Part shown: positions 1 to 64,000 of the stretch, piece after piece | How positions within the stretch are numbered: the stretch's first letter is position 1 | How the letters are laid out: each line of letters begins with the position of its first letter | Origin: a virus | Taxonomy: Duplodnaviria; Caudoviricetes | IMG/VR virus record: IMGVR_UViG_2883068021_000001 | Coordinates: 1-64,000 of that record | DNA: 64,000 nt | Reading direction: 5' to 3' (one strand) | Notes under the pieces: model-generated | The model's database searches: none | The model's input: the letters and a program-made list of their open reading frames with translations, nothing else | What the model was told of the DNA's origin: nothing | Made by a program: the position numbers and the translations under genes

Positions 1-147
1 ATGGAAAAGAAGATCACCATAACGACCACAAATGCCAAAGCACTCGCCTTCCTTGACAAGCTGCATGAAAAAAAGCAGCAAATCAAGGAACAGATGAGAA
101 ATAGCCCCCTTGCTCAAAAAACTGCCCCTAAAGTAAAGCCTCAGTAA
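1..147 (+). CDS. 48-aa Lys/Gln-rich small protein (MEKKITITTTNAKALAFLDKLHEKKQQIKEQMRNSPLAQKTAPKVKPQ)
   Basis: Open ATG(1)-TAA(145-147) frame read by hand, below the ORF track cutoff; 17 nt upstream of the next gene. Confidence 0.7.
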   Translation: MEKKITITTTNAKALAFLDKLHEKKQQIKEQMRNSPLAQKTAPKVKPQ

Positions 148-164
148 AACTTCGGTAAACATCA

Positions 165-710
165 GTGTACGCCTTTGAAATATCCGAGCACCCCCAAGAA
201 TCACGTACCGAGTACTGGTTTACTACCGACAGTTATTTAAGGTATTACGCATACATAGTTTCTGCTGATGATTGGGCAGATGGCCTAGATCCATACCCAT
301 TTTTGCAACAGCACGGCTATGCTTTTGGTTTTTGCCCTGTAGACGAAGAAGCCCAATCCAATTCCTCTCACGATCCTCGTGTTGGCCAAACAATCTGCGC
401 CATCATTTCTCATTTTATGTCCGGTTTCTCTCAGATTGTGCTCATGTATCACTGCGATTCGACTGATGGCAGACAACAATTTAGGAATAAGACGTTTCAG
501 AATTGGTTCTCTAAACACAGCGATCTTAGCAAAATCTATCGCCACAAAATCATTATTAATGTAGAAGTTGAGGATACTGTCAAAAGTGAATATCTTGGTT
601 GCTTTGCAAAATGTGAAGGTGGGTCAATTTCAACTGTAAGTGCTGAATTTGAACTGATGGCCAATGAAAAGGTTAATTCCGGTAAACAACAAATTATTGC
701 CCCACAATAA
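165..710 (+). CDS. DUF6169-like hypothetical protein (prophage moron)
   Basis: 181 aa; YHCDSTDGRQQFRNKTFQNWF resembles the conserved core of Bacteroidota DUF6169 proteins; AT-rich and oriented against the lysis genes. Confidence 0.65.
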   Translation: MYAFEISEHPQESRTEYWFTTDSYLRYYAYIVSADDWADGLDPYPFLQQHGYAFGFCPVDEEAQSNSSHDPRVGQTICAIISHFMSGFSQIVLMYHCDSTDGRQQFRNKTFQNWFSKHSDLSKIYRHKIIINVEVEDTVKSEYLGCFAKCEGGSISTVSAEFELMANEKVNSGKQQIIAPQ

Positions 711-726
711 TAATTGGCCTGAATAA

Positions 727-1149
727 CTATATCAATTTTGAAATCCAGTCCGCTACGTCAAATGAGGGGCACGCCTTCTTCACTCTTGGGAAATCCCGGT
801 GGCCCAGAATTTTTGCAGTTGGATACTTTGCTTTGAGTTTTTTTACCAGCGCCTTCATCGCTTCCAGTTGTTCGGGTGTTCGGGTGTCCTTCGGATCCCC
901 TTTTTCATCTATTCCGCCGATGTACGAGACGTGAACGGATGCCTGGTTAAATCCTTGTACCCCATTGGTCACGTCGCTTTCGTCCGCAAGTTGCTTCACT
1001 CCGCCGTTGGCGGAGATGATGTAATGATAGCCTGGACTCTTCCATTTCAGTTGTTCCTTCCAGTATCGCTGAATAGCTTCTACGCTTGCGAATGGCTGGG
1101 TCGCGGTGCAATGTAATACGATGTATTTGATGTTTCTCGGATTGGTCAT
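727..1149 (-). CDS. Endolysin, N-acetylmuramoyl-L-alanine amidase (Amidase_2, T7-lysozyme-like)
   Basis: IVLHCTAT, GYHYII, GHRDF and KACPSF zinc-amidase motifs; the likely start MTNPRNIK at 1149 overlaps the upstream stop. Confidence 0.92.
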   Translation of the reverse strand: MTNPRNIKYIVLHCTATQPFASVEAIQRYWKEQLKWKSPGYHYIISANGGVKQLADESDVTNGVQGFNQASVHVSYIGGIDEKGDPKDTRTPEQLEAMKALVKKLKAKYPTAKILGHRDFPRVKKACPSFDVADWISKLI

Positions 1150-1646
1150 TTCTTGAACAATTTGAAGAAGCCCAGGCCCCCGGTTTTGAATTTGATAATT
1201 AGCCAAACCAGCACAGCGCCGGCCAGCAGCCAGAACCGTAGATCCGCAGCGCGCTTGCCTTTAGTGAGCCGGGCGTTATCGGCTTTATAAACTGCGTTCT
1301 CCCGTGCCGTGCTATCCTTCCGGGCTTCAGCCAGCTTCCACGCAGTTACCATGGCCAGGAAAACGCGATTGTTCCGGAGGATACTGTCCAGGTTCAACGT
1401 TTTGTCCGGGCACTTCACCGTCAGCCGGCCGGATTTCGATTTCACGGCGCCGGAATCGAAATCCGGAATACTGCCGCGCGTTTCGATGGTGATGGCTTCA
1501 CCCTGGAGGGTTAGCGGAGGCGCCAGCTGAAGGCTATCCAGGTGCTCCCCCAGCACAGCCCGGAGCGCCTCCCGTTCTGCAGCGGATGGATCTTTGGTTG
1601 TCCGGCAGCCGGCCAGAAGGATCAATATCGAAATGAGGTATTTCAT
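1146..1646 (-). CDS. Lipoprotein with C-terminal TM helix, unimolecular-spanin-like
   Basis: Lipobox LAGC at residues 11-14 and a C-terminal hydrophobic segment (FWLLAGAVLVWLII), inside the lysis cassette. Confidence 0.7.
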   Translation of the reverse strand: MKYLISILILLAGCRTTKDPSAAEREALRAVLGEHLDSLQLAPPLTLQGEAITIETRGSIPDFDSGAVKSKSGRLTVKCPDKTLNLDSILRNNRVFLAMVTAWKLAEARKDSTARENAVYKADNARLTKGKRAADLRFWLLAGAVLVWLIIKFKTGGLGFFKLFKK

Positions 1647-1924
1647 TTGGTGAGAATAGTTTCGAACAGCTCATTCAAAGAAAATCCGATTGTCGATGCA
1701 GCGCCGATAACCCACCATTTCCAGCGTTCATATGTCTCCATCTTCTCCTCGAGCTTGGCCAGGCGCCCGGAAAGGCCCTTGTCTCCTGCTACTGGGTTTC
1801 CCATAATCCCCTCCCGCACCTGCGCCATCATGCCCTTCATATCCTTCAGGGATTCGGACAGTTTCTCCACGTTCCCGGACAATTCTTCCAGCTTGTCTTC
1901 CATATGAGCTATTCGGTTTTCCAT
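1643..1924 (-). CDS. Coiled-coil protein with C-terminal TM (lysis-cassette membrane protein)
   Basis: Heptad-rich N-terminus, then WKWWVIGAASTIGF; overlapping start/stop with its neighbours. Confidence 0.7.
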   Translation of the reverse strand: MENRIAHMEDKLEELSGNVEKLSESLKDMKGMMAQVREGIMGNPVAGDKGLSGRLAKLEEKMETYERWKWWVIGAASTIGFSLNELFETILTK

Positions 1925-1930
1925 GATCAG

Positions 1931-2227
1931 TTAGCCTTTCGGTTTGTATTTAGATTCCTCGCTAATTCCGGCCTTCTCCGGATCCTTCACCGTTGCCGTG
2001 GCGGCACCACCGGTACCGAGGAGACAGCCGGCAAGGAAGATGAGCGCCGAAGACAGTTTTGCCGGGATAACGAAAACGTCGAGATACTCCAGGCCAAAGG
2101 CCGCGCCCATGGCCAAAAGGATATAGATACTGTAGGATTGTATCTTCTTCCAGAATTCGGGAGTGTTACCACTGCCGGAGGAAAGGCGAAGCCATATTTC
2201 TTTGAGTAGTGCTATTTTATCCATCAT
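1931..2227 (-). CDS. Putative holin (2 TM)
   Basis: 98 aa with two hydrophobic helices and a charged C-terminus; sits between the tail and endolysin genes. Confidence 0.7.
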   Translation of the reverse strand: MMDKIALLKEIWLRLSSGSGNTPEFWKKIQSYSIYILLAMGAAFGLEYLDVFVIPAKLSSALIFLAGCLLGTGGAATATVKDPEKAGISEESKYKPKG

Positions 2228-4473
2228 TCAAATATTTTTTGAACAGTAAATGAAATGTTTTTCACCGTAGCCAAACGATCCTCATTCAGGGCGTAATAGA
2301 GCTTGTTATATGCGCCTGGAACGATCCAGATATAAGCCCCGCCGCGCAGAAGATTGTCGTTCGGATGTACATTCCAAGACGTGGTGACCTTCCGCCCGGA
2401 AGCTGCATGCCGCTGAACTATCATGTTCACGCGGCCGAGGCTGACCCTGTTGTTAGCAATGATCGGAAGGCTGGCCGTGCTGATGTCAGGGATTCGGTAT
2501 GGGAATAACAGCTCGTCGAACAGGTCCGAAGTAGTGGTCATGGCCGTGAAGAATCGCTTTGCATGGACCTCTCCATCCATTGCGGCGCGAAACTCATACC
2601 CGCTGTCGAAAAAGCGAAGCGTGGACATCGTATTCAGAGAATCCGGCGCAGCAACTCCCGACCATTTAATCACTGTCCGCTGGGTAATATCAATGTTGTT
2701 GCATACTACCGCCTTGATTGACAGTATATCCGTAGCAATGCCATCGAGCCGGACGTCTCGTGAGATCAGCGTTTCTCCTCCATGATAGGAGCCTGCGAAC
2801 CGATTATTCTTATAGTTCATGACGGCATATTCTTGCGCGCCACTGTTGAAGATGTAGGGAGGGTACGTGGTGTTGTTCCGGTAGTAGTACATGCTGTCAT
2901 ATGATGCCACTGGTGCGTCCTTGAGCGAATAAAAGTTAACGCCGCATACGTACATGTTCCCCCCGGCATTGGTCTTGGTCACCCTGATGGTGTGAGTACC
3001 TGGCAAAAGGTTGGCATACTTCCGGGTAAACAGCTCCGCAGTGGGCCGGGTAGTGTTGAATGTCTCTACTATATTCCCATCTATCCTCACCTCTACGTCT
3101 GATCCGGAAGCGGAGGACATTAACCCCAGTTGTGTTTCGGCTCCGGTGAATGAGAATTCGATATACGCATTCTGTGCTGCTGTCGTGTTAATGTGCATAA
3201 CGATCCCGTGGGTGCCACGGAAGTATTCGTAATATGACCAGGTGCCGGATTTGGTCGGCGCGGAATTGCTCGTTAAATACGCATCATCGATATCGTGTAC
3301 GATTGTCGTTCGCAAAAGATCGGTTGGAAGACCTTCAGAATCATCAGTGGTCACAATATTCTTCCTCAGGACTGTAAGTAAGTACCCGCGGGGTTTCTTA
3401 GTGATCGCGTAGAATGTCGAATCATCATTCCGGTACAGGCACATCTTATTTGATCGTGTCATAGCCGGAGGTATGTAAGCTGGCGAAATCTCCCGGTCGT
3501 AATCGTTAACAATGAAGCCACGAATGTACTTTGCGTTGTCAAATCTACCGGTTAGTACTGTCTGCATTCCCACGACGGCGACGCCCTGGCAGTCCACGGA
3601 ATCAATCAGGAGCTTAGGCACATTCACCTCGATTATTCCGATATTCCGACTGATGGCATATGCCACAGCATCGGCTATTGCCTGGTTGTCATTCACAATT
3701 CCGTCGCCAACTGCCCCAAACCAGGTGGCTTTAACCGGATTGGCTTTCGCGCGTACCCAGTATCCGTTACTCCCGGCAAACGTTATCCCTTTGTCAGCAG
3801 TACCGGTAGCTTGCCATGTAAACCATCCGCCGCGCAGTGAATCAGTGACAAGAACGCTATGTTTTGGAGAGCCGAATAGTATGAGCTCTTCAACCGAATC
3901 AGCAATTCCGGGAAGGGAATCATTCACTTGCCCCAAAGTAGGCGCCTGGTTACCCGATTCAGCTGGTACCGTCTGGATATTTCCCTCCGCCACGATGGAC
4001 AGGTCTAAAGTTGAGGGTAGCTTCCCTACATGTAGCGGCGCAGCCGGCGTAGTATTCGTAGCGATTCTTGCCGTCCCTGTAATGCCAAAGCTGGAGCTGG
4101 GCTGCAATCCTGAAGCGCGGTTTTCGATGGCGAATTGCGAAACATACGTCCGTGTAGCGATTGTGGTCGAGGTGTCTGAGTATTTCATGTAGGCGGAAAG
4201 ATCAGATGCGAATTCCCGCCAGATACCTGCGTTATCCTTCCACCGCGGTTTCCCATGCCAATACGCAAGAATTCCGGAATCGCCGACGGGCATGTAATTC
4301 TCGTCTAGTATAACCTTCTTGGTTGTATCACGGGGTAACATGAAAATGCCCCGCGGCCAGAGACCATCATACGCATTGTTAATCGCGTTGTAGTTCCATG
4401 GTGTTTCATTCTGCGCCTGTGCGGCCATTGACAGCAATACTGCCAAAATTGTCAATACTCTCTTCATCGTCAT
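2224..4473 (-). CDS. Tailspike/depolymerase-like protein with N-terminal signal peptide
   Basis: VKATWFGAVGDGIVNDNQAIADA pectate-lyase-3-like motif; a carbohydrate-binding-like sandwich (VRIDG...GTHTIRVTK); N-terminus MTMKRVLTILAVLLSMAAQA-Q. Confidence 0.7.
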   Translation of the reverse strand: MTMKRVLTILAVLLSMAAQAQNETPWNYNAINNAYDGLWPRGIFMLPRDTTKKVILDENYMPVGDSGILAYWHGKPRWKDNAGIWREFASDLSAYMKYSDTSTTIATRTYVSQFAIENRASGLQPSSSFGITGTARIATNTTPAAPLHVGKLPSTLDLSIVAEGNIQTVPAESGNQAPTLGQVNDSLPGIADSVEELILFGSPKHSVLVTDSLRGGWFTWQATGTADKGITFAGSNGYWVRAKANPVKATWFGAVGDGIVNDNQAIADAVAYAISRNIGIIEVNVPKLLIDSVDCQGVAVVGMQTVLTGRFDNAKYIRGFIVNDYDREISPAYIPPAMTRSNKMCLYRNDDSTFYAITKKPRGYLLTVLRKNIVTTDDSEGLPTDLLRTTIVHDIDDAYLTSNSAPTKSGTWSYYEYFRGTHGIVMHINTTAAQNAYIEFSFTGAETQLGLMSSASGSDVEVRIDGNIVETFNTTRPTAELFTRKYANLLPGTHTIRVTKTNAGGNMYVCGVNFYSLKDAPVASYDSMYYYRNNTTYPPYIFNSGAQEYAVMNYKNNRFAGSYHGGETLISRDVRLDGIATDILSIKAVVCNNIDITQRTVIKWSGVAAPDSLNTMSTLRFFDSGYEFRAAMDGEVHAKRFFTAMTTTSDLFDELLFPYRIPDISTASLPIIANNRVSLGRVNMIVQRHAASGRKVTTSWNVHPNDNLLRGGAYIWIVPGAYNKLYYALNEDRLATVKNISFTVQKIFE

Positions 4474-5777
4474 ATGTGTATTAAAGCGGGGAATCCCACG
4501 TTCTCGGGGCGGGCTTCGGAGCCGCCCTCGGAAACTATGTTCCCCATTCCAAAAAGATTCGGTTGCGTATTTCCGGGATCGTTGTCACCGTTTACCGCTG
4601 TTCCGGTGCCAGTGATCTGCATTAACCCTTTGAAATTGCCATTTTCGTGGTTGTGTGCCTTGTTCTGGTTGGCCTCCGTGGAGCCGACGATATTCGGCTC
4701 AGACCGGTCGGGATCTTTCCCCGCACCAAGATCCAGGAAACGTGGGAACCATCCATCCCACTTCGGCACCATCACCACTCCACCACCTCGCGCCCACTTC
4801 GTAGGGTTTGCGGCTGCCTGGGCGATTGTGACTACCGAACCCGGGTAGGCTGCGGCGAGCGCAACACAATAATCGTCAACACCGGGGTATTCGTTGGCCT
4901 GTAGCGTCTGGCGCTGTGCGCGGATCAGGTCAGGGCCGGGTATACCGCCAAATGCAGGCATGCCCACCTGCTTCCACCGTTCTCCCTGGGCGACAACGTA
5001 CCAAACTGTACCGATCCGGACGAGAAATACGTAGTCGATTTCCCCCAGGACAACACGGGTGGGCACCAGCGAAACACCGCGCACCATAGTCTGACCTGCC
5101 GGCGCGGCCACAACGGATTGCTTTTGCTGCCCGCCGCCAGTACGTACCACGCACAGCACATTCTCCGGGTAAGCCGAGTTCAGTGTGTAGGTGATTGCCA
5201 GCGACGTGGCAGATTGCAGCAGGATCATTTTCCGGTCGAATGCCGCACCTGCGGTAACACTGGAGGTAACCACCTGCACCCCGGAGGTAAACCGGGCGAT
5301 TGCGTCAGGGGTAGCCACCACGCTACTGATAACCGGCTTGAACTCGACCCGGTATTTCTGGCCGTTCACGAAATAGGCGCCGGTCTTGGTGTGGTGAAAC
5401 CCGCCACCGGAGACATTGTTCTGCCACTCCGGGCCTTTCTCCATGAAGCCCATCCCGCGCATATCGATGCTGTATTCTTTCCCTTCCAGGTATGCGTCAA
5501 CCAAACGGATCGGCTTGCCGAAAGTCGGAGACACTGGGTTCGTGTCGTTCTCCAACGTAGCGCCATGCATCTCGCCGCCGATCGTGTAGTACCGATCTGG
5601 CAGGTTCACGGCGGAGCCCAGCTGATCGGCGATGATGTCGCCGGCATTTTCGATGGGTGTTTTATATGCCTTCTTGGTCGCAGGATCCCCCACCACCAGC
5701 TGCCACAATTTGGTGACGGCTATTCCGGAGGGAAGATCCTGGACGGCTACGAGGTCTACGATATCAAACTCAGGCAT
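4470..5777 (-). CDS. Tail fibre protein with tail-collar-like C-terminal domain
   Basis: C-terminal VPKWDGWFPR...GSTEANQNKAHNH...EARPENVGF resembles tail-collar/short-fibre ends. Confidence 0.72.
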   Translation of the reverse strand: MPEFDIVDLVAVQDLPSGIAVTKLWQLVVGDPATKKAYKTPIENAGDIIADQLGSAVNLPDRYYTIGGEMHGATLENDTNPVSPTFGKPIRLVDAYLEGKEYSIDMRGMGFMEKGPEWQNNVSGGGFHHTKTGAYFVNGQKYRVEFKPVISSVVATPDAIARFTSGVQVVTSSVTAGAAFDRKMILLQSATSLAITYTLNSAYPENVLCVVRTGGGQQKQSVVAAPAGQTMVRGVSLVPTRVVLGEIDYVFLVRIGTVWYVVAQGERWKQVGMPAFGGIPGPDLIRAQRQTLQANEYPGVDDYCVALAAAYPGSVVTIAQAAANPTKWARGGGVVMVPKWDGWFPRFLDLGAGKDPDRSEPNIVGSTEANQNKAHNHENGNFKGLMQITGTGTAVNGDNDPGNTQPNLFGMGNIVSEGGSEARPENVGFPALIHI

Positions 5778-6537
5778 AATTCGGGCTTATAAGTTCGTTA
5801 GTGTCTGGGTCGGGAGTAATACCCTCGTTGTCCGTTCCTGTCCACAGGCCCAATCCAGGCGAAGCGGACGCAAATACAACGGACGGCACGAAAGGCGCAT
5901 CCCACTCAGCCAGCAGGCTGAAATCGCACCCGGATGTATACCCGGTCAACTGGAAGTATTGATTCTCCGGATAGGAGTTGAATTGGTTGATTACATCGTC
6001 CGCGTTATAGGCGATGCCGATCACGCCACCAGGACTTGTGCCGTCCGCGTTGTACCAGTACAGCGATACCGGGTACGGGTCGGGGCAACCGAACAGGCGC
6101 GCCATAGACGAATCTGCGAGGAAGACGTCGGCGGGAATTGGCTGGAAAACGTCCTTTGCCATACCGGTACCGGTAGCCGCCATGTCGAACTTGATGACGT
6201 CCTTCATCTGGCTGGTGAAATTCAGCGAGGTAATCAGGATGGAGCCGGACATGGAATAGCCACCCACAGCATATGCCGAAGCGCGCCATTTCAATTCCGC
6301 GCCCTGTTCGGCCCAGCCTTTGAGCTTCACCCAGTTCACCGAGGCGCGGAACACCACTACGCCTGGCACCTGCACCGTGTAGGTGATGTCGTCGGCGAGG
6401 AACCGGCGCCACCGGGTGGTCGGATCGACGATCCGGCGGGTGGAGTACTGGAAATCAAAAACGCAGTCTGTCGCATAACAGATAGGCGTTTCGACCCCGT
6501 TGTCCTCTATGTAGATTATGAAGTCCTTTCCTTTCAT
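5770..6537 (-). CDS. Tail tube-fold (distal tail-like) protein
   Basis: N-terminus MKGKDFIIYI...PICYATDC...KFDMAATGTG resembles tail-tube proteins; lies downstream of the hub gene. Confidence 0.55.
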   Translation of the reverse strand: MKGKDFIIYIEDNGVETPICYATDCVFDFQYSTRRIVDPTTRWRRFLADDITYTVQVPGVVVFRASVNWVKLKGWAEQGAELKWRASAYAVGGYSMSGSILITSLNFTSQMKDVIKFDMAATGTGMAKDVFQPIPADVFLADSSMARLFGCPDPYPVSLYWYNADGTSPGGVIGIAYNADDVINQFNSYPENQYFQLTGYTSGCDFSLLAEWDAPFVPSVVFASASPGLGLWTGTDNEGITPDPDTNELISPNYA

Positions 6538-8495
6538 TCGTTTTCCTCCTCGATGTCAAACTCACGTATTTCAACCTGCGCCCCGCCTTCCGGTAAAAGC
6601 TCGATGAGCGATACCTCGTGCGTGCAGGTAAGGTTATTGTAGGTGTCACGCAGCTGCAGGTAACGTTTACCCGGCAGCGCGTCGAACTCGATCACACTGT
6701 AATACTCCAGCGTATTGCTGTACAGGCTCCCCTCCCAGCTTTGCAGGGATCTGGCGTACTGGTCGATGTGCGCCCGCACCATGTGGCGTTCGATATCGTC
6801 GGCGACGATGCCGGGCTTACTGCTCTCCCAGCTGGCAACCGGCTCTTTTGCCGCCCCGGTGAAAAGCGTGTTGGACGCACCATCATCACCGGTATCAATG
6901 AAACTGAACTGCTGCGGATCTGTCTTTTCGCGGGAGAATTTCGCCCCGTTGATCGCCGCCAGGCGCCGCCCTTTTGAGGCGAGATTGATGATGCCCATCT
7001 TCGGCGGCCAAAGTGTAACGGAATCGACGAAAGGCCCATCCACCGTTTCGGACAATTCGTAGGGTGTGTAAAAAAACAAGGATAACTTGAACGAAGTCGG
7101 CGGTGGACCTGACGGGGTACCGTTTGGACGAGGGTGTGGCACAGGTAAGGATCTAACCTTAAAATTGCCGTCTCTTTTACGACCGTTGCGAATAAGGTTT
7201 TGCCGGGACGTATCTTCTACACCTTGCCCCTCAGCTACCCAGTCACCGCCAGCTCCCATAGTGAACCCGAGGTAATCCGGATCGTCACTGTCTAGATTTA
7301 CTAGGAACGCAAAGGTTTTTGTGTTATTAAATCGATACTTGAATTCCAAATCCAACAATTCTCCGGGCTTAATACGTATGTTCTGTGTATCGCTATAAAA
7401 TCCCTGGCTAATATTATGCAGGCTGTTGGTGCTGAATGGAATAAGCGCGCCGTAAGGGCTCTCGATTGTCCCATCCCCCACCCTACCTAGCGCAGGAGTG
7501 CCGAGTGATCGATGCCATTGGTCATAATTTGCGGTACCGTCATAGGTCTCCCAGTTGAAATTCAACAGAATATTAATCCCCTGGTAGTTCACTTCGAAAG
7601 TGGCTTTCTTCAGTGCGGGCACCATGGGCAATTCCGGGTCGTCGTCGATTGGCAGCACGTCGAAGGCGCCTACCGTCGATCCACCAGATGCCAGCATTTC
7701 AGGAACAGCGACATCGGTCACGGTGAATTCGCTTTCGTAGCGCTCCACGGTGAACGTATCGCTGGTCAAATCCTGCATGCGGACGAACCAGACCTGACCA
7801 CCTGCGATAAAACACCGAGCGTAAAAGGTTTTACAGAAAGCGGTTATGACGTCGTGTACCATTACGGGACCGGTGACAAAATCATAAAAGATATCAGTAT
7901 GGATGAAAGTTCCGTTCAGTAACCGCTTCCCTGCCTCGATATTGGTCGGCGTAAGGCTGCAGAGGATGTTTATGGACGTGCCGGCGTCGACGATCTGGTG
8001 CAGGGCACGGGTAAGCATAGTCTCGTACAGGCTCACCTTATCGTACACCAGCTTTTGATCTGTATCGTACATATCGAACGGAACCGCTTTGGCGTAGGAA
8101 AAACCGTCCACGGCTTTCAGCGTTATGGTGTACGGCGCGTGCTTCCAGGTGCGGGAACAAAAATCCGGTTTGATGTAGTAAACCCCATCCAGCACGTTGT
8201 TCCGGTACACTTCCACCCGCCAGCGGCGCTCCGAGGCTTCAAAGAACTCTTCAGGAAGGGGTTCGCCGACAGCGCCGGTGAATTCGTAGGAGAACGTTAT
8301 CTGGCGCCCGATGATAAAATTTGCCTTCTCGTCGTCCGTCTCGATGCGCTCAGTGATGAGAGGATCGCCGGATGGCACCAGCGTATATACGGAGCCCGCA
8401 GCTTGCTCTCCGTCGAGAATATCGACGCGCCAGGTGGCTGGCGTCACGACGTGCCGGTCGCGGAAGGAGAAGGTGTATTTCAGTTCATACGCCAT
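6534..8495 (-). CDS. Tail tip/baseplate hub protein
   Basis: 653 aa directly after the tape measure gene, with a 1-nt overlap. Confidence 0.6.
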   Translation of the reverse strand: MAYELKYTFSFRDRHVVTPATWRVDILDGEQAAGSVYTLVPSGDPLITERIETDDEKANFIIGRQITFSYEFTGAVGEPLPEEFFEASERRWRVEVYRNNVLDGVYYIKPDFCSRTWKHAPYTITLKAVDGFSYAKAVPFDMYDTDQKLVYDKVSLYETMLTRALHQIVDAGTSINILCSLTPTNIEAGKRLLNGTFIHTDIFYDFVTGPVMVHDVITAFCKTFYARCFIAGGQVWFVRMQDLTSDTFTVERYESEFTVTDVAVPEMLASGGSTVGAFDVLPIDDDPELPMVPALKKATFEVNYQGINILLNFNWETYDGTANYDQWHRSLGTPALGRVGDGTIESPYGALIPFSTNSLHNISQGFYSDTQNIRIKPGELLDLEFKYRFNNTKTFAFLVNLDSDDPDYLGFTMGAGGDWVAEGQGVEDTSRQNLIRNGRKRDGNFKVRSLPVPHPRPNGTPSGPPPTSFKLSLFFYTPYELSETVDGPFVDSVTLWPPKMGIINLASKGRRLAAINGAKFSREKTDPQQFSFIDTGDDGASNTLFTGAAKEPVASWESSKPGIVADDIERHMVRAHIDQYARSLQSWEGSLYSNTLEYYSVIEFDALPGKRYLQLRDTYNNLTCTHEVSLIELLPEGGAQVEIREFDIEEENE

Positions 8496-10540
8496 CAGTT
8501 GACCCTCCCCTGCTGCGATGCAGCCTTTTTCATGATAATGAACAGATCCTGACCCCGAACCTTGGTTACCAGCTCCCCGTCGAAACCGCGCATGCCGCCG
8601 AACGCCTCGCGCCAGTCTTCACTGGGTACAATAGCCTCTTTGCGGCCGGGGTTATCACCCACGCGGGCTATTTGGTCACCGTAGACGATACCGCCAGTAG
8701 CGAATGAGGGGATTTGCGCAGCATATGCTTTCAGGGCCCCGCCTGCGATAATTGCAGCGGCGCCGGCAGCTAATGCAACAGTGGAGTTAAGCCCACTTAT
8801 CGCGATTTTAATGCCGTCCAAAACCTTACTGTAAACAATAAGTTCCTTTCCCAAAGCCTGCATATAGCCGCCGAGAATGTTCAAAAACGATGACATTGCA
8901 GCCTTTATACCACTCTGCGATCCAATAATTGCTGCTCCTATTCCATCGCCGAGCGCAAGGAAAGCGTTCATCGTTGCTTCTCTTGCCATTATGGTGAGTC
9001 TTTCATTTAAAGCAGTAATCTCTTTGGAAAGATTGTTCCCTAAAGTAGCTATGCCTGCCCGGAAAGCCTCATTATTGAATCCGATCGTTGGTAACGCCTC
9101 AATCTTCACTGGTAATTTGATTGTTACCGGCGTCTTGGTCAGGGAGTTCTGCAGCTGCTCGATCTGTGTTTTTATCTGGTTGAACAGCTCATCCCCTGGG
9201 CGTACACCGAACTCTGCCAGATCCTTCAGCGCCTTCTCGAACACGCGGAGTTTGTCCACGGCGAGACTGGCCACCGTACCGCCGACTGCGGCAAAAGCCA
9301 CATTCAACCCGGTCAGGTCTTTGTTCATTTCCTGCACCACATCGGAAATGGTCTTCCCGGCCGCTTTGGCTTTATCAGCCTGGATGCCGAATATCTTACT
9401 ACCGAATTGTACCGCAAGCGCATCCTGCCGTTTGATGAGTTCGTCAATGGTTTTCACCAATTCCTGCTCTTCCTTGTTCAGCCCGGAGATGTTGCCCTGC
9501 AATGAATTGACAGTAGCGGCGGCGGATAGCCCTGCCGCCTGGAAACGATCCATCTGTTGCGCTGCGCCAATACCGATGCCGCCTTTCGGCGCCTTTGCGG
9601 CCTCCTCGTCGATCTTGCGAGCGTTGGCCTGGGCTTCTGCCAGCTTGGCAATCTGTTTGGTGCGCTTCATATCGATCTCCAGCCGCTGCGCGGACAACTC
9701 GCCGATCTTCTTCTCGATGGCGCGAGCCTGTGCGGTGGCGATGATTGATTGGCGGAGTTTGTCATATGCGGCCGCCCCCTGACCAGCAAGCAGCGCCTCG
9801 TTGGTGAAGTTCTTGAAGTAGTCGGGGTATTTCTTCTGCAGGGAATCGATGAGTTTATTGCGCTCTGCCAGTGGGACATTAAGGTTTTGCGTAGCCCGAT
9901 ACAGCGCGTCAATTTTTGCAAGTTCCGTCTGTGCGTCCTGCGCACCAGCCAGCATTGTATCGTTTACGGCCTTCTGGATTCGCGCCTGTTCCTTCATGGG
10001 GTTCAGGATAGCGTCCACAGCTTCGCCCAAACTGCCATATTTCTGCACAGCGACGGTAACGGCAGAAATGGCCAGGTTAAGCCCCAGTACCACACCGCCA
10101 GGGCCGAGAATAGATTGCCCCAAAGCCCTCAACGCTCCACCTGCGCTGCCTGCCTGTTTAGATAGGCCACCCAGCTGGGTAATGAGTTCGGAGATATTAT
10201 TCCCTACGGCGATGAAGCCAAAGGGCGCATCCTGTATGATACGTGTAAACCCGGTCAGCGATGTGCTTGCATCTGCTACTCCGCGTTTAACATTACCCAT
10301 ACCAGAAACAGCTTTTTTCCCCGAATCGGTGAAGGCATGAGACATGGAGGTTATCGCATGCATTGTAACACGGGTGGATTGCGCCACCTCTCCCAGCAGT
10401 TTTTCGATCTTGCTGAGGTCAGCAATTGCAGCATTCGCGTGCTTACCAACACCGTTGAGCGCGTCGCTTATCGCCTTCGCCCCTTCCTCGGCTCTTTTGG
10501 TTTCTGCGTCAAAAATGAGTTTAATTCCGGCTTGATCCAT
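8495..10540 (-). CDS. Tape measure protein
   Basis: 681 aa, Ala/Gly-rich and helical with hydrophobic stretches; follows the tail chaperones; ends FATGGIVYG...VGDNPGRKEAIVP. Confidence 0.9.
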   Translation of the reverse strand: MDQAGIKLIFDAETKRAEEGAKAISDALNGVGKHANAAIADLSKIEKLLGEVAQSTRVTMHAITSMSHAFTDSGKKAVSGMGNVKRGVADASTSLTGFTRIIQDAPFGFIAVGNNISELITQLGGLSKQAGSAGGALRALGQSILGPGGVVLGLNLAISAVTVAVQKYGSLGEAVDAILNPMKEQARIQKAVNDTMLAGAQDAQTELAKIDALYRATQNLNVPLAERNKLIDSLQKKYPDYFKNFTNEALLAGQGAAAYDKLRQSIIATAQARAIEKKIGELSAQRLEIDMKRTKQIAKLAEAQANARKIDEEAAKAPKGGIGIGAAQQMDRFQAAGLSAAATVNSLQGNISGLNKEEQELVKTIDELIKRQDALAVQFGSKIFGIQADKAKAAGKTISDVVQEMNKDLTGLNVAFAAVGGTVASLAVDKLRVFEKALKDLAEFGVRPGDELFNQIKTQIEQLQNSLTKTPVTIKLPVKIEALPTIGFNNEAFRAGIATLGNNLSKEITALNERLTIMAREATMNAFLALGDGIGAAIIGSQSGIKAAMSSFLNILGGYMQALGKELIVYSKVLDGIKIAISGLNSTVALAAGAAAIIAGGALKAYAAQIPSFATGGIVYGDQIARVGDNPGRKEAIVPSEDWREAFGGMRGFDGELVTKVRGQDLFIIMKKAASQQGRVN

Positions 10541-10850
10541 TACTCACGTTTTGCAGGCGATCCCACGCCTGGTTCATCATTTCTATGTCCGGTATCGAAT
10601 TATCTAGTTTGTCGGTGTACAGCGGCCACTCCTCCTGCATTGCGCGGAACGACTTCGGCTTTTTGCTGTTGGCGTTGAAGGTCAGCCAGTACAGCATTCT
10701 GAACGGCTCCTGCCGTTGCGCATCCCGCGTACGGTAGCCTTCAATCATCCAAATCAGCTCCTGCAGGCTTAATTCGTCAAAATCAGCAGGAGAAATACCG
10801 ACCTCGCAAATCGCGATCTTCTCCAGATCACGGAGGGTTATTTTTTTTTA
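10521..10850 (-). CDS. Tail assembly chaperone extension (gpT-like), made by a -1 frameshift
   Basis: The -1 frame from the A9 run reads KKITLRDLEKIAICEVGISPADFDELSLQELIWMIEGY..., continuous with ORF 10521..10748. Confidence 0.8.
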
Positions 10851-11182
10851 TCCGCTCCGGGCTCCGAAGTCGAGGCGCCTTCCGCCGGCTCGATGTCCAT
10901 TGCCACTTTGAAGGCCGTCAGGATTGGCAGGTGCTCCTTGGGCGACATCTCATCAAACCATTCCTGCACCTCCTGAAAGGTGATCGGGCAGGGCACTTTC
11001 CGACGAGCATGTTCACGTAGAATGCCTGCAAATGCGATTTTGGCCGCATGATCTTCATCCTGCTCGTCGTCGGTGAGCGGATCCTTCTTCAGGAGGGAAC
11101 GCAAAAGTTTCAATGCGCCAGCGTCGAAACGCAGTTGGCGGACAACGCCGCCCAGTTCAAATTGTACGTCTGTCATAATCAC
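10838..11182 (-). CDS. Tail assembly chaperone (gpG-like)
   Basis: Between the tail tube and tape measure genes; ends GAT AAA AAA AAA TAA. Confidence 0.82.
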   Translation of the reverse strand: MIMTDVQFELGGVVRQLRFDAGALKLLRSLLKKDPLTDDEQDEDHAAKIAFAGILREHARRKVPCPITFQEVQEWFDEMSPKEHLPILTAFKVAMDIEPAEGASTSEPGADKKK

Positions 11183-11601
11183 GGTGTTGGTGCGGTTGCT
11201 ACTGTGCCGGAAACGTTCAGTTCACCGGAGAAGGTTACGAATTCGTTGTACGGAGCGCTCTCGTTGTAGGACGAAATGTATGCGGTAAAGGCGCGATAAT
11301 AGGAGTCGTCCGAATTGGAGATCTTCCACTCCTTTTTGGTTTTCGCCTGGGCAATCTCCAACAGGTTTTCACCGCTTACCTCTGTGGAAGTGGGATCCAG
11401 TTTGAAGAAACCTTCAAACGACCCCGTCCAGGTAACATCGCCGGCTTCCCGGTCGATCCCGCATTTGGAATCGCCATTCAGTTCTTCCACGGCGAGATCG
11501 ATGTCGGTGGCGGTAAGACAAGCGAGCACTTTCCAGACAGGCACTGCGGTCGTTCCCGTGTTGAGGAAAAGGCCGACGTCATTCGCTTTCAGCTTTGCCA
11601 T
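11179..11601 (-). CDS. Major tail tube protein
   Basis: LACLTATDID...SKCG...TWTGSFEG...FVTFSGELNVSG; canonical position. Confidence 0.85.
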   Translation of the reverse strand: MAKLKANDVGLFLNTGTTAVPVWKVLACLTATDIDLAVEELNGDSKCGIDREAGDVTWTGSFEGFFKLDPTSTEVSGENLLEIAQAKTKKEWKISNSDDSYYRAFTAYISSYNESAPYNEFVTFSGELNVSGTVATAPTP

Positions 11602-11611
11602 TATTTTACAT

Positions 11612-12049
11612 TTAGTGTTGGTTTACAATGAGTTGAAATCGGATGGCCTTCTCGACGAAGCGGTGGCGGGCGTCGGCGTACCGGCGCGTATCGCTTCCCT
11701 CTACATTTGTGACCACTAATTGGAAATCGGGGCCCAGGTCGAGCTGGGTAACAGGATCGGGGTTAACGATCTGGGTAATCTGGGTAGCAATGTTGTCTGC
11801 GAACAAGGTATTCCCACGGTCGGTGAGGTCGAATCGGGTGACAACATGCACGATAATCGTGTTGTATGTTATGAAAGTCTGCTTATCGCCGTTCTGGTTG
11901 CATGTCTGCGAACCGAGGACGATGTATTGATCCGGAGCAGATAAATCGGCATTCCCGTCGTAGATCGGCACTGGTTGCCCCAAGTGGAGCACCACACCGT
12001 CACATGCAAGAAAAATGGCGTTTCGTATGGCTGCGCCGGGATCTTTCAT
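11612..12049 (-). CDS. Tail terminator/completion protein (DUF3168-like)
   Basis: VPIYD...QYIVLG motif; position just before the tail tube gene. Confidence 0.75.
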   Translation of the reverse strand: MKDPGAAIRNAIFLACDGVVLHLGQPVPIYDGNADLSAPDQYIVLGSQTCNQNGDKQTFITYNTIIVHVVTRFDLTDRGNTLFADNIATQITQIVNPDPVTQLDLGPDFQLVVTNVEGSDTRRYADARHRFVEKAIRFQLIVNQH

Positions 12050-12624
12050 TTAAATAATTCTTTGAGTCGTTTTACTACTTCGGCTTTGTTCTTTACGTAC
12101 GCTGGGTACAGAAATGGTCTAGCTGGCAATCCGCGCTCCAGTATCTTAATCATGATCGAATACGTCACATCGATGTAGCTTTCAGTTCCATCTGAGGCGG
12201 TATAGATTTGGCGATCTGGTATTCCGTGCCGCTTCATCCATGCCCGGATGTTCTCCTCGAACTCGTCCCAGGTGCCAGGATAAGGGCCTTTGTACTTCAT
12301 CGCGTATTGTGCCCATTCTGCCGGCACACTGACCTGTCGCCCTGTACCCCATTCGATAAAAGGTGCGTATTTGGACGAATTCAGTACTTCGTATTTATTC
12401 TTCCCGATCGCACGCACCTGTTGGTGAGATATCAGCCCTCCGCCTGCTCCCAGATCAATCGCACCCTCTCGCTGAATATTGCTGATCGCATCGTCGTTGG
12501 TATCGAATGCCGCGGCTTGGAGAATATCATCGACATCGTTTATGAGCTTCTTGTCGATTTTCTTCAGCTTACCAAAGGCCTTATCCATGCCCTCAATTTT
12601 CAGCGTGTATCGCACGCGGCCCAT
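12046..12624 (-). CDS. HK97 gp10-like neck protein
   Basis: YAPFIEWGTG and PARPFLYPAY motifs. Confidence 0.85.
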   Translation of the reverse strand: MGRVRYTLKIEGMDKAFGKLKKIDKKLINDVDDILQAAAFDTNDDAISNIQREGAIDLGAGGGLISHQQVRAIGKNKYEVLNSSKYAPFIEWGTGRQVSVPAEWAQYAMKYKGPYPGTWDEFEENIRAWMKRHGIPDRQIYTASDGTESYIDVTYSIMIKILERGLPARPFLYPAYVKNKAEVVKRLKELFK

Positions 12625-12627
12625 TAT

Positions 12628-12951
12628 CTACACTTTTTCGGTGATGGTGATATACCAGAAACGCTCTCGCAGATCCGACTCAATACCGGTGATCGTAAAC
12701 GATCCGCCTTTAAAGGCTACGAGCATTTCGTACTGAGGCGCGAAGCCGTTGCGAAACCGTAGCGACAACCGGTAGGTATTACCCAGGGAAGGTTGGAACC
12801 CCTCCTCTCCCGGTTTGCTGCTCACCTGCTTCGCCCCCACCCAGTCGGTTAGGGTATCGGTGTACTCGACCGTTTGGCCACCACCGGCAACCGCCGTTGC
12901 GACGGGAGTCTGAAAGGTGGCTTTATACCGCATCTGGCCGATCATATCCAC
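12628..12951 (-). CDS. Head closure / head-tail adaptor protein
   Basis: IGQMRYKATFQ...LRFR...FTITGI pattern; position. Confidence 0.8.
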   Translation of the reverse strand: MDMIGQMRYKATFQTPVATAVAGGGQTVEYTDTLTDWVGAKQVSSKPGEEGFQPSLGNTYRLSLRFRNGFAPQYEMLVAFKGGSFTITGIESDLRERFWYITITEKV

Positions 12952-13481
12952 GCGTTTTTGTCGTAGCCAGCCAACATGTAAAGAACATCGGTGTTAAGTT
13001 GCCCCGTCTTGGCAGTATCACCCCGGTTCTCGTACATCCATGCGACCTGCTTCAGGACACCCTGGCGGAGTGCCTCCGGCGCCGTTACATATCCGGCGTC
13101 GTAGGTTATCGTCCACCAACCTGCTGCACCTTTGAACTGTTTGAATTGATCGCCGATGATCGTATAGGTGGAGGTAGTGATGGTCAGGGTATCGTCGAGG
13201 TCGTACTTGAAAGTCGAGGCGGTAATGTTACCGACGGGCCCGTAGGGCAGCGCAATTGCACTGCATCCGTCATGGGAAAAAGTAACTTTCAGCGACCGTA
13301 CTGCCAGGAAGATGTTCAGGCGCTTCTCCAGTAGCTGGCGGGCACCCGTGATCATCCCGGAAATCACCGCATCGTCATCGGCAAAGCTCACCCGCAGGAA
13401 GTCTTTGACCTCCTGTAGGCTTACCGGTTCCTGGGCAGGAGCCGCAAGCTCTACGACGTCTTTGATGCGGTTACGGATCAT
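12942..13481 (-). CDS. Head-tail connector (gp6-like)
   Basis: EPVSLQEVKDFLRV...DDAVI...YDAGY...LKQVAWMYENRGD. Confidence 0.87.
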   Translation of the reverse strand: MIRNRIKDVVELAAPAQEPVSLQEVKDFLRVSFADDDAVISGMITGARQLLEKRLNIFLAVRSLKVTFSHDGCSAIALPYGPVGNITASTFKYDLDDTLTITTSTYTIIGDQFKQFKGAAGWWTITYDAGYVTAPEALRQGVLKQVAWMYENRGDTAKTGQLNTDVLYMLAGYDKNAWI

Positions 13482-13747
13482 TTCTGTTTAACTTTTCTGG
13501 GTTTTGCAACTTTAGGAGCGGCAGGTACACCCGTTTCACCTTCGACTTCCGGTGCTTCCGATGCTTCCGGTGCTTCCGGTGCTTCCGGTGCTTCCGGTGC
13601 TTCCGGTTCCGCATCAGGGAGTTTCACATACCCCGCATTCCGCAGGAGCTCCGCGCGCCTTTCGTCGCACTCGTACTCCATGCCGACCGTCTGCAGCTCT
13701 TTGGTGTCCCGGTCGATAAATTTCTTGGTAACAAGGGTCTTGACCAT
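13478..13747 (-). CDS. Small head-module protein with EAP repeat tail
   Basis: KKFIDRDT...RAELLRNAGYV followed by (EAP)n. Confidence 0.7.
   Translation of the reverse strand: MVKTLVTKKFIDRDTKELQTVGMEYECDERRAELLRNAGYVKLPDAEPEAPEAPEAPEAPEASEAPEVEGETGVPAAPKVAKPRKVKQK
13546..13608. repeat. 9-bp tandem repeat (CTTCCGGTG) x7 encoding Glu-Ala-Pro
   Basis: Read directly; in frame within 13478..13747. Confidence 0.9.
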
Positions 13748-13749
13748 GG

Positions 13750-14172
13750 CTATGAATTTTGTTTGCGTGCGTTAATCATACCCTTGACTTGGGCCGACAT
13801 AGTACCGGTACCGGTGAACTTTAACCGGATATATCGGAAACCGACGTCCTTCAGCGACCAGCCGAATGTCTGTGATGCAACATCCGTCGCCGTCGCTGCG
13901 GCATTGGCAGTCAGGGAATAGTAGTTCGTACCGTCGATACTATATTCCAACGCCACAGTGCCCGCAACGGTGCCGCTAATCTTCGTATAGGTCACGGAGA
14001 TCTCGGCAGTTTTGTAGAAACTGTTCAGCGGCGTCGGAATGGTCATGTATTTGGTCGCGGTGTTGGTCACCGTGTCCAGTGCCTTGCTGTATTGCGACAC
14101 AAAGGCGGTCTGCGCCTGGGAGGCCAGGGCAAAACCGAACACCAATGTCACGAGAAAGAGGAAACGTTTCAT
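13750..14172 (-). CDS. Signal-peptide-bearing beta-sandwich protein immediately after the major capsid gene
   Basis: MKRFLFLVTLVFGFALASQA-Q; the mature part is beta-rich with EYSIDGTNY and RYIRLKFTG. Confidence 0.75.
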   Translation of the reverse strand: MKRFLFLVTLVFGFALASQAQTAFVSQYSKALDTVTNTATKYMTIPTPLNSFYKTAEISVTYTKISGTVAGTVALEYSIDGTNYYSLTANAAATATDVASQTFGWSLKDVGFRYIRLKFTGTGTMSAQVKGMINARKQNS

Positions 14173-14187
14173 TTGCTTTTAGAATGA

Positions 14188-14214
14188 GGGAGGGCGGTTT
14201 TACGCCACCCTCCC
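14188..14214 (-). promoter_or_regulatory. GC-rich hairpin between the capsid gene and the next gene
   Basis: GGGAGGGTGGC-gtaaa-ACCGCCCTCCC on the minus strand; no U-tract. Confidence 0.5.
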
Positions 14215-14239
14215 GGTGAGGTATTTCGTTAAGGATCTG

Positions 14240-15538
14240 TTACACTACAGGGGTTGCCACGTCGCCAGCGATGAAAAAGCGGCTACCATATACAGGAAGC
14301 GCAACGGTTTCTTCGATACGAACGGTATACTTGTTACGACGGAAGTTATCCTGATCGTGTTCGCTGATTTCCAGTCGCATATCTTCCTGAACGAGCAGTT
14401 GTGCGCCCAGGCTCCAGTCACCAATAAGGAATTTGTTCGCTTCTGCTCCCGCGAAGTCTTTGTTCATGGCAGTGGAAGAATACACCGGAATACCAGAAAC
14501 ATACATTACCCCATTCACAAACGTTACATTCTTAGGCAGATCATACTCACCTGATCCTGCAGCTTTGTTTTTGAAGAATGAGAAATAGTACTTGGGGCGC
14601 AGCAGAATTGTCGTAACGTCAGTTTCCAGTTCATCTTCAGCCTGAGACAGGCCGTCGATAAGCTGTTCTACCAGGGTATCCGCCGTAGAATCGGAAGCGG
14701 TATAGTTACCGGCGGTTAAAATGCCCTTCAGGTTATCACCGGTACCATCGCCCCACAGTTCCTGGCGATCTTCAGCTCTGCGAAGAAGTTCGGGGAGGCG
14801 GGACTGCATGAGTGATACAAACCCGGGGATATTGTTGAACGCCTTCTTTGTTACGTCCATCAGCCCCGCAATGGTCTGGATTTTAACACTGTCTTCCTGC
14901 AGTCTCAGATCCAGTTTGGATTTTACCGCCCCTTCTGTATGAACATCGGGCGCACCTTCACCGGGAATTTCCCGCATGTATACGAATTCAGTGCCGGGAC
15001 CGATCGAGCCAACAGGTAACAGATCCCGCACATTCACCTTACGTTTGGGCAGTTCGATAATACCGGGACGAATAATGTTCCCCCATGCATCACCGCCACT
15101 TACGCTGGCCGTTGTTACGTCACCAACTGCTTTTAATTGGATTGATAGGTTCTTTTTCCGGCCGCTATCACCGCGAGCCATTTTCTCCAGCTCATCGGTT
15201 TGTTCAACCAGCGCATCAGCAAGCACCTGATTGAAGTTCTTCCGCTTCGGCTCAGCCCCTTCGCGCCCACGAGCAGCTTTCAGGGATTTCACTTCTTCTT
15301 TCAATTTATCCTGCTCGTCACGTACAACAGTAACGCTGGATTTCACTTCTTCGACGCCTTCTTTGACGCCTTTCACTTCGTCGGCGACATCGCCGATTTG
15401 CTTTTTCACTGCTGCCTGGCCTTTTTCGGCCTCGGTTTTCAGCTCTTTGACCGCTTTGGTCACTTCCTCCATTCCGCCGCCGCCATCGGCGAGCGCGTCA
15501 CGGTACAGGAAGTTCATGGGAAATAATATCCGAAACAT
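14240..15538 (-). CDS. Major capsid protein (HK97 fold)
   Basis: Coiled-coil delta domain, then IIRPGIIELP...VRDLLPVG...YMRE...NFRRNKYTVRIEE. Confidence 0.95.
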   Translation of the reverse strand: MFRILFPMNFLYRDALADGGGGMEEVTKAVKELKTEAEKGQAAVKKQIGDVADEVKGVKEGVEEVKSSVTVVRDEQDKLKEEVKSLKAARGREGAEPKRKNFNQVLADALVEQTDELEKMARGDSGRKKNLSIQLKAVGDVTTASVSGGDAWGNIIRPGIIELPKRKVNVRDLLPVGSIGPGTEFVYMREIPGEGAPDVHTEGAVKSKLDLRLQEDSVKIQTIAGLMDVTKKAFNNIPGFVSLMQSRLPELLRRAEDRQELWGDGTGDNLKGILTAGNYTASDSTADTLVEQLIDGLSQAEDELETDVTTILLRPKYYFSFFKNKAAGSGEYDLPKNVTFVNGVMYVSGIPVYSSTAMNKDFAGAEANKFLIGDWSLGAQLLVQEDMRLEISEHDQDNFRRNKYTVRIEETVALPVYGSRFFIAGDVATPVV

Positions 15539-15543
15539 GAGTG

Positions 15544-16299
15544 TCAGTTTTTGTAGATGTTTTGAACTGATTTTATTTCACTCAATAAACCGGAGTAATC
15601 AACCGCTTTGACAACCGGCTGCGTGGTCTCGGATGCCGGCGCAGTGGCTTTTTCGTCAATGTCAAGAAGATATTGTTGAATCGCTTTGAGTTGTAATTCC
15701 AGTAAGGAAAAAGTTTCGTCGGAATAGTGACCGTTGCGGAGACTTTTGATCGTCCGCTCCAGCATGGAGGACGCCTCCGCTTTTGTAAGGGATTTGGCGA
15801 CTCCGAAGGTCGGCGTGTTGGCATTCGCGCCCCACAGGACGGTGGAACCTTCCCACAGCGCGATTTGCTTGATGATGTTTACACCATCTTTACGTTGTTC
15901 TTCTTCGATTACGCCGAATCCGATACTGTGCTGGTTGATGTGGCCGTCCACATACAGCTCCATCACGTCGTTACCCAGGCGGGTACGGCTGGGAGAGGAG
16001 ATACCAATGAGATAATCCCCTTCAACGTACAGGTCGGAGAACTTACCCAGTGCATGCTCCATCAGGTATACGTGATCGGTAAGGTGCCAGATCTCGTTGG
16101 TGCCTTTAGGGCCGCGTTCCTTGATAGTCTTTGTTGCGGCAGAATGCAGGATGATATCGCGATCGCGGTCGAGGTTAGCCTCTCCGAACGATGCGATTGC
16201 AATTTTCAGTGTACGAGACTGCGTGTCTACGTCCTTAATGCCCCCATCGAGGGTCTTGTACTGAATGTTCCTTTTCATGCGCGTTATGGGAATGCGCAT
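15544..16299 (-). CDS. HK97-family prohead protease
   Basis: DRDRDII, HSIGF and LWEGSTVLWGAN motifs; the start may be MKRNIQYK. Confidence 0.92.
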   Translation of the reverse strand: MRIPITRMKRNIQYKTLDGGIKDVDTQSRTLKIAIASFGEANLDRDRDIILHSAATKTIKERGPKGTNEIWHLTDHVYLMEHALGKFSDLYVEGDYLIGISSPSRTRLGNDVMELYVDGHINQHSIGFGVIEEEQRKDGVNIIKQIALWEGSTVLWGANANTPTFGVAKSLTKAEASSMLERTIKSLRNGHYSDETFSLLELQLKAIQQYLLDIDEKATAPASETTQPVVKAVDYSGLLSEIKSVQNIYKN

Positions 16300-16451
16300 G
16301 GTCAGAGGTTACCTGTAACGGTACAGGCGCGTGAACTGGACGTTTTTCTTTGCGGGGAGAATCAGATAAATTGGGTGGGAAATTGGTTCTGGCTTTCTCT
16401 TTGCGCGGAGTAATCTTGCGCTTTTCTGCCATACGTTTACAAAAATAGTAT

Positions 16452-16637
16452 TTATTTCAATTCGCAAAATAGTTTTTCGATTTCTTCCAAAGTTTTTTTC
16501 GGCACCAGGTGCAAATCTCTTTTCTGTTCGATGCGTTGCTTCAGTTGAAATCGCTCAAACTCCAGCCGCATGCGGATCAGGCGGCACGCGCCTGGCGGCG
16601 TCGGTATAACAATCTTAATCGCTTCTTCCAATGTCAT
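16452..16637 (-). CDS. Hypothetical protein
   Basis: 61-aa ORF in operon orientation with tight spacing. Confidence 0.6.
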   Translation of the reverse strand: MTLEEAIKIVIPTPPGACRLIRMRLEFERFQLKQRIEQKRDLHLVPKKTLEEIEKLFCELK

Positions 16638-16647
16638 TACGATACTT

Positions 16648-17448
16648 TTACGCTCTTATCGGCATCCCGTTTCCGTCGCGCGCTGGCCTGGTGCTCACAA
16701 TGCATCGACATTGAATGACTTCTTTCGCGCCACCTTGCGGATCACCCGGATGCATCATGCCATTGCTGAACGGCTGCTCCAGCGGCACAACTTCACCTCC
16801 CACGCCACCCTGTGCCACGTCCTTGTGCGTTTCGCGGACACGTCCGTCGTGGGCATTTACCCAGCGCTTATTCATCCGCAGGCCACTGCGCCGTGCCGCA
16901 GTCATGCCGCCGAAGTTCGCCGCAGCTACGGTCTCCGTGCGGGAGATCACCCGCGCACGTGCCAGCGGGATCGTTTTATCATCCCTCATGGATCTGGCGA
17001 TCTGCTCCGGGCCGAGTCCCGCCTCGCGGCCTTCGATGATCTTACGGATCAGCCATTCCTTGGTGGTCTCGTCAATGCTGGTGATCTTATCCCCGCCGTA
17101 AGCGGTGAAAAAGATATTCAGTATCGCCTCCCACTCGGCATTGAAGCCGAAAGCTTTGGTGCGTACGGGAACATCATAACCTTTCACCTGGTCGAGGATG
17201 TTGCCGTACTCAATGTTCGCCCAGCGGACTCCTACATCCGTATACAGGCGCTGCAGCAGATCCGCCACATCCTGCCGGCGAATCAATAGCGACATGGCGG
17301 CAATCGTCTGCTCGATGCCGTTCTCGACGAGGTACGCCGCAATCTGACGTGCCTGGCGCCGCAACAAGGCGTACACCTGCTTCGCATATTTGCGTTCGTA
17401 CCGTTTCTGAAACGTCTCAAACTGCCGCCATATCTGCCGATCGGTCAT
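16648..17448 (-). CDS. Phage head morphogenesis protein (Mu gpF/SPP1 gp7-like)
   Basis: RARVISRTET...KRWVNAHDGRVRETH...HPGD...IQCRC. Confidence 0.9.
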   Translation of the reverse strand: MTDRQIWRQFETFQKRYERKYAKQVYALLRRQARQIAAYLVENGIEQTIAAMSLLIRRQDVADLLQRLYTDVGVRWANIEYGNILDQVKGYDVPVRTKAFGFNAEWEAILNIFFTAYGGDKITSIDETTKEWLIRKIIEGREAGLGPEQIARSMRDDKTIPLARARVISRTETVAAANFGGMTAARRSGLRMNKRWVNAHDGRVRETHKDVAQGGVGGEVVPLEQPFSNGMMHPGDPQGGAKEVIQCRCIVSTRPARDGNGMPIRA

Positions 17449-17783
17449 AAAGGCGAAATCGTTGCATCCAGATTCATGTTATCGCAGAGTCCAATGCCCG
17501 TGATCGTTTTCTTGTCAGGCATGGTCGTATCAAACTTGTACCCAATGGCGGGATAAAGACCAGCACACTCATTGTCTGTTTCAATGTCTGCCACGATTTC
17601 GCCATTCGCGCCAATCCGGAGCCATGCCTTACCGATCGCGATGTGGTCAAAATTCCGTGACACTATCACGGGATTCTCCCACGTAAGCCCTGTCTCCTGT
17701 TTCTCAACAACAATGTTTGTGTAACGCATAAAAATTGGATTATTTATAATCAGAAATTCCATTTCGCAACAGCTTCTCAACAT
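17445..17783 (-). CDS. Hypothetical protein
   Basis: ORF between the portal and head morphogenesis genes; the true start is probably MRYTNIVVEK. Confidence 0.55.
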   Translation of the reverse strand: MLRSCCEMEFLIINNPIFMRYTNIVVEKQETGLTWENPVIVSRNFDHIAIGKAWLRIGANGEIVADIETDNECAGLYPAIGYKFDTTMPDKKTITGIGLCDNMNLDATISPL

Positions 17784-19137
17784 CGGTACTAATGTCGTCA
17801 GCCGGGGCGCTCAGTTCGTCAAGCGGCACCAAGTTGGCAGGTGCATACCTGCGGTTCATGACGGGATCGGTTTCGTCGATCTCCCAGCCCAGGTATTCTA
17901 GCATCTGGTTAGGGGTGAGCGGCCAGATCTTCATCACGGCGTTCACCTGCTTCTCCAGATCCTCCTGCAGCTCCGGGATGGCCGAGAAATCCGGCTCCAG
18001 CCAATAGCGCCGGCCGTCTTTGTACATCGGCAACAGCCAGGCATTCAGGTCATCGCGCAAGGAGCACCACTCCGGTATGATCTTGTTGGTAACGAACGAT
18101 TTTATGGATGCCTCCAGGTTGGCCAGCGTACCCTTGCTGGGGTCGAGGATAACCGGCGGAAAGCCGAACACGTTGCACAAATCCTCTTTGGACATGCGCT
18201 TCACGCCCTCCATAGCCATTTCCTGCATAGTCTGGCCGAGGTTGATATACCCCAGTTCGGTATTGGCGAGTCCGACGCGGCCAAGATTCTGGATCCCGTT
18301 TACTTCCTGGTCGAGCCTGTCCTGCAGCTGATCCCGCTGCTCCACGGACATGCCCTTCTCCCCTTTCGCGAACATCACGCCCTTGCTGCCGAGGTTCTGC
18401 ATAACGGTCGCACTGGCGCGGTCGGCTTTGCTGCGCTCCGTGGCGACCATTGCCCCGGCTTGCAGCGGCGCCATACCGTACAGGTGAGACCCGTCGGTCG
18501 ACCAGTTCGGGTTCCAGTATTTCCAGTACAGTACGTCCTCTTTCCGCAGGTTGGTGATGTACCCGTGTTTCAGCTGGTAGCCAACGGGCACGAGGAAATC
18601 AGGGCGTTTGCATACGATGTCGATGTCTTGCGAGGGCAGACACCACAGCTCCAGCGGTTCACCGCCTTCAATGCCTCCGCGGTTCGCCCAGGCTGTGCCG
18701 GCACCGGTAATGAGTTTGAAACCGTAGAGGTTCTCGATGAAGGAGGAGCCGCCCTGCATGGGATTCGGCCGCGCCAGCAGGTCAAGTACCGGGTGGGTGT
18801 CCACCGCCTTCAGCGCCTTCCGCCGCAACTTTGTAGCCTCGATCGCTGCCGCTTTGGTGGTTGGAAAGCCACTACCCAAAAGCACCTTATACCGCTTGAA
18901 GGCGGCATCATTGGTCTTTTCGTAGAGATGAAGGGGAACGGTGGAGAACTTTCGGGCAGAATAGGAAATGATCGCGTATACGATCGCGTTGGCGGAATAC
19001 CCGTTCTTCACATACTGGTTGGTGTTCTGCAAGTTGGATACCAACTGCGCTCCCACCTCCCGCATGCCGCCATTATTCACCGGCAATCGGCCTCCAAAGG
19101 CCTGTGCCGCGTATTTCAAGCGTTGGACAATGTTCAT
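17740..19137 (-). CDS. Portal protein (HK97 family)
   Basis: HPVLDLLARPNPMQ, LYGMAPLQA and LCNVFGFPP motifs. Confidence 0.93.
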   Translation of the reverse strand: MNIVQRLKYAAQAFGGRLPVNNGGMREVGAQLVSNLQNTNQYVKNGYSANAIVYAIISYSARKFSTVPLHLYEKTNDAAFKRYKVLLGSGFPTTKAAAIEATKLRRKALKAVDTHPVLDLLARPNPMQGGSSFIENLYGFKLITGAGTAWANRGGIEGGEPLELWCLPSQDIDIVCKRPDFLVPVGYQLKHGYITNLRKEDVLYWKYWNPNWSTDGSHLYGMAPLQAGAMVATERSKADRASATVMQNLGSKGVMFAKGEKGMSVEQRDQLQDRLDQEVNGIQNLGRVGLANTELGYINLGQTMQEMAMEGVKRMSKEDLCNVFGFPPVILDPSKGTLANLEASIKSFVTNKIIPEWCSLRDDLNAWLLPMYKDGRRYWLEPDFSAIPELQEDLEKQVNAVMKIWPLTPNQMLEYLGWEIDETDPVMNRRYAPANLVPLDELSAPADDISTDVEKLLRNGISDYK

Positions 19138-19188
19138 TTGCCGTGTTTTACGGCCAAATCGGGAGAGAACCGGAGCCAGAGAAAATAT

Positions 19189-20625
19189 CTAGAACCATTC
19201 CTTTTGCGGCTGCGTGTGCCGCTGGATGGCTTGTACTATTGCGTCGTTCAGGTCATCGTGCAGGCCGTTCGGGAACGCCAGCAGACCCTGTTCGGGATCG
19301 TCGTACAGCATATCGACGAGACTTTGCCGGATAAACACCAGGCCGGCTTCCACCGGCGGCGTCGCCATCTTCGTCCGGGCGATCTTGTCGCCACCAACCA
19401 CCTGCACCTCGATCGCCGGTATGCCATTGGACACCAGCGTCTGTTTGGCGCTTTTACCGGAAGCCTTCGCCTCGACGTAGTGTGGCGCCGGCAGCAGCTT
19501 CATAAACCGGATCAGCTGCGGGAACTCCTTTTTGGCGTGCCCGATCTTGTCGATGAAGATCTTACGGCCCTCCTTCAGCCGGATGGCACCGGATGTACAA
19601 TACGCGCTGGCGTCATTCTTCTGCGCCTCCGTATAGGCCGTGTCCCAGTCAGAACCGTAGTCCTCCAGCTGGTCGGGCGTCGGGAAAGCGTTGTCCGGAA
19701 TAGCGATGAACCACCGCTTCCATATCCCACCATCCTCCGGCGCCGGGCGCTGCTGGATCTGGCCGGCATATCCGTAGCTGCCAAGATCGGTCTGGAGCTT
19801 TTCCAGGGCTTCGCGCGGTAACCGCCGAACGTCCAGCAACCCGTCAATGTACCGATCCTTCAATTCAGCTGGATGGACGTCCTTACTGAGTTCGCCCGGC
19901 AGACAGATGTACCGCAGCAGCTTCTTTTTTCGCCATTCTCCGGCGGGATCCGCCTCGTGGAGGCGCTGCATGACCATAATGGTCACCGAACGCTTTTTAT
20001 CCGTTTTCCGGGTCGCCAGCGTGCGGGAAACGAACCTCGTCGCTTTCTTCAGGTCGGTATCGCTGGTCGCCTGTTCCGGATTCAGCGGATCGTCGATCAG
20101 GATAAAGTCGCCATGCATCCCGGTAACCCGTCCGCCGGTGCTGGTTACGAAACGTTCGCCTTTCGCGTCGTTCTTGTAATGCGTCTTGCCGTCGGTGTCG
20201 TCTTTGAACTTTACGTAGTCCTTGCCGAACAAGGCCTGGAACTTCTCCGACTTCAGGCAATCCCGCGTTTTAACAGCGTGCGCCGTGGCAAGATCTGCCG
20301 CGTAGCTGCTGGAAATAATCCTGGCTGATCGGTCTTTCACCCACAACCAGGCCGGGAACAGCTGCGTAACGATGGTACTTTTCGTGGAGCCTGGCGGTAC
20401 GTTTATCAGGACATCGTCCTGCGATTCGCCCCGCGCCCACCTCTCGTACACATCCTGCAGTTCATCACAGATGTACTCGATGTGCCAGTTGGGCACCAGC
20501 TCCGCCGCCTCGATCGTTTCCCACATTTCGAGAAAGAACCGGTAAAAACGGCGTCTACACAGCTCCGCCAGCGCTTTATTCGGATCCAGCGCCGGAAGCC
20601 CGGACGATTTCTTCAAGTGCTCCAT
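19189..20625 (-). CDS. terL: Terminase large subunit
   Basis: INVPPGSTKS Walker A, ILIDDP Walker B, MQRLH, and C-terminal nuclease SDWDTA...HDDLNDA. Confidence 0.95.
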   Translation of the reverse strand: MEHLKKSSGLPALDPNKALAELCRRRFYRFFLEMWETIEAAELVPNWHIEYICDELQDVYERWARGESQDDVLINVPPGSTKSTIVTQLFPAWLWVKDRSARIISSSYAADLATAHAVKTRDCLKSEKFQALFGKDYVKFKDDTDGKTHYKNDAKGERFVTSTGGRVTGMHGDFILIDDPLNPEQATSDTDLKKATRFVSRTLATRKTDKKRSVTIMVMQRLHEADPAGEWRKKKLLRYICLPGELSKDVHPAELKDRYIDGLLDVRRLPREALEKLQTDLGSYGYAGQIQQRPAPEDGGIWKRWFIAIPDNAFPTPDQLEDYGSDWDTAYTEAQKNDASAYCTSGAIRLKEGRKIFIDKIGHAKKEFPQLIRFMKLLPAPHYVEAKASGKSAKQTLVSNGIPAIEVQVVGGDKIARTKMATPPVEAGLVFIRQSLVDMLYDDPEQGLLAFPNGLHDDLNDAIVQAIQRHTQPQKEWF

Positions 20626-21040
20626 CGCTCAACTTCCCGTAGTCCACGTTTATCTTTTCTCCCTGCGTGGTAACATCGGTACGCTCCACCAGGCCGTTCA
20701 ATCGTTGCGTGATGCTGGGGTTATAAATTCCCGCCATGCCGCCCTCGATTTGATCCTGCCTGATTTCGCGGCGTATACGCGCGCAGATACTTACGAAGGC
20801 TTCGTAACGCCCTTCGTAGTTCATGAAATAGTGCGCTAGTGTGCCAATCACACCTAATCCTTCTACGTAGTTCTCAAACCCTTCGAGGGTAAGTGGCTTT
20901 TCACGACGCTTATGAACCTCTACGGCATCCTTTCCGACGTAGTCATGTACCTCAAAAGGCGAAGTCTTTACCAGCTGCTTATATGCTTCAAACAGCTGGT
21001 AAAGGCGTTCGGGACTACTGATGCTTTTCGGTCGTCCCAT
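20576..21040 (-). CDS. terS: Terminase small subunit (P22 gp3-like)
   Basis: MGRPKSI...KPLTLEGF...QIEGGMAGIYNPSITQRLNGL. Confidence 0.88.
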   Translation of the reverse strand: MGRPKSISSPERLYQLFEAYKQLVKTSPFEVHDYVGKDAVEVHKRREKPLTLEGFENYVEGLGVIGTLAHYFMNYEGRYEAFVSICARIRREIRQDQIEGGMAGIYNPSITQRLNGLVERTDVTTQGEKINVDYGKLSDGALEEIVRASGAGSE

Positions 21041-21296
21041 GCTTTTTAGGTTTTTGTGGTCTTACGGTGTGCGTGTAGCCCTTCGAAACCGGGGCGCGCA
21101 ACGGGGAGATGATGAGGTTTACCCATCCATCTTTGTCGGGAAGGGAATTGATCTGGGCAATGAATTGCTCGCGCTTGATGCCGATAAGCAATTCGCCACT
21201 GCTCTCTTTCACGTTAATTCCTTGGATCATTGCCGAGTGTTTGTGAGTTACACCGGCTATAAACTGTGTGGGTAATCGGGTAGCCTGATGTAACAA
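21015..21296 (-). CDS. Hypothetical protein
   Basis: Operon orientation; the likely start is MIQGINV. Confidence 0.5.
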   Translation of the reverse strand: MLHQATRLPTQFIAGVTHKHSAMIQGINVKESSGELLIGIKREQFIAQINSLPDKDGWVNLIISPLRAPVSKGYTHTVRPQKPKKHGTTEKHQ

Positions 21297-21318
21297 AAAT
21301 AGTAAAAATTTGAATTCG

Positions 21319-22731
21319 TTATACTTTTTGCGCCACGCCGAAATATTTTTTTACCCGTGCCTTTACCGCACGCATCAACGCGTCCTGGGAATCGGCTTTA
21401 TCCCCCAGCGTCACCATCACATCCTCGTCCATGGTGCCGGTGGCGACCAGGTGATGAACGATCACTGCGTTGTCCTGGCCGAGCCGATGCAGTCGGGCGT
21501 TGGCCTGCTGGTAAAGTTCCAGGCTCCACGTTAACGAGAACCATACAATGATATTACCGCCAGCTTGCAGGTTGAGTCCGTGCCCCGCGCTGGCAGGATG
21601 CGCCAGGAGAACGCGGGTTTTGCCTTCGTTCCACTTACGGATGTCGTCAGAACCCTTCAACTCCTGAGGCTTATAGGCTGCCAGGTGCCTGTGAAGGCGC
21701 TGCAGGTCGTGCTTGAACCAGTAGAATACCAACACCGGCGCACCATTGGCCGACTCGATGATCTCCTCCAGTGCTTCCAGCTTTTCGGTGTGGAACTCGT
21801 GCGCCATCTTCTCCTCGTCGTATACCGCGCCGTTGGCGAACTGCAGGAGCTTGCCGGACAATGCCGCCGCATTAACCGCGGTGATCTCGTTGTTGTCAGC
21901 CAGTGCCAGCACCTGCCGACGTTCGAACTCCTGGTACTGGTCCATGATCTTCGCCGGGAGACGCACCTGCACGAAACGATCAATGCGCTCCGGGAGTTGC
22001 AGGTAGTCCGCAGCCTTCATGGAAATGCAGATATCGCCAATCTTGTCGTAGATCTCCTTCTCCATGATCCCAGCACCCATGATGCCGTCGTCCTTCTGGC
22101 CGTTCAGCACGTAGTCGTACACCACGTGACCATTGCGGCGGCCAGCTGAGAAATACTCCGTTCGGAACCCGGTGATGGTTTTGCCCAGGCGCTTGCCCTG
22201 GTCCAGCAAGTATAGCTGCGGCCACAGGTCGATAATGTTATTGGGCGCCGGTGTGCCGGTCAGGATCACCACGCGGTTGATCTTCGGACGGACGGATCGT
22301 AGCACTTTGAACCGCGCCGCCTTCGGTGACTTGAAGCTGCTGGACTCGTCAATGACCAGCATATCAAACGGCCACGCTCCCCCCAGCTGGGCCACCAGCC
22401 ATACAACGTTGTCGCGGTTGATGACATAGATATCGGCGGAGGCCTTCAGCGCCTGCAGGCGTTGCTTTTCTGTGCCCAGTACCCGAGAGATCCGCAGGTG
22501 TCGGAGGTGGTCCCATTTGGCACATTCGGTCGTCCAGGTATCCTCCGCCACGCGCTTCGGGGCGATCACCAGCACCCTACCGACCTCCATGTACTGCCGC
22601 ATCAAACGGTCAATCGCGGTCAACGTGGACACCGTTTTGCCGAGACCCATTTCCAGGAACAACCCTGCGGCTGGGTGTTCGATGATGTGCTCGGTGGCGT
22701 GTTCCTGATAGGGGAAAGGGGCGTACTTCAT
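21319..22731 (-). CDS. SNF2-family helicase
   Basis: LEMGLGKT, LVIDESS, LTGTP and HPASAGHGLNLQ...QANARLHR motifs. Confidence 0.95.
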   Translation of the reverse strand: MKYAPFPYQEHATEHIIEHPAAGLFLEMGLGKTVSTLTAIDRLMRQYMEVGRVLVIAPKRVAEDTWTTECAKWDHLRHLRISRVLGTEKQRLQALKASADIYVINRDNVVWLVAQLGGAWPFDMLVIDESSSFKSPKAARFKVLRSVRPKINRVVILTGTPAPNNIIDLWPQLYLLDQGKRLGKTITGFRTEYFSAGRRNGHVVYDYVLNGQKDDGIMGAGIMEKEIYDKIGDICISMKAADYLQLPERIDRFVQVRLPAKIMDQYQEFERRQVLALADNNEITAVNAAALSGKLLQFANGAVYDEEKMAHEFHTEKLEALEEIIESANGAPVLVFYWFKHDLQRLHRHLAAYKPQELKGSDDIRKWNEGKTRVLLAHPASAGHGLNLQAGGNIIVWFSLTWSLELYQQANARLHRLGQDNAVIVHHLVATGTMDEDVMVTLGDKADSQDALMRAVKARVKKYFGVAQKV

Positions 22732-22958
22732 GGCTTTTCGAAATTTACCATGTTCATTCTTTCCAAATAATCCATGACATCCGAGTCACGATCAAAACCG
22801 CCCCCGCTCCTTCCGTCTTTATGCTTGTACCCCCAATGCTCCCCATCATATCCGCCCTTTGCGATCCTGTAAATGGTAAATCCTTGTTTTTGAAAGGCGG
22901 ATATTCTCCTAGCATGTGCCTTTCTTCCTTCTTCTTGTTTCTCCCTTTTACTACTCAT
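22728..22958 (-). CDS. Hypothetical protein
   Basis: 76 aa; overlapping stop/start with both neighbours. Confidence 0.65.
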   Translation of the reverse strand: MSSKREKQEEGRKAHARRISAFQKQGFTIYRIAKGGYDGEHWGYKHKDGRSGGGFDRDSDVMDYLERMNMVNFEKP

Positions 22959-23236
22959 AACTCAATGATTTTAAAAAAGTTCTGTAATGTTTCTTCATCC
23001 CATATCACCGTCACTTCAAAGCCCATCCGGCGGAGTTTGCGATGAACCGTCTGCTGGCGTGGGCTCAGTGATCCGCCTGGCGCCTTCATCTCTACGATCC
23101 AGAACCGGCCGCCGGGCATCAGGACAATCCGGTCAGGAAAGCCGGTGAACATCAGGATGAAAATTTTGATCGCCAGTCCGCCCAGTTTCTTCACACGTTC
23201 ACGGAGTCGGGTTTCGAGTTTTGATTCTTGTGCCAT
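22955..23236 (-). CDS. VRR-NUC domain nuclease
   Basis: ESKLE...GFPDRIVL...VEMKAPGG.LSPRQ; start MAQESK at 23236. Confidence 0.9.
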   Translation of the reverse strand: MAQESKLETRLRERVKKLGGLAIKIFILMFTGFPDRIVLMPGGRFWIVEMKAPGGSLSPRQQTVHRKLRRMGFEVTVIWDEETLQNFFKIIEL

Positions 23237-23245
23237 TTTCAGGTT

Positions 23246-23483
23246 TGTTGCCACTGTTCCACTGTTACCACAAATTCCCATACATTCTATTACGCGTGTT
23301 TAGGCGAGTGTTATTCTTATCTACATCCCCTAATTAACCTTTTCGATAAGTTATAGTATTTCGTGGTAACAGTGGTAACAATTGGTTAGGATTCCTTACT
23401 GTATTGTCTTTCGATGTTACCACGACTTATTTTTCGTGGTAACATTCGTGGTAACAGTGGTAACATCATCTGTTACCACGAAA
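23246..23483. repeat. Cluster of GTGGTAACA 9-mers, putative replication origin
   Basis: Exact copies at 23263(rc), 23363, 23372, 23415(rc), 23436, 23448, 23457 and 23471(rc), plus degenerate copies at 23246 and 23255. Confidence 0.8.
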
Positions 23484-25891
23484 TCAGTTCTCACGTAGCC
23501 TTTTTGTAAACCATAGAAGCCAAATCGTGACTTCGCCGACCTACATTCATCCCACCCCTTCATTGCCCGCATCATGTCGTGTACTTCCTTCGTGTTGTAT
23601 TTGTTCATCTCCTTCTGCTGCCCTCCCAGCACCTCGCACCATATCTCCGCCACGCAGACACGGGTGCGTTGGTGAGTGCCTGGCGCCGCCAGTTCATCGC
23701 CAGCCAGGAACGCGCGGCGCTGGTAGATGTCCATTTGCTCCCAGTTGTCCGGCAGCAGGGTGTCCAGGTACCGGGCGATCATACCGGCGCGCTCGTCGTG
23801 CTCGGCGTGTTCCGCCTGCACGGCAGTGGCCATGTCTTCGATCTCCTTGGGAAGGAATAACGGCTCCCCGGCCCTGTACAACTCCATCGCCTCTGCCCAT
23901 ACCTGCCCTCTCTCCTCTTCGGTAAGGTGAACGAATACGTCTTTGGTTGGCGGCGTGACGTGGATATCGACAGGCCAGAACCGGCGGTTACCCGTCGGGT
24001 CACGCAGGAAGTTGCGGTTGTTGCTGGTGCCCCACAGGATGCACTGCCGAGGGAAGTCCTCCACGCGCCGGCCATAGGCTACCCGGTAGCGGTCTACCCG
24101 CTTGCTGATGAAGTGCTTTACGATTTCCACCTCCGCGCGTTTAAGCCCGGCGAGCTCCGCCATTTCAAGGATCCATACACCCTGTACGGCTTCATAAGCA
24201 TCTTTTCCCTGCACCGTGGTGAGCGAATCGGAATACCATGCGCCGCCGAGGGCATCGATCAGTGAGGATTTCTTCTTTCCCTGTGGGCCAACAGTTACGA
24301 TCATGTAGTCGAACTTGGCGCCGGGGCGGAAAATGCGGGTGACTGCGGCAACCAGCACTTTACGGATTACAGTGCGTACATAGATATTATCCTCGGCGCC
24401 CAGGTAGTCGATCAGCAGCTGGTCCACACGAGGCACGCCGTCCCATTTCAACCCCTCCAGGTATTGCCGTACCGGGTGGAAGCCGTTGGCGGCGGTAACC
24501 AGGTTCATACCGTCCTGCACCTTCTGCACGCCGGTGATATTGTACACGCTTTCCAGGTAGTGCCTCACGCCGGCGTCGTCCACATCCGTGAGGTAGGCGG
24601 TCTGCGGGGTGACTTTGCGCCACGGCAGGTTCTTCAGCGCCACCTCGCGGCGCTCGAACTGGTTAAGGGCGAAGCGGCCTTTGAGTGCCGGGTCGTTCTG
24701 CAGCACCCGCATGATGTTGTCGATGGTGGAGTAGTAATTACCCTTCTTGTCCACGTCCATATCCGCCAACCATTCATCACTGGCAGGCTCGGCATCCAAC
24801 TCCTGCAGGTCGTCGGAAAAGTCGGCATGCGCCTCCCCAAGCCGTTCGGCACCTAATTGCCGGCGCACCTGGGGGTCTTTGGCCGCGAGCTCCTGCATGG
24901 CGAGGAACGACGGTAGCTTATTGGACGGGGTGTCTTCCCGTGCATCTTCATCCTGCAGGCCGAACCGGTGCAGGCGCACCAGGTCGAACGCGTTGCATAG
25001 CTTGCCGCTGGTCGGGTCAGTCCCGTGGTGACTGTAGGCGTATTTATCATCATACACCACCAGCCCGGCGCTGGTGCTTCCTTCCTTGTAGGTAAAGCGG
25101 TCGGCTACGTCGCAGGTATCGTACACATCCGACAGGTAAACCTCAATAGCCTCGCCGATGGAGTACGTCCGGCAGAATGCACCAATAATGCCCGGCTTCA
25201 GCAACGGGTCGCCCTGCTTGCGCAGTTCGCGGAGCGTAATATCCGATTCGCGGCTGCTGGTCGGCCATTCGCTGCTGTCGCGCCAGTCGCGGTACGACGC
25301 CAGCACATCGTCGGCACAAAGCCAGGGGCCGTCCTGGTGCTCGAAGCGGTAAACCCCATCCTTCGCCGTGGAGGGCCAGTACATGAGCCGCTCCGGTTGG
25401 TAAGTAGTGGGATCGAATAACTCGATGCCGACCATCCCGGCCACCCGCCGCGCGATCGCAACATATTCGTCCGGGCCGACTTCACGATCCAGCGGCAGGA
25501 TAAGCCGTAGGCGCGGCGCTTCCGGGGAATGCTTGTGCGTGCTGTAGAGCGCCGCAGCATTGTCGTGCAGCAGGGTGAATTCGTCCCACACCCCCTGTGT
25601 AGCAAAGTCCAGGTCGAGAGTAAGCAACTGGCGGTGCACGACCGTGCCGGCCTTACGCCGGCCACCAGCCAGGTAGCCGCCAACGAATCCCCCGATATCT
25701 TTTATTTCATCTTGCCGCGACTTCTTCGCCTTCAGGTACTCCTGGTAGGTCTCCGTTGTTCGGTGGGTGGCGGAGAGCTTCGCCACCAGGTCAGACCATA
25801 GCACCTGCTTGTTCTTCCAATTCCGCTCCATCCGGTAGCGGCCAGTGGCGATATCCAGCTGGCCGTCATATTGCATAGTCTGTGATGTCAT
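23417..25891 (-). CDS. VirE-family primase-helicase
   Basis: N-terminal primase-like region (KDIGGFVGG...HKHSPEAPRLRL) and C-terminal VapE/VirE ATPase (GPQGKKKS, ILEMAEL, GNRRFWPV). Confidence 0.92.
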   Translation of the reverse strand: MTSQTMQYDGQLDIATGRYRMERNWKNKQVLWSDLVAKLSATHRTTETYQEYLKAKKSRQDEIKDIGGFVGGYLAGGRRKAGTVVHRQLLTLDLDFATQGVWDEFTLLHDNAAALYSTHKHSPEAPRLRLILPLDREVGPDEYVAIARRVAGMVGIELFDPTTYQPERLMYWPSTAKDGVYRFEHQDGPWLCADDVLASYRDWRDSSEWPTSSRESDITLRELRKQGDPLLKPGIIGAFCRTYSIGEAIEVYLSDVYDTCDVADRFTYKEGSTSAGLVVYDDKYAYSHHGTDPTSGKLCNAFDLVRLHRFGLQDEDAREDTPSNKLPSFLAMQELAAKDPQVRRQLGAERLGEAHADFSDDLQELDAEPASDEWLADMDVDKKGNYYSTIDNIMRVLQNDPALKGRFALNQFERREVALKNLPWRKVTPQTAYLTDVDDAGVRHYLESVYNITGVQKVQDGMNLVTAANGFHPVRQYLEGLKWDGVPRVDQLLIDYLGAEDNIYVRTVIRKVLVAAVTRIFRPGAKFDYMIVTVGPQGKKKSSLIDALGGAWYSDSLTTVQGKDAYEAVQGVWILEMAELAGLKRAEVEIVKHFISKRVDRYRVAYGRRVEDFPRQCILWGTSNNRNFLRDPTGNRRFWPVDIHVTPPTKDVFVHLTEEERGQVWAEAMELYRAGEPLFLPKEIEDMATAVQAEHAEHDERAGMIARYLDTLLPDNWEQMDIYQRRAFLAGDELAAPGTHQRTRVCVAEIWCEVLGGQQKEMNKYNTKEVHDMMRAMKGWDECRSAKSRFGFYGLQKGYVRTDFVVTDDVTTVTTNVTTKNKSW

Positions 25892-25903
25892 GTTTGTTTG
25901 GGT

Positions 25904-26209
25904 TTATTCCTCGCTGCCGGCAATTCCCATAGGCGATTTATTGCTGTAGGTTCCTGCAGGACGTTCGATTTTACGAATGCCATCCTCGTCAAGCTGCAGG
26001 AACTTCGTGGGCGCCTCGTGGCGTTGCCCGGTCAGCTTGGCGTATAGAACCTCTGTCTTTGCGGACTCCACGATAACCTTGCCTACGTCTGAAATCGCTT
26101 TGGAGCGCTCGATCTCGGTGTTGAGCTCCTCTGGGGTCATGTTCTCGTTGGCAAGCCGTTCGAGCGCGGCGAACATGTGATCACGCAGGTCACTGATTTT
26201 GTTTTTCAT
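25904..26209 (-). CDS. Conserved phage hypothetical protein
   Basis: MKNKISDLRDHMFAALERL...EIERSKAI..VGKVIVESAK; commonly follows HNH genes. Confidence 0.75.
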   Translation of the reverse strand: MKNKISDLRDHMFAALERLANENMTPEELNTEIERSKAISDVGKVIVESAKTEVLYAKLTGQRHEAPTKFLQLDEDGIRKIERPAGTYSNKSPMGIAGSEE

Positions 26210-26825
26210 CTTTCAACTGTTTAATGCGTTTGTTAATCTGACGGTTGAGTACGCCGCGAAGCTGTACGGTCTGCACAATCGGTTTCGGAAGGTTGTGAAC
26301 GGAGTTGCGTTGCATGAGCTCGCGGCAGGAAACGGCTTCCAGGTTCTCAGGGCGGTAATCCATCGTATCGCCGTTCTTGAAGATCACTTTCAGTCCTCTG
26401 GCCAACGGGCCGTTTTCTTTCTCCCATACGTACCGCTGAAGGGGTATCCATACGGATTGCGAGACCCGGATGAATTTATATGGCACGCCACGCTTATCGT
26501 TTCGTACAGTAATTGCCATATCATACAAGGTATTCGGGGGCAGTTGGCCCTTTTTGAAGCGGTTTTTCGCTGACCGTGCGATACCTTCCGGGCTGCAGTA
26601 CTCCGATTGCTTCCGTCCTTTATTGAATGAGACCTGCCCTTTCTTGAACTGACTTTCTTTCCGAAATCGCTCAATCACTTCCGGCGGAGCCACCAGCCCC
26701 AGCAACGCCATTCGCTGCCGCGCAGCGCTTTCCGATCGCCCCAAAAGGATCGACATCCGTTTTGCCGGCACGGTCAGGTAATTCTTACGTAAAAAATCGT
26801 CTTCCTCTGGCGTGAACTTTCTCAT
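26190..26825 (-). CDS. HNH_3-like endonuclease with N-terminal HTH
   Basis: RYVWEKENGP...VIFKNGD...ENLEAVS; the expected first His appears to be replaced. Confidence 0.78.
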   Translation of the reverse strand: MRKFTPEEDDFLRKNYLTVPAKRMSILLGRSESAARQRMALLGLVAPPEVIERFRKESQFKKGQVSFNKGRKQSEYCSPEGIARSAKNRFKKGQLPPNTLYDMAITVRNDKRGVPYKFIRVSQSVWIPLQRYVWEKENGPLARGLKVIFKNGDTMDYRPENLEAVSCRELMQRNSVHNLPKPIVQTVQLRGVLNRQINKRIKQLKDEKQNQ

Positions 26826-27166
26826 GGCTTATCCTTTTCCAGTGTCTGAATCTCCCGGTTGATGTACCAGATCGCTTTCTGCAGATCCTCGACATGCTTC
26901 GCAGGATCTTTACGCCCGGCACGGCACAGGTACTTCACCGCATTGCCGATGCGGTAATTGAACCCCTGGTCTTCGATGAAGTCGATGACTTCAATGGCGC
27001 CGGCCGTATAATGACCGGGGCGGTTGACGAAGTCATTTTCCGGGCTACACTGTTTTCCCTGCGCGTCTCTTTGCGCAGCGCGTTCAATGGCGCGCTGAAG
27101 ATTCTCTAACCCCGTATCTTTAAAAAATATTTTCATGTCAATCCTTTTTATAAAATGAAGTTTCAA
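26822..27166 (-). CDS. DUF3310 domain protein
   Basis: VNRPGHY...IEVIDFI...GNAVKYL.RAGRK...EDLQKAIWY. Confidence 0.88.
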   Translation of the reverse strand: MKLHFIKRIDMKIFFKDTGLENLQRAIERAAQRDAQGKQCSPENDFVNRPGHYTAGAIEVIDFIEDQGFNYRIGNAVKYLCRAGRKDPAKHVEDLQKAIWYINREIQTLEKDKP

Positions 27167-29087
27167 AGCTCTCCGCTTTCAGCGGCAGTCCGGGCGCCCA
27201 GTCGATGGGCATGCCCATAATTTCGTTTACTTTCTCCGTGGAGCTGGCAGTGTCGGGAACCTCCAGCACGACCTCATCATGAACGTGCATTACGATCCGG
27301 TACCCGGCGTCCGATAGCCGCAGCATAGCTACGGCGAGGCAGTCGCGGGCTACGGCCTGCACGATGTTCTCGACCAGCTTGCCGCCATAGGTCTCCTGCA
27401 TGCCCCACTTCTTTGTGGTCTGATCCATCCCCTCGTAAGCGAGCACGGTACCACCGTACTTTCCCGGGCGAAGCTGCGGGTGTACATACGCCAGGCGCCG
27501 GCCACTGGGCAGCTGGATGAAAAGGATATTGCGTTCCATACGGAGGACGATGCCATGACTGATGGTTACAGGCTGGCCGAACTCAACAGCCTCGATCGCG
27601 GCGTTCCCCACACAGTCCCAGTACCGCACGATCGCCTTATTGGCCTGGCGCCACATAGCCACCAGCCGTGGCAGCTCTTCCTCGACAATGCCCATTTTCA
27701 GTGCTCCCATCTTGATAAGCGCGTTCGGCCCTCCCTGGTAGCCCAGCGCCAACTCGGACACTTTTCCCTTCTGGCGCAGGTCGGAGCCCTTCGTAACACT
27801 CTCCAGCGGCACGCCGAACATCTGGGCGGCGGAGGCCTCGTAAATTTTCCCGTGGGTGGCAAAAACGCCCAGCCGCCACTTCTCCCCTGCCAGCCATGCG
27901 ATAACGCGCGCTTCGATGGCGGAGAAATCGGCTACCAGCAGTTTGTGGCCTTTCGGCGCGATAAAGGCGGTGCGGATAAGTTGCGAAAGCGCGTCCGGCA
28001 CGTTCCCGAAAAGCAGCTCCAACCCGCCAAGGTTATCTTGTCGCACCATCTCGCGGGCCAGCTCCAGATCGGACATTTCGTTACGCGGCAGGTTATGCAC
28101 CTGCACCAGGCGCCCGGCCCACCGACCCGTTCGGTTCGCCCCACCGAACTGCAGCAGCCCCCGCACGCGGCGGTCAGCGCACACGCATGCTGCGATAGCC
28201 TTGTACTTTTTCACAGATGTCTTTGCCATTTCCTGCCGAATCTGCAGCACGCGCTGCACGGCTTCTTTATCGGTCGCCTGCAGCAGAGCGGGGATATCAT
28301 CCTTACGGAGGGTTTCCACTTCGCTGTCCATCTCCTTCCCTAACCAGTCTTTGAGCTGGGTGGCGCTGTTGGGATTATCGAGCCCCGTGATCCGCACCGC
28401 CTCCTCGGTCAGCGTCTCTTTGTAGGCAAGATCCTGCCGGATGGCGTTGCGCACCAGCAGGGTGTCCACCAGGATCCCGTTGTCGTTGATGTACTGGTCC
28501 AGTTGCCAGAGGCGGCGTTCCTGATCGGGGATCTGGAAAGCAGACAGCTTGCCGCGGATTGCCAGCTCGACGCGAACGTCCTGCAGGTTGTAAGACTTGT
28601 ATTTTTCCCACCGCTCAGGGTCGTGCTCCGGGAGGTTACGGGTGCGGCCACCATTGGTTTTGGTCGGTTTGCAGGGTAGCGAGAAGTAGCGGATAAGCGC
28701 TTTGCCGGCCGCGTCTTTCTCTGCATCCAGCTTCAACGCTTTTGCTGCAGCATCCAGCGATAGCGGCAGGCCGAGCATGGCGACCTTCACCATTGTACAC
28801 TCCCACTGCTCCGGCGGCATTGGCAGGCCGAAATATTTGGCCATACATGTGCGTTCGAAAACCGCGTTATGGGCGGTTTTCAGCACCGCAGGTGAGGTAA
28901 GCGCATCAAGGATGTCGACTGGCAGCGTGTCGCCTGCCAGCAGATCAACGCACATAGGTTCGCCGCCATCGATGGCGTAGGAAAGCAGCAGGATCTCAAA
29001 GTCCAGAGCCTCCACGTACTTGTGAACGCCTGACTTTGTCAGATCGGTAGAGGAAAAGGTTTCTATATCTATGGCCAGCGTACGCAT
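27138..29087 (-). CDS. Family A DNA polymerase (APSE-like) with 3'-5' exonuclease
   Basis: Exonuclease motifs IDIET and AHNAVFE; motif A ADFSAIEAR, motif B RQKGKVSELALGY, motif C VHDE. Confidence 0.96.
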   Translation of the reverse strand: MRTLAIDIETFSSTDLTKSGVHKYVEALDFEILLLSYAIDGGEPMCVDLLAGDTLPVDILDALTSPAVLKTAHNAVFERTCMAKYFGLPMPPEQWECTMVKVAMLGLPLSLDAAAKALKLDAEKDAAGKALIRYFSLPCKPTKTNGGRTRNLPEHDPERWEKYKSYNLQDVRVELAIRGKLSAFQIPDQERRLWQLDQYINDNGILVDTLLVRNAIRQDLAYKETLTEEAVRITGLDNPNSATQLKDWLGKEMDSEVETLRKDDIPALLQATDKEAVQRVLQIRQEMAKTSVKKYKAIAACVCADRRVRGLLQFGGANRTGRWAGRLVQVHNLPRNEMSDLELAREMVRQDNLGGLELLFGNVPDALSQLIRTAFIAPKGHKLLVADFSAIEARVIAWLAGEKWRLGVFATHGKIYEASAAQMFGVPLESVTKGSDLRQKGKVSELALGYQGGPNALIKMGALKMGIVEEELPRLVAMWRQANKAIVRYWDCVGNAAIEAVEFGQPVTISHGIVLRMERNILFIQLPSGRRLAYVHPQLRPGKYGGTVLAYEGMDQTTKKWGMQETYGGKLVENIVQAVARDCLAVAMLRLSDAGYRIVMHVHDEVVLEVPDTASSTEKVNEIMGMPIDWAPGLPLKAESFETSFYKKD

Positions 29088-29275
29088 CAGCGTTTTACTT
29101 TTGCGGCTTCCTTGTTCAGGATATCCAGGTTATCGAGGATGTACCCTTTTACACCCGGGTGATCGATTCCGGCATTGAGCAAGTAAAGCAGGTACGGTGC
29201 GGGCACATTGGCCATGGCTTTGCCCCGATGTTTGCCAAATGGCATCAGGTCACGGTCGGTGAAAGCGTTTTGCAT
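29087..29275 (-). CDS. DUF3820-like small protein
   Basis: MPFGKHRGKAMANVPAPYLLYL. Confidence 0.8.
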   Translation of the reverse strand: MQNAFTDRDLMPFGKHRGKAMANVPAPYLLYLLNAGIDHPGVKGYILDNLDILNKEAAKVKR

Positions 29276-29285
29276 ATCAATAGAT

Positions 29286-29660
29286 TTAAAGAGAAATGGA
29301 GATGCCGGCGTCTGCCAGCTGTTTAATATGGTGCATCCGCGCAGCCTCCTTATGGGCTACGATCACACCGAGGATCTGGAGAGCTTCTACCTCCGTGATA
29401 TTGAAGTGGAAATCTTCGGAAGGCGGGGCTTTTCGTATAAAGGTTGACATGAGACCTTCCATAAGCCCGCCGATAGGGAATGCCATAGGGTTGGCTGCTC
29501 CATCAAAATGTTCGACAGGCGCTGCTTTTGGAAGAACTAACTTCAAACCGATTACAGCATCCAGATCTTTCAACCTGGTGGCGCAACGTTGCAGTTTGCG
29601 GATATCAGTATCCAATCCGCTAATCTGTTGCATAAGTCTTTGAATATCTTCGAATTGCAT
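29286..29660 (-). CDS. Hypothetical protein
   Basis: 124 aa in operon orientation. Confidence 0.65.
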   Translation of the reverse strand: MQFEDIQRLMQQISGLDTDIRKLQRCATRLKDLDAVIGLKLVLPKAAPVEHFDGAANPMAFPIGGLMEGLMSTFIRKAPPSEDFHFNITEVEALQILGVIVAHKEAARMHHIKQLADAGISISL

Positions 29661-29676
29661 ACGAGGAGGTTTTAAG

Positions 29677-29696
29677 GCTGGGGCCGAAGCCCCAGC
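29677..29696 (-). promoter_or_regulatory. Hairpin with UUCG loop after the SSB gene
   Basis: GCTGGGGC-TTCG-GCCCCAGC on the minus strand; no clear U-tract. Confidence 0.55.
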
Positions 29697-29699
29697 AGG

Positions 29700-30299
29700 T
29701 TAATCAAGCAAGTCTCCGTCATCCATTGGGAGATCATCAGAAAAATCGTCTTCCGCACGGCTACGACCACCCAGGTGCTCCCCGTCGCGGAGCTTCTGCA
29801 GGTTGTTCAGGCCGCAGGCGATGCCCTTATTCCCTTTGGTATCAAAAGCGTAAAAATTGATACTGGCACGACCATAACAGCCACTGTAGAGTTGCGCGGG
29901 ATCCGTGATCGGCAACGGTTTACCGTCCTTATCCTTCAGCGGCCCCACGACACCAGGCTGCGGTTTGCAGTTGGCGTTGAGGAAATAACTGTTGGCATAC
30001 GCTTCGTCGTCAGGGCGTTCTTCATCGCCATCGCGCAGCGGTAGCTTAAATTTGGCCGGCAGTTTGCCGCCGTTCTTTGCCTTCACCTGCGCTTTAATGG
30101 CTTCCACCGCCGCGTTGATCTTGTCAACTGTCTCGTTGTCCGATTTGGGGATGATGAGGGAAACAGAAAACTTCTTCTCCTGCCCTTCTTCCAGGGCGAC
30201 GGCTTCAAATACATGTACGTAGCTGAAGCGCACAAGGCCGGTAATCACTTTGCCGGGATTGGTTGTAGTTGTCATTGTTAAATATTGGTTTTGAATCAA
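29700..30299 (-). CDS. DUF2815 ssDNA-binding protein
   Basis: VRFSYVHVFE, PLRDGD, LYSGCYGR, NKGIACGLNNLQK and an acidic tail. Confidence 0.92.
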   Translation of the reverse strand: MIQNQYLTMTTTTNPGKVITGLVRFSYVHVFEAVALEEGQEKKFSVSLIIPKSDNETVDKINAAVEAIKAQVKAKNGGKLPAKFKLPLRDGDEERPDDEAYANSYFLNANCKPQPGVVGPLKDKDGKPLPITDPAQLYSGCYGRASINFYAFDTKGNKGIACGLNNLQKLRDGEHLGGRSRAEDDFSDDLPMDDGDLLD

Positions 30300-31460
30300 T
30301 TAAGAAAAATCGTTTTGAGCACTTTCAATGCTGTTCAGCTCTGGCCGTTTATCGGAAACTGGCACAAGCGCAGGTTTACCGGGCGGTTTGTCGATGAGAT
30401 CGGACAGTAGCACCGAAAACGCTTTCTTCCCGATGGCTTTCTCCATGGCGGTGATGCTGAGTAAAGTTTGAGGCTCGTATATCTGCGTGTCGGAGAAGCC
30501 ACCAGCCTTCAGCGCATCCGCAGCTTTTTCCCTGTCGGAATACACCCGATTGCTGCGGCCCTCTACCAGCTTATAACCAGGCCAGCGTTTGCCTTTCTGG
30601 ACAGCCGATTCGAGCGCAAACTCTTCCACAGCAGTGAGCCATTTCTGGAACTGGTCGGCGCGGGAAAGGATGTCCGCCACCTCCTGGTCAGAGAGCAAAT
30701 GCCCGTCACGGAAATCGTATTGGGCGATTTCGAGGTTCTTTTCCGCATTGGCCCGGCATACCGCTTTACCGCGGCAAAAGTGGCAGTGCTCTCCGGGAAC
30801 GAACTCGCCCTTTCCCTCAAAAGCGAGTTTCGCACGAGGTTTCACCACCTCTTCGGCCCATTTGCGCAGTTCGGTAGTCGGCAACTCCCAATCAGAGATG
30901 TTATCGCGCCTCGGCTGATATATGGTCATCTCAACGACATCTATGTCGTAAAGGATTCCATACTTTCGGATAGCCCCCAGCGCATATAACATCATTTGTT
31001 CGTTACGTTCCGCCGACACTAACACGCCCTTACCATACTTCAAATCGATGTTCCGCATGCGGCCGTCGCCGATAATGGTGACGTCGCCGGTGCCGAAGCC
31101 TTCAGGAACATACTCCGTCATATCCAACTTAACCTCGATGAAAATAGCTGCATCAGGGGTCGCCGCCTGGATAGTCTCAAAAGTCTCAACCACGTAGGCC
31201 ACATAGTCTTCCATGTAGACCTGCATGGCGTCATCGTACAATGGCGAGAGCTTACATTCCTTCAGGATAGCAGCAGATTCTGTAGTAGAGATGAGCCCGT
31301 ATTTCTCCTTTAGCATCGTCTCAGCGAGCAGGTGAGCGAGGGTACCCCGTTTTGCCTCTATACCGGCTCTATCCTCGAATTGAGCTTCCAAATGAGCGGA
31401 GAGAGTGCATGCGATCCATCTTTTAGCACTGGAGGGAGGGAGGAATGCATGAGAACTCAT
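30300..31460 (-). CDS. DUF2800 PD-(D/E)XK (Cas4-like) exonuclease
   Basis: HAFLPPSSAKRWIAC, GFGTGD, IDLKYGKG, N.QMMLYALG, HCHFC...CR. Confidence 0.92.
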   Translation of the reverse strand: MSSHAFLPPSSAKRWIACTLSAHLEAQFEDRAGIEAKRGTLAHLLAETMLKEKYGLISTTESAAILKECKLSPLYDDAMQVYMEDYVAYVVETFETIQAATPDAAIFIEVKLDMTEYVPEGFGTGDVTIIGDGRMRNIDLKYGKGVLVSAERNEQMMLYALGAIRKYGILYDIDVVEMTIYQPRRDNISDWELPTTELRKWAEEVVKPRAKLAFEGKGEFVPGEHCHFCRGKAVCRANAEKNLEIAQYDFRDGHLLSDQEVADILSRADQFQKWLTAVEEFALESAVQKGKRWPGYKLVEGRSNRVYSDREKAADALKAGGFSDTQIYEPQTLLSITAMEKAIGKKAFSVLLSDLIDKPPGKPALVPVSDKRPELNSIESAQNDFS

Positions 31461-31846
31461 AACTTATCCAGTTCGGCCATGAATGCGGAGTAATCAGCCT
31501 TTTCCAGCGCGGTGAGTCGATTTGCACCGAATTTCTCCAGCGTCTCTTTAACCTGGTCCTGTTTGCCTTCATCGATCTTAGCTTTGGAGGCTTTCCTGAC
31601 ATCCTCAAGCGAGAGAGTTTTGCCTTCTGTTTCAACAGCAGCGGGTGCTAGTGTCTGTTTCTCGGCAACGTTGCCGGATGATAAAGGTGCTGCAACCTTT
31701 GAGGTTGTTGGGGCGGCTAAAGCCTTAGCAGAATCGCCAGATTTGACACCGGGCGCGCACGAGCTGTCTGCCAGGGCCGAAAAGACCAAAGCCAGCTTTT
31801 CAAAATCTGCCGCTTTATCAGCGGTCAAAGTCATACTGATGTTCAT
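31457..31846 (-). CDS. Phage replication-module hypothetical protein
   Basis: Start MNISMTL at 31846; the C-terminus SLEDVRKA...VKETLEKFGANRLTAL..DYSAF is typical of the gene preceding DUF2800. Confidence 0.75.
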   Translation of the reverse strand: MNISMTLTADKAADFEKLALVFSALADSSCAPGVKSGDSAKALAAPTTSKVAAPLSSGNVAEKQTLAPAAVETEGKTLSLEDVRKASKAKIDEGKQDQVKETLEKFGANRLTALEKADYSAFMAELDKL

Positions 31847-31848
31847 AC

Positions 31849-32109
31849 CTATATTGCTTTTTTGATGTTTACGTTTGACGATGCACCAGATCGCAGTGCA
31901 GATAAGGGCGAGAGTGAAAACTGCACCTGCAATTTCGACCAGTGCAGTACTTCGATTTCTTCGGACACGTCCGGCATAATGATGATTTCGTACGGCGGTT
32001 CGAATTCTTCCGAAATCCTTGACAAGATGCGCCTGCGATCGTCGATGAAGCTGTACCGTTCCTGGAACCACACGCGGCCGGACGCCACTATCGTTATTAC
32101 TCCGGTCAT
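31849..32109 (-). CDS. Hypothetical protein (86 aa, MTGVITIVASGRVWF...)
   Basis: ATG at 32109, 11 nt after the upstream stop; ends 2 nt before the next start. Confidence 0.55.
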   Translation of the reverse strand: MTGVITIVASGRVWFQERYSFIDDRRRILSRISEEFEPPYEIIIMPDVSEEIEVLHWSKLQVQFSLSPLSALRSGASSNVNIKKAI

Positions 32110-32120
32110 GCGATGGTTCT

Positions 32121-32294
32121 TTAAAGACCTTCCGCATTGCGGCATACAGGACAATGAACATCGTCATCGTCACAATGTGAGCAAAAAGTGGTGTCATCTC
32201 CCAGGGCTTTAAAAAGTTTACCGAGAAAGTAAGCGAACAGACACAGTAGTGCCAGGCACAGCATACCGCCGAGTACGAGTGTGATCGGGCTCAT
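32121..32294 (-). CDS. 57-aa membrane microprotein with CxxC...CxxC
   Basis: Translated by hand: MSPITLVLGGMLCLALLCLFAYFLGKLFKALGDDTTFCSHCDDDDVHCPVCRNAEGL; ATGA overlap with the upstream gene. Confidence 0.65.
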   Translation of the reverse strand: MSPITLVLGGMLCLALLCLFAYFLGKLFKALGDDTTFCSHCDDDDVHCPVCRNAEGL

Positions 32295-32389
32295 GATTTA
32301 CCGGTTTTATTGTACAGGTAAAAAGCGATGGTGCAAAGCAGGTAGTAAGCCGCAATTATGGCCCCTGCGAGGATGGTATTGTTGTCCAT
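32291..32389 (-). CDS. 32-aa single-TM microprotein
   Basis: Translated by hand: MDNNTILAGAIIAAYYLLCTIAFYLYNKTGKS. Confidence 0.6.
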   Translation of the reverse strand: MDNNTILAGAIIAAYYLLCTIAFYLYNKTGKS

Positions 32390-32462
32390 AGTTTATTGAA
32401 TTAAAAGGGTGAGAAAATTCCAGATTTAGAAAAACCCGGACTACTCTTCCAATGTTTCACAT

Positions 32463-33308
32463 TCAAATCGCGTCTGCAATCAGTTCCAGTTCCTTTTTAT
32501 CGCTCAGTTTGTACCATTTCCCTGACTCAATGCCGTTCTCGCCGGCGTAGCCAACAACGTGACGGTTGCGGGTACCATCCCAGTAAGTCAGGATCAGCGC
32601 CCCGTTTTCTCCGCAACATGCTCTTCCGTTAAGCCCGAGTACTACAGCGTGCCCGCCATAGCCAGCAGCGGATGCGTGCCCGCCATAGCCAGCAGCGGAT
32701 GCGTGCCCGCCATAGCCAGCAGCGGATGCGTGCCCGCCATCGCCAGCAGCGGATGCGTGCCCGCCATCGCCAGCAGCGGATGCGTGCCCGCCATAGCCAG
32801 CAGCGGATGCGTGCCCGTACTTGCCAGCAGCGGATGCGTGCCCGCCATCGCCAGCAGCGGATGCTGAGGCTTTAAATTCAGTGGTCACTACACTGACACC
32901 TTCTTCGTCAGAATATTTTGCGGTAGGGTCCTGCACTACTTGGAGGCGCAACTCGGCGGCATGCTTCAGCCAGAAATACTTCATAACGAAATCATACGCC
33001 AGGCGGAATGTACCGGTTACAAGAACAGTGCAGGCGGGGAACTTGACCTTACCGCTCAATTCGCGGATATCCTTCTCGTCTACTTCCAGTGCAAGCCATT
33101 TTGCCTGCGGACTTTTAAATTTGAGGTCAAAATTACCTTGTGCCCAGAGCCAGCCATGTAGCCCATTGCCACATTCGGTGTTGTCTTTCCAGTCAGGACA
33201 GGTAACGGGGCCGGATTCAGGCCATTTGAAGCCTCCGTGGCTGGTCATATCCGGCTCACATGAACGCAATACGAGGACTTTCCCCGTGGGAAGAGTGTAA
33301 TTTTCCAT
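32463..33308 (-). CDS. DUF7666-like phage protein with ASAAGxGGH repeats
   Basis: HGGFKWP...CGNGLHGW N-terminus, 8 repeat units, and C-terminal GENGIESGKWYKL. Confidence 0.75.
   Translation of the reverse strand: MENYTLPTGKVLVLRSCEPDMTSHGGFKWPESGPVTCPDWKDNTECGNGLHGWLWAQGNFDLKFKSPQAKWLALEVDEKDIRELSGKVKFPACTVLVTGTFRLAYDFVMKYFWLKHAAELRLQVVQDPTAKYSDEEGVSVVTTEFKASASAAGDGGHASAAGKYGHASAAGYGGHASAAGDGGHASAAGDGGHASAAGYGGHASAAGYGGHASAAGYGGHAVVLGLNGRACCGENGALILTYWDGTRNRHVVGYAGENGIESGKWYKLSDKKELELIADAI
32648..32863. repeat. 27-bp tandem repeat x8 (coding)
   Basis: Unit CGTGCCCGCCAT(A/C)GCCAGCAGCGGATG with no spacers; one unit is a variant (KY). Confidence 0.95.
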
Positions 33309-33356
33309 AATTGTATTGGTAAAATTTGTGTTATGAATTACCTCCGGAAGAGGCGG

Positions 33357-33644
33357 TTATACCTGTTTAAGTTGTTCCTGTAAAAGATTGATGCACATCT
33401 GATCGCTGAGCTCGTCGCGGAGGAAGGATTGGAGATCCGTCCAGTATTTGAAGCCGTCGATCAACACTGCTACATCCGCGCCGTTATGCTGGTGGTAATC
33501 GCAGATGTAACCGGCTTGCAGTAACAATTCCAGCAACTCCCCGTTCTCCAATTCGCGATCCTCCTGCGGAATGCAGTCGCGATCCCAGGCGATGAAAAGG
33601 CCGAGACCATCGGCGCCGACGATATAATCGATGATGTGGATCAT
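33357..33644 (-). CDS. Hypothetical protein
   Basis: 95 aa, early operon. Confidence 0.6.
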   Translation of the reverse strand: MIHIIDYIVGADGLGLFIAWDRDCIPQEDRELENGELLELLLQAGYICDYHQHNGADVAVLIDGFKYWTDLQSFLRDELSDQMCINLLQEQLKQV

Positions 33645-33856
33645 GCTTTCTTGGTTTTAGGGGTGCGCAAGTGGTCTGGCTTCAGTCTGCCACAGAGAAT
33701 GCGCGTTTTAAGATCGACCACCCGAGCCTGCCTTTTATTCTGCCGCCGGGCGGGTGAGGCGGATTTCTCCGCCCGCACCTCTTCCAGCAGCCAGTCAGCG
33801 ATCTTCCGGAGCGCCAATAAGTTTTGTTCAAGTTTGTCGATACGTTCGGGGCTCAT
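33641..33856 (-). CDS. Hypothetical basic protein
   Basis: 71 aa, overlapping the next start. Confidence 0.6.
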   Translation of the reverse strand: MSPERIDKLEQNLLALRKIADWLLEEVRAEKSASPARRQNKRQARVVDLKTRILCGRLKPDHLRTPKTKKA

Positions 33857-33868
33857 GGCGAGGGTAGT

Positions 33869-34075
33869 TTAAAGGTTATCGATTTCCGCGGCCTGTTGTG
33901 CTACGATCTTCCTTGCCTCCCTCACCACAACCTTTAAAGCGGTATGATCCCGGCGCCGGTCGCCCAGCGATTCCGACACCGAAGCGGGTCTCAGGCCATG
34001 CTGGCGGCAGATATCCGCCACGTTCACCTGCTTCAACAATTCCTTTATTTCTTCTTTCTTATCTGCCGGAATCAT
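33869..34075 (-). CDS. Cro-like HTH protein
   Basis: 68 aa, VADICRQHGLRPASVSESL; first gene of the leftward operon, divergent from the repressor. Confidence 0.72.
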   Translation of the reverse strand: MIPADKKEEIKELLKQVNVADICRQHGLRPASVSESLGDRRRDHTALKVVVREARKIVAQQAAEIDNL

Positions 34076-34137
34076 ACGTATTACGATTTTTGCGTACTTT
34101 CACGTGTAATTTTTCAGTAACCACAGTGTAACTTTGC

Positions 34138-34231
34138 TGTGCGATTACAGTACAAATCTATGTGCGATTATCGAACATTCCAAGAGATAAATGTTCGATT
34201 GTAAAACTTTCGATGTTATTCAATCGAACAT
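34138..34231. promoter_or_regulatory. Genetic-switch operator region with TGTKCGATW half-sites
   Basis: TGTGCGATTA at 34138 and 34161; inverted pair ATCGAACATT(34170)/AATGTTCGAT(34190); AATCGAACAT at 34222. Confidence 0.72.
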
Positions 34232-34243
34232 AATTTTTATTAA

Positions 34244-34624
34244 ATGGATTTCAAAATAGAGCTTCAAAAGCTGGTAGATATTGTAAAAAATAACAGCAAA
34301 ATGGCCGGTGCGCCTTTAACCAACGAAGCAATTGCGAAACGGTTAGGGTATACCAGAACACACTTTTCCACCTTATTGGGCTCTAACGGGAAAGTATATC
34401 AGGAACATCTAGATAACTTTAAAGCTCATTTTCGCACTGAACTGGTTGGAATAGGGAAGCCCGCTTTACCTGGAGACGAACTTAACCGGGAGCGTGCTCT
34501 GTTGAAGGTGCTGGTTCAGCGGGTGGCGAAACAGGAAGCGGAGCGCCTGGGGATTTCGGTGGAAAAGGCGCTGGAGGAAATTGAGCGAGATACCATGATA
34601 GCATGGCGGGATTTGGAGAAATAG
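34244..34624 (+). CDS. Prophage repressor-like HTH protein
   Basis: LTNEAIAKRLGYTRTHFSTLL HTH; divergent from cro; no S24 peptidase domain. Confidence 0.72.
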   Translation: MDFKIELQKLVDIVKNNSKMAGAPLTNEAIAKRLGYTRTHFSTLLGSNGKVYQEHLDNFKAHFRTELVGIGKPALPGDELNRERALLKVLVQRVAKQEAERLGISVEKALEEIERDTMIAWRDLEK

Positions 34625-34762
34625 CTGCGCCCGGCCCCAGTCTTCTTTTCTTGCGGCTCATGTCGTACAGTTTTGGAGGTTAACTCAGTTAATAGGTAGT
34701 AGGTTCAACAAACATAATACCGCAGTACGCATTGTATATGCGCATTATAAATAAAGAATACC

Positions 34763-35317
34763 ATGAAGTACATCTCATTTACTGTTTGTTTTAGTTTGAT
34801 ATTATTTTCAGCATGTGCGCCTGGAGGAAAAATAATTAAACAGAATTACCCCAGTCCGTTTGAATTCTCAATTACCGAATCTTCAGCAGATAAAAAGGAT
34901 GAATTATTTGTTCGCGCATTTGAGTGGGTTTCGAAATCTTACGGATCCGCTAAAGCAGTTGTTGATATGCACGATAAAGAAGCAGGTAAGATTATTGGAA
35001 AAGCAATGATGTCATTTCCTAAAAACCCTTTTGGAAATATAGCTTATGTAATGTCTATTGATGTTCGAGATGGTAAGTACCGAATGGTATTGTCAGATTT
35101 TAGGCATTCCGGAAGAGAACTGACATCCGCATATGGACCATCTACAGGAACCGAATATGGTGATTTGAACCAGCAAGTTTTCATGAGGAGATTTGCTGGC
35201 GACGCGAAAAAAACTGAAGACAAAGTATTCTATAGTGTGAAAAACTACGCTATGACGGAGGCCCAAGCCATTCTTACTACGTTCAGCGAGAAGATGAAAA
35301 CTAAAGACTCTTTCTAG
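34763..35317 (+). CDS. Lipoprotein, DUF4468-like
   Basis: Lipobox FSAC; KDELFVRAFEWVSKSY..AKAVVDMHDKEAGKIIGKA...IDVRDGKYR. Confidence 0.75.
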   Translation: MKYISFTVCFSLILFSACAPGGKIIKQNYPSPFEFSITESSADKKDELFVRAFEWVSKSYGSAKAVVDMHDKEAGKIIGKAMMSFPKNPFGNIAYVMSIDVRDGKYRMVLSDFRHSGRELTSAYGPSTGTEYGDLNQQVFMRRFAGDAKKTEDKVFYSVKNYAMTEAQAILTTFSEKMKTKDSF

Positions 35318-35371
35318 CCTATAGCATTTACTTAAAAAAACTTATTGTAAAAGAACAGCCTCGCCATCACT

Positions 35372-35860
35372 ATGAAAAAAGCACTTATTTTGTTCCTGTT
35401 TATTGCTCCGACAGTTGCTTTTGCTCAAACGAAAGCCGTTGGGTTGTCTGCTGGTTTCCATAGCGAGAAATGCTTAAATGTAGACCTCTTTTTTAAACTT
35501 AATAAGAGCAGGTTTCATATTGGCGCCACTTATCAGTTTACTGACAAAGAAGGAAAGGCCGATAGGACTGAAAACCGGGTTTATCCTCCGGGCTACTCAG
35601 ACATAAAAGATTTCTTTTATACAATTGATTTGGGATACAGCAGATATGTTTGGAAGGGGCTGAATCTACAAATTGTTGCCAGCGGCGGCGAAAAATATGA
35701 CTACGTGAATCAAGGTGCCTCACACCACGTTTTTAATGAGAAAGCAACATTTGGCGGCGGCGGATATGTTGGCTATCAATACAAGACGATCGAAGTTTTT
35801 GCAGGAGGACATTCGTTGAGAGGCGTTGGCGGCGGAATAAGATTGAATTTTGGTCTATAA
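35372..35860 (+). CDS. Small outer-membrane beta-barrel protein
   Basis: Signal peptide VAFA-Q, alternating beta strands, terminal GGIRLNFGL. Confidence 0.72.
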   Translation: MKKALILFLFIAPTVAFAQTKAVGLSAGFHSEKCLNVDLFFKLNKSRFHIGATYQFTDKEGKADRTENRVYPPGYSDIKDFFYTIDLGYSRYVWKGLNLQIVASGGEKYDYVNQGASHHVFNEKATFGGGGYVGYQYKTIEVFAGGHSLRGVGGGIRLNFGL

Positions 35861-35903
35861 TTCCCGAAAATGAGAATTGATAGCGCAAACAAGTTTGCGG
35901 CAC

Positions 35904-35925
35904 TCTACGTAAAAGTCTACGCAAG
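35904..35925. promoter_or_regulatory. Putative integrase arm-type sites of the prophage
   Basis: Direct repeats TCTACGTAAA (35904) and TCTACGCAAG (35916), about 100 bp from the att core. Confidence 0.45.
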
Positions 35926-36018
35926 CCCACAAAACCACATTCATATTAAATAATCAGCGTTTCGTAAATATCAGAAAACCAAGCGATAACACTTTTGGAG
36001 GGCTGGAGTAAGAAAATC

Positions 36019-36045
36019 AAGGGTTCGAATCCCTTCTCCTCCGCA
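36019..36045 (+). other. tRNA 3' fragment (T-arm plus acceptor 3' strand; probably tRNA-Ser), att site
   Basis: AAGGG-TTCGAAT-CCCTT CTCCTCC G CA; no D or anticodon arm upstream. Ser identity is inferred from the acceptor and discriminator only. Confidence 0.75.
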
Positions 36046-36087
36046 AGCTTTAAATGCTCATTGACTTCGGTCTTTGGGCATTTTTTG
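36029..36087 (+). repeat. Left 59-bp direct repeat of integrative element 1 (includes a UUCG-loop terminator)
   Basis: Identical to 49359-49417. Confidence 0.95.
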
Positions 36088-36202
36088 TTTTGGGGGAGTT
36101 GCAACCCTTTCCTGTATTAACTTCTACAGGTTTTACAGATATAGAATTAAGTAAAAAAGTTATGTGGGCGAACTGAAGAAACAACCTGTTTTTTATAACA
36201 GA

Positions 36203-36247
36203 AGGTATCACTGAAGGTAGCAGTACATTTCTTTGTAGGTAGCAGTA
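36203..36247. promoter_or_regulatory. Putative arm-type integrase sites
   Basis: AGGTAGCAGTA at 36215 and 36237 and AGGTATCAC at 36203; related AAGGTAT copies at 49281 and 49293 near the other end. Confidence 0.55.
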
Positions 36248-36302
36248 AAAGCACCTTTAATAACATCTATATCAACCCATTACACATTTACTACTTTTAG
36301 CC

Positions 36303-37580
36303 ATGCCTTCCTGGAAGGAGCGTAAAAACTTCTACATGGAAAGCAATAGAATCTTCGTCAGTTTCTTTCTCTACAAATCCAGGCAGACGCAAAAGGGAGG
36401 CATTCCCATCTTTGCCAGGATCACCCATGAAGGGAAAAGGCTCAACCACAATACAGGCTTATTCATCGAAGAAAAATCATGGGATGCGAAGAAGTACCAG
36501 GTAAAAGGCAACAAGCCTGAAGCCCAGGAAATGAATAAACTTTTAGCATCCCTCAGAACTAAAATCCTCTCCATTTACAATTCTCTGCTGGAGCAGGAAA
36601 CACCCATTTCCCTCGATCTGATAAAACACAGATTGGCTGGTGCTGATATTGAAAGGAAAACCCTACTGGAAGCCCTAACCTACCACAATGACCTTCTGGC
36701 AAAGGGAACAGGGATCAAGAACGCCAAAGCCACCAATACGAAATACAAGACTTTGGAGCGCAAGGTCAGGAGCTATATCATCCATCAGTATAAACGAAAG
36801 GATATTTTCCTGAAGGAGCTGAATCATCAGTTTGTAGTGAATTTTGAGATTTACCTCAAAACAGTGGAGTTGATTAGCCACAACCCCACCATCAAATATA
36901 TCCAGTTCCTGAAAAAGATCACCAACATGGCCATTGCTCATGGCTGGCTGGATAATAATCCTTTCAGGAATTTTAAATGCTCCTTAAAGCTCGTGGAAAG
37001 AGGATTTCTCACCCTGGATGAACTTCAGAAACTGGAGAATAAAATTATTCCCAATCTCAGGCTGGCCAGGATTAAGGATATTTTTCTTTTCTCCTGCTAC
37101 ACTGGGTTGGCCTATGCAGATGTGAAGCAACTGAAGCCCTCACACATCATCATTGGGGTTGATGGTGGGAAATGGGTGAACACCTTCAGGCAAAAGACCA
37201 ATGTGCGCACTAGCCTACCCCTCCTACCCCAAGCATTGGCTATTCTTGAAAAGTACCTGGAGTTGCATTCCCTGGAGGGAAAAAGGGATTTCATCTTCCC
37301 TATCCCCAGCAATCAGAAGGTAAATGCATATCTGAAGGAGATTGGGGATTTGTGCGAAATATCCAGGAAACTGACATTCCACCTAGCCAGGCATACCTTT
37401 TCTACGACAATTACACTGAGTAATGGGGTGCCTATTGAAAGTGTGTCGAAGATGTTGGGGCATACCAATTTGAAGACTACTCAGATTTATGCGAAAGTGG
37501 TGGATTCGAAGATTAGCCAGGATATGCAGGCATTAAGGGTGAAATTATCTGATAACTTAAACACATCTACCAATGGATAA
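36303..37580 (+). CDS. Tyrosine integrase (Bacteroidota type)
   Basis: Arm-binding IPIFARIT; FSCYTGLAYAD, HLARHTF, LGHTN and TQIYA catalytic motifs. Confidence 0.95.
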   Translation: MPSWKERKNFYMESNRIFVSFFLYKSRQTQKGGIPIFARITHEGKRLNHNTGLFIEEKSWDAKKYQVKGNKPEAQEMNKLLASLRTKILSIYNSLLEQETPISLDLIKHRLAGADIERKTLLEALTYHNDLLAKGTGIKNAKATNTKYKTLERKVRSYIIHQYKRKDIFLKELNHQFVVNFEIYLKTVELISHNPTIKYIQFLKKITNMAIAHGWLDNNPFRNFKCSLKLVERGFLTLDELQKLENKIIPNLRLARIKDIFLFSCYTGLAYADVKQLKPSHIIIGVDGGKWVNTFRQKTNVRTSLPLLPQALAILEKYLELHSLEGKRDFIFPIPSNQKVNAYLKEIGDLCEISRKLTFHLARHTFSTTITLSNGVPIESVSKMLGHTNLKTTQIYAKVVDSKISQDMQALRVKLSDNLNTSTNG

Positions 37581-37755
37581 AATCATGTTGATCTGGACGA
37601 TCCTGGTGATGGGGTTTATTTGTTGGGGTATAGGAACTTTTATTGCAAAACAAGTCATTCCTAATAAATACTCCTACCTACAAGAGAATCCAATCATTCA
37701 GTTTCTTATGGGTTTCGTCTTCCTTATTATACTGGTATTTTGGTTCAAATTGTAG
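37573..37755 (+). CDS. Small 2-TM membrane protein
   Basis: 60 aa with two hydrophobic segments; overlaps the integrase stop. Confidence 0.6.
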   Translation: MDKIMLIWTILVMGFICWGIGTFIAKQVIPNKYSYLQENPIIQFLMGFVFLIILVFWFKL

Positions 37756-37810
37756 CTGAAATTCAAACTTTTATTAAATTAGGTGTAGGGAAACAAAACC
37801 TACACCTATT

Positions 37811-38551
37811 ATGCAACACCCCCTACAATACTTTAAAGACCTTATCCTAAGAAACCATATAGCCAAAGAACGAATGAAATTTTTGCTGGGTGCTGAATTC
37901 GCCCCAGTTTTAAATAGGGATTTCCAAAATGATACGATCGAGTATGCATCTACGAATGCAGTTGACGAAAACTCCCAAGCCAATGTTGAAAAAATATCTT
38001 TTACTCAGATTCTGGAAGAAAGGGTTGCAGGAGGGATGATTAATGCACTTGATCTCATTGACAATGCTATCCTGGGAATAGATGATGAAAAGAAGCAAAT
38101 CCTCTACCTAAAAACTATCTATAAAACCCTTAATCCCCTTATTCTTTATGCAGAGCGATTGGACTATGTGAATAAATACATTTTTATCGCCAATTGTCTT
38201 AAAGATTTGAAAGCAGAACTTATAGATAAATACAATGTTCCTGATGATACTGAAGCACCCAAAAAATTAAACCTATCCTCGTCCCCCCAATCTTCCCACA
38301 AATTACAATGGATGGGGAAATCCAAAGTCCTTATAACCTTGTTTTATGACTTATATTCAAATGTTGAGAATGGAGGGGAGCCATTGATCAAGGCCACAAA
38401 AGAGCAAATAAAAAATTTCCTCCTCAATAATTTCATTGAAAAAGATGGGCAACCACTCAGCCCTTCATCAATTGATACACTTTTAACCCCTAGCAAAGAA
38501 GATAAAAGAGCCTTAAAAGGAGATAGAATTAATACTTCAAAGCTGAAATAA
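37811..38551 (+). CDS. Hypothetical protein with RteC-like C-terminal HTH
   Basis: KLQWMGKSKVLITLFYDL resembles the RteC-type KL.WTG.K..L.EL motif. Confidence 0.5.
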   Translation: MQHPLQYFKDLILRNHIAKERMKFLLGAEFAPVLNRDFQNDTIEYASTNAVDENSQANVEKISFTQILEERVAGGMINALDLIDNAILGIDDEKKQILYLKTIYKTLNPLILYAERLDYVNKYIFIANCLKDLKAELIDKYNVPDDTEAPKKLNLSSSPQSSHKLQWMGKSKVLITLFYDLYSNVENGGEPLIKATKEQIKNFLLNNFIEKDGQPLSPSSIDTLLTPSKEDKRALKGDRINTSKLK

Positions 38552-38592
38552 GGAAAACAAAACCCCTTACCACATTACATTTCAACAACTGA

Positions 38593-38622
38593 TTAGTCCT
38601 GACAGTACTTGTTCAGGACTAA
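38593..38622. promoter_or_regulatory. 10-bp inverted repeat, putative regulator site
   Basis: TTAGTCCTGA-N10-TCAGGACTAA. Confidence 0.55.
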
Positions 38623-38759
38623 AGGACATAATCCAATTTGGCACCTTTGAATCGAACAAAACAACAAGATATGATTCAAAGGAACAAGCCACCGCCCTTA
38701 TGTTATATAAAATAGGAAGAAATAACTCAAATCACTTAAAACAATTTAAAATATACCAC

Positions 38760-39074
38760 ATGCGATTCAAAATAAATGCTGCTAAGGATGAAGCAATCTC
38801 TCAAATATCAGAATCAGATATCATCATTTTAAATGAGTATACAGGGGAGTATCAAACAGCCGATTTTGACTATATATTCTTACTGATGGATGATACCAAA
38901 ATCAGTCATTGTACTGTTTTAATTCCAGAAACTGTGCTTGTATACATTTTGAAGGAGTTGGCTAGTAATGGGCATAGGAACAATATCTATTTCGACAACG
39001 CCATATCATCAGAGAAATATTCATTTGGAGGAGTGATATATCACTATGCACATATTGAAAGGAAAGTTGCCTAA
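38760..39074 (+). CDS. Hypothetical protein
   Basis: Likely start MRFKINAAK at 38760. Confidence 0.6.
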   Translation: MRFKINAAKDEAISQISESDIIILNEYTGEYQTADFDYIFLLMDDTKISHCTVLIPETVLVYILKELASNGHRNNIYFDNAISSEKYSFGGVIYHYAHIERKVA

Positions 39075-39127
39075 ATATGGCAAAGCCATTCAAAAAAATA
39101 CATTTAGGTGTGTAAGACAGTTTGAGC

Positions 39128-39155
39128 AAAGGCAGGACATAGTTCCTGCCTTTTT
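39128..39155. terminator. Bidirectional intrinsic terminator
   Basis: AAAGGCAGGA-catagt-TCCTGCCTTTTT between convergent genes. Confidence 0.8.
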
Positions 39156-39242
39156 GCCTTAACAGTAATACAGAATTATAAGTTACTCTCTAATAGGAAT
39201 AGACGCACGAGAATGATTCCTGCGCCTGCTGACATTTCCTGG

Positions 39243-40775
39243 CTATATTGCCATTTTTAGCTTGTTCTCAATCCAGTACTCTCGCTTAAAATGAGGTGTA
39301 AATCCAAGACATTTACCAAACTCTTCTTTCATTACATTCTCTACATACTCTTCATATCCTTTCAATGTTACGACAGAATCATGGAGTGTAAAAATTGGCA
39401 GATATGATTTTTCCTGAGCAATTCTTGCAACTACACGATGATACATGATGTAGCTTTCAATCCTTTGCAGCAGGATAGGTAAATTTTCAGCTTTCGCTCT
39501 TTTGATGGATGCTGTGATCTCATATATTTGGGGAAATATATCTCTGAAAATTCTTTTAGGTGCAGCTTCTTCTTGTCCAATGAATCTGTTATCTGTAAAC
39601 AGCACAGTGAATAGCATGGGTTTTACTTCATCATTTGTCTTAAAATCAAATCCTAGCTTATCTTTTAGCAGATGACGAAATTCAGAATAAAAATTTCCAC
39701 TACTAACCATTCGATAATAATTCCACATTTCATCCCCCTCCATTATTCTATTATTCTGGGCATTTTTGCACAGAGTAATGGTATTGGATAAGTGTTTGTG
39801 GTTGGCGAATATTGGAGTAATGAATAAGTAAGGAATATCTGAAGAATTCAATTTTCCTCCCTTCGCTTCATTCGTCCAGAATCCATCGTCTAACAGCAAA
39901 GTAAGCAAAGTAGGCTGGCTGTTTGACAAATCTATAGAAACTAATTCTTCGCCATCGTAGGTAACAGCATTTCTTATTTCTCTTTTACAGGAAGTCAGTG
40001 CAGAATGATACCTGAATACATTTTGGTCAAAATGTGCGTTAAATAAACCTCTCCTTATCTTCTCAATATTCAAATGGGTACCAAGATACTGTGTATAGGG
40101 GTTTTTCCACTCAATCCCTCTACCACTAATAGTTTTATCCCATTTCGATCTGTCTTTTTTCTTTTGTAAATATATTTCTGCATTGTACGCATGTGCCAGC
40201 TTATCATTAATATTCAAGCCACCAGCTTTATACCATCTTTCTATTGGAGTGTATTTACTGCCAATAGAAGATAGATCAAATTGGCTAGCTGTAGAGGCAT
40301 TAACTGGCTCCTTTTTTTCAATCGCCATTCCACTACTGTAAGTAACATTATTGAAAATTTGAGGCTCCTTTGTGCCCTTATTGGGCTGTTTAATGCCTTC
40401 CATCTTTTTGAGCAGAATAGAATTGGTAATAGGAATTGATTTAAGTGATTGCTGGTATCTTTCGCAAAATCTATATCCTTTTGATTTTACGCCAACAATA
40501 AACTGGTCATCTGTTTCAATAATACCAGCTTCCAGTAGGTAGGTTAAATAGTCAGAATATCCTTTGCCAATCCATTGTTTCAGGATTTCAGCATTAATAG
40601 GTACATAACCTTCCTCGTCTGTTAAATCTTTGTTTCTGGAGGGGATTTCTGCAAGAAGGTGTAAAATGTAGAGTAGCTTATCTCTATTAAAACCATCTAT
40701 GTGGCTGATTGAATTTTTCCTGATAATATCATCTATATCTATGTTCTCTGGAATGTAAAAAAGCTGTTGTTCCAT
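39243..40775 (-). CDS. Family-A-polymerase-fold protein with N-terminal wHTH and no exonuclease domain
   Basis: In order: FRYHSALTS, LVSIDLSNSQP (motif A), EVKPMLFTVLF (B-like), LLQRIES, FTLHDSV (motif C). Confidence 0.65.
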   Translation of the reverse strand: MEQQLFYIPENIDIDDIIRKNSISHIDGFNRDKLLYILHLLAEIPSRNKDLTDEEGYVPINAEILKQWIGKGYSDYLTYLLEAGIIETDDQFIVGVKSKGYRFCERYQQSLKSIPITNSILLKKMEGIKQPNKGTKEPQIFNNVTYSSGMAIEKKEPVNASTASQFDLSSIGSKYTPIERWYKAGGLNINDKLAHAYNAEIYLQKKKDRSKWDKTISGRGIEWKNPYTQYLGTHLNIEKIRRGLFNAHFDQNVFRYHSALTSCKREIRNAVTYDGEELVSIDLSNSQPTLLTLLLDDGFWTNEAKGGKLNSSDIPYLFITPIFANHKHLSNTITLCKNAQNNRIMEGDEMWNYYRMVSSGNFYSEFRHLLKDKLGFDFKTNDEVKPMLFTVLFTDNRFIGQEEAAPKRIFRDIFPQIYEITASIKRAKAENLPILLQRIESYIMYHRVVARIAQEKSYLPIFTLHDSVVTLKGYEEYVENVMKEEFGKCLGFTPHFKREYWIENKLKMAI

Positions 40776-41239
40776 CTAAGAATAAATAATTTTCCATCAC
40801 CTGAATCCAGGCTGATTGCTCGTTTTGTAATTTTTCATATTTTATTTTTTTGTGAATTAATTTTTATATCACCTGACCAAAATATCCCAAGGAAACTTTG
40901 GCCATTTTAAAACTGAATTGTAAAATTATTATGGTTCGATTTATTTGCCAATAGCATTAAAAAAAATTATTGACACCAATTGAAAGTATCAATTTCAACA
41001 TCTTACAGAATCTACTTTCTGCACTGTTATCAGCTAATTTTAAGCAGCATTCTCTTTCCTATCTTCTCAATACTCTGGACTGGATTTTAAAATGCAAACA
41101 TGATTGAACGAACAGGGTATCAATAACAAACTGTTAACTTACAATTACATTATATTGTCGTGTATATTGAGTTGGCTTATCCACTTTTTAGGACTTTCTC
41201 TATTTTTCGAATAGTTGTGACACCAAAAATCTCTTACTT

Positions 41240-43531
41240 ATGATTAAAAGCATCAACAAAATCCATGGATTTCGCATATTTCAAGATTTCACAAGGTCTT
41301 CATCATTGTCAGACTTTTCAAAATATAATTTATTCTATGGTTGGAATGGAAGTGGGAAAAGCACATTTTCTAATCTGCTTCAGTATGTTGAAGAAAAATC
41401 TATTCCAGACGAACACCTGGATGCTAAATTTGAAATTGAATTAGCAGATAAGCAAAAGCTGACAAATGGGGCATCATTGTCAAGTAATTCATTGAAATTA
41501 AAAGTATTTAATAAATACTTCGTTGCAGAGAATATAAATTTTGAGGAACAAGGCGCCAAAAGCATTCTTTTGGTATCAAAAGAAAGGATTGAAGAAAAGG
41601 CAAAACTCAAAGAACTAAATAAAGAGAAAAAGAGTCTTGTTGACAGATTGCTGAATGCTGAAAATGGAGCCAGGGATAAAAGAAAAGTAAATGAGAAGTT
41701 CCTTTCAGATATTGCAAAAGGGATTAAAAATTCTTTTAAGGTCATTGACACAAAAGATACTTACTATTTTAACTATGATAGAAATAAACTATCAGCATTT
41801 ATCGATAGGCATAAACAACAAGTAAATGCAACTTCGATTCTTACTGATGCAGATCTAAGCAAAGTCATTATGGCAGTTAAGCCAGAGGTAAAAGAAATTA
41901 TTCCCCTGGAGTTTGAATTGCCTAATTCAAATAACTTAATTGAATTTGAAGCCAGGTTGAATCTAGTTTTACAAACCAATATTGTGTCTAATCAAATAGA
42001 GCAATTAGTTAATGACGAACTACTCAATAGATGGGTAGAAGAGGGCTTGAAATTGCATTCAAAAATAGGTAGTGAAGTTTGTGGATATTGTGGAAATGCA
42101 ATAGCAAAAGAGAGAATTAATGCACTAAATGCACATTTTAGTGCAGACTATATTTCATTAAAAACAAAAATAGAAGATGGCATTAAATTCATTGAAAGTA
42201 TAAAACAGGGATTTCACCTTTCAGTGCCACTGGAAGATCACTTATATGATGAATATAAGGAAGGATACAAAGATGCAGTTAATGAATTTAAGAGCGTCCT
42301 TATAGAAATTGATACTAAGTTGAAATATTGGTCTGACACCATGAATACTAAACTTGGAAATCCATTTGAAATACTATCTCTAGATACACAAAATACAACT
42401 TCTATTTTTACTGCATTTAGTAGTAGCGTAAATAAGGTGATCTCTGTCCTCGAATTATGCAATAGCAAAACTGATAATTATTCAAAAATACTTAAAGAAA
42501 GCCAAGAAAAGCTGGAGCTACACTATGTCAGCGAAGCACTTTCTAACAATGAATATTTTAGAAGCTTGATTGAAATCGAAGAGCTGGACAAAGAATCCAA
42601 TGAAGTGCGACAACAACTAAATGTGATAGCCAAGGAAATATTAGAATTAGAAAAGGTATTAGTCAATGCTGTTATGGGCGCTGAACAATTTAATGAGAAC
42701 CTATATAAGTTTCTGGGAAGAAATGATATTTTGTTAGAATATATTGCAGATGAAGGTGGATATAAAATTATCAGGTCAGGAAAAAAAGAATTGGCAAAGC
42801 ATTTGAGTGAGGGCGAAAGAACAGCCATTGCGTTTGTCTATTTCATATCAAAATTACAGGAGATGGAGATAGCTGATTTGCAGGAGTCAATTATTGTTTT
42901 GGATGATCCTATTTCAAGCTTTGATAGCAATCATCTGTTCAATGCAGCTCATTTCATTAAAGAAGAGTTCTTTTCAGAAAAAGACATGCCAAGTAAGATT
43001 GGACAGCTCTTTATTCTTACACATAATTTCAATTTTTTCTCCCTTATCAATGAATGGTTTGAGGCAAAGGATTTAAAAAAAGTGTTCTGCATAAAGAACA
43101 TTAATCATAATGGTAGTAGAGCTGCGATATTTGAAGATGCTGAATATGTTTTAAAGCAATTTGGTTCTGAGTATCACTTTATTTTTTCAGAAATTAAGAA
43201 ATACAATGAATCGAACGACAAATCTTATTATCATACGCACACTATAGCTAATTTATGCAGACAGCTCTTAGAATCTTTTCTAACTTTCAAGTTTGGTCGA
43301 AAGAAACTGGATAAATGCTTTGACGAAATAGTGGGATTCAGCGAACTTGCAAAAGTTAGAAAATTTGTAAATCATTATTCGCATAGAGCAGATCATGGAA
43401 CCAGCATAAGGGGATATAATGACAATCTTTTTGGCGAGACTGAAAAACTAGTTCCAATTGTACTAGAGTTGGTAAAATATGTGGATAATGTTCATTATAC
43501 CTCCATGTTGGCAAGAATAAATGGGAATTGA
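41240..43531 (+). CDS. rloC: RloC-family anticodon nuclease (ABC ATPase, zinc hook, HEPN)
   Basis: GWNGSGKS, CGYCG hook inside a coiled coil, LSEGE, LDDPISSFD, THN, and HEPN RQLLESF...RKFVNHYSH. Confidence 0.85.
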   Translation: MIKSINKIHGFRIFQDFTRSSSLSDFSKYNLFYGWNGSGKSTFSNLLQYVEEKSIPDEHLDAKFEIELADKQKLTNGASLSSNSLKLKVFNKYFVAENINFEEQGAKSILLVSKERIEEKAKLKELNKEKKSLVDRLLNAENGARDKRKVNEKFLSDIAKGIKNSFKVIDTKDTYYFNYDRNKLSAFIDRHKQQVNATSILTDADLSKVIMAVKPEVKEIIPLEFELPNSNNLIEFEARLNLVLQTNIVSNQIEQLVNDELLNRWVEEGLKLHSKIGSEVCGYCGNAIAKERINALNAHFSADYISLKTKIEDGIKFIESIKQGFHLSVPLEDHLYDEYKEGYKDAVNEFKSVLIEIDTKLKYWSDTMNTKLGNPFEILSLDTQNTTSIFTAFSSSVNKVISVLELCNSKTDNYSKILKESQEKLELHYVSEALSNNEYFRSLIEIEELDKESNEVRQQLNVIAKEILELEKVLVNAVMGAEQFNENLYKFLGRNDILLEYIADEGGYKIIRSGKKELAKHLSEGERTAIAFVYFISKLQEMEIADLQESIIVLDDPISSFDSNHLFNAAHFIKEEFFSEKDMPSKIGQLFILTHNFNFFSLINEWFEAKDLKKVFCIKNINHNGSRAAIFEDAEYVLKQFGSEYHFIFSEIKKYNESNDKSYYHTHTIANLCRQLLESFLTFKFGRKKLDKCFDEIVGFSELAKVRKFVNHYSHRADHGTSIRGYNDNLFGETEKLVPIVLELVKYVDNVHYTSMLARINGN

Positions 43532-43580
43532 TTTATTAATCGTGTAAGATAAGATAGCTACGATTTAATCTGACAGTTGG

Positions 43581-43754
43581 CTACTTCTTTAACTTAAAGC
43601 CAATAAATCCAACTATCCCTAAAATATACAACCACCAGGGAATTTTGAACAGGGAATAAATTAGTCCATTCCATAGGCCATCAATAATAAATGCTGCAAT
43701 ACAAGCAATTGCAAGAATGCCTATGCCCCAAAGACACCCTTTGATATTTTCCAT
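43581..43754 (-). CDS. 57-aa 2-TM membrane protein
   Basis: Translated by hand: MENIKGCLWGIGILAIACIAAFIIDGLWNGLIYSLFKIPWWLYILGIVGFIGFKLKK. Confidence 0.65.
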   Translation of the reverse strand: MENIKGCLWGIGILAIACIAAFIIDGLWNGLIYSLFKIPWWLYILGIVGFIGFKLKK

Positions 43755-43763
43755 AGGTAGATG

Positions 43764-44267
43764 TTATTTTAATTTTAATATAAGTACAACTATTGCCAAT
43801 GTGGAAATGATGACAATTGAGAATACTACCAAAGTACCCTGATTATTATTATTCTCGTTAGAAGATTTGAATATCTCATCATCAAAATTAATCTTGCTGG
43901 TATCAGAAGTATTATATATACCAGTTGGTGCTATAGGAGTGGTGGCTGGATTAGAACTTGCATGAGGGCCATTGCCTGGCTCCAGACTTTCAATAAGTTG
44001 ATCCAATTCAGTTTTTTCTTTCGAGGTAGAATAGTCTTGTATTGTTGGCCCTGTATTACTTCTCTCAATTGAGGCTTTAATTTTTTCTAAATCATCCTTG
44101 TTTTTCTCCAAGGTCATTGGGTCTAAAGCATCAACAGGTTGTTGAGAATAAGCTGATGAATTTAAACAAAGAAAAAGTAGACCAAATAGAGTGAAACTTT
44201 TCATAATATGTGGTTTTGAAGTAAAAATACCTGTTTTGCAGTAAATAACGCAAATTTGCTCTAACAA
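43764..44267 (-). CDS. Exported protein with C-terminal TM anchor
   Basis: The likely start MKSFTLFGLLFLCLNSSAYS-Q is a signal peptide; hydrophobic C-terminus. Confidence 0.65.
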   Translation of the reverse strand: MLEQICVIYCKTGIFTSKPHIMKSFTLFGLLFLCLNSSAYSQQPVDALDPMTLEKNKDDLEKIKASIERSNTGPTIQDYSTSKEKTELDQLIESLEPGNGPHASSNPATTPIAPTGIYNTSDTSKINFDDEIFKSSNENNNNQGTLVVFSIVIISTLAIVVLILKLK

Positions 44268-44296
44268 TTCTATATCACAAGGTTTCTCTTTGCCTT

Positions 44297-44536
44297 GTGG
44301 CTAATAACTACTATAGGGATGAGGATTTTATCAAAAAATTTGGGCTAAGGCTCAAAGAAATAAGGAAGTTCAAGAAGATGAGCCAGGAAGAACTTGCCTT
44401 TAAGTGTGGGTTTGAATTATCTCAAATAGGTAGGATTGAAAGGGGAACTATCAACACATCTATATCTCATGTAGCTGCAATTGCTAGAGCACTAGAAGTC
44501 GCTCCTTACAAGTTGTTTGAATTTGAGCCTGATTGA
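44297..44536 (+). CDS. XRE-family HTH regulator
   Basis: GLRLKEIRK...SQEELA...IGRIERG. Confidence 0.9.
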   Translation: MANNYYRDEDFIKKFGLRLKEIRKFKKMSQEELAFKCGFELSQIGRIERGTINTSISHVAAIARALEVAPYKLFEFEPD

Positions 44537-44541
44537 TTCAT

Positions 44542-45726
44542 CTATATTTTCTGTAAAATATCTGGAGGACACATTTCGTAACCTGCACTTTGCCAAATGA
44601 TATGGAACAATGATTCCATTGCCTTATAATAATCTTGTTTGAAATCTTGAATGACAACTATTGGGAACAATAGACTTTCCTTTTTGAAGCCTTTTTTATG
44701 ATTCCAAAGTCCAGAAATTGGCATCCCTTTTATGTTATTAAATGCTAAAGAAATACAATATGGGGATTCTATCGATGCTGTGATGTAGAACTCTATTGTC
44801 TGCTTTACTTGCTGCAAAACTTCAGCTGCTAAATTCTCTCCAGATAGAAAATACTTATTACTAGCATCCTGCATATATATTCCTGTTGTAAAAACCTCAA
44901 TGCAGCCATCTCTAAATATTGAATTATACGAATACATATCAGAATATGGGTTTGTATGGATAACAAAACCCTCAAAAGTATGATTATAGCTGTAGCCACT
45001 TGACATGATTGGAGGTAATTTTCTAATCATATTCTCATGAAATGAGCTAGGCAAAAAATCCAAAGAAGTATAGCCCATTTTTGACAAAGGAATAATATGA
45101 AGTATCATATTGGGAATATCAACAATAGCATCCCAAAAAGGGTTTGTCTGTATTGATTTTATCCTATCCTGAATAAACTGTTTGGCCCTATCTCTCATTT
45201 CCATGTTCTTTATGAATAAATTATACAACTCATGGGTATCCAACAAATACTTGCCAGTATTCCTTCTCCTGTAGAATTTACTTGAGTTCTTAAAACTTAT
45301 TCTGGTAGGTAACGATAAATTTTTAGGAATTGATATTGCAAAAACATTGCAGCCATTTACAGGTATTAAACTACTAAAAGACAAATGACTTAATTGGGGA
45401 TCTGTATTATTCTTAACAATTTCCTCAATTTGAGATATGACTTTATCATAATTGTCTATGGCCACTCTATTGCCACTAGGCAATTGGGGGATTCCTGTAC
45501 TTTGATTTAATTCATCTTTCTCATCCTCCAATCCAAATATTATAATACCACCTTCTGTATTATGAAATGCTGTTATATCAGCCAGCAATTCTGATCTATC
45601 ACCATCATCTTTGAGTTTAAAGTCCCTTTTATAATCCAGGGTTATTGATTCAGGAACTCTTCGTTCAATCAAGGACAAAATGTCCTCATTAGAGAGTTCT
45701 ACAACACTCTTTCCACTAAGTCGCAT
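44542..45726 (-). CDS. AlbA_2/Schlafen-domain protein
   Basis: VPESITLDYKRD...LLADITAFHNTEGGIIIFGLED...FYRRRNTGK. Confidence 0.85.
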   Translation of the reverse strand: MRLSGKSVVELSNEDILSLIERRVPESITLDYKRDFKLKDDGDRSELLADITAFHNTEGGIIIFGLEDEKDELNQSTGIPQLPSGNRVAIDNYDKVISQIEEIVKNNTDPQLSHLSFSSLIPVNGCNVFAISIPKNLSLPTRISFKNSSKFYRRRNTGKYLLDTHELYNLFIKNMEMRDRAKQFIQDRIKSIQTNPFWDAIVDIPNMILHIIPLSKMGYTSLDFLPSSFHENMIRKLPPIMSSGYSYNHTFEGFVIHTNPYSDMYSYNSIFRDGCIEVFTTGIYMQDASNKYFLSGENLAAEVLQQVKQTIEFYITASIESPYCISLAFNNIKGMPISGLWNHKKGFKKESLLFPIVVIQDFKQDYYKAMESLFHIIWQSAGYEMCPPDILQKI

Positions 45727-45737
45727 ACAACTTTTCC

Positions 45738-45908
45738 TTATTGGTTATTAGATGTACTATTATTATTGTTATCGCCAGATGAAGTTGTCGTAGCTTGACT
45801 ACTATTACTATTGTTTGTCGAAGCCTTGGGAGGTGGAGGAACCACTCTTCCCAACTTTTCTTGGACTAATTCTCTAGGCATCACCTTTGTTTCTTTCTCT
45901 TTGCTCAT
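45738..45908 (-). CDS. 56-aa low-complexity peptide with PPPP
   Basis: Translated by hand: MSKEKETKVMPRELVQEKLGRVVPPPPKASTNNSNSSQATTTSSGDNNNNSTSNNQ; gaps of 3 and 11 nt to its neighbours. Confidence 0.7.
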   Translation of the reverse strand: MSKEKETKVMPRELVQEKLGRVVPPPPKASTNNSNSSQATTTSSGDNNNNSTSNNQ

Positions 45909-45911
45909 ACA

Positions 45912-46301
45912 TTATATATTTATTGATGAAAAAATTAAAATTGAAAGAATCCCTAAAATCAATGTAATGATTGTACCTACATTTATTAAAGTAATCCATC
46001 TTGTCCTCTTCGCATGTTTCGTCTCGGAGCCACATTGATATTCAATAAGAGTTTTGTAATTATATTGGGCAGAAAGGAAATGAGAAAAAAGATTGGAAAA
46101 AAGAGTTATGGCTAAAAGAATCCAACCAGATTTAAGTAACCACTTATTGCAGGCAGTGCTAAGTGGGACTATTTTCTCTATAAAAAGCATGGATAATCCC
46201 AATGCACCAGCACTGATAAAACTTAACTGTTTCTCAAAATCATCCTGGCTTTTAGTCAGTGTATCTGATAAACTTTTTTGATAATCCTTATCTAAATCCA
46301 T
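45912..46301 (-). CDS. 3-TM membrane protein
   Basis: FEKQLSFISAGALGLSMLFIEKIV plus two further hydrophobic helices. Confidence 0.75.
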   Translation of the reverse strand: MDLDKDYQKSLSDTLTKSQDDFEKQLSFISAGALGLSMLFIEKIVPLSTACNKWLLKSGWILLAITLFSNLFSHFLSAQYNYKTLIEYQCGSETKHAKRTRWITLINVGTIITLILGILSILIFSSINI

Positions 46302-46515
46302 AGGTTGATATTACATTATATCAAATATACTAAATTATTTAGTAAATAAACCTTACATGATTTTCCACAATTATGTTTGAGTAAATGTTTATCTGCACTA
46401 TGTTTGAATAAATACCTATCTAGTCCAATCTCCCTATTTTTAGCTAAATTTTTCCAGCCCCAAATTTTTCGATGTTTAATTAATATATAGCATAATTGAA
46501 ATTCCTTCCTGCCCT

Positions 46516-46592
46516 CCCCCTCATATAAATGTAAGTAGCGACCACCCCATTTAATACACCCCCTCTTAATATCAGGTTCAGGGTATACCCCA
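46516..46592. repeat. Two tandem bipartite boxes CCCCCTC-N21-ACCCCA
   Basis: Units at 46516-46549 and 46559-46592; the second overlaps the palindrome GGGTATACCC (46581-46590). Confidence 0.7.
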
Positions 46593-46635
46593 CCTTTTTT
46601 ATCAACTAGTTATATAATTCCTAATCCTTACAACT

Positions 46636-46929
46636 ATGGTTACTATTAAGAATTTTAAAGTGCATGCTGATGCACAGGGGAAATCATTTGTCTCCCTGGA
46701 GCTGATAGGTGATATTGAAATGATCCAATCCAAACAATCAGGGAGATTTTACGCTACAGTCAGGAAATGCTTTATTTCTTCAACTTTTGATGAAACCACA
46801 GCCAGGCTGATGGTTGGAAAATCCATCGAAGGAAACATTGTAAAACAGGAATGTGAACCCTACGACTTTATTATGCACGAAACTGGGGAAGCAGTAAAGC
46901 TGACCCATCAATATGCATATGTACCTTAA
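46636..46929 (+). CDS. Conserved Bacteroidota element protein
   Basis: 97 aa, FVSLEL.GDIEMIQS..GRFYAT..K..ISSTFDE; first gene of the rightward cluster. Confidence 0.7.
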   Translation: MVTIKNFKVHADAQGKSFVSLELIGDIEMIQSKQSGRFYATVRKCFISSTFDETTARLMVGKSIEGNIVKQECEPYDFIMHETGEAVKLTHQYAYVP

Positions 46930-47024
46930 TCACATAATCCCATCCAATTAATTCATTCACCCAATCAGATGAAGGGCAGGACTACAAAGGTTTTGCCCTT
47001 TTTCTTTTCCTAAAAGTTCAAAAA

Positions 47025-48008
47025 ATGGAACAAGCTATTTTGCAAACTCCCTCTCACCAGGGAACTTATATTGATTTTGAGGAAACTTCTACCTCCAAAC
47101 CTTTCCTACAAGCCAATACAGAGGAATTTCCTCTGGCACACATCAGGAAAGACCACACAATCCCCTGTTTCGCGAAGGACAATGAGCCTTTAATCAGCCA
47201 TTATGATTTTATCGAACTGACCTCCCAGGTAGCAGTAGAAGTATTTTCCCAGGAATCCATTTTAAGCCCTTCCATCAGGCTAAGCCATCCTATTAAAGGC
47301 AGAATCCCTGAAGCCAAAGAAAAGGCAGCAAAAGACCTATTGGATCACGAAAAGACCCTGTATTTCGAAAGGATGGCTTTTATCATTGAAATCCCCAGCA
47401 TCTCAGATTCCATCGAAGGGAATAACCTCACCCTTACCCTGGGAGGAGTAAAAGCCTACAACCTGGAGAACTTATACACCAAGAAAGGTGCTGATGAGCA
47501 TTTCAAGGTATTTATTGGGTTCCAGAATAAGGTTTGCACAAACTTATGTGTAAGGACTGATGGCTATATGGCAGATTTGAAGGTGAAGAATATGGCGCAG
47601 CTCAAAAATGCTATATACTCTCTGTTCAGCCAATACAATGCATCCCAGCACATTCAAAAACTCAGGAATTTCACCAACTATGATATTTCTGAGCAGCAGT
47701 TTGTCCACCTCATTGGGAAATGTAAGTTGTTCAATTATCTGCCTCCTGCCATGAAAGCAGGCATTTCCCCTCTTCTGTTTGGTGACACCCAGCTCAGCAC
47801 TGTTTGCAGGGATTATTACAGGGACGATAGCTTTTGTAGAAATGAGGATGGTAGCATCAACCTCTGGAGGTTATATAACCTATTCACTGGAGCCAATAAA
47901 AGTTCCTACATCGACACATTCCTGGACAGATCACTGAATGCCTTCCAGTTTACTGAGGAAATCAGGCGAGCCCTGGACAACCACCAATCCAGTTGGTTCC
48001 TGACCTAA
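47025..48008 (+). CDS. DUF3871-family protein
   Basis: PFLQANTEE...IPCFAKDNE..ISH.DFI...FIGFQNKVCTNLCV...INLWRLYNLFTGANKSSYID. Confidence 0.85.
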   Translation: MEQAILQTPSHQGTYIDFEETSTSKPFLQANTEEFPLAHIRKDHTIPCFAKDNEPLISHYDFIELTSQVAVEVFSQESILSPSIRLSHPIKGRIPEAKEKAAKDLLDHEKTLYFERMAFIIEIPSISDSIEGNNLTLTLGGVKAYNLENLYTKKGADEHFKVFIGFQNKVCTNLCVRTDGYMADLKVKNMAQLKNAIYSLFSQYNASQHIQKLRNFTNYDISEQQFVHLIGKCKLFNYLPPAMKAGISPLLFGDTQLSTVCRDYYRDDSFCRNEDGSINLWRLYNLFTGANKSSYIDTFLDRSLNAFQFTEEIRRALDNHQSSWFLT

Positions 48009-48033
48009 CATCTATTCTTTAAAATTTATTTAC

Positions 48034-48375
48034 ATGAACGACATTGGCAGAAAAATTTACCTGCTGCGACTGATCCATAATTACACCCAGGCTTATGTTG
48101 CAGAGGAATTGGGCATAGGGCATTCCACTTATTTAGCTCTGGAACAAGATGCTTCCAGAATACCCATCACCAGACTGCAAAAGCTGGTTGGAATATATGG
48201 CCTGACCCTGGGAGATTTCTTCTCTTTTGATGTGGATGGCCTGATGAAAGTAATTACTGGACAAAAGGAGGCTGCTACGAACCAAGTGAGTATTTCTCCA
48301 AAATGCCTGATTCACCAGCTCCAATCCCTTAACAAACTACTCTTTCAGCTCTTGGAAGAATCCACAGCAGCCTGA
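48034..48375 (+). CDS. XRE-family HTH protein
   Basis: YTQAYVAEELGIGHSTYLALEQ. Confidence 0.85.
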   Translation: MNDIGRKIYLLRLIHNYTQAYVAEELGIGHSTYLALEQDASRIPITRLQKLVGIYGLTLGDFFSFDVDGLMKVITGQKEAATNQVSISPKCLIHQLQSLNKLLFQLLEESTAA

Positions 48376-48395
48376 TACTTTTTCAAAATTTCACC

Positions 48396-48434
48396 TTACC
48401 CATCTTACCTCCTGGTAGGGTGGGTAACTTTTTT
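48396..48434 (+). terminator. Intrinsic terminator
   Basis: TTACCCATCTTACC-tcct-GGTAGGGTGGGTAA followed by a T-tract. Confidence 0.7.
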
Positions 48435-48456
48435 TAAACCAATAAATGTTTTAACG

Positions 48457-48975
48457 ATGGCAGAAGATCAATTAGCCAAATTCCAGGATTTCTGCAAAGC
48501 AGCCATCCTGGCAGATCAAACTTATCTTGTAAACAGTTTCCTGCTGAGTAATGATGAATCCCTCCACTCCTTCATCCACAACCCACTTGTGTATGATGTG
48601 CTGATAGATGGCCATGTCCATAGAGGAACCTGCCTCCTGGTAAAAGACCTCCTGATGCGCAAGGACAGGGAAATTTCCATTCTCCAGAAAGAAATCCTCC
48701 ACACCCTGGACGATGAAAAAGTCAAACAACTCCAGGACAGGGTTGAAAAAGTCAAACTGGAAAGGGAAGTCCTCGACAAAGCAGCCCCCAAGGAAAGGTA
48801 CATTTACGAATGGCTCCTGGTGCCTCACTGGATGGGGGATGAACTGATTCTCTTGGGAGAGGTAGTTTTCAGGGGTTATGGCTGCAACTTTTGGGGTACA
48901 ACCTCCATCCTGAGGGAAAATTACAGGAAGGAAGATACCCTCCTGGGCATTTTCGAGGAATTGCATAATCATTAA
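48457..48975 (+). CDS. Hypothetical protein (phage-like C-terminus)
   Basis: YIYEWLLVPHW....L...GEVVF......FWG pattern seen in phage/MGE proteins. Confidence 0.65.
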   Translation: MAEDQLAKFQDFCKAAILADQTYLVNSFLLSNDESLHSFIHNPLVYDVLIDGHVHRGTCLLVKDLLMRKDREISILQKEILHTLDDEKVKQLQDRVEKVKLEREVLDKAAPKERYIYEWLLVPHWMGDELILLGEVVFRGYGCNFWGTTSILRENYRKEDTLLGIFEELHNH

Positions 48976-48985
48976 TACTAATATC

Positions 48986-49231
48986 ATGGATCTTCCTGAA
49001 GAACCCAACAGCATGAGCATGCTCGAAAATTTGCATAAGCACTTCGATAATGCAGGTAAAGCCTTTAAAGACAGGGTTTGCCTGGACTGTGATTTCTCAA
49101 ATGCCACCTATTACAGGAAAGTATCTACCTCCAAATATGCCACTATCACCAGGGCAGAAAGGGACAGAATACTGGAGATAGCAGAATATATCGTAGGCAA
49201 GCTCAATGACTGTATCAGCCTCTATAAGTAA
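48986..49231 (+). CDS. Hypothetical HTH-like protein
   Basis: 81 aa, FKDRVCLDCDFSNATYYRKV. Confidence 0.6.
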   Translation: MDLPEEPNSMSMLENLHKHFDNAGKAFKDRVCLDCDFSNATYYRKVSTSKYATITRAERDRILEIAEYIVGKLNDCISLYK

Positions 49232-49358
49232 CAAAAAAGCAGTAATTTGACTGCATCTTCAAACCAGCTCCTTTCACTGGAAGGTATGGCCTAAGGTATC
49301 AAAAATGTATTATGATCGTAGAATCAAGCACTGTTAAGGCTTTCCAGGATGGGTTTTC

Positions 49359-49417
49359 ATCCCTTCTCCTCCGCAAGCTTTAAATGCTCATTGACTTCGG
49401 TCTTTGGGCATTTTTTG
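49359..49417 (+). repeat. Right 59-bp direct repeat (attR) of element 1
   Basis: Identical to 36029-36087; the T-loop upstream is degenerate (GGGTTTTCAT). Confidence 0.95.
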
Positions 49418-49601
49418 GTTTTTAGCGCTTCCGCAACGGCCAATCGTATTACCGCTCACCTGCCCGCCCAAAAACAGGAATGCCCTACCAGGGATCGCCT
49501 ACCTCGGATCCCCCTTTATCATTCCGGCATTAATCCATACAATTCGTACCTCAACATACTTTGTTGTATATTGAGTTTCCAAACATCCATAAACAATACC
49601 T

Positions 49602-50546
49602 ATGAGACAATTTCTCTTAACCCTGGCTGTGGCCGTTTCAATCCCCGTTTCCCTTTCCGCCCAAAGCAACACTTTTCCCGCAACAGGCAACGCCGGCATC
49701 GGCACTACTTCGCCTCAGGCGCCGTTGCAGATTGTATCTACAGGGCGGACGTATGTCGTTAACAAATTCATCGCCAACAATTCGGAAGACTCCCAGGGCA
49801 CCAATTATATTCTACTGCATCCCATTTATGTTGGCACGCTTATCCAGGATTACCAGGTGTCAGGGAAGATCAGTGCTGTAAGAGGAAGCGCGGGGTCCTA
49901 CAATCGCAAATGGACGATGGAGGTCAATACTTCCAGCGCCTACAACGGCAACATCGGGACCCTGCTTTGTTACAACGAACCTACGACAATCGTTATTGTT
50001 ACTTATAACAGCGTCAAATATATGGCGCTCGAAATAACCAATAATTATTCCTTGTACTATTTCACCTTCACCGGCTATACTACCAATGCAACTTTAACAT
50101 TGGTCAAAGACGAGGAAGTAACTTTAGTTGAGCCTTTCATGGCCAACTATATCCAGACACCCGGAGGGTTCAAGGCCAATACGCTCATCATTCCAGGCAG
50201 CGCCACCATTGGCACCCATACTATGGCGACAGGCACCGCCAAACTAGCTGTGGAAGGCACGATCGCCGCGCGGAAGGTGAAAGTCCAGGCTACAGGCTGG
50301 CCAGATTTCGTGTTTGCGGATGACTATGCTTTACAGCCGTTGGATTCGGTAGCCGCGTTCGTCCGCGCCAACAAGCACTTGCCCGGCATTCCCAGCGAGG
50401 CGGAAGTGAAAAAGGACGGGCACGATCTCGGAGATATGAATGCCCGGCTTTTGCAGAAGGTGGAGGAACTGACGCTTTATCTTATCGAAATGAAAAAAGA
50501 GAATGCCGATATGAAAAAACGGCTGGAAAAGCTGGAAGGGAAATAA
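49602..50546 (+). CDS. Secreted tail-fibre-like protein with C-terminal intramolecular-chaperone-like domain
   Basis: Signal peptide SLSA-Q; GIGTTSPQAPLQI; WPDFVF...HLPGIPS...LLQKVEELTLYLIE. Confidence 0.8.
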   Translation: MRQFLLTLAVAVSIPVSLSAQSNTFPATGNAGIGTTSPQAPLQIVSTGRTYVVNKFIANNSEDSQGTNYILLHPIYVGTLIQDYQVSGKISAVRGSAGSYNRKWTMEVNTSSAYNGNIGTLLCYNEPTTIVIVTYNSVKYMALEITNNYSLYYFTFTGYTTNATLTLVKDEEVTLVEPFMANYIQTPGGFKANTLIIPGSATIGTHTMATGTAKLAVEGTIAARKVKVQATGWPDFVFADDYALQPLDSVAAFVRANKHLPGIPSEAEVKKDGHDLGDMNARLLQKVEELTLYLIEMKKENADMKKRLEKLEGK

Positions 50547-50550
50547 ATTC

Positions 50551-50584
50551 AAAAGGCCTGCAACTCAACACTGCAGGCCTTTTT
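50551..50584. terminator. Bidirectional intrinsic terminator
   Basis: AAAAGGCCTGCA-actcaacac-TGCAGGCCTTTT between convergent genes. Confidence 0.85.
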
Positions 50585-50608
50585 GCTGTAATAATATGCG
50601 AAGCCCGG

Positions 50609-50944
50609 TTACGCCGCCGACTGATCATCCACCTCTCCTTCAGGTGCATTTTTCTTCACCGAATCGATCCCGCCGTCGCGGGTCGTTTCCGAGGAATATT
50701 GCTGGCTGGTGCCGATGATCTGGCCGTTGGCAGCTTTCAGGTTGAAGTAGAATTTCCCGCCGGCGTTCGATTTCCGCTCGAAACGCTCGTCTTGCCGGGC
50801 ATTGTTGCGAACGGAATCGATCCCGTTCTGACAGGCTGCTTTGGAAGAATATCCTTCGCTGGTGAGGATAACTTCGCCGTTACCGGCTTTCAGATTGAAC
50901 TGAAATTCTCCGTTCGATCTTTTGGTGATGACAAATTTACTCAT
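50609..50944 (-). CDS. yegP: YegP-family protein (tandem DUF1508)
   Basis: Two FNLKAxNGxVI.TSxxY repeats. Confidence 0.9.
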   Translation of the reverse strand: MSKFVITKRSNGEFQFNLKAGNGEVILTSEGYSSKAACQNGIDSVRNNARQDERFERKSNAGGKFYFNLKAANGQIIGTSQQYSSETTRDGGIDSVKKNAPEGEVDDQSAA

Positions 50945-51049
50945 AGGATGCTATTTTAGTTGATTCGAAAGTTAACAAAAATAAACAACCATTGCTACTG
51001 ACATAAGGCTGTCACGCCTCATTATTTATTTGCATCAAAATTAGACCCA

Positions 51050-51670
51050 ATGGAAAAACTGGACCTCGCAAAAAAGTACAAAACCTATTACAGCGCCGCA
51101 TCCAAGCCGGAAATCGTAGACATCGGCCCGGCGCACTACCTTTCCCTGACCGGTTCCGGCGACCCTTCCGGAGAAGCGTTCGCGGCCAACATCGCCACCC
51201 TCTACCCTGTGGCCTATGCCATTAAATTCCGCTGCAAAGCGCGCGAAAACGACTTTACCGTAGCCAAGCTCGAAGGCCAGTGGTGGTTCGACATGGACGC
51301 CTATCCCGGCCTTACGATGGCCGACGCGCCGGCCAGGGTTCCGCGGAGTGAATGGTCGTACCGGTTGCTCATCCGGCTTCCCGATTTCGTAACGGAAGAA
51401 GACGTAGCCGCCGGCATTGCCGCGGCGTCGAAAAAAGGGGTGGAAAAGGCGAAAGACGTACGGTTGTTTTCCATGCATGAAGGAAAATCGCTGCAGATGC
51501 TGCATAAAGGGCCGTTTAGCCGCGAAGGTGAGTCCCTGCAGGTGATGCATGAGTACATGGTCGCCCAAAACCTTTCCCACAACGGGCTACATCACGAGAT
51601 CTACCTTTCCGACTTCCGGAAAACCGCTCCGGAGAAATTGAAAACGATATTGCGGGAACCGGTTAAGTAA
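51050..51670 (+). CDS. GyrI-like small-molecule-binding protein
   Basis: LDLAKKYKTYY...LEGQWW...QMLHKGPF...HHEIYLSDFRK...KLKTILR.PV. Confidence 0.85.
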   Translation: MEKLDLAKKYKTYYSAASKPEIVDIGPAHYLSLTGSGDPSGEAFAANIATLYPVAYAIKFRCKARENDFTVAKLEGQWWFDMDAYPGLTMADAPARVPRSEWSYRLLIRLPDFVTEEDVAAGIAAASKKGVEKAKDVRLFSMHEGKSLQMLHKGPFSREGESLQVMHEYMVAQNLSHNGLHHEIYLSDFRKTAPEKLKTILREPVK

Positions 51671-51671
51671 T

Positions 51672-52586
51672 TCACATATCCGCTCCTTCCCGCTGCAGGA
51701 GCCAATTTCCCAGTTCCATGACATCCTTCGGCCGCGCGCCGGGGTCGATCATGCGGGCCGCTGCGGCACAGATGTCCGCCGGCGACATTCCCTGTTCGCG
51801 CATGAACCGGATGGAGGTATCTCCTACGGATTTGGAGAGTTTGTGGCCCGAGGGGCTTTCCAGCAGGGGGTGATGCCAGAAAACGGTCTGCGCGAACGGG
51901 TTGGGCGGCAACAGGGACGCGAGATAGAGTTGACCGAGGGTCGAAGGCAAAAGATCTTCGCCCCTCACTACCAGGTTTACCCCGAATTGAAGATCGTCTG
52001 CCACGGAAGCCAGCTGGTAGGCGGGCTCTCCGTTTTTCTTGCGTACCACGAAGTCGTACATGGAAGGCGGTAAGCGCATGGGCGGGGGCTTCATCCCGAT
52101 GGATTGCATGGGAATGATCGCGTCCGGGTCGGTGAAGATCCGCCAGGCCACGCCAGGTTGATCGAGCGGTATATTTTTATGGCGGCAGGTACCGGGATAG
52201 TTTCCGTCTACCAGTTGCGTACGCGAGCAATCGCAGGCGAAGAGGTGGCCTTCAGCGCGAAGGTTATCCAGGAATTCGGCGTAGCGCGCCATCCGCAGGG
52301 ATTGCGACCAATTGCCGGTGAAATCGTCCGGATCGCGGGGGCCCTGGTGCCAGGGGATGTGCATATGATGAAGGGTATCGAATATGTCCTGGAGGTACGC
52401 GGGGCGGAGGCGGTCGCGGTCGAGGTCGTCGATACGGAGGAGGACCTTGGCCTGGAAGCGGTCTGCAAGTGCGATGGTGGCGGCAAACGACAGCAGGTTG
52501 CCCACATGCAGGAAACCGCTGGGCGTGGGGGCCAGTCGGGTGAGGCGGGGTGCCTGGGCTGTGGGAGAATGCTCGTTTTGCGACAT
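51672..52586 (-). CDS. gluQ: Glutamyl-queuosine tRNA(Asp) synthetase
   Basis: RLAPTPSGFLHVGN, CDCSR...Y..TC zinc site, YQLASVADD, KLSKS; 304 aa with no anticodon-binding domain. Confidence 0.85.
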   Translation of the reverse strand: MSQNEHSPTAQAPRLTRLAPTPSGFLHVGNLLSFAATIALADRFQAKVLLRIDDLDRDRLRPAYLQDIFDTLHHMHIPWHQGPRDPDDFTGNWSQSLRMARYAEFLDNLRAEGHLFACDCSRTQLVDGNYPGTCRHKNIPLDQPGVAWRIFTDPDAIIPMQSIGMKPPPMRLPPSMYDFVVRKKNGEPAYQLASVADDLQFGVNLVVRGEDLLPSTLGQLYLASLLPPNPFAQTVFWHHPLLESPSGHKLSKSVGDTSIRFMREQGMSPADICAAAARMIDPGARPKDVMELGNWLLQREGADM

Positions 52587-52598
52587 CGTAAAAAATGA

Positions 52599-52631
52599 TT
52601 TGTAAAATTACGGGACTTGTCGCTATATTTG
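52599..52631 (+). promoter_or_regulatory. Bacteroidota sigma-A promoter of tRNA-Asp
   Basis: -33 TTTG at 52599 and -7 TATATTTG at 52624, 21 nt apart. Confidence 0.75.
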
Positions 52632-52649
52632 CAACCCGGTTAACGGAAT

Positions 52650-52723
52650 GGATCGGTAGTTCAGTCGGTTAGAATGCCGCCCTGTCACGGCGGAGGTCGC
52701 GGGTTCGAGTCCCGTCCGGTCCG
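52650..52723 (+). tRNA. tRNA-Asp(GTC)
   Basis: Full cloverleaf: GGATCGG/CCGGTCC acceptor, CCGCC-CTGTCAC-GGCGG anticodon arm, GGGTTCGAGTCCC T-arm; CCA not encoded. Confidence 0.97.
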
Positions 52724-52738
52724 CACGATTTAGAAGAG

Positions 52739-52762
52739 ACCCGCGCTAGGCGCGGGTTTTCT
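52739..52762 (+). terminator. tRNA-Asp terminator
   Basis: ACCCGCGC-tag-GCGCGGGT followed by TTTCT. Confidence 0.85.
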
Positions 52763-53101
52763 GTTTTTAGTCGAGTATTTGGTCGAGTTCCCTTTTGTTT
52801 TCAATGATCTTTACGGAGGTTAACATACTTTAAGTTACGAAAAGTGACTTAAAAAGATGGGCGATTCAGTTTTCTCGTAAAAAAAACATGATCGCCCTCA
52901 ATCGCAGCTTAATCAAAAAAATCTTGATTAAACGACTATTCGAAATTGGGAATTTAGTTCATGAGTATGCTTAGTTAATAGCCTTAATTATTTTGAGCAT
53001 AGCAAGAAATTTACGCGATAACACATAATGGAATTACTTATGTATATTTGAGTGTTAAGCGCATTTAAAACCGGTTATCCGACAAAATTGAACTTATACC
53101 C

Positions 53102-54652
53102 ATGACTAAAGTTTTAGACCTCAATTATACAGAAGCAAGGCAATATTTTCTAAAGAGAGAAAGCTATATCAACTTTGATCTTCCTACTTATTTTGAATTT
53201 GGAAACCTATTGCAGGCTGTTTCAACACATATGCGAGGCCGGGAACTTAAAACTTTTCACTCTACTTATGTTGATGAAGATGGAGAAATTAAGCCTCATT
53301 TTCCAGCAAATTTTGAAGGAGTAAATTATAAGTTTCTTAATAACAAAGATGGGAAATTTGCATGGCGCCCTTTTCAATTGATTCATCCAGCCCTGTATGT
53401 TTCATTAGTTAATAAAATTACTGAACAGGCAAACTGGAATCTAATTGTAGCTCGATTCAATCAATTTCAGGCAAATCCTCAAATCAGATGTTATAGCATT
53501 CCATTACGTTCAGATAATCAACAATCAGATAAAGCAACTACAATTAGTCAGTGGTGGCAAGCAATTGAACAGCAATCGTTGGAGCTGGCATTGAAGTTTG
53601 AATATGTTTTGCATACTGATATTTCTGATTGTTATGGATCAATGTATACTCATTCTGTTCCATGGGCAATACATACAAAAGCAACCGCCAAGGACCGTAG
53701 AAAAGACAAAGGGTTGGTCGGCAATATTATCGATAGACACTTACAGAGTATGTCCTATGGGCAGACCAATGGAATTCCACAAGGGAGCGTATTGATGGAT
53801 TTTATCGCTGAAATGGTTCTTGGTTTTGCCGATCTAGAACTGTCTACCAAAATTCAACAAGCAAACATTCAAGATTATGAAATAATAAGGTATCGAGATG
53901 ATTATCGAATTTTTTCGAACAATCCACAAACTGCTGAACATATTACCAAGTTACTGACGGAGATTTTGATTGAGCTTGGAATGCGTTTGAACGCACAGAA
54001 AACAATCGTATCAAATAACGTCATAAAGAACTCAATAAAATCGGATAAATTATACTGGATTTCATCAAAGAAGGGTGCGAAAGGTATTCAAGAACATTTA
54101 TTGATTATTCATAAGCTTTCGGAAGAACATCCAAATTCGGGCAGTTTATCGAAAGCATTAGGCAAATTCTATAACAGAATTAAAGATGTAACTGAAACTC
54201 ATCAAAGCATAATTGTTTTAGTTAGCATTTTGGTAGACATAATGTATAAAAACCCAAGAGTTTATCCAATTGCTTCTGCGGTTCTAAGCAAACTCTTGTC
54301 GCTCGTTCCCGACCATAAAAAGAATGAAATACTAATTCTAATTCACAATAGATTCGAAAAGATACCCAATACAGGGCATATTAAAATTTGGCTTCAAAGG
54401 GTTACTATTAAACTTGATAGAGAAAAAGTATACTCTGAAAAACTTTGCGAAAAAATAAATAATCCTAGGTTGCAGATTTGGAATTCTGACTGGATAGAGA
54501 ATAACTTAAGAACTGTTATTGAAGCTACTGAAATTATAGATGAAGATGTAATCAATAACATAGATGTAGTCATTTCTAGTAAAGAAATTGAATTGTTTAA
54601 AACTGAATATGACTATGCTGAGCAGACTGAAGAAGTGGAGGTGACTTTGTAA
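53102..54652 (+). CDS. Abi-P2-like reverse transcriptase
   Basis: NNKDGKFAWRPFQLIHP, WWQAIEQQSL, TDISDCYGSMYTHS, GIPQGS, catalytic YRDD and a helical C-terminal extension. Confidence 0.88.
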   Translation: MTKVLDLNYTEARQYFLKRESYINFDLPTYFEFGNLLQAVSTHMRGRELKTFHSTYVDEDGEIKPHFPANFEGVNYKFLNNKDGKFAWRPFQLIHPALYVSLVNKITEQANWNLIVARFNQFQANPQIRCYSIPLRSDNQQSDKATTISQWWQAIEQQSLELALKFEYVLHTDISDCYGSMYTHSVPWAIHTKATAKDRRKDKGLVGNIIDRHLQSMSYGQTNGIPQGSVLMDFIAEMVLGFADLELSTKIQQANIQDYEIIRYRDDYRIFSNNPQTAEHITKLLTEILIELGMRLNAQKTIVSNNVIKNSIKSDKLYWISSKKGAKGIQEHLLIIHKLSEEHPNSGSLSKALGKFYNRIKDVTETHQSIIVLVSILVDIMYKNPRVYPIASAVLSKLLSLVPDHKKNEILILIHNRFEKIPNTGHIKIWLQRVTIKLDREKVYSEKLCEKINNPRLQIWNSDWIENNLRTVIEATEIIDEDVINNIDVVISSKEIELFKTEYDYAEQTEEVEVTL

Positions 54653-54808
54653 TTTTGGCGGATAGAATACTGATCAGCGTGCATTATAAATAAATGCAAG
54701 TATTAGTTTCAATTTTCTATTGAAAATACAATAGAAACGCGATTTAAGGGCTTTGGGTAAAGGCGATTAATTGTTTTTTTAGTAATTTGATAGAAATCAA
54801 ATTAAGAT

Positions 54809-55531
54809 ATGCAATTGTTTCCTTTTCATAGATTGAAATCATTCATCTTATTTGAACAGCCTTTTAATTTTCAATACTTGACCCTTCACTTCCGTCGAAC
54901 CCATGAAAAGCATCAGGAGCATTTTGATAGCTGGCCGATAGCTGCGACGCGACGGAAATTAATCAACGACTTTTGGTTTTGGGCCTTGTGCCATTATGCA
55001 GCTTTGGTGGCCATTTGCGGAATAGTATTCCTGGGCGTACTGGCCACCTTTAATATATCTTATCTCTTGCTGGTACTAGTCGTAGGTATTTTACTTTACT
55101 TACCCTTATATGTTCTTTTATATCGTCCAGCTTTTACCGGTGATTTTCTCCCGAAACTGGAAACTGTAATATCCGAGTTCGAAGGGAATCAGCGAATTTG
55201 GGCCGAAAAGTGCAAACAAGAGCAACTTTCCACGCGGGGGCTTGTATTGCTTTACTACATTTTGGATAAATGTGCTGAAATTAACTTTCTTACCCCAAGT
55301 GATAAATCTGCAAGCCTGCTGCTTAAAATCTTCGGTGTAAGCCAGAAGGGCCTAAAGAACGAACTCGATTTACTATTCAAGAAGGAAAAGCGGGCAAAGA
55401 TTGAGCAAAGAAAGCAAACCGAGATTACGAAGAGTTTCGAGGAAGTGTACGCTATTTTTGAGGAAATGCAGTTTCCAAAGGGTGTGCAAATGTTAAAAGA
55501 GCTGGAAATCCGATATAATCGGCCCGAATAA
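54809..55531 (+). CDS. Conserved element membrane protein (2 TM plus cytoplasmic domain)
   Basis: Hydrophobic residues ~55-105; lies upstream of the excisionase-like gene. Confidence 0.6.
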   Translation: MQLFPFHRLKSFILFEQPFNFQYLTLHFRRTHEKHQEHFDSWPIAATRRKLINDFWFWALCHYAALVAICGIVFLGVLATFNISYLLLVLVVGILLYLPLYVLLYRPAFTGDFLPKLETVISEFEGNQRIWAEKCKQEQLSTRGLVLLYYILDKCAEINFLTPSDKSASLLLKIFGVSQKGLKNELDLLFKKEKRAKIEQRKQTEITKSFEEVYAIFEEMQFPKGVQMLKELEIRYNRPE

Positions 55532-55623
55532 CTGTCAATCCCGCCGTTTTAACTAAATACAAGTATACTTAACCCGATTCCGGGCCTCCCCAACCCCATA
55601 TTTACAGCCTAAATCTGTAAACT

Positions 55624-55977
55624 ATGGAAAGTGCGAAGAATGAACTGCCCACCACTCCAATGCTGTTTCCTTTGGAGCCGGAGGTATTCTGGCAGAAGCT
55701 GCGTTTACTGGTGCGGGAGGAAGTCGGCCGATTGGAAGTGCAACCGGCGGCTGGTAGTTCCACGTTTGTTACACCCGGCCTCAACTACAAACCCCTGCTA
55801 AAGATTGCCGAGGTTTGCCAGCTTTTTCAAGTCACCCGCCCCACGATCTACGACTGGATTAAGTGCGGCAAGCTGAAACGTTATAAAGTTCGGTCGCGGG
55901 CTTACTTCCTCTGGAACGATATCCAGCAATTGCTCTACCCGGACGGTTCGCCCGGCCAGTCGTCCCCCGTCATTTGA
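55624..55977 (+). CDS. Excisionase-like HTH (HTH_17/MerR-like)
   Basis: LLKIAEVCQLFQVTRPTIYDWIKCGKLKRYKVRSRAYF. Confidence 0.88.
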   Translation: MESAKNELPTTPMLFPLEPEVFWQKLRLLVREEVGRLEVQPAAGSSTFVTPGLNYKPLLKIAEVCQLFQVTRPTIYDWIKCGKLKRYKVRSRAYFLWNDIQQLLYPDGSPGQSSPVI

Positions 55978-55986
55978 TTTTGTATT

Positions 55987-56066
55987 AGCGAGCGGTGTTT
56001 TTGCTTCGCAAAAACTCGCTCGCTTTTGCTCCCGCTGGTCGCAAAAGGTTGCCCGCCAGCGGGCAA
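55987..56066. promoter_or_regulatory. Putative oriT
   Basis: Three adjacent hairpins directly upstream of mobC: AGCGAGCG..GTTTTTGC-ttc-GCAAAAAC.CGCTCGCT, CTTTTGC/GCAAAAG and TTGCCCG/CGGGCAA. Confidence 0.6.
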
Positions 56067-56084
56067 TCATTGAATTTTTGGCTT

Positions 56085-56429
56085 ATGTGTGCAAAGAAAG
56101 GTGGGCGACCTCCCAGCCCAAAGAAACGCCAGCACCAGGTCGGCATCAGGTTGAACACGGAAGAACTGGCCCAGCTAAAGGAGCAGGCGGCCAAGGCCGG
56201 GATAAAACTAATGCCCTTCATGCGGGGAATTATCCTCCGGGGCAAGGTGATCGCGCGGCTGGATGAGGACGGCCGTCAGTACCGGCAAGCCCTCATTGGT
56301 ATGGCGAACAACATTAACCAGATGGCAAAGGTCTGCAACGCTACCGGCTATATTGACGTCTGTAGGGGCTTCTATCATACCTATCAGGAGTTAGCCTCTA
56401 TCCTTAAAAAGTTAAGTAGTGATAAGTAA
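56085..56429 (+). CDS. mobC: MobC relaxosome accessory protein
   Basis: GGRPP...RQHQVGIRLNTEEL (RHH) and LIGMANNINQMAK; overlaps the relaxase start. Confidence 0.88.
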   Translation: MCAKKGGRPPSPKKRQHQVGIRLNTEELAQLKEQAAKAGIKLMPFMRGIILRGKVIARLDEDGRQYRQALIGMANNINQMAKVCNATGYIDVCRGFYHTYQELASILKKLSSDK

Positions 56430-57189
56430 AGTAATTACCGGCAAATCCTTTGCGGGATGCTGCCGATACGTATGCAGGAAGGAAGACCATGTGAAGATCC
56501 TCCACGTCAATGGCGTTAGAGAAGCCAACCCCAAGGATATGGCTGCTGACTTTGAAGACAACCGCCGGAGGCTACCCAATAAGCACCGCGCCGTCTTTCA
56601 TGGGATATTGAGTTTTCACCCATCGGATAGGGTTACAGAATCCCGAATGACATTAATCGCTTGCCAATACCTTGACCGCCTTAAAATTACTGACACCCAG
56701 TTTACCATCGTTAAGCACTCCGACAAGGCCCATCAGCACCTGCATATAATAGCCAATCTGGTAAACATGAAGGGAATAGCGATTTCGGATAGCTGGCTAG
56801 GGCTTCGGGGGAAAAAGGTAGCCCAGGCACTTACTTTGGAACACGGACTGAAAATAGCCCAAGGGCGCACGCCGAAGCTAACGCCTCCGGCGCGTGGAAG
56901 TGAGGAAGCCGTAAAGGAGGAAATCTTCTCCACCATAGCCACCGCGCTGGTACTATGCAAGAGTTTCGCACATCTTGAAAATGTCCTCGCCCATTGCCGG
57001 ATCGATATCATGTATAAGCGGAACGGAAAAGGAGAAGCGGCCGGAATTAGCTTCCGGAAGGGTAAGTATGCTTTCAAGGGAAGCGATATCCACCGGAATT
57101 TCTCATTTGCAGGCTTCCAGAAGCGATTTGGTGGGGAGCGGGTAGATGTGGTCCGGAGGGTGAAGAGGAGCCGTGGATTGGGCCTGTAG
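56419..57189 (+). CDS. MOBP-type relaxase
   Basis: MISKVITGKSFAGCCRYV, HGILSFHP, HSDKAHQHLHIIANLV. Confidence 0.92.
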   Translation: MISKVITGKSFAGCCRYVCRKEDHVKILHVNGVREANPKDMAADFEDNRRRLPNKHRAVFHGILSFHPSDRVTESRMTLIACQYLDRLKITDTQFTIVKHSDKAHQHLHIIANLVNMKGIAISDSWLGLRGKKVAQALTLEHGLKIAQGRTPKLTPPARGSEEAVKEEIFSTIATALVLCKSFAHLENVLAHCRIDIMYKRNGKGEAAGISFRKGKYAFKGSDIHRNFSFAGFQKRFGGERVDVVRRVKRSRGLGL

Positions 57190-57217
57190 TATTAAAGATA
57201 TCTGAGTAATTAAGTGA

Positions 57218-58966
57218 TCAAACCTCCCTCCAATTCGCTGTATCTACCTTGATCTGTTCAATAAGTTCCGTTCGATTTTTAGTTGGGTATCGCTTTGCAT
57301 ACTCAAATAGTACATGTCGAATTCTAGCAAAAATAAAAGGCAAAATACTATTTAATTTAGTTACTGCTGCCTCACAGCTAATTCCTTGATGCTGGATAAG
57401 GTTACGTTGTTCGTAGGTCTCGTTCATTATCTCTATATAAAAGCGATATTGCTCCCTTCTACTCTCCGACGACGCGAGGTTCGATTGATTCATCATTTTG
57501 GAAAATCCATATTGAAATAGGTCACTTTGGGTCAGTGGTCCATACTCCTTAAATTTATCCAGATCATTCAACATTGCCTGCTGTTGATCAATATCCAATC
57601 CAATTCTCTTGCAGTTAGTATTCATCGAATCAATAGTATTGCGGAGATAATGCAAATTCGACCAAAATTGAAATTCAGTTTCGTCAAGAACCAATATGGC
57701 CGCGGCAACTTCTGCTGGAACCAATGATGTAGATGGATTAGAAAGCACGAACTCTAAATACGCCCACAAATTAGATATGTTTTGGTCAATTTGTGCCTGA
57801 ATATAATATTGTTCATGTTTAACGAATTCCCATCCGGAATGGCAAGTGTCATCTTTAAATCGATCAAAAGCGTTATCTTCTAATTGCAAGCGCTCGTTTT
57901 CATGAATTACAGCCTTGCCATTGATAAACCTAATATTCCACCCAAAATTTACCTTGTTTTCGGTATGTAAATAGCTCTCAATATCTACGTGAATACTTTT
58001 ATCAAGCACGGCGCCAATATATCTTGTTGTATTGAGAATATTATTTTTTGCCAACTTGTATGCACCTTTTACGGTCGCACTTTTGACTTTTACTTCACCT
58101 ATTGAAATTATTTTCCCTTCGAAAAAGTTCTTTATGTCTGGGTCTGTTAAGGTAGATAACCATTCTAACATCCCTTTAACATCAGGATGACTTTTGGGGT
58201 ATATTTTGGTATTGTTATGTTCGTAAGCGGAATTGTCGGCTAATTCCAGCCCTGGAATTCTAAAGTAAATATATTGTTCAAGTACTGGCGCATGAGCAAA
58301 GTTTTTAATTGCGTCTAAAATTACTACAATATTCTTCGCATTAAAGAATCGCCTTTTTTCCTCCGAAGTATTTATGTGTGCAGGATAAGGAAACTTCCGG
58401 TAGTCATTTGTCATAATTTCTGAGAATAATTCCCGGGCTTCATTTCTACTACGGCGTCCAATTATTGTTTCTGCTACTAATATCTTAGTAAAGAAAGAAA
58501 GGCCTTCTTTAAGGGTTTCAAGAGATTCATTTGTTAAAAGATGCTCTTTAATGCGCTCTACAGTATGACTGATTAGGTTCGCTTCTAATTGTGTGTGCAG
58601 TGCTTTAGATAAGCTAGTGAATTCGCTCAGGTTATCACGTAAGAAGGTATAATTTCCGTCTGCTTGAATCCAACGTTCCCAAATGTGCATTAAGGGCTGA
58701 AATTCCGCGAATGAACTGGCATATATGTTACTATATACAGCTAAACGTTTCAAATGATTTTTAACAAACTTTACTCCTCTTTTATCCTTGTTGTTTTCAA
58801 GTTGAAAAATGAGTTTTGCACAAATGCTGGTTGGTGTGTCTAGATCATGATTATTAATTTTTCCAGCAAAGTGATTGCAGTACTGATAAAAATCGACAAA
58901 GAAATTCACCTTCCTTTCTTCAATTGGGAAGTTGCTAAAGGTTACAGAGTTGAGTCCATTGAACAT
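57218..58966 (-). CDS. Large AT-rich protein with C-terminal HEPN-like motif
   Basis: 582 aa; ISNLWAYLE and RNLIQH (Rx4H). Confidence 0.55.
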   Translation of the reverse strand: MFNGLNSVTFSNFPIEERKVNFFVDFYQYCNHFAGKINNHDLDTPTSICAKLIFQLENNKDKRGVKFVKNHLKRLAVYSNIYASSFAEFQPLMHIWERWIQADGNYTFLRDNLSEFTSLSKALHTQLEANLISHTVERIKEHLLTNESLETLKEGLSFFTKILVAETIIGRRSRNEARELFSEIMTNDYRKFPYPAHINTSEEKRRFFNAKNIVVILDAIKNFAHAPVLEQYIYFRIPGLELADNSAYEHNNTKIYPKSHPDVKGMLEWLSTLTDPDIKNFFEGKIISIGEVKVKSATVKGAYKLAKNNILNTTRYIGAVLDKSIHVDIESYLHTENKVNFGWNIRFINGKAVIHENERLQLEDNAFDRFKDDTCHSGWEFVKHEQYYIQAQIDQNISNLWAYLEFVLSNPSTSLVPAEVAAAILVLDETEFQFWSNLHYLRNTIDSMNTNCKRIGLDIDQQQAMLNDLDKFKEYGPLTQSDLFQYGFSKMMNQSNLASSESRREQYRFYIEIMNETYEQRNLIQHQGISCEAAVTKLNSILPFIFARIRHVLFEYAKRYPTKNRTELIEQIKVDTANWREV

Positions 58967-59073
58967 TTTATTAATGGAAATTTATAAGTGTAATGCATTG
59001 CAAATATAATAGGTATCACGGTTGGGCTCAAAAATGGCTTTTGTTTCGAAATTTGTTCGCCTGCCGCGGGCTT

Positions 59074-59147
59074 GCGCCCTTTGGGCAAGGGCCAGTCGGC
59101 GTTGGTTCAGGTCATCGGTGTTAGATCGGCCCTTGCCCAAAGGGCGC
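59074..59147. repeat. Perfect 20-bp inverted repeat with a 34-nt spacer
   Basis: GCGCCCTTTGGGCAAGGGCC (59074-59093) / GGCCCTTGCCCAAAGGGCGC (59128-59147). Confidence 0.9.
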
Positions 59148-59154
59148 GACTCGC

Positions 59155-59379
59155 CTATTTTTTGCCGGTGAGCGTGTTCATGTCAATCTCCAGCGCTTCC
59201 GCCAGCTTTACGAGGGTGGTCAGCGTCGGATTGGTTTCACCGGCTTCCAGCCTCCCCACTGAGCTATGGGAAATCTCCGCCTTATAGGCGAACTCGCGGG
59301 TGCTAAGTTTCTTTGCCGTCCGCAGTTTCTGCAGGCGCGCGCCAAACTCAATCAGGAATTTATCATCGGAAGTGGGCAT
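59155..59379 (-). CDS. XRE-family HTH regulator
   Basis: FGARLQKLR...STREFA...VGRLEAGETNPTLTTL; likely start MPTSDD. Confidence 0.9.
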   Translation of the reverse strand: MPTSDDKFLIEFGARLQKLRTAKKLSTREFAYKAEISHSSVGRLEAGETNPTLTTLVKLAEALEIDMNTLTGKK

Positions 59380-59553
59380 AATTCCCGGAAATTCCGACAC
59401 TTCCCAAAAAATAATGTACCCAAGCATGGGTACAGTGAATTATTTCACCTATATTGCATTAAGAATTAATAGCCGTCCACCTTATACAAGCGGGCGGGAA
59501 ATCATTAATTTTGTTGCTTTCAAGTAATTGAGGCAATCGCTTTTGATTCTAGT

Positions 59554-59699
59554 CCAGGGTCTGGAAAACTAAGGATACTAGAGACAAGGGTGGTGCTCAC
59601 GCTACGGCGTGGGTGCTCGCTTACGTCATCCGGTATTCCAGACCCTGGGGCGGCAAGTAGAGGCTCACGCTTTTTTTATTTCCTCCCCCGCCTGCCGCC
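59554..59699 (+). ncRNA. Putative structured leader RNA
   Basis: 13-bp stem CCAGGGTCTGGAA/TTCCAGACCCTGG encloses CACGC-TACG-GCGTG; followed by GGCGGCA.../...TGCCGCC. Confidence 0.55.
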
Positions 59700-59721
59700 T
59701 TCACCGTATAAAACAACCACT

Positions 59722-60042
59722 ATGGCGAAGCAAGCGAAGTTCCGTTACAATCTTCCTAAAGTCGTTGCCGTCCTCAACCTGATCGGTGACATATTTCAAA
59801 CCCGGATTTGCATTGAATGCGGATGGGAGGAAGATACCCTCGATTTCTACATGAAACATCCGGAGCTGATCTCCCGTACTGATAGGGCAAAGATTAACCA
59901 AATCCTGAAAGAGCATCTTTCCAACCTCGCGCAAAATCCTCCACAAATTCCCGCGCGGAAGCCTTTTCCCGTTCACCTTACCCGTTCCGTCAATTCAAAA
60001 ACCAACCATAAACCCATTTATCATAGAACAGAACCAACCTGA
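59722..60042 (+). CDS. Hypothetical protein
   Basis: Start MAKQAKF at 59722, just after the structured leader. Confidence 0.6.
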   Translation: MAKQAKFRYNLPKVVAVLNLIGDIFQTRICIECGWEEDTLDFYMKHPELISRTDRAKINQILKEHLSNLAQNPPQIPARKPFPVHLTRSVNSKTNHKPIYHRTEPT

Positions 60043-60088
60043 AACACTGGAACTACACGCCCTGCAAACGTTCGGGCAAATCAAGCTA

Positions 60089-60466
60089 TTGCATCCTTTA
60101 ACCTTCGAGAGAGCGGCGGAAATCATTCAATCCGGCCTTACCATCAATATGGTAGAAGATTTCCTGATTGTAACTGAAATGGATATTACTGATTTGTGCT
60201 TTGTCCTGAATATTACCGGCGATGGCTTCCGGGAATGGAGGGACGCAAGGATTTTCCCGGTGGAGGCCAGTAATACGATTCTACAGTTGGCCAATATCTA
60301 TGCGTTCGGATATGATCTATTCGGCCAAAGGAGAACGTTTAACGGTTGGATGAAGGAGTGCAATCAATCGCTGGGAGACATCCCTCCATTTTCGCTTCTA
60401 TGCAACGCCCACGGATTGAAGGAAGTATTGTCCGTATTAAAGCGGATCGACCACTTTATGCTGTAG
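60089..60466 (+). CDS. Xre/MbcA/ParS-like antitoxin (no toxin adjacent)
   Basis: GYDLFGQRRTFNGWMKECNQSLGDIPPFSLL...GLKEV...LKRID. Confidence 0.7.
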   Translation: MHPLTFERAAEIIQSGLTINMVEDFLIVTEMDITDLCFVLNITGDGFREWRDARIFPVEASNTILQLANIYAFGYDLFGQRRTFNGWMKECNQSLGDIPPFSLLCNAHGLKEVLSVLKRIDHFML

Positions 60467-60528
60467 CGATTTTCTTTACATCGTATATATACTTTTCCAT
60501 GGAGGGGGCAGTCTTGCCCCCTCAACTA

Positions 60529-61790
60529 TTATTGAACAGATCCTGCCAATAGGATTTCTCCTCGTTGCTGCCAAATCTCCCTAATCTTACGCCCCGCTTC
60601 TTCAGGAGTGATCCGAATATACCTGTAGAAATCCCGTAGGCTCTTATGCCCGCTAATCCGCATAATCAATTCAACCGGTGTACCCGCCAAAAACTCATTC
60701 GTGCAGAAAGACCGGCGGCAGGTATGGGAAGTCACCCAGCCCCATTTCGGGCGAACAGTCGCTATATCCCTATTCCCTTTCTTGTGGGTGAACCGTACCG
60801 GCTCCACGATCCCCGCCAACTTCGCCACCTCCTTTATCAGCCGGTTAAACATCACATTACTGAAGACGGGAACGCCCTCCCGGAACCGTTCCAGAAAAAT
60901 CTCTTCCGCCTGTTTCCGCAGAGGCACCACCACCCAATGATCCGACTTCTCCTGCTTTTTATGTAACATCCCTTTCCGAATGTCGCTACCCTTCAGGGAG
61001 GTGAAATCCGAGAACCGTAGCCCCGTTAGGCACCCCAAAACGAACAAATCCCGGCAGGGGGCCAGGTCTGGCCGGTCGGTCAAGTCCAGCCCGTAAATGT
61101 GCATGATCTCCACCGAGGTGAGATAAATAGCGTCTGCGTTCTCGTCCAGTATCTTGAAATCCGATAGGTCAATGGGAGGGATAATCTTCCGGCGCATCCG
61201 GTCGCGGAGGAACAGGCGGAGGTGTTTCACGGTTTTACCGATGGAAGCCAGCCGCAATCCCTTTGTAGGGATTTTCCGGCGGGGCTGGATGTATTCGTAT
61301 GTCAGGAAGTCTACAAACCCCTCGTAAAAGGAATAGTCAAAGCTATCAAAGCTGATCGGGGATTCGCGGTAAGTCTCGTAGGCCAGTACATGCTCTTTCA
61401 TGGTCTTGAATACGTTGATCGTGGCCGGAGACACCTTCCCGGTCTTGCATTGGATGTAATGCTCGATCTGGAAATAAATATCGAGGTTGATACCCGGGTT
61501 GGTTGTCGCTGCCAACTCCGCCGCTTCAAACAGACCGGAAGGATCAAAGTCCGGGCGGAAGGTCTGTTTCAGGAATGCGCCTACATTCGGAATCTTCTCT
61601 TTCACCGCATAAGAAATAATGTCCTCCACCATCCGCAGCAGGGAGGCCAGCCGTGCGCCCAGGTCAGCAGCCCCACCATACCGGGCAGGGAGATCAGGCA
61701 TTACCCGGAGGAATTTACGGTTCCAGAATTTGGGAGGGATGGCGATTTCCGTATTCAGCAGCACTTTTTTGTTGTCCGCGCCGCAATACT
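60529..61790 (-). pseudogene. Tyrosine integrase with 5' end deleted
   Basis: Catalytic motifs TGLRFSD, SHTCRRSF, SGH and FYRY are intact; upstream of QYCGADNKKVLLNTEIAIP the frame hits TAG with no ATG. Confidence 0.75.
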
Positions 61791-63239
61791 GTAACTAATA
61801 ATGTTTCATTTAATACGGTCGGCTTTATAAATAATGTAAGTGAAACTGATTATGAAAAGTTTATTAAGTTAAAAAAAGATAACCATTTGCAGTTATCTGA
61901 ATATACAAACGTTTGGAAAGTTTTACTGTACTTAATAATATCTCATAGAATAAAGGAACAAGAAAGTGCTAAAGGCTTTTTTAAGTCTTCTGACAAATTC
62001 AATGCGATACAGAACGCAATCGACGAATACTATCTTAACGCTTTTTCTCCAGAAATTGTACATGCATTAAACTTTGTGGAAAAGACAAAATTCTCTGCCG
62101 AAGTGCTGCATAAGTATTTCAAATTGTTGGGTGAAAATCTAAAAGAAGGAAGTTTTACACATTCAAAATTTCAAACTAATCTACTATATATTCAGAATCA
62201 TTTCGAAAAAGCAATTGCCAGCTTAACTTTAAATTCAAATTATACTTTTTTCATAGATGGGATAGATGTTAGACCTGATTCAGTTTCGTACGAGTATTAC
62301 ATAGAGTGTATTAAAGGACTCGCACAGGCTACGTGGTCAGTTAACAATGAATTTTTTCCATCTATTAAAGGGGAAGGACGATTAAAAGTAGTTCTTCTAA
62401 TTCGCCCAGATATTTTTGCTAATCTTGGCTTGCAAAATCAAAACAATAAGATTAAGGACAACTCTATTCTACTTGATTGGAGAACTAATTACTCCGAATA
62501 TAGAAATTCAAAACTTTTTATACTCGCAGATAGACTGCTTTTAGCCCAACAGGACGAAAATAGTAAGGTTGGCGATTGTTGGAATCACTATTTTCCTTAT
62601 CAACCGTTTATTGCTAACAAGCGAGAGTCGTCCTTTATACAATTTCTAAGATATTCTCTCTATCGTCCAAGAGATATAGTCACAATGCTTGACTTTCTTA
62701 AGGATATACATGTTAGGAACCAAAAGAATGACCCAAGTACGTTCTCTCATCATGATTTTGATAATGGAGAGTTTCAAACACGATATTCGGATTACTTACT
62801 TGGAGAAATTAAAGATTATCTAGCGTTCTATTTCTCAGAAACTGACTATGAATCATTTAGGAAATTTTTTGACTTTTTGAAAGGGAAAAGTACATTTGGT
62901 TATATGGATTTTACAAGGGCTTATTGTGAGATGATGGAATATTTCGAAAAGACGAATATCAATAAACCTAAATTTTTTGATACTGCAGATACATTTTTAC
63001 AGTTCCTTTTTGATTTGAATGTAATTTGCTACATTGAAGGCCAAGGAAGAAATACTTTTATCAGATGGTGCTTTAGAGAGCGCAACTATGCCAATCTATC
63101 CCCCAAGGTTAAAACTGGAGTAAAGTATGAAATACATTATGGCTTATTAAAAGCATTGAATTTCGGCAAAAGAAGTTTTGGGGGTAACAAAAATTCATTT
63201 CATGCTGGAGCATCAGTCAATAAATATAGATTCAAATAG
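61790..63239 (+). pseudogene. Sll1717/FunZ-like P-loop ATPase with 5' end deleted
   Basis: ETDYEKFIKLKK...LSEYTNVWKV, FFIDGID, LLIRPDIF and SLYRPRD are present; the Walker A region and start are missing. Confidence 0.72.
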
Positions 63240-63684
63240 ATTACAATAAACTTCAGACTAGAAACTCAATCGTAATATTATTAATAAACATATGTTTTAA
63301 GTGCTCATGTCCGACATTTTATATTAAGATACTTTGACGTCAATCAAGCAAGTGTCAATCAAAACGGAACGACGTGAAAGGTAGAATTGATTGACATTTT
63401 ACTTTCGCCATCCATAATGATATGCGGTAGTATTTTCTTCATTATATTGCTTATTATTGAATTTGTTGGTTTGTGTTTGTCATTGCTTTCCAATGATATG
63501 GAAGTACGAACTCATTCAATCAATAGGATTATTCAAATCCTTCACTGAATAGTATTTCAATCGGCCAATGATATACTGCTAATTGGGATGGGTACATTAG
63601 ATCGGTTCTAGGTGAAGGTTGTAATTCATCGCGCCATTATTGGATGTTGGCATAAAAAAAGTTCGAAAAGCGTCCCTCCCAGCC

Positions 63685-63762
63685 CCGCACGATTTAGAAG
63701 AGCCCCCGTTAGGCGCGGGTATTTCTGTTTTTTAGTCTAGTATTTAATTGAATTCCTTTTTG
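63685..63762 (+). repeat. attR-like repeat of element 2
   Basis: 18 bp identical to 52721-52738; imperfect similarity continues for ~60 bp through the terminator. Confidence 0.85.
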
Positions 63763-63992
63763 TTTATCCGCTTGGTATACAGGTGTTTTGTAAGTACAAA
63801 TTGAACATAAATTCCAAAGATGCACCCAACGGTCCAAATCATGCAAAAAATCAATTGTTGATAGTTTTCGTTAATCGAAAAGAGATTAAAGGTGTGGCGT
63901 ATATTCAGTATCAGAAGCACGAAGTGAATACTACAACAGCCGAGCAAATAGTAAAAGTTGGAGTAGTACTTTTTTATTCCCAGGAACAACAA
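63744..63992 (-). CDS. Small membrane protein (possibly partial)
   Basis: 82 aa with two hydrophobic segments, at the window edge. Confidence 0.45.
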   Translation of the reverse strand: MLFLGIKKYYSNFYYLLGCCSIHFVLLILNIRHTFNLFSINENYQQLIFCMIWTVGCIFGIYVQFVLTKHLYTKRINKKEFN

Positions 63993-64000
63993 TATTGTAA

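Follow-up and report, generated by a model that had tools for sequence, protein, structure and literature searches.

The question raised by this locus is what kind of polymerase is encoded by a 510-residue reading frame in a small integrated island, and what the enzyme does for that island. The gene lies in a window of 64,000 nucleotides, by which we mean the whole stretch of DNA that was analysed.

39243-40775, minus strand: polymerase-like gene, 510 aa

The original prediction placed the open reading frame correctly, although the strand was missing from it, and read six Pol A-like strings from the translation (FRYHSALTS, LVSIDLSNSQP, EVKPMLFTVLF, FRDIFPQI, LLQRIES, and FTLHDSV). All six are present, in the order claimed. 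It also proposed a winged-HTH-like N-terminus and the lack of a 3'-5' exonuclease domain, both of which are borne out by the AlphaFold2 model and by the fold matches described below.

AlphaFold2 gave a model with a pLDDT of 87.7 and a pTM of 0.87, in which a winged helix (residues 1-129) is connected through a disordered linker (130-163) to a polymerase domain with thumb, palm and fingers (approximately 164-510). An exonuclease domain is absent from the model. Comparison with 48,161 chains of solved structures using VIA-align showed every one of the 21 top matches to be either a family A DNA polymerase or a T7-type RNA polymerase, the best of them aligning 270 residues with Z 15.1 and rmsd 4.3. 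The suggested fold check against Pol I and T7 RNA polymerase has in this way yielded a palm-domain match. Family A DNA polymerases score Z 15.1-13.7 over the catalytic domain, and Klenow is aligned only across its residues 519 to 927. Among RNA polymerases, the yeast mitochondrial enzyme scores 12.3, T7 9.7 and the N4 enzymes 7.4-8.9; their alignments reach into the N-terminus of the protein, at lower Z. Residues 10-116 resemble winged helices of the LexA, TubR, ORC and RepA type (Z 5.3-5.9), and Abi-P2 is a weak match at the level of the palm (Z 6.0). Foldseek agrees with the family A/T7-type assignment, both against PDB (best E 9e-7) and against BFVD (best E 1e-22), where the top matches are phage proteins of 400-450 residues labelled DNA polymerase. 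The 50 best viral models include no T7-type RNA polymerase, and those of them that carry names are DNA polymerases. The predicted structure leads us to conclude that the gene encodes a genuine minimal polymerase of the family A (Pol I/T7) superfamily joined to a DNA-binding winged helix, with thumb, palm and fingers packed in the model into about 345 residues and no proofreading domain.

Sequence searches do not reach this assignment. Pfam gave no match to the protein even at E 10, DNA_pol_A (PF00476) included; no NCBIfam or PADLOC model matches it; and no PolA was found in PDB sequences, either with the single protein or with a profile of 37 relatives. The protein nevertheless belongs to a large family, with 3866 cluster representatives in the protein library at E up to 0.001, and the gene is carried by about one in 20 of the sampled Bacteroidota species. 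Public names of the relatives conflict, both RNA polymerase and DNA polymerase being used; one UniRef entry calls a relative 'DNA-directed RNA polymerase'. None of the fused longer forms (894-2550 aa) scored and helicase fusions were not found, which is weak evidence.

The motifs go beyond what chance would produce: dN/dS is 0.10-0.12 against the two closest Chitinophaga copies, and the catalytic residues are almost invariant. In a set of 257 relatives the residues recur as follows: R255 256, R268 255, D282 256, Q287 256, K385 257, Q437 255, E440 257, H465 255 and D466 256, so that both catalytic Asp residues, whose conservation was in question, are kept in 256 of 257. D282, K385, H465-D466, R255 and R268 are also kept in 22-25 of 26 viral relatives. 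The original prediction noted that the Tyr of motif B is replaced by Phe. This is true of the 510-aa protein (F393), while the family as a whole has Phe in 220 and Tyr in 37 of the 257. The window also contains a PolA, and motif A of the 510-aa protein pairs with its DFSAIE in an hhalign comparison that covers motif A only and is not significant; in this alignment Q287, five residues after the motif-A Asp, falls opposite a Glu. The C-terminal tails of the two proteins are also similar. At this +5 position DNA polymerases have Glu and T7 RNA polymerase has Gly. We take Gln, Phe and Gln of the 510-aa protein to correspond to Gly542, Tyr639 and His784 of T7 RNA polymerase, by motif spacing rather than superposition. 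On the same motif-spacing equivalences, the T7-type signature of a Tyr639-type Tyr with a small steric-gate residue is not what the family carries (F393 in 220/257, Q287 in 256/257).

The island that carries the gene is 13.3 kb long, with a GC content of 0.32-0.44 against approximately 0.53 in the host. It is flanked by a 71-nt direct repeat (36021-36091 and 49351-49421, 94% identical) that represents the 3' end of tRNA-Ser. The features of the island, other than the polymerase gene, are as follows.

36021..36091, plus strand: left attachment repeat; last 25 nt of tRNA-Ser(GGA) and a 46-nt terminator-like flank
36303..37580, plus strand: tyrosine integrase, 425 aa; Pfam Arm-DNA-bind_5, Phage_int_SAM_5, Phage_integrase
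37811..38551, plus strand: 246-aa protein outside the conserved core; no Pfam, NCBIfam or PADLOC match, no homologue in 47 loci
38700..39074, plus strand: 124-aa protein outside the conserved core; no family match (Pfam, NCBIfam, PADLOC), no homologue in 47 loci
40776..41239, minus strand: region upstream of the polymerase gene; aligned with C. barathri and C. terrae
41240..43531, plus strand: cargo AAA_13 ABC-type ATPase, 763 aa; Pfam AAA_13 E 5.5e-132, PADLOC PDC-S06 E 2.3e-155
43764..44267, minus strand: 167-aa protein (p167) with hydrophobic stretches at the N- and C-terminus; homologue in the C. barathri element (L012), E 7e-32
44542..45726, minus strand: cargo Schlafen/AlbA_2-domain protein, 394 aa; Pfam SLFN_AlbA_2
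47025..48008, plus strand: DUF3871 protein, 327 aa; Pfam E 1.9e-115
48457..49231, plus strand: right-end pair of small genes, 172 aa and 81 aa; L012 homologues E 2e-71 and 4e-11, also present in locus L006
49351..49421, plus strand: right attachment repeat; degenerate T-loop with three changes, then identical through the tRNA terminator flank

Pfam detected no capsid, relaxase, nickase, Rep protein or helicase family in the island, nor any family for packaging or capsid hijack of the PICI or P4-like kind, although seven island ORFs have no family at all.

Relatives of the polymerase were located in 47 genome loci, all of them in Bacteroidota. A recurring module is seen in these loci, running from a tRNA through an integrase, an HTH_17 protein and the polymerase to variable defence cargo. 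Integrase homologues flank the polymerase gene in approximately 35 of the 47, and a tRNA lies immediately outside the integrase in 23, so that the linkage to tRNA-adjacent integrases, which a survey of homologue neighbourhoods had been proposed to reveal, is indeed found. In about 29 loci the integrase, HTH_17 and polymerase genes are contiguous and co-directional, often with overlapping stop and start. In one locus (L060) the relative is adjoined by a resolvase and in another (L062) by an integrase. Elements that could be delimited span 5.2-13.4 kb. Their cargo differs from one to the next and includes restriction-modification and defence genes; in the minimal element, 5.2 kb long in C. barathri, integrase and polymerase are accompanied by just three small genes. 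Beside the polymerase gene we found no conserved helicase, SSB-like partner or iteron-type origin (47 loci; repeat searches), and no nuclease gene recurs there in the loci with annotated neighbours. Throughout Bacteroidota, small islands inserted at tRNA genes thus pair the integrase with this polymerase as its conserved companion. The original description of the gene as the conserved core of a tRNA-integrated, defence-carrying island, with neither capsid nor relaxase families detected, is upheld. Its association of the polymerase with DUF3871 does not extend beyond the window and C. niabensis; the DUF3871 protein is specific to this clade and lies outside the family-wide core.

The closest elements help to separate core from cargo. 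Relative to the layout of the minimal C. barathri element, the gene of the 763-aa ATPase (PDC-S06, a candidate defence system of one gene) is an insertion that separates p167 from the polymerase gene; in the closest element p167 has stayed beside the polymerase. In C. niabensis a protein of the SLFN_AlbA_2 family comes after the polymerase gene. The 172-aa and 81-aa right-end genes are conserved among Chitinophaga elements. We considered the 81-aa protein as an HTH_17 excisionase; HTH_17 is not detectable in it and the assignment is not supported. Upstream of the polymerase gene, the block 40946-40966 is conserved in three Chitinophaga elements, which makes the region 40776..41239 a candidate promoter, operator or origin on the basis of sequence alignment. 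Repeat and word searches of the sequence preceding the polymerase gene found neither iterons nor a repeat array, here or in close relatives. The word TAAGGTC forms no array either, with 3 scattered matches where chance predicts about 6.

Distant relatives also occur in jumbo phages, where at five loci they lie directly upstream of a gene with the Pfam DNA_pol_A domain; in two of the five, DnaB is 3-4 kb away.

The concept behind the protein is already contained in the prediction of TV-Pols (Transposon-Virus polymerases), primase-polymerases whose elements bear an integrase, resolvase or transposase (Iyer, Abhiman and Aravind 2008; PMC2579912), and the paper lists members from Bacteroidetes. 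In both TV-Pols and the 510-aa family the family A-type core is minimal and lacks a nuclease, an Arg preceding the palm is invariant (R255, 256/257), there are two catalytic Asp residues, and lambda-type integrases or resolvases occur as neighbours (a resolvase in L060); a subset of TV-Pols has, like this family, an additional N-terminal domain. The RxxxK fingers motif of TV-Pols is also represented, with Arg at position 381 in 205 and Lys at 385 in all 257 relatives, but the 510-aa protein itself has Asn381. Unlike TV-Pols, this family has no D5-type helicase linked or fused to it, and the TV-Pol paper (PMC2579912) does not describe elements laid out as tRNA-integrase-HTH_17-polymerase and carrying defence genes. 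The island had been proposed as a PolA counterpart of pipolins: the likeness in lifestyle holds, but the idea is not new, having been published in 2008 in the form of TV-Pol elements (PMC2579912). Pipolins are, like the island, integrative, often inserted in tRNA genes and capsid-less, and their hallmark is a self-priming DNA polymerase. That polymerase, piPolB, belongs to family B, whose catalytic domain is unrelated, and the likeness is one of lifestyle only.

A 506-aa protein of phage Ma-LMM01, encoded beside transposases, is presumably a TV-Pol. Its comparison with the 510-aa family by hhalign gave E 0.043 and 0.38, with the string LLQRIE alone in common; a profile search of the whole Ma-LMM01 record was empty, and two HMM rounds including viral relatives missed the 506-aa candidate. 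TV-Pol membership could not be established by this route, the profile-profile comparison being not significant and HMMER giving no match.

The sole enzyme of this kind with demonstrated activity, CcPol-MP of the staphylococcal SCCmec, is distant from the 510-aa protein. It is a family A enzyme that primes with dNTPs; CcPol by itself only extends primers, and priming requires the OB-fold partner MP (Bebel et al. 2020, PMC7581432). CcPol comes from Bacillota and bears the annotation of an A-family polymerase (Rice 2023, PMC10061031), whereas the 510-aa protein has no Pfam match. Both are exonuclease-less family A polymerases encoded by integrative elements. The CcPol operon also holds the MP gene and the Cch2 helicase gene, neither of which is conserved near the 510-aa family; in the latter, the polymerase gene is preceded by an HTH_17 gene and followed by cargo that varies. 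The steric gate is Glu in CcPol and Gln in the 510-aa family.

The best-supported reading of these results is that the protein is a replicase or primase, and our judgement inclines, by a little, to a putative origin-targeted primase-polymerase of the island. In the mechanism that we propose, the tyrosine integrase would excise the 13.3-kb island from the 3' end of tRNA-Ser, and the winged helix would then direct the protein to a site of the circularised DNA. There the polymerase domain would begin DNA synthesis by priming de novo, with or without short extension and probably using dNTPs, after which the host replisome would take over. In this scheme the priming, the choice of substrate, the binding to an origin and the copying of the excised island are all predictions.

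Several observations were counted against a primase-polymerase. CcPol needs MP to prime, and no OB-fold partner is linked to the 510-aa gene. Position 381 is Asn in this protein, and a conserved helicase, SSB-like partner and iteron-type origin are lacking at the loci surveyed. Sequence similarity to DNA_pol_A, to PDB sequences and to the presumed Ma-LMM01 TV-Pol is not significant, and no helicase fusions were found.

Other functions have to be weighed on the same evidence. A DNA polymerase that depends on a primer, and that copies the excised island by rolling-circle or strand-displacement synthesis or fills gaps at recombination junctions, would account equally well for the fold and the residues; it is in keeping with the finding that CcPol alone merely extends primers (PMC7581432) and with the position of the phage relative beside another PolA, not in its place. 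We regard this as unlikely, because searches of the island detected no nickase, relaxase or Rep protein, the 5.2-kb minimal element offers no alternative candidate for initiation, and a fused DNA-binding domain of the sequence-specific type is more fitting in an initiator than in an enzyme that fills gaps. Less probable again is a miniature single-subunit RNA polymerase whose winged helix reads a promoter of the element, so as to transcribe the island or to make an RNA primer. T7 and mitochondrial RNA polymerases are able to make RNA primers. T7-type enzymes, N4 RNAPII among them, share with the 510-aa protein the superfamily fold (Z 7.4-12.3) and the HDS of motif C, its motif A has the pattern D-x-x-x-S, and one relative bears the UniRef label given above. 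The catalytic part of the 510-aa protein is about half as large as that of T7-type RNA polymerases. The original prediction matched HDS to the IHDS of T7 RNA polymerase, against VHDE in PolA. We do not take it as a mark of an RNA polymerase: HDS is not diagnostic, because the bona fide, Pfam-verified phage PolA adjoining a relative carries HDG. The other discriminating positions and the ranking of folds lean to DNA polymerase, and an RNA polymerase role is less likely because Gln occupies the steric gate, Phe occupies the Tyr639 position and the fold is nearer to DNA polymerases, to which the named proteins among the best viral models also belong. The phage relatives, moreover, occupy replication modules.

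The same phage setting argues against cargo that does not serve the island at all, namely a polymerase that acts in defence or abortive infection, like AbiK, Abi-P2 or DRT enzymes. The islands are rich in defence genes and Abi-P2 is among the weak fold matches, but the gene is fixed beside the integrase and HTH_17 genes while the cargo varies, and PADLOC finds no match; we consider such a role very improbable. A bolder proposal is that the winged helix and the 345-residue family A core together form either a self-sufficient replication starter, a single protein that would find the origin, prime and extend with neither helicase nor SSB, or an RNA polymerase specific for a promoter and not even half as large as that of T7. 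We think this rather doubtful; if the first form of it were true, the protein would be the smallest self-sufficient family A primase-polymerase.

Polymerase and integrase together form the fixed backbone of small islands by which anti-phage defence genes move among soil, marine and gut Bacteroidota. Knowing the activity of the putative primase-polymerase would explain the persistence and spread of islands that have neither conjugation nor capsid genes, would put the 2008 TV-Pol prediction to the test for the integrase-linked branch, and would define a very compact family A polymerase, possibly of practical use.

Finally, the island adjoins a prophage. The repeat at 36021..36091 doubles as the right end of this upstream prophage; a tRNA gene at 36021 was rejected, since neither ARAGORN nor Rfam calls one and only a 3' fragment is present. 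A helper-satellite relationship between prophage and island is not favoured, their integrases being unrelated and the layout fitting successive insertions. The intact tRNA-Ser is located 1.8 kb ahead of the window start, and a three-way alignment of the repeats fits successive insertions at a single tRNA hot spot, the prophage having been inserted later, between tRNA-Ser and the island.

The 510-residue reading frame at 39243–40775 of the window (minus strand) is genuine, and all the motif strings originally quoted for it are found in the translation in the order described. The protein has no match in Pfam, NCBIfam, PADLOC or PDB sequences, and the family libraries yielded a single partial match, over the C-terminal 90 residues (E 2.7e-8), to phrog_4756, a phage family that is uncharacterised. 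With a word-indexed search, 183 relatives were recovered, of which one, a UniRef entry, is labelled "DNA-directed RNA polymerase" and the others are unnamed or "hypothetical"; exhaustive searching with HMMER recovered 3866 cluster representatives at E ≤0.001, including 524 at E ≤1e-30. A neighbour cluster in the ESM Atlas carries the automatic name "DNA-directed DNA polymerase family A palm domain-containing". The dN/dS of the gene is 0.12 against Chitinophaga barathri and 0.10 against C. terrae.

The structure was predicted using AlphaFold2 from an alignment of 37 sequences (pTM 0.87, mean pLDDT 87.7). The regions of the model are:
Residues 1–129, winged helix
Residues 130–163, disordered linker of variable length
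Residues 164–510, catalytic domain

When the model was compared with 48,161 representative solved chains, every one of the best 21 matches was a family A DNA polymerase or a T7-type RNA polymerase. Z scores were 15.1 for apicoplast Pol, 14.6 for Pol nu, 14.5 for Aquifex Pol I, 14.0 for T7 DNAP, 13.7 for Klenow (model residues 163–504 on Klenow 519–927), 12.3 for yeast mitochondrial RNAP, 9.7 for T7 RNAP and 8.9 for N4 RNAPII; unrelated palm domains come next, at Z ≤6. Foldseek gave consistent results, and the best matches in a viral model library are phage proteins of 400–450 residues, some of them named DNA polymerase (E 1e-22, target TM 0.79). The N-terminal domain resembles winged helices of the LexA, TubR, ORC/Cdc6 and RepA type (Z 5.3–5.9). 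On the basis of the solved-chain, Foldseek and viral-library matches, the modelled polymerase is a compact thumb-palm-fingers fold nearer to DNA polymerases, and it has the winged-helix N-terminus and lacks the exonuclease domain, as the original prediction had proposed.

Conservation was counted over 257 relatives. K385 and E440 are found in all 257; R255, D282, Q287 and D466 in 256; R268, Y363, Q437 and H465 in 255; P288 in 253; N285 and S467 in 244; F389 in 227; S286 in 226; and R381 in 205, while position 393 is F in 220 and Y in 37. The viral relatives (n = 26) retain this set. Equivalences relevant to substrate choice were set by motif spacing to Klenow and T7 RNAP. We take Q287 to occupy the position of the steric-gate Glu of DNA polymerases, which is Gly in T7 RNAP; it also lies opposite this Glu in a non-significant alignment to the PolA of the neighbouring prophage. 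F389 and F393 presumably correspond to Klenow F762 and Y766 (T7 RNAP counterpart Y639), and Q437 presumably to Klenow Q849 and T7 RNAP H784. The C-terminal strand is similar to that of the prophage PolA. The HDS motif had been read as a sign of an RNA polymerase; it is not diagnostic, as shown by a Pfam-verified phage PolA with HDG at this motif. Together, these sequence features would favour the use of dNTPs.

TV-Pols, the minimal family A-type polymerases that transposons and viruses encode, were defined by Iyer, Abhiman and Aravind (2008; PMC2579912), who predicted them to be primase-polymerases, included Bacteroidetes among the groups listed, and described a subset with an additional N-terminal domain and with resolvases, lambda-type integrases or transposases as neighbours. 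CcPol, the SCCmec member, is with its partner MP a dNTP-using primase, and the other TV-Pols were uncharacterised as of 2020 (Bebel et al., 2020; PMC7581432). A follow-up paper covers Bacillota only, and TV-Pols and Bacteroidota are both absent from a 2023 reclassification of the family A polymerases. The 510-residue polymerase matches the published defining features of TV-Pols and on these features fits this group; it is a further member of the kind predicted in 2008. At the sequence level, the Ma-LMM01 protein, which we take to be a phage member of the TV-Pols, has only the string LLQRIE in common with the polymerase family.

IMG/VR contains 25 loci with relatives of the polymerase, at 21–33% identity. 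In five phage contigs (L064, L071, L073, L074 and L081; 39–511 kb, three of them jumbo-sized), a relative of 390–400 residues directly precedes a Pfam DNA_pol_A gene for a canonical PolA of 410–460 residues, making a tandem pair of family A-type polymerases; in two of the five, a DnaB helicase is found within the next 3–4 kb. In a 20-kb viral contig (L060) the relative is paired with a serine resolvase, and in another small contig it occurs with an integrase and defence genes. L060 also encodes downstream (13212–15992) a 927-residue protein with a Hint (intein) domain, otherwise unannotated.

GC content falls from about 0.53 to 0.32–0.44 between 34 and 50 kb of the window. The island here is bounded by a 71-nt direct repeat (36021–36091 and 49351–49421), consisting of the last 25 nt of the tRNA and a terminator-like flank. 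Neither ARAGORN nor Rfam calls a tRNA gene at 36021–36091; the intact tRNA-Ser(GGA) lies 1.8 kb ahead of the window start (about 441800–441887 of contig 12 in the source genome, G000), and a prophage of approximately 37.8 kb fills the gap between it and 36021 (window 1–36091). The prophage carries capsid, portal, VapE primase-helicase and SNF2 helicase genes, its own Pfam PolA (27138–29087) and, adjoining the tRNA, a 418-residue integrase. Prophage and island use the same tRNA 3' end, and the three junctions fit an order in which the island would have inserted first and the prophage later, between tRNA and island. We found no evidence for a helper-satellite pairing and, because the two integrases are unrelated, we see here a common insertion hot spot. 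The genes of the island are, in order:
Integrase
Two genes without a family
Polymerase, convergent with the integrase
AAA_13 ATPase (41240–43531), matching the candidate defence system PDC-S06 (E 2.3e-155)
Schlafen/AlbA_2 protein
DUF3871 protein
HTH_3 protein
Several small genes without a family

As predicted, no capsid or relaxase family was detected in the island, nor were terminase or helicase families.

Across prokaryotes, scanned at one genome for each species, 47 polymerase loci were found, all in Bacteroidota, and 14 of 300 evenly drawn Bacteroidota genomes, spread over 11 genera, match at E ≤1e-10. About 29 of the 47 loci have a contiguous, co-directional run of integrase, HTH_17 gene (excisionase-type) and polymerase, frequently with stop/start overlap; members of the Chitinophaga/Flavipsychrobacter clade lack the HTH_17 gene, and their integrase and polymerase genes converge. 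The expected linkage to tRNA-adjacent integrases is seen in 23 of the 47, with a tRNA about 250 bp outside the integrase (tRNA-Ser in 17 of the 23), while linkage to DUF3871 recurs solely in C. niabensis. Where a second tRNA-end repeat was found, the elements are 5.2–13.4 kb long. The genes downstream of the polymerase vary by locus, and include type I and III restriction-modification, Vsr with a cytosine methylase, RelA/SpoT, GmrSD, SIR2 and AAA_21. The closest element, that of C. barathri (79% identity, 5.2 kb), contains nothing beyond integrase, polymerase and three small genes homologous to those for 167, 172 and 81 residues in the window; the defence genes in the window are thus insertions into a minimal backbone. 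Relative to this layout, the PDC-S06-type AAA_13 gene occupies exactly the gap between the 167-residue gene and the polymerase gene, which shows the point where cargo enters.

On balance, we think that the polymerase initiates replication of the excised island, because its place next to the recombination genes stays constant while cargo varies, because the minimal element holds no other replication candidate, and because the phage relatives lie inside replication modules. The winged helix would probably recognise a site, at which the polymerase would start replication. The weak point of this reading is that neither a helicase nor an SSB-like partner nor an iteron array was found to be conserved with the polymerase. 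That the protein is a primer-dependent DNA polymerase seems unlikely to us. An RNA polymerase is a decidedly doubtful reading, given a fold nearer to DNA polymerases and no T7-type RNAP among the best 50 Foldseek matches in the viral model library, and we regard a defence enzyme as highly improbable.

About 170–190 nt ahead of the polymerase start, a 21-nt block at 40946–40966 (TGCCAATAGCATT followed by an A-run) is kept in the elements of C. barathri and C. terrae, where the flanking DNA has diverged. Within 46636–48008, the small gene immediately ahead of DUF3871 encodes 97 residues here and 81 in C. niabensis, a likeness of position. Beyond the island, at 51672–52724, a GluQ-tRNA synthetase-like gene adjoins tRNA-Asp(GTC); directly after this tRNA, GC falls to 0.33–0.36 (53000–55000) over a 516-residue reading frame (53102–54652), a pattern suggestive of another island at another tRNA. 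Polymerase copies in the Bacteroidota genomes G043, G203, G239 and G257 are broken by stop codons or divided over two matches; decayed elements thus occur beside intact ones.

What the first reader, a model, noticed from the sequence alone, without database searches (positions are those of the whole stretch)
44542..46301. Three-gene operon: 3-TM protein, unannotated PPPP low-complexity peptide, Schlafen/AlbA_2 protein
Seen: three co-directional genes with gaps of only 3 and 11 nt. The middle 56-aa ORF is missed by the ORF track and has a charged N-terminus, VVPPPPK and a Ser/Asn/Thr tail. Established: Schlafen-type AlbA_2 domains are RNase folds, and polyproline stalls ribosomes unless EF-P acts. 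Inference: a candidate multi-component anti-phage system with a membrane sensor, a peptide signal or translation-coupled switch, and an RNase effector.
Basis: partly seen in the sequence, partly recalled or inferred. Interest (0 to 1): 0.7.

Follow-up and report, generated by a model that had tools for sequence, protein, structure and literature searches.

The report
Schlafen defence gene plus membrane-peptide cassette
The three genes are real, but they look like two units joined in one operon: a bacterial Schlafen-type RNase defence gene of a kind shown in 2026 to stop phages, and upstream of it an undescribed, widespread pair (a small three-helix membrane protein and a tiny peptide that is its detachable tail) that sits inside restriction and other defence operons in many bacteria.

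Summary
Observation confirmed. Three minus-strand genes lie 3 and 11 nt apart in a 33% GC operon on an integrative island: a 129-aa protein with three membrane helices, a 56-aa peptide and a 394-aa AlbA_2 protein.

The 394-aa protein is a prokaryotic Schlafen (pSlfn). It has the Pfam domain, the catalytic Ex4DxK motif, the Schlafen/SAMD9 fold, and a C-terminal TBP/AdoMetDC-like accessory domain.

The peptide is a real, conserved gene. It lies in frame with the membrane gene, separated only by TAA-TGT. In 82 of 145 family representatives it is fused on as a C-terminal tail, with a conserved Met at the same position. A profile built from those tails finds the window ORF at E 7e-6. The conserved motif is (E/Q)KG(R)T(I)PxP, not polyproline.

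In 24 of 27 loci the membrane gene has such a peptide or tail. Some have two or three peptide genes in tandem. Eleven loci sit in or beside type I or III R-M, DpnII-like, AbiC, SMODS, DUF4917 or AAA_21 genes.

In 400 sampled genomes of the phylum, no genome other than the window's own carries both families.

Verdict: the operon most likely combines an autonomous pSlfn with an independent, uncharacterised membrane-peptide cassette, probably membrane-acting defence. An integrated three-part system remains possible. The EF-P/polyproline switch is not supported.

The parts
46322..46329 (-). Bacteroidota-type -7 promoter motif TAnnTTTG (TATATTTG), 21 nt upstream of the first ATG
   Evidence: It is the only such motif upstream of or between the three genes. 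One more lies inside the AlbA_2 gene at 44973-44980. The window as a whole has 0.7 such motifs per kb.
45912..46301 (-). 129-aa membrane protein with three long helices. Nearly invariant polar residues: E23, N70, S73, H74, N107, N128. Member of a large unannotated family.
   Evidence: 4425 clusters at E<=1e-3; AF2 pLDDT 86. No hit in Pfam, NCBIfam or PADLOC; one marginal PHROGs match, phrog_34759, E 0.092; weak or scattered hits for relatives.
45909..45914 (-). Junction TAA-TGT: a single in-frame stop plus one codon between the membrane ORF and the peptide ORF
   Evidence: Fused relatives read N-x-x-x-M here (for example N-I-L-T-M in P0058). The window reads N-I-stop-C-M, with the Met at the same position.
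45738..45908 (-). 56-aa hydrophilic peptide gene with no signal peptide and no hydrophobic segment. It is homologous to the C-terminal tails of fused family members.
   Evidence: tail profile E 7.4e-6, top of 745 ORFs.
45825..45860 (-). Conserved peptide core EKLGRVVPPPPK, the window's version of the family motif (E/Q)KG(R)T(I)PxP
44542..45726 (-). 394-aa prokaryotic Schlafen (pSlfn): an N-terminal AlbA_2 nuclease domain and a C-terminal accessory domain
45628..45651 (-). Catalytic motif ESITLDYK = Ex4DxK (E26, D31, K33)
   Evidence: E26 and K33 are invariant in 23 homologues, and position 31 is D or E. The motif is defined in PMC13056530.
44545..45141 (-). C-terminal domain (residues 196-394), an alpha/beta sandwich resembling the AdoMetDC/TBP-like fold. 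Putative sensor.
   Evidence: Z 7.9 to AdoMetDC, borderline; Atlas lead: the same domain occurs alone or fused to AlbA_2 or DUF4062, TM 0.71-0.83.
44297..44536 (+). 79-aa XRE/C-protein-like HTH gene. It is convergent with the operon, and its stop lies 5 nt from the Schlafen gene's stop. Context only; a link is not shown.
   Evidence: HTH_3 E 1e-11; PADLOC Control_protein E 9e-15.
41240..43531 (+). 763-aa AAA_13 / RloC-PrrC-like ATPase (PADLOC PDC-S06). Neighbouring defence gene in the same island.
   Evidence: AAA_13 E 5e-132; PDC-S06 E 2e-155.

Best explanation
The operon joins two units. Unit 1 is the 394-aa gene, a prokaryotic Schlafen nuclease. It most likely acts alone as a phage-triggered tRNase: its C-terminal TBP/AdoMetDC-like domain would sense a phage cue and release the Ex4DxK nuclease, which cuts tRNA and stops translation. 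This mechanism is inferred from characterised pSlfn proteins. Unit 2 is the 129-aa and 56-aa pair, a portable and so far undescribed cassette. It consists of a three-helix membrane protein with conserved polar residues inside the membrane helices, plus a basic, Pro/Ser/Thr/Asn-rich peptide carrying the motif KG(R)T(I)PxP. The peptide is the same element that forms a C-terminal tail in over half of family representatives, so the two proteins almost certainly work as one physical unit. The cassette sits at the end of, or inside, defence operons of many kinds. My best guess at its function, which is inferred and not shown, is a membrane-acting abortive-infection or exclusion module. In this reading the helical protein oligomerises into a pore or channel and the tail or peptide regulates it, much as the charged C-terminal tail times a class I holin. 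In this window the cassette is co-transcribed with the Schlafen gene but probably does not need it.
For: Unit 1: Pfam AlbA_2 match. E26-x4-D31-x-K33, with E26 and K33 invariant in 23 homologues, matches the catalytic motif of PMC13056530. The best PDB sequence hit is CbCash, a CRISPR-associated Schlafen tRNase, at E 1.4e-9. The AF2 model (pLDDT 86) aligns to SAMD9, DIP2311 and SLFN folds at Z 8.2-10.7. The C-terminal domain recurs elsewhere, alone or on other N-terminal domains (lead only). Full-length relatives at 32-35% identity have no membrane gene upstream. Unit 2: 4425 clusters at 50% identity. 82 of 145 representatives carry a tail of at least 25 aa, and 62 of these 82 have a Met in the first 12 tail residues, 40 at exactly the window's position, against a background Met frequency of 0.4%. 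The tail profile hits the window ORF at E 7e-6, and its top 9 hits among 2234 ORFs of other loci are all ORFs flanking the membrane gene. 24 of 27 loci have a peptide or tail, in varying frames and with gaps from -14 to +12 nt. Neighbours include type I R-M (L041, L045, L070), type III R-M (L052, L047), a DpnII-like REase (L042), DUF4917 (L043, L045), putAbiC (L040), SMODS (L071) and AAA_21 (L079). Independence of the two units: in 400 genomes of the phylum, 7 carry the full-length Schlafen family, 10 carry the membrane family, and none carries both apart from the window's genome.
Against: By matching contig lengths, three metagenome contigs (14296, 12278 and 12240 bp) appear to carry both a close Schlafen relative (50-77% identity) and a close membrane relative (78-84%). 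So the linkage is kept within this clade and could be functional. The pore and regulatory-tail function has no direct support. There was no significant structural match, and PADLOC gave only scattered weak hits (PycTM E 0.02, RTasSLATT E 0.03, one member each). Topology is unresolved. The positive-inside rule puts the C-terminus, and hence fused tails, outside the cell (K+R 8.6 against 1.2), whereas free peptides have no signal peptide and should stay inside. AF2 leaves the tail undocked (pLDDT 65-73). 16 of the 27 loci show no recognised defence neighbour.
Confidence: 0.55

Rival explanations
1. One integrated three-component system, as the first reader proposed in outline. The membrane-peptide pair would be a portable sensor or regulator that plugs into different nuclease effectors (Schlafen here; HsdR, Res, a DpnII-like REase or DUF4917 elsewhere). 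It would control them in response to an event at the membrane such as phage DNA entry.
For: The genes are 3 and 11 nt apart with one promoter motif upstream. The cassette is nearly always co-directional with, and within tens of nt of, a nuclease or defence gene. Both families appear to share a contig in three related metagenome contigs.
Against: The two families do not co-occur in any of 400 sampled genomes besides the window's own. Chitinophaga niabensis has a 65%-identical Schlafen, but no membrane homologue from its 4.2-Mb contig appears among the hits. Type I and type III R-M systems and characterised pSlfn proteins are complete without such a partner (PMC13056530). The partners share no common domain that could receive a signal.
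Confidence: 0.2
2. The cassette is not a defence element. It could be another kind of mobile-element cargo, such as a leaderless cationic peptide (bacteriocin-like or signalling) with its membrane immunity or export protein, or an envelope or maintenance function that merely travels with islands.
For: Tandem arrays of two or three small cationic peptide genes next to a small membrane protein (L067, L068, L072, L074, L080, L081) resemble bacteriocin-immunity or peptide-precursor loci. 16 of 27 loci show no recognised defence neighbour. The positive-inside rule places fused tails outside the cell.
Against: Peptide and membrane protein are fused in more than half of representatives, which is hard to reconcile with a toxin and its immunity protein. 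No transporter, protease or modification enzyme is conserved nearby. The cassette is inserted inside hsdMS-hsdR operons and directly after type III res.
Confidence: 0.15
3. The peptide ORF is a translational control element. In this reading the polyproline stalls ribosomes unless EF-P acts, or stop-codon read-through or force on the nascent chain sets the expression of the downstream effector, as SecM and MifM do.
For: The window peptide has PPPP. The ORF lies 11 nt upstream of the effector and in frame with a membrane protein. In fused forms the motif lies about 23 residues after the last membrane helix.
Against: PPP occurs in only 14 of 82 tails and PP in 33 of 82. The conserved residues are G-R-T-I-P-x-P and an N-terminal Met, and conservation runs along the whole peptide. 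Peptides lie upstream of the membrane gene in L047, L051 and L081, occur in tandem copies, and are often followed by no gene on the same strand (L043, L052, L068). Split forms use all three frames, so read-through is not general.
Confidence: 0.05

Closest known systems
Prokaryotic Schlafen defence proteins (pSlfn1-55; RorSlfn5 and EcoSlfn7; Perez Taboada et al., Nat Microbiol 2026, PMC13056530)
   Same: An N-terminal AlbA_2/Schlafen nuclease with an Ex4(E/D)xK motif is fused to a variable C-terminal accessory domain. The gene lies in a defence island on a mobile element. The paper lists TBP-like fusions (1.5%) and unannotated fusions (17%) among its architectures.
   Different: The C-terminal domain here is neither the Ig-like sensor of RorSlfn5 nor DUF262. 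No activity, trigger or target is known. It is co-transcribed with a membrane-peptide pair, and a term search of the paper's main text found no occurrence of 'membrane', 'transmembrane' or 'operon'. I could not check the paper's supplementary tables because they are not held.
CbCash, a CRISPR-associated Schlafen (PDB 9ylu; PMC13462974)
   Same: It is the best sequence match among solved structures (E 1.4e-9 over residues 25-168). It is a Schlafen tRNase used in bacterial immunity.
   Different: Cash is fused to a Csx15 cA4 sensor and depends on type III CRISPR. No such domain or CRISPR locus is present here.
PrrC / RloC anticodon nucleases embedded in type I R-M operons
   Same: This is an analogy of position only. 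In L041, L045 and L070 the membrane-peptide cassette occupies the same kind of slot, inside or at the end of an hsd operon. An RloC-like AAA_13 gene lies 1 kb from this operon in the window.
   Different: There is no sequence or domain relation. The cassette encodes no nuclease or ATPase.
Small membrane effectors of abortive infection and lysis (class I holins, PycTM, SLATT, Cap15-type)
   Same: These are small proteins with two to four membrane helices and conserved polar residues in the membrane. Holins have a charged hydrophilic C-terminal tail. They are found in defence operons. The Atlas's nearest named cluster is PycTM, at a score of 0.80 (lead only).
   Different: There is no significant profile match. 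No cyclase or endolysin partner is conserved. The conserved KG(R)T(I)PxP peptide, its separate cistron and its tandem copies have no counterpart in those families.
Proline-rich arrest or EF-P-dependent leader peptides (SecM, MifM, polyproline)
   Same: A short ORF with PPPP lies upstream of a regulated-looking gene, and in some relatives it is attached to a membrane protein.
   Different: Consecutive prolines are not conserved. The position and copy number of the peptide gene vary. See the fourth rival explanation (translational control).

Membership tests
Prokaryotic Schlafen (pSlfn) nucleases | SLFN_AlbA_2 domain (PF04326) above Pfam's threshold | tested here: met
   E 6.1e-13, 49.8 bits against a cut-off of 25.3, residues 26-161.
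Prokaryotic Schlafen (pSlfn) nucleases | Catalytic Ex4(E/D)xK motif (PMC13056530) | tested here: met
   ESITLDYK at residues 26-33. E26 and K33 are invariant and position 31 is D or E in 23 homologues.
Prokaryotic Schlafen (pSlfn) nucleases | Schlafen / AlbA_2 three-dimensional fold | tested here: met
   AF2 model pLDDT 86. VIA-align gives Z 10.7 to SAMD9, 10.4 to DIP2311 (3lmm) and 8.2-8.9 to SLFN5, 11 and 12. Foldseek gives probability 1.00 to SLFN13.
Prokaryotic Schlafen (pSlfn) nucleases | Fusion to an accessory (sensor) domain | tested here: met
   Residues 196-394 form a separate alpha/beta domain conserved across the family. Its assignment to the TBP/AdoMetDC-like fold is only borderline (Z 7.9).
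Prokaryotic Schlafen (pSlfn) nucleases | Phage-triggered tRNA cleavage and protection from phage | not testable with these tools
   This needs expression, phage challenge and RNA-end mapping.
Known defence-system proteins in PADLOC 2.0 (membrane protein and peptide) | Significant match to any model | tested here: not met
   no hit for either window protein; across 23 family members there were only single weak hits (gop 0.005, PD-T4-6 0.017, PycTM 0.022, RTasSLATT 0.033).
PycTM / SLATT-type membrane effectors | Profile match plus a cyclase or SMODS partner | tested here: inconclusive
   Weak single-member hits only. The Atlas feature score is 0.80. One locus of 27 (L071) lies in a SMODS operon. 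Structure search found nothing significant.
Class I holins | Three membrane helices, N-out/C-in topology, charged C-terminal tail, adjacent endolysin | tested here: inconclusive
   Three helices and a charged tail are present. The positive-inside rule favours N-in/C-out. No endolysin was seen among the neighbouring proteins that were scanned against Pfam.
Polyproline / EF-P-dependent regulatory leader peptides | Conserved run of consecutive prolines placed upstream of the regulated gene | tested here: not met
   PPP occurs in 14 of 82 tails and PP in 33 of 82. Peptides lie upstream of, downstream of, or fused to the membrane gene, or in tandem.

The most novel reading that the evidence does not exclude
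The membrane protein and the KG(R)T(I)PxP peptide form a new, widespread defence or guard cassette (about 4400 clusters at 50% identity) that annotation has missed because one gene is tiny. Its leaderless basic Pro-rich peptides are sometimes encoded in tandem arrays and sometimes fused as a tail. In this reading they are the active or regulatory principle, for example gating an oligomeric pore when a neighbouring restriction or Schlafen system is attacked, or acting on an intracellular target as proline-rich antimicrobial peptides act on the ribosome.
Probability: 0.25. Interest if true: 0.85.

Novelty: new variant of a known kind. Interest (0 to 1): 0.6.

Why it matters
Bacterial Schlafens were shown to be phage-defence tRNases only in 2025-2026. 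This one adds a Bacteroidota example with an untested C-terminal sensor-type domain.

The more useful result concerns the upstream pair. It belongs to a large family with no Pfam, NCBIfam or PADLOC model, and it almost always comes with a short conserved peptide gene that gene callers skip. The window's own 56-aa ORF is not in the 15-billion-protein collection. The pair recurs inside restriction-modification and other defence operons.

If the pair is a defence or guard module, it would be a new class with a micro-protein component. It would also mean that many annotated R-M operons carry an overlooked extra function. The frequent switching between a fused tail and a separate cistron is a clean natural experiment for asking how a micro-protein works with its membrane partner.

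Tried and rejected
I therefore could not read the DNA of the closest metagenome relatives (P0002, P0003, P0005, P0055-P0058). Their shared contigs are inferred only from equal contig lengths.
- The search for related loci in genome contigs found nothing on two tries. An alignment of all homologues was too diverse to use. The metagenome scan returned only two distant loci, which were not used.
- The search for homologues of the 56-aa peptide as a separate protein found no candidate, not even the window's own ORF. The word-based index cannot handle this short low-complexity query, and the ORF is evidently not called as a gene.
- tblastn of the membrane protein against plasmid and phage collections gave no match. 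The viral-contig scan gave one locus, L052.
- Rfam found nothing in 43500-46800. The sigma-70 promoter and terminator scan was no better than shuffled sequence.
- Foldseek on the membrane-protein model gave nothing at E<=0.001.
- Literature searches for a described membrane plus proline-rich-peptide defence module, or for DUF4917 in defence, found nothing relevant.
- Programmed read-through of the TAA was considered and set aside. Split loci use all three frames with gaps from -14 to +12 nt, so an in-frame junction is what one in three would show by chance.
- Genome G848 is flagged as unpublished.
Full report
**1. What is in the sequence**

On the minus strand lie three ORFs: 46301..45912 (129 aa), 45908..45738 (56 aa) and 45726..44542 (394 aa). 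The junctions are TAA-TGT-ATG and TAA-GGAAAAGTTGT-ATG. The 56-aa ORF is therefore in the same reading frame as the 129-aa ORF, one stop and one codon away. A Bacteroidota -7 promoter motif (TATATTTG) lies 21 nt upstream of the first ATG. No other such motif lies between the genes, and no Rfam family matches. The operon is 33% GC in a 47% GC window. It lies in an integrative island noted by other readers, 1 kb from an RloC-like AAA_13 / PDC-S06 gene. It converges on a C-protein-like HTH gene.

**2. The 394-aa protein is a prokaryotic Schlafen**

- It matches PF04326 at E 6e-13.
- About 50 full-length homologues of 386-408 aa share the whole architecture.
- Residues 26-33, ESITLDYK, are the Ex4(E/D)xK catalytic motif defined for SLFN11 and bacterial Schlafens (PMC13056530). 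E26 and K33 are invariant.
- The best solved relative by sequence is CbCash, a CRISPR-associated Schlafen tRNase (E 1.4e-9).
- The AF2 model (pLDDT 86) superposes on SAMD9, DIP2311 and SLFN5/11/12 at Z 8.2-10.7.
- Residues 196-360 form an alpha/beta sandwich closest to AdoMetDC (Z 7.9) and, more weakly, to TBP and Bet v1-like folds. This is borderline. It is compatible with the 'TBP-like' class that the paper lists among pSlfn fusions, but I could not check the paper's tables.
- As an Atlas lead only, the same domain occurs alone and on other N-terminal domains, including DUF4062.
- The two pSlfn proteins that conferred defence in that study were each tested as a single protein carrying its own fused domain, and the authors propose that the fused domains act as sensors.

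**3. The 56-aa ORF is a real, conserved gene and is the detachable tail of the membrane protein**

Homologues of the 129-aa protein fall into two length classes. The longer ones (170-190 aa) continue past the last membrane helix into a tail that aligns with the window peptide (M-[SA]-K ... E-K-L-G-R-[TIV]-x-P).

An exhaustive HMMER search finds 4425 clusters at 50% identity with E<=1e-3, and 1326 at E<=1e-10. Among the best 150:
- 82 of 145 have a tail of at least 25 aa after the conserved Asn, and 49 of 145 stop within 5 residues of it.
- 62 of the 82 tails have a Met within the first 12 residues, 40 of them at exactly the fourth residue after that Asn. The Met frequency in the rest of the tails is 0.4%.
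- The window reads N-I-stop-C-M, with the Met at that same position.
- The tails contain K 13%, P 12% and S+T+N 30%, and have no hydrophobic segment.
- The recurrent motif is (E/Q)KG(R)T(I)PxP, about 23 residues after the Asn. PPP occurs in only 14 of 82.

A profile built from 61 tails, leaving out the closest relative, ranks the window ORF first of 745 ORFs at E 7.4e-6; the next best is 0.61. In 205 kb of other loci its nine best hits out of 2234 ORFs are all ORFs that flank the membrane gene.

**4. The pair is a portable cassette**

I collected 27 loci with a confident membrane-family gene: the window, 12 from a phylum sample, one viral contig, 8 from a class sample and 5 from an order sample.
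- 24 loci have an adjacent Pro-rich basic peptide gene or a fused tail.
- The peptide is usually downstream, with gaps from -14 to +12 nt and in any frame.
- It lies upstream in L047, L051 and L081.
- It is fused in L048, and L079 has a fused tail plus a free peptide gene.
- Two or three peptide genes lie in tandem in L067, L068, L072, L074, L080 and L081.
- Fusion, a conserved internal start and tight coupling all argue that the two products act together.

**5. Context**

Neighbours within about 3.5 kb:
- type I R-M with the cassette between hsdS and hsdR (L041, L045) or after hsdR (L070);
- type III mod-res followed by the cassette (L052), and a type III res-like gene (L047);
- a DpnII/MboI-like REase directly downstream (L042);
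- DUF4917 directly upstream (L043, L045);
- putAbiC (L040);
- a SMODS operon (L071);
- an AAA_21 ATPase (L079).

Counting the window, that is 11 of 27 loci. The family has no Pfam, NCBIfam or PADLOC model; the only PHROGs match is marginal (phrog_34759, E 0.092).

**6. Are the three genes one system?**

For:
- The operon is tightly packed.
- By equal contig lengths, both families appear to co-occur on three related metagenome contigs. One of these has the fused 182-aa form and one the split 129-aa form, beside Schlafen proteins of the same 90% cluster.

Against:
- In the same 400-genome phylum sample, 7 genomes carry the full-length Schlafen family, 10 carry the membrane family, and none carries both besides the window's own.
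- Schlafen relatives at 32-35% identity have unrelated upstream genes.
- The 65%-identical C. niabensis protein has no membrane-family partner among the hits.
- The cassette's other partners are complete systems in their own right.

I therefore read the operon as two units sharing a transcript. I keep the integrated-system reading at about 0.2.

**7. Mechanism of the cassette (inferred)**

AF2 (pLDDT 86) gives three helices of 37-41 residues and a disordered tail. The N-terminal half of helix 1 and the helix 2-3 connection form a soluble bundle on one side of the membrane; loop 1 and the tail lie on the other side. E23, N70, S73, H74, N107 and N128 are conserved in 133-146 of the 150 aligned sequences (89-97%). 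Polar residues inside the membrane helices suggest oligomerisation into a pore or channel.

Architecture and context fit a membrane-acting abortive-infection or exclusion module with a regulatory tail. No test here shows this.

One conflict is unresolved. The positive-inside rule (K+R 8.6 against 1.2) puts the C-terminus outside the cell, while free peptides have no export signal.

**8. The polyproline idea**

PPPP is a local feature of this clade. The family conserves G-R-T-I-P-x-P and the initiator Met instead. Peptide genes vary in position and number. An EF-P or arrest-peptide switch is unlikely as the general mechanism.

**9. Limits**

- Genome samples are samples, and relatives are not independent of one another.
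- Defence association is counted on 27 loci without a formal control.
- Atlas results and Z values below 8 are leads only.
- Nothing rests on the unpublished genome G848.

Noticed in passing
window 41240-43531 (+): A 763-aa AAA_13 protein matches PADLOC PDC-S06 over its full length (E 2e-155). It is an RloC/PrrC-like ATPase in the same island, with no hsd genes nearby.
   Followed up: partly
window 44297-44536 (+): A 79-aa XRE HTH resembles R-M controller (C) proteins (PADLOC Control_protein E 9e-15). It converges on the Schlafen gene, and the two stops are 5 nt apart. No obvious target gene lies downstream of it.
   Followed up: no
window 43581-44267 (-): Two small ORFs lie here: a 57-aa protein with two hydrophobic helices, and a 167-aa protein with a signal-like N-terminus, an Asn-rich low-complexity middle and a C-terminal membrane anchor. 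They sit between the RloC-like gene and the HTH gene. Neither has a Pfam family above threshold.
   Followed up: no
L043 4128-5742 and L045 2879-4507: DUF4917 (361 aa), the membrane protein and the peptide form a conserved trio. It occurs once beside an integrase and a N6_N4 methylase, and once inserted between hsdS and hsdR of a type I R-M operon. This may be a three-gene unit of its own.
   Followed up: partly
L070 2127-4996: An HsdR-like protein (804 aa) ends in ...FFIPPPKPIPPTGNIK and overlaps the start of the membrane gene by 4 nt. No separate peptide gene is present. The Pro-rich motif may here be fused to the upstream restriction subunit.
   Followed up: no
L071 4117-7088: A SMODS nucleotidyltransferase operon (329 aa, 147 aa, and a 261-aa protein with no Pfam match that was not examined further) ends with the membrane-peptide cassette.
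   Followed up: partly
L083 4888-5136: The peptide next to the membrane gene is 82 aa long and carries histone H1-like AKKxAPKK repeats before the motif region (GRRGALNAKGPTPEVSPRPAKP).
   Followed up: no
L079 4305-5137: This locus has both a fused tail (…IEKGRTITIP…) and an additional free 36-aa peptide gene (…LTEGRTIVAPKP…) immediately downstream.
   Followed up: partly
window 44542-46301: The operon is 33% GC, the surrounding island 36% and the whole window 47%. This is consistent with recent acquisition from a low-GC donor.
   Followed up: partly
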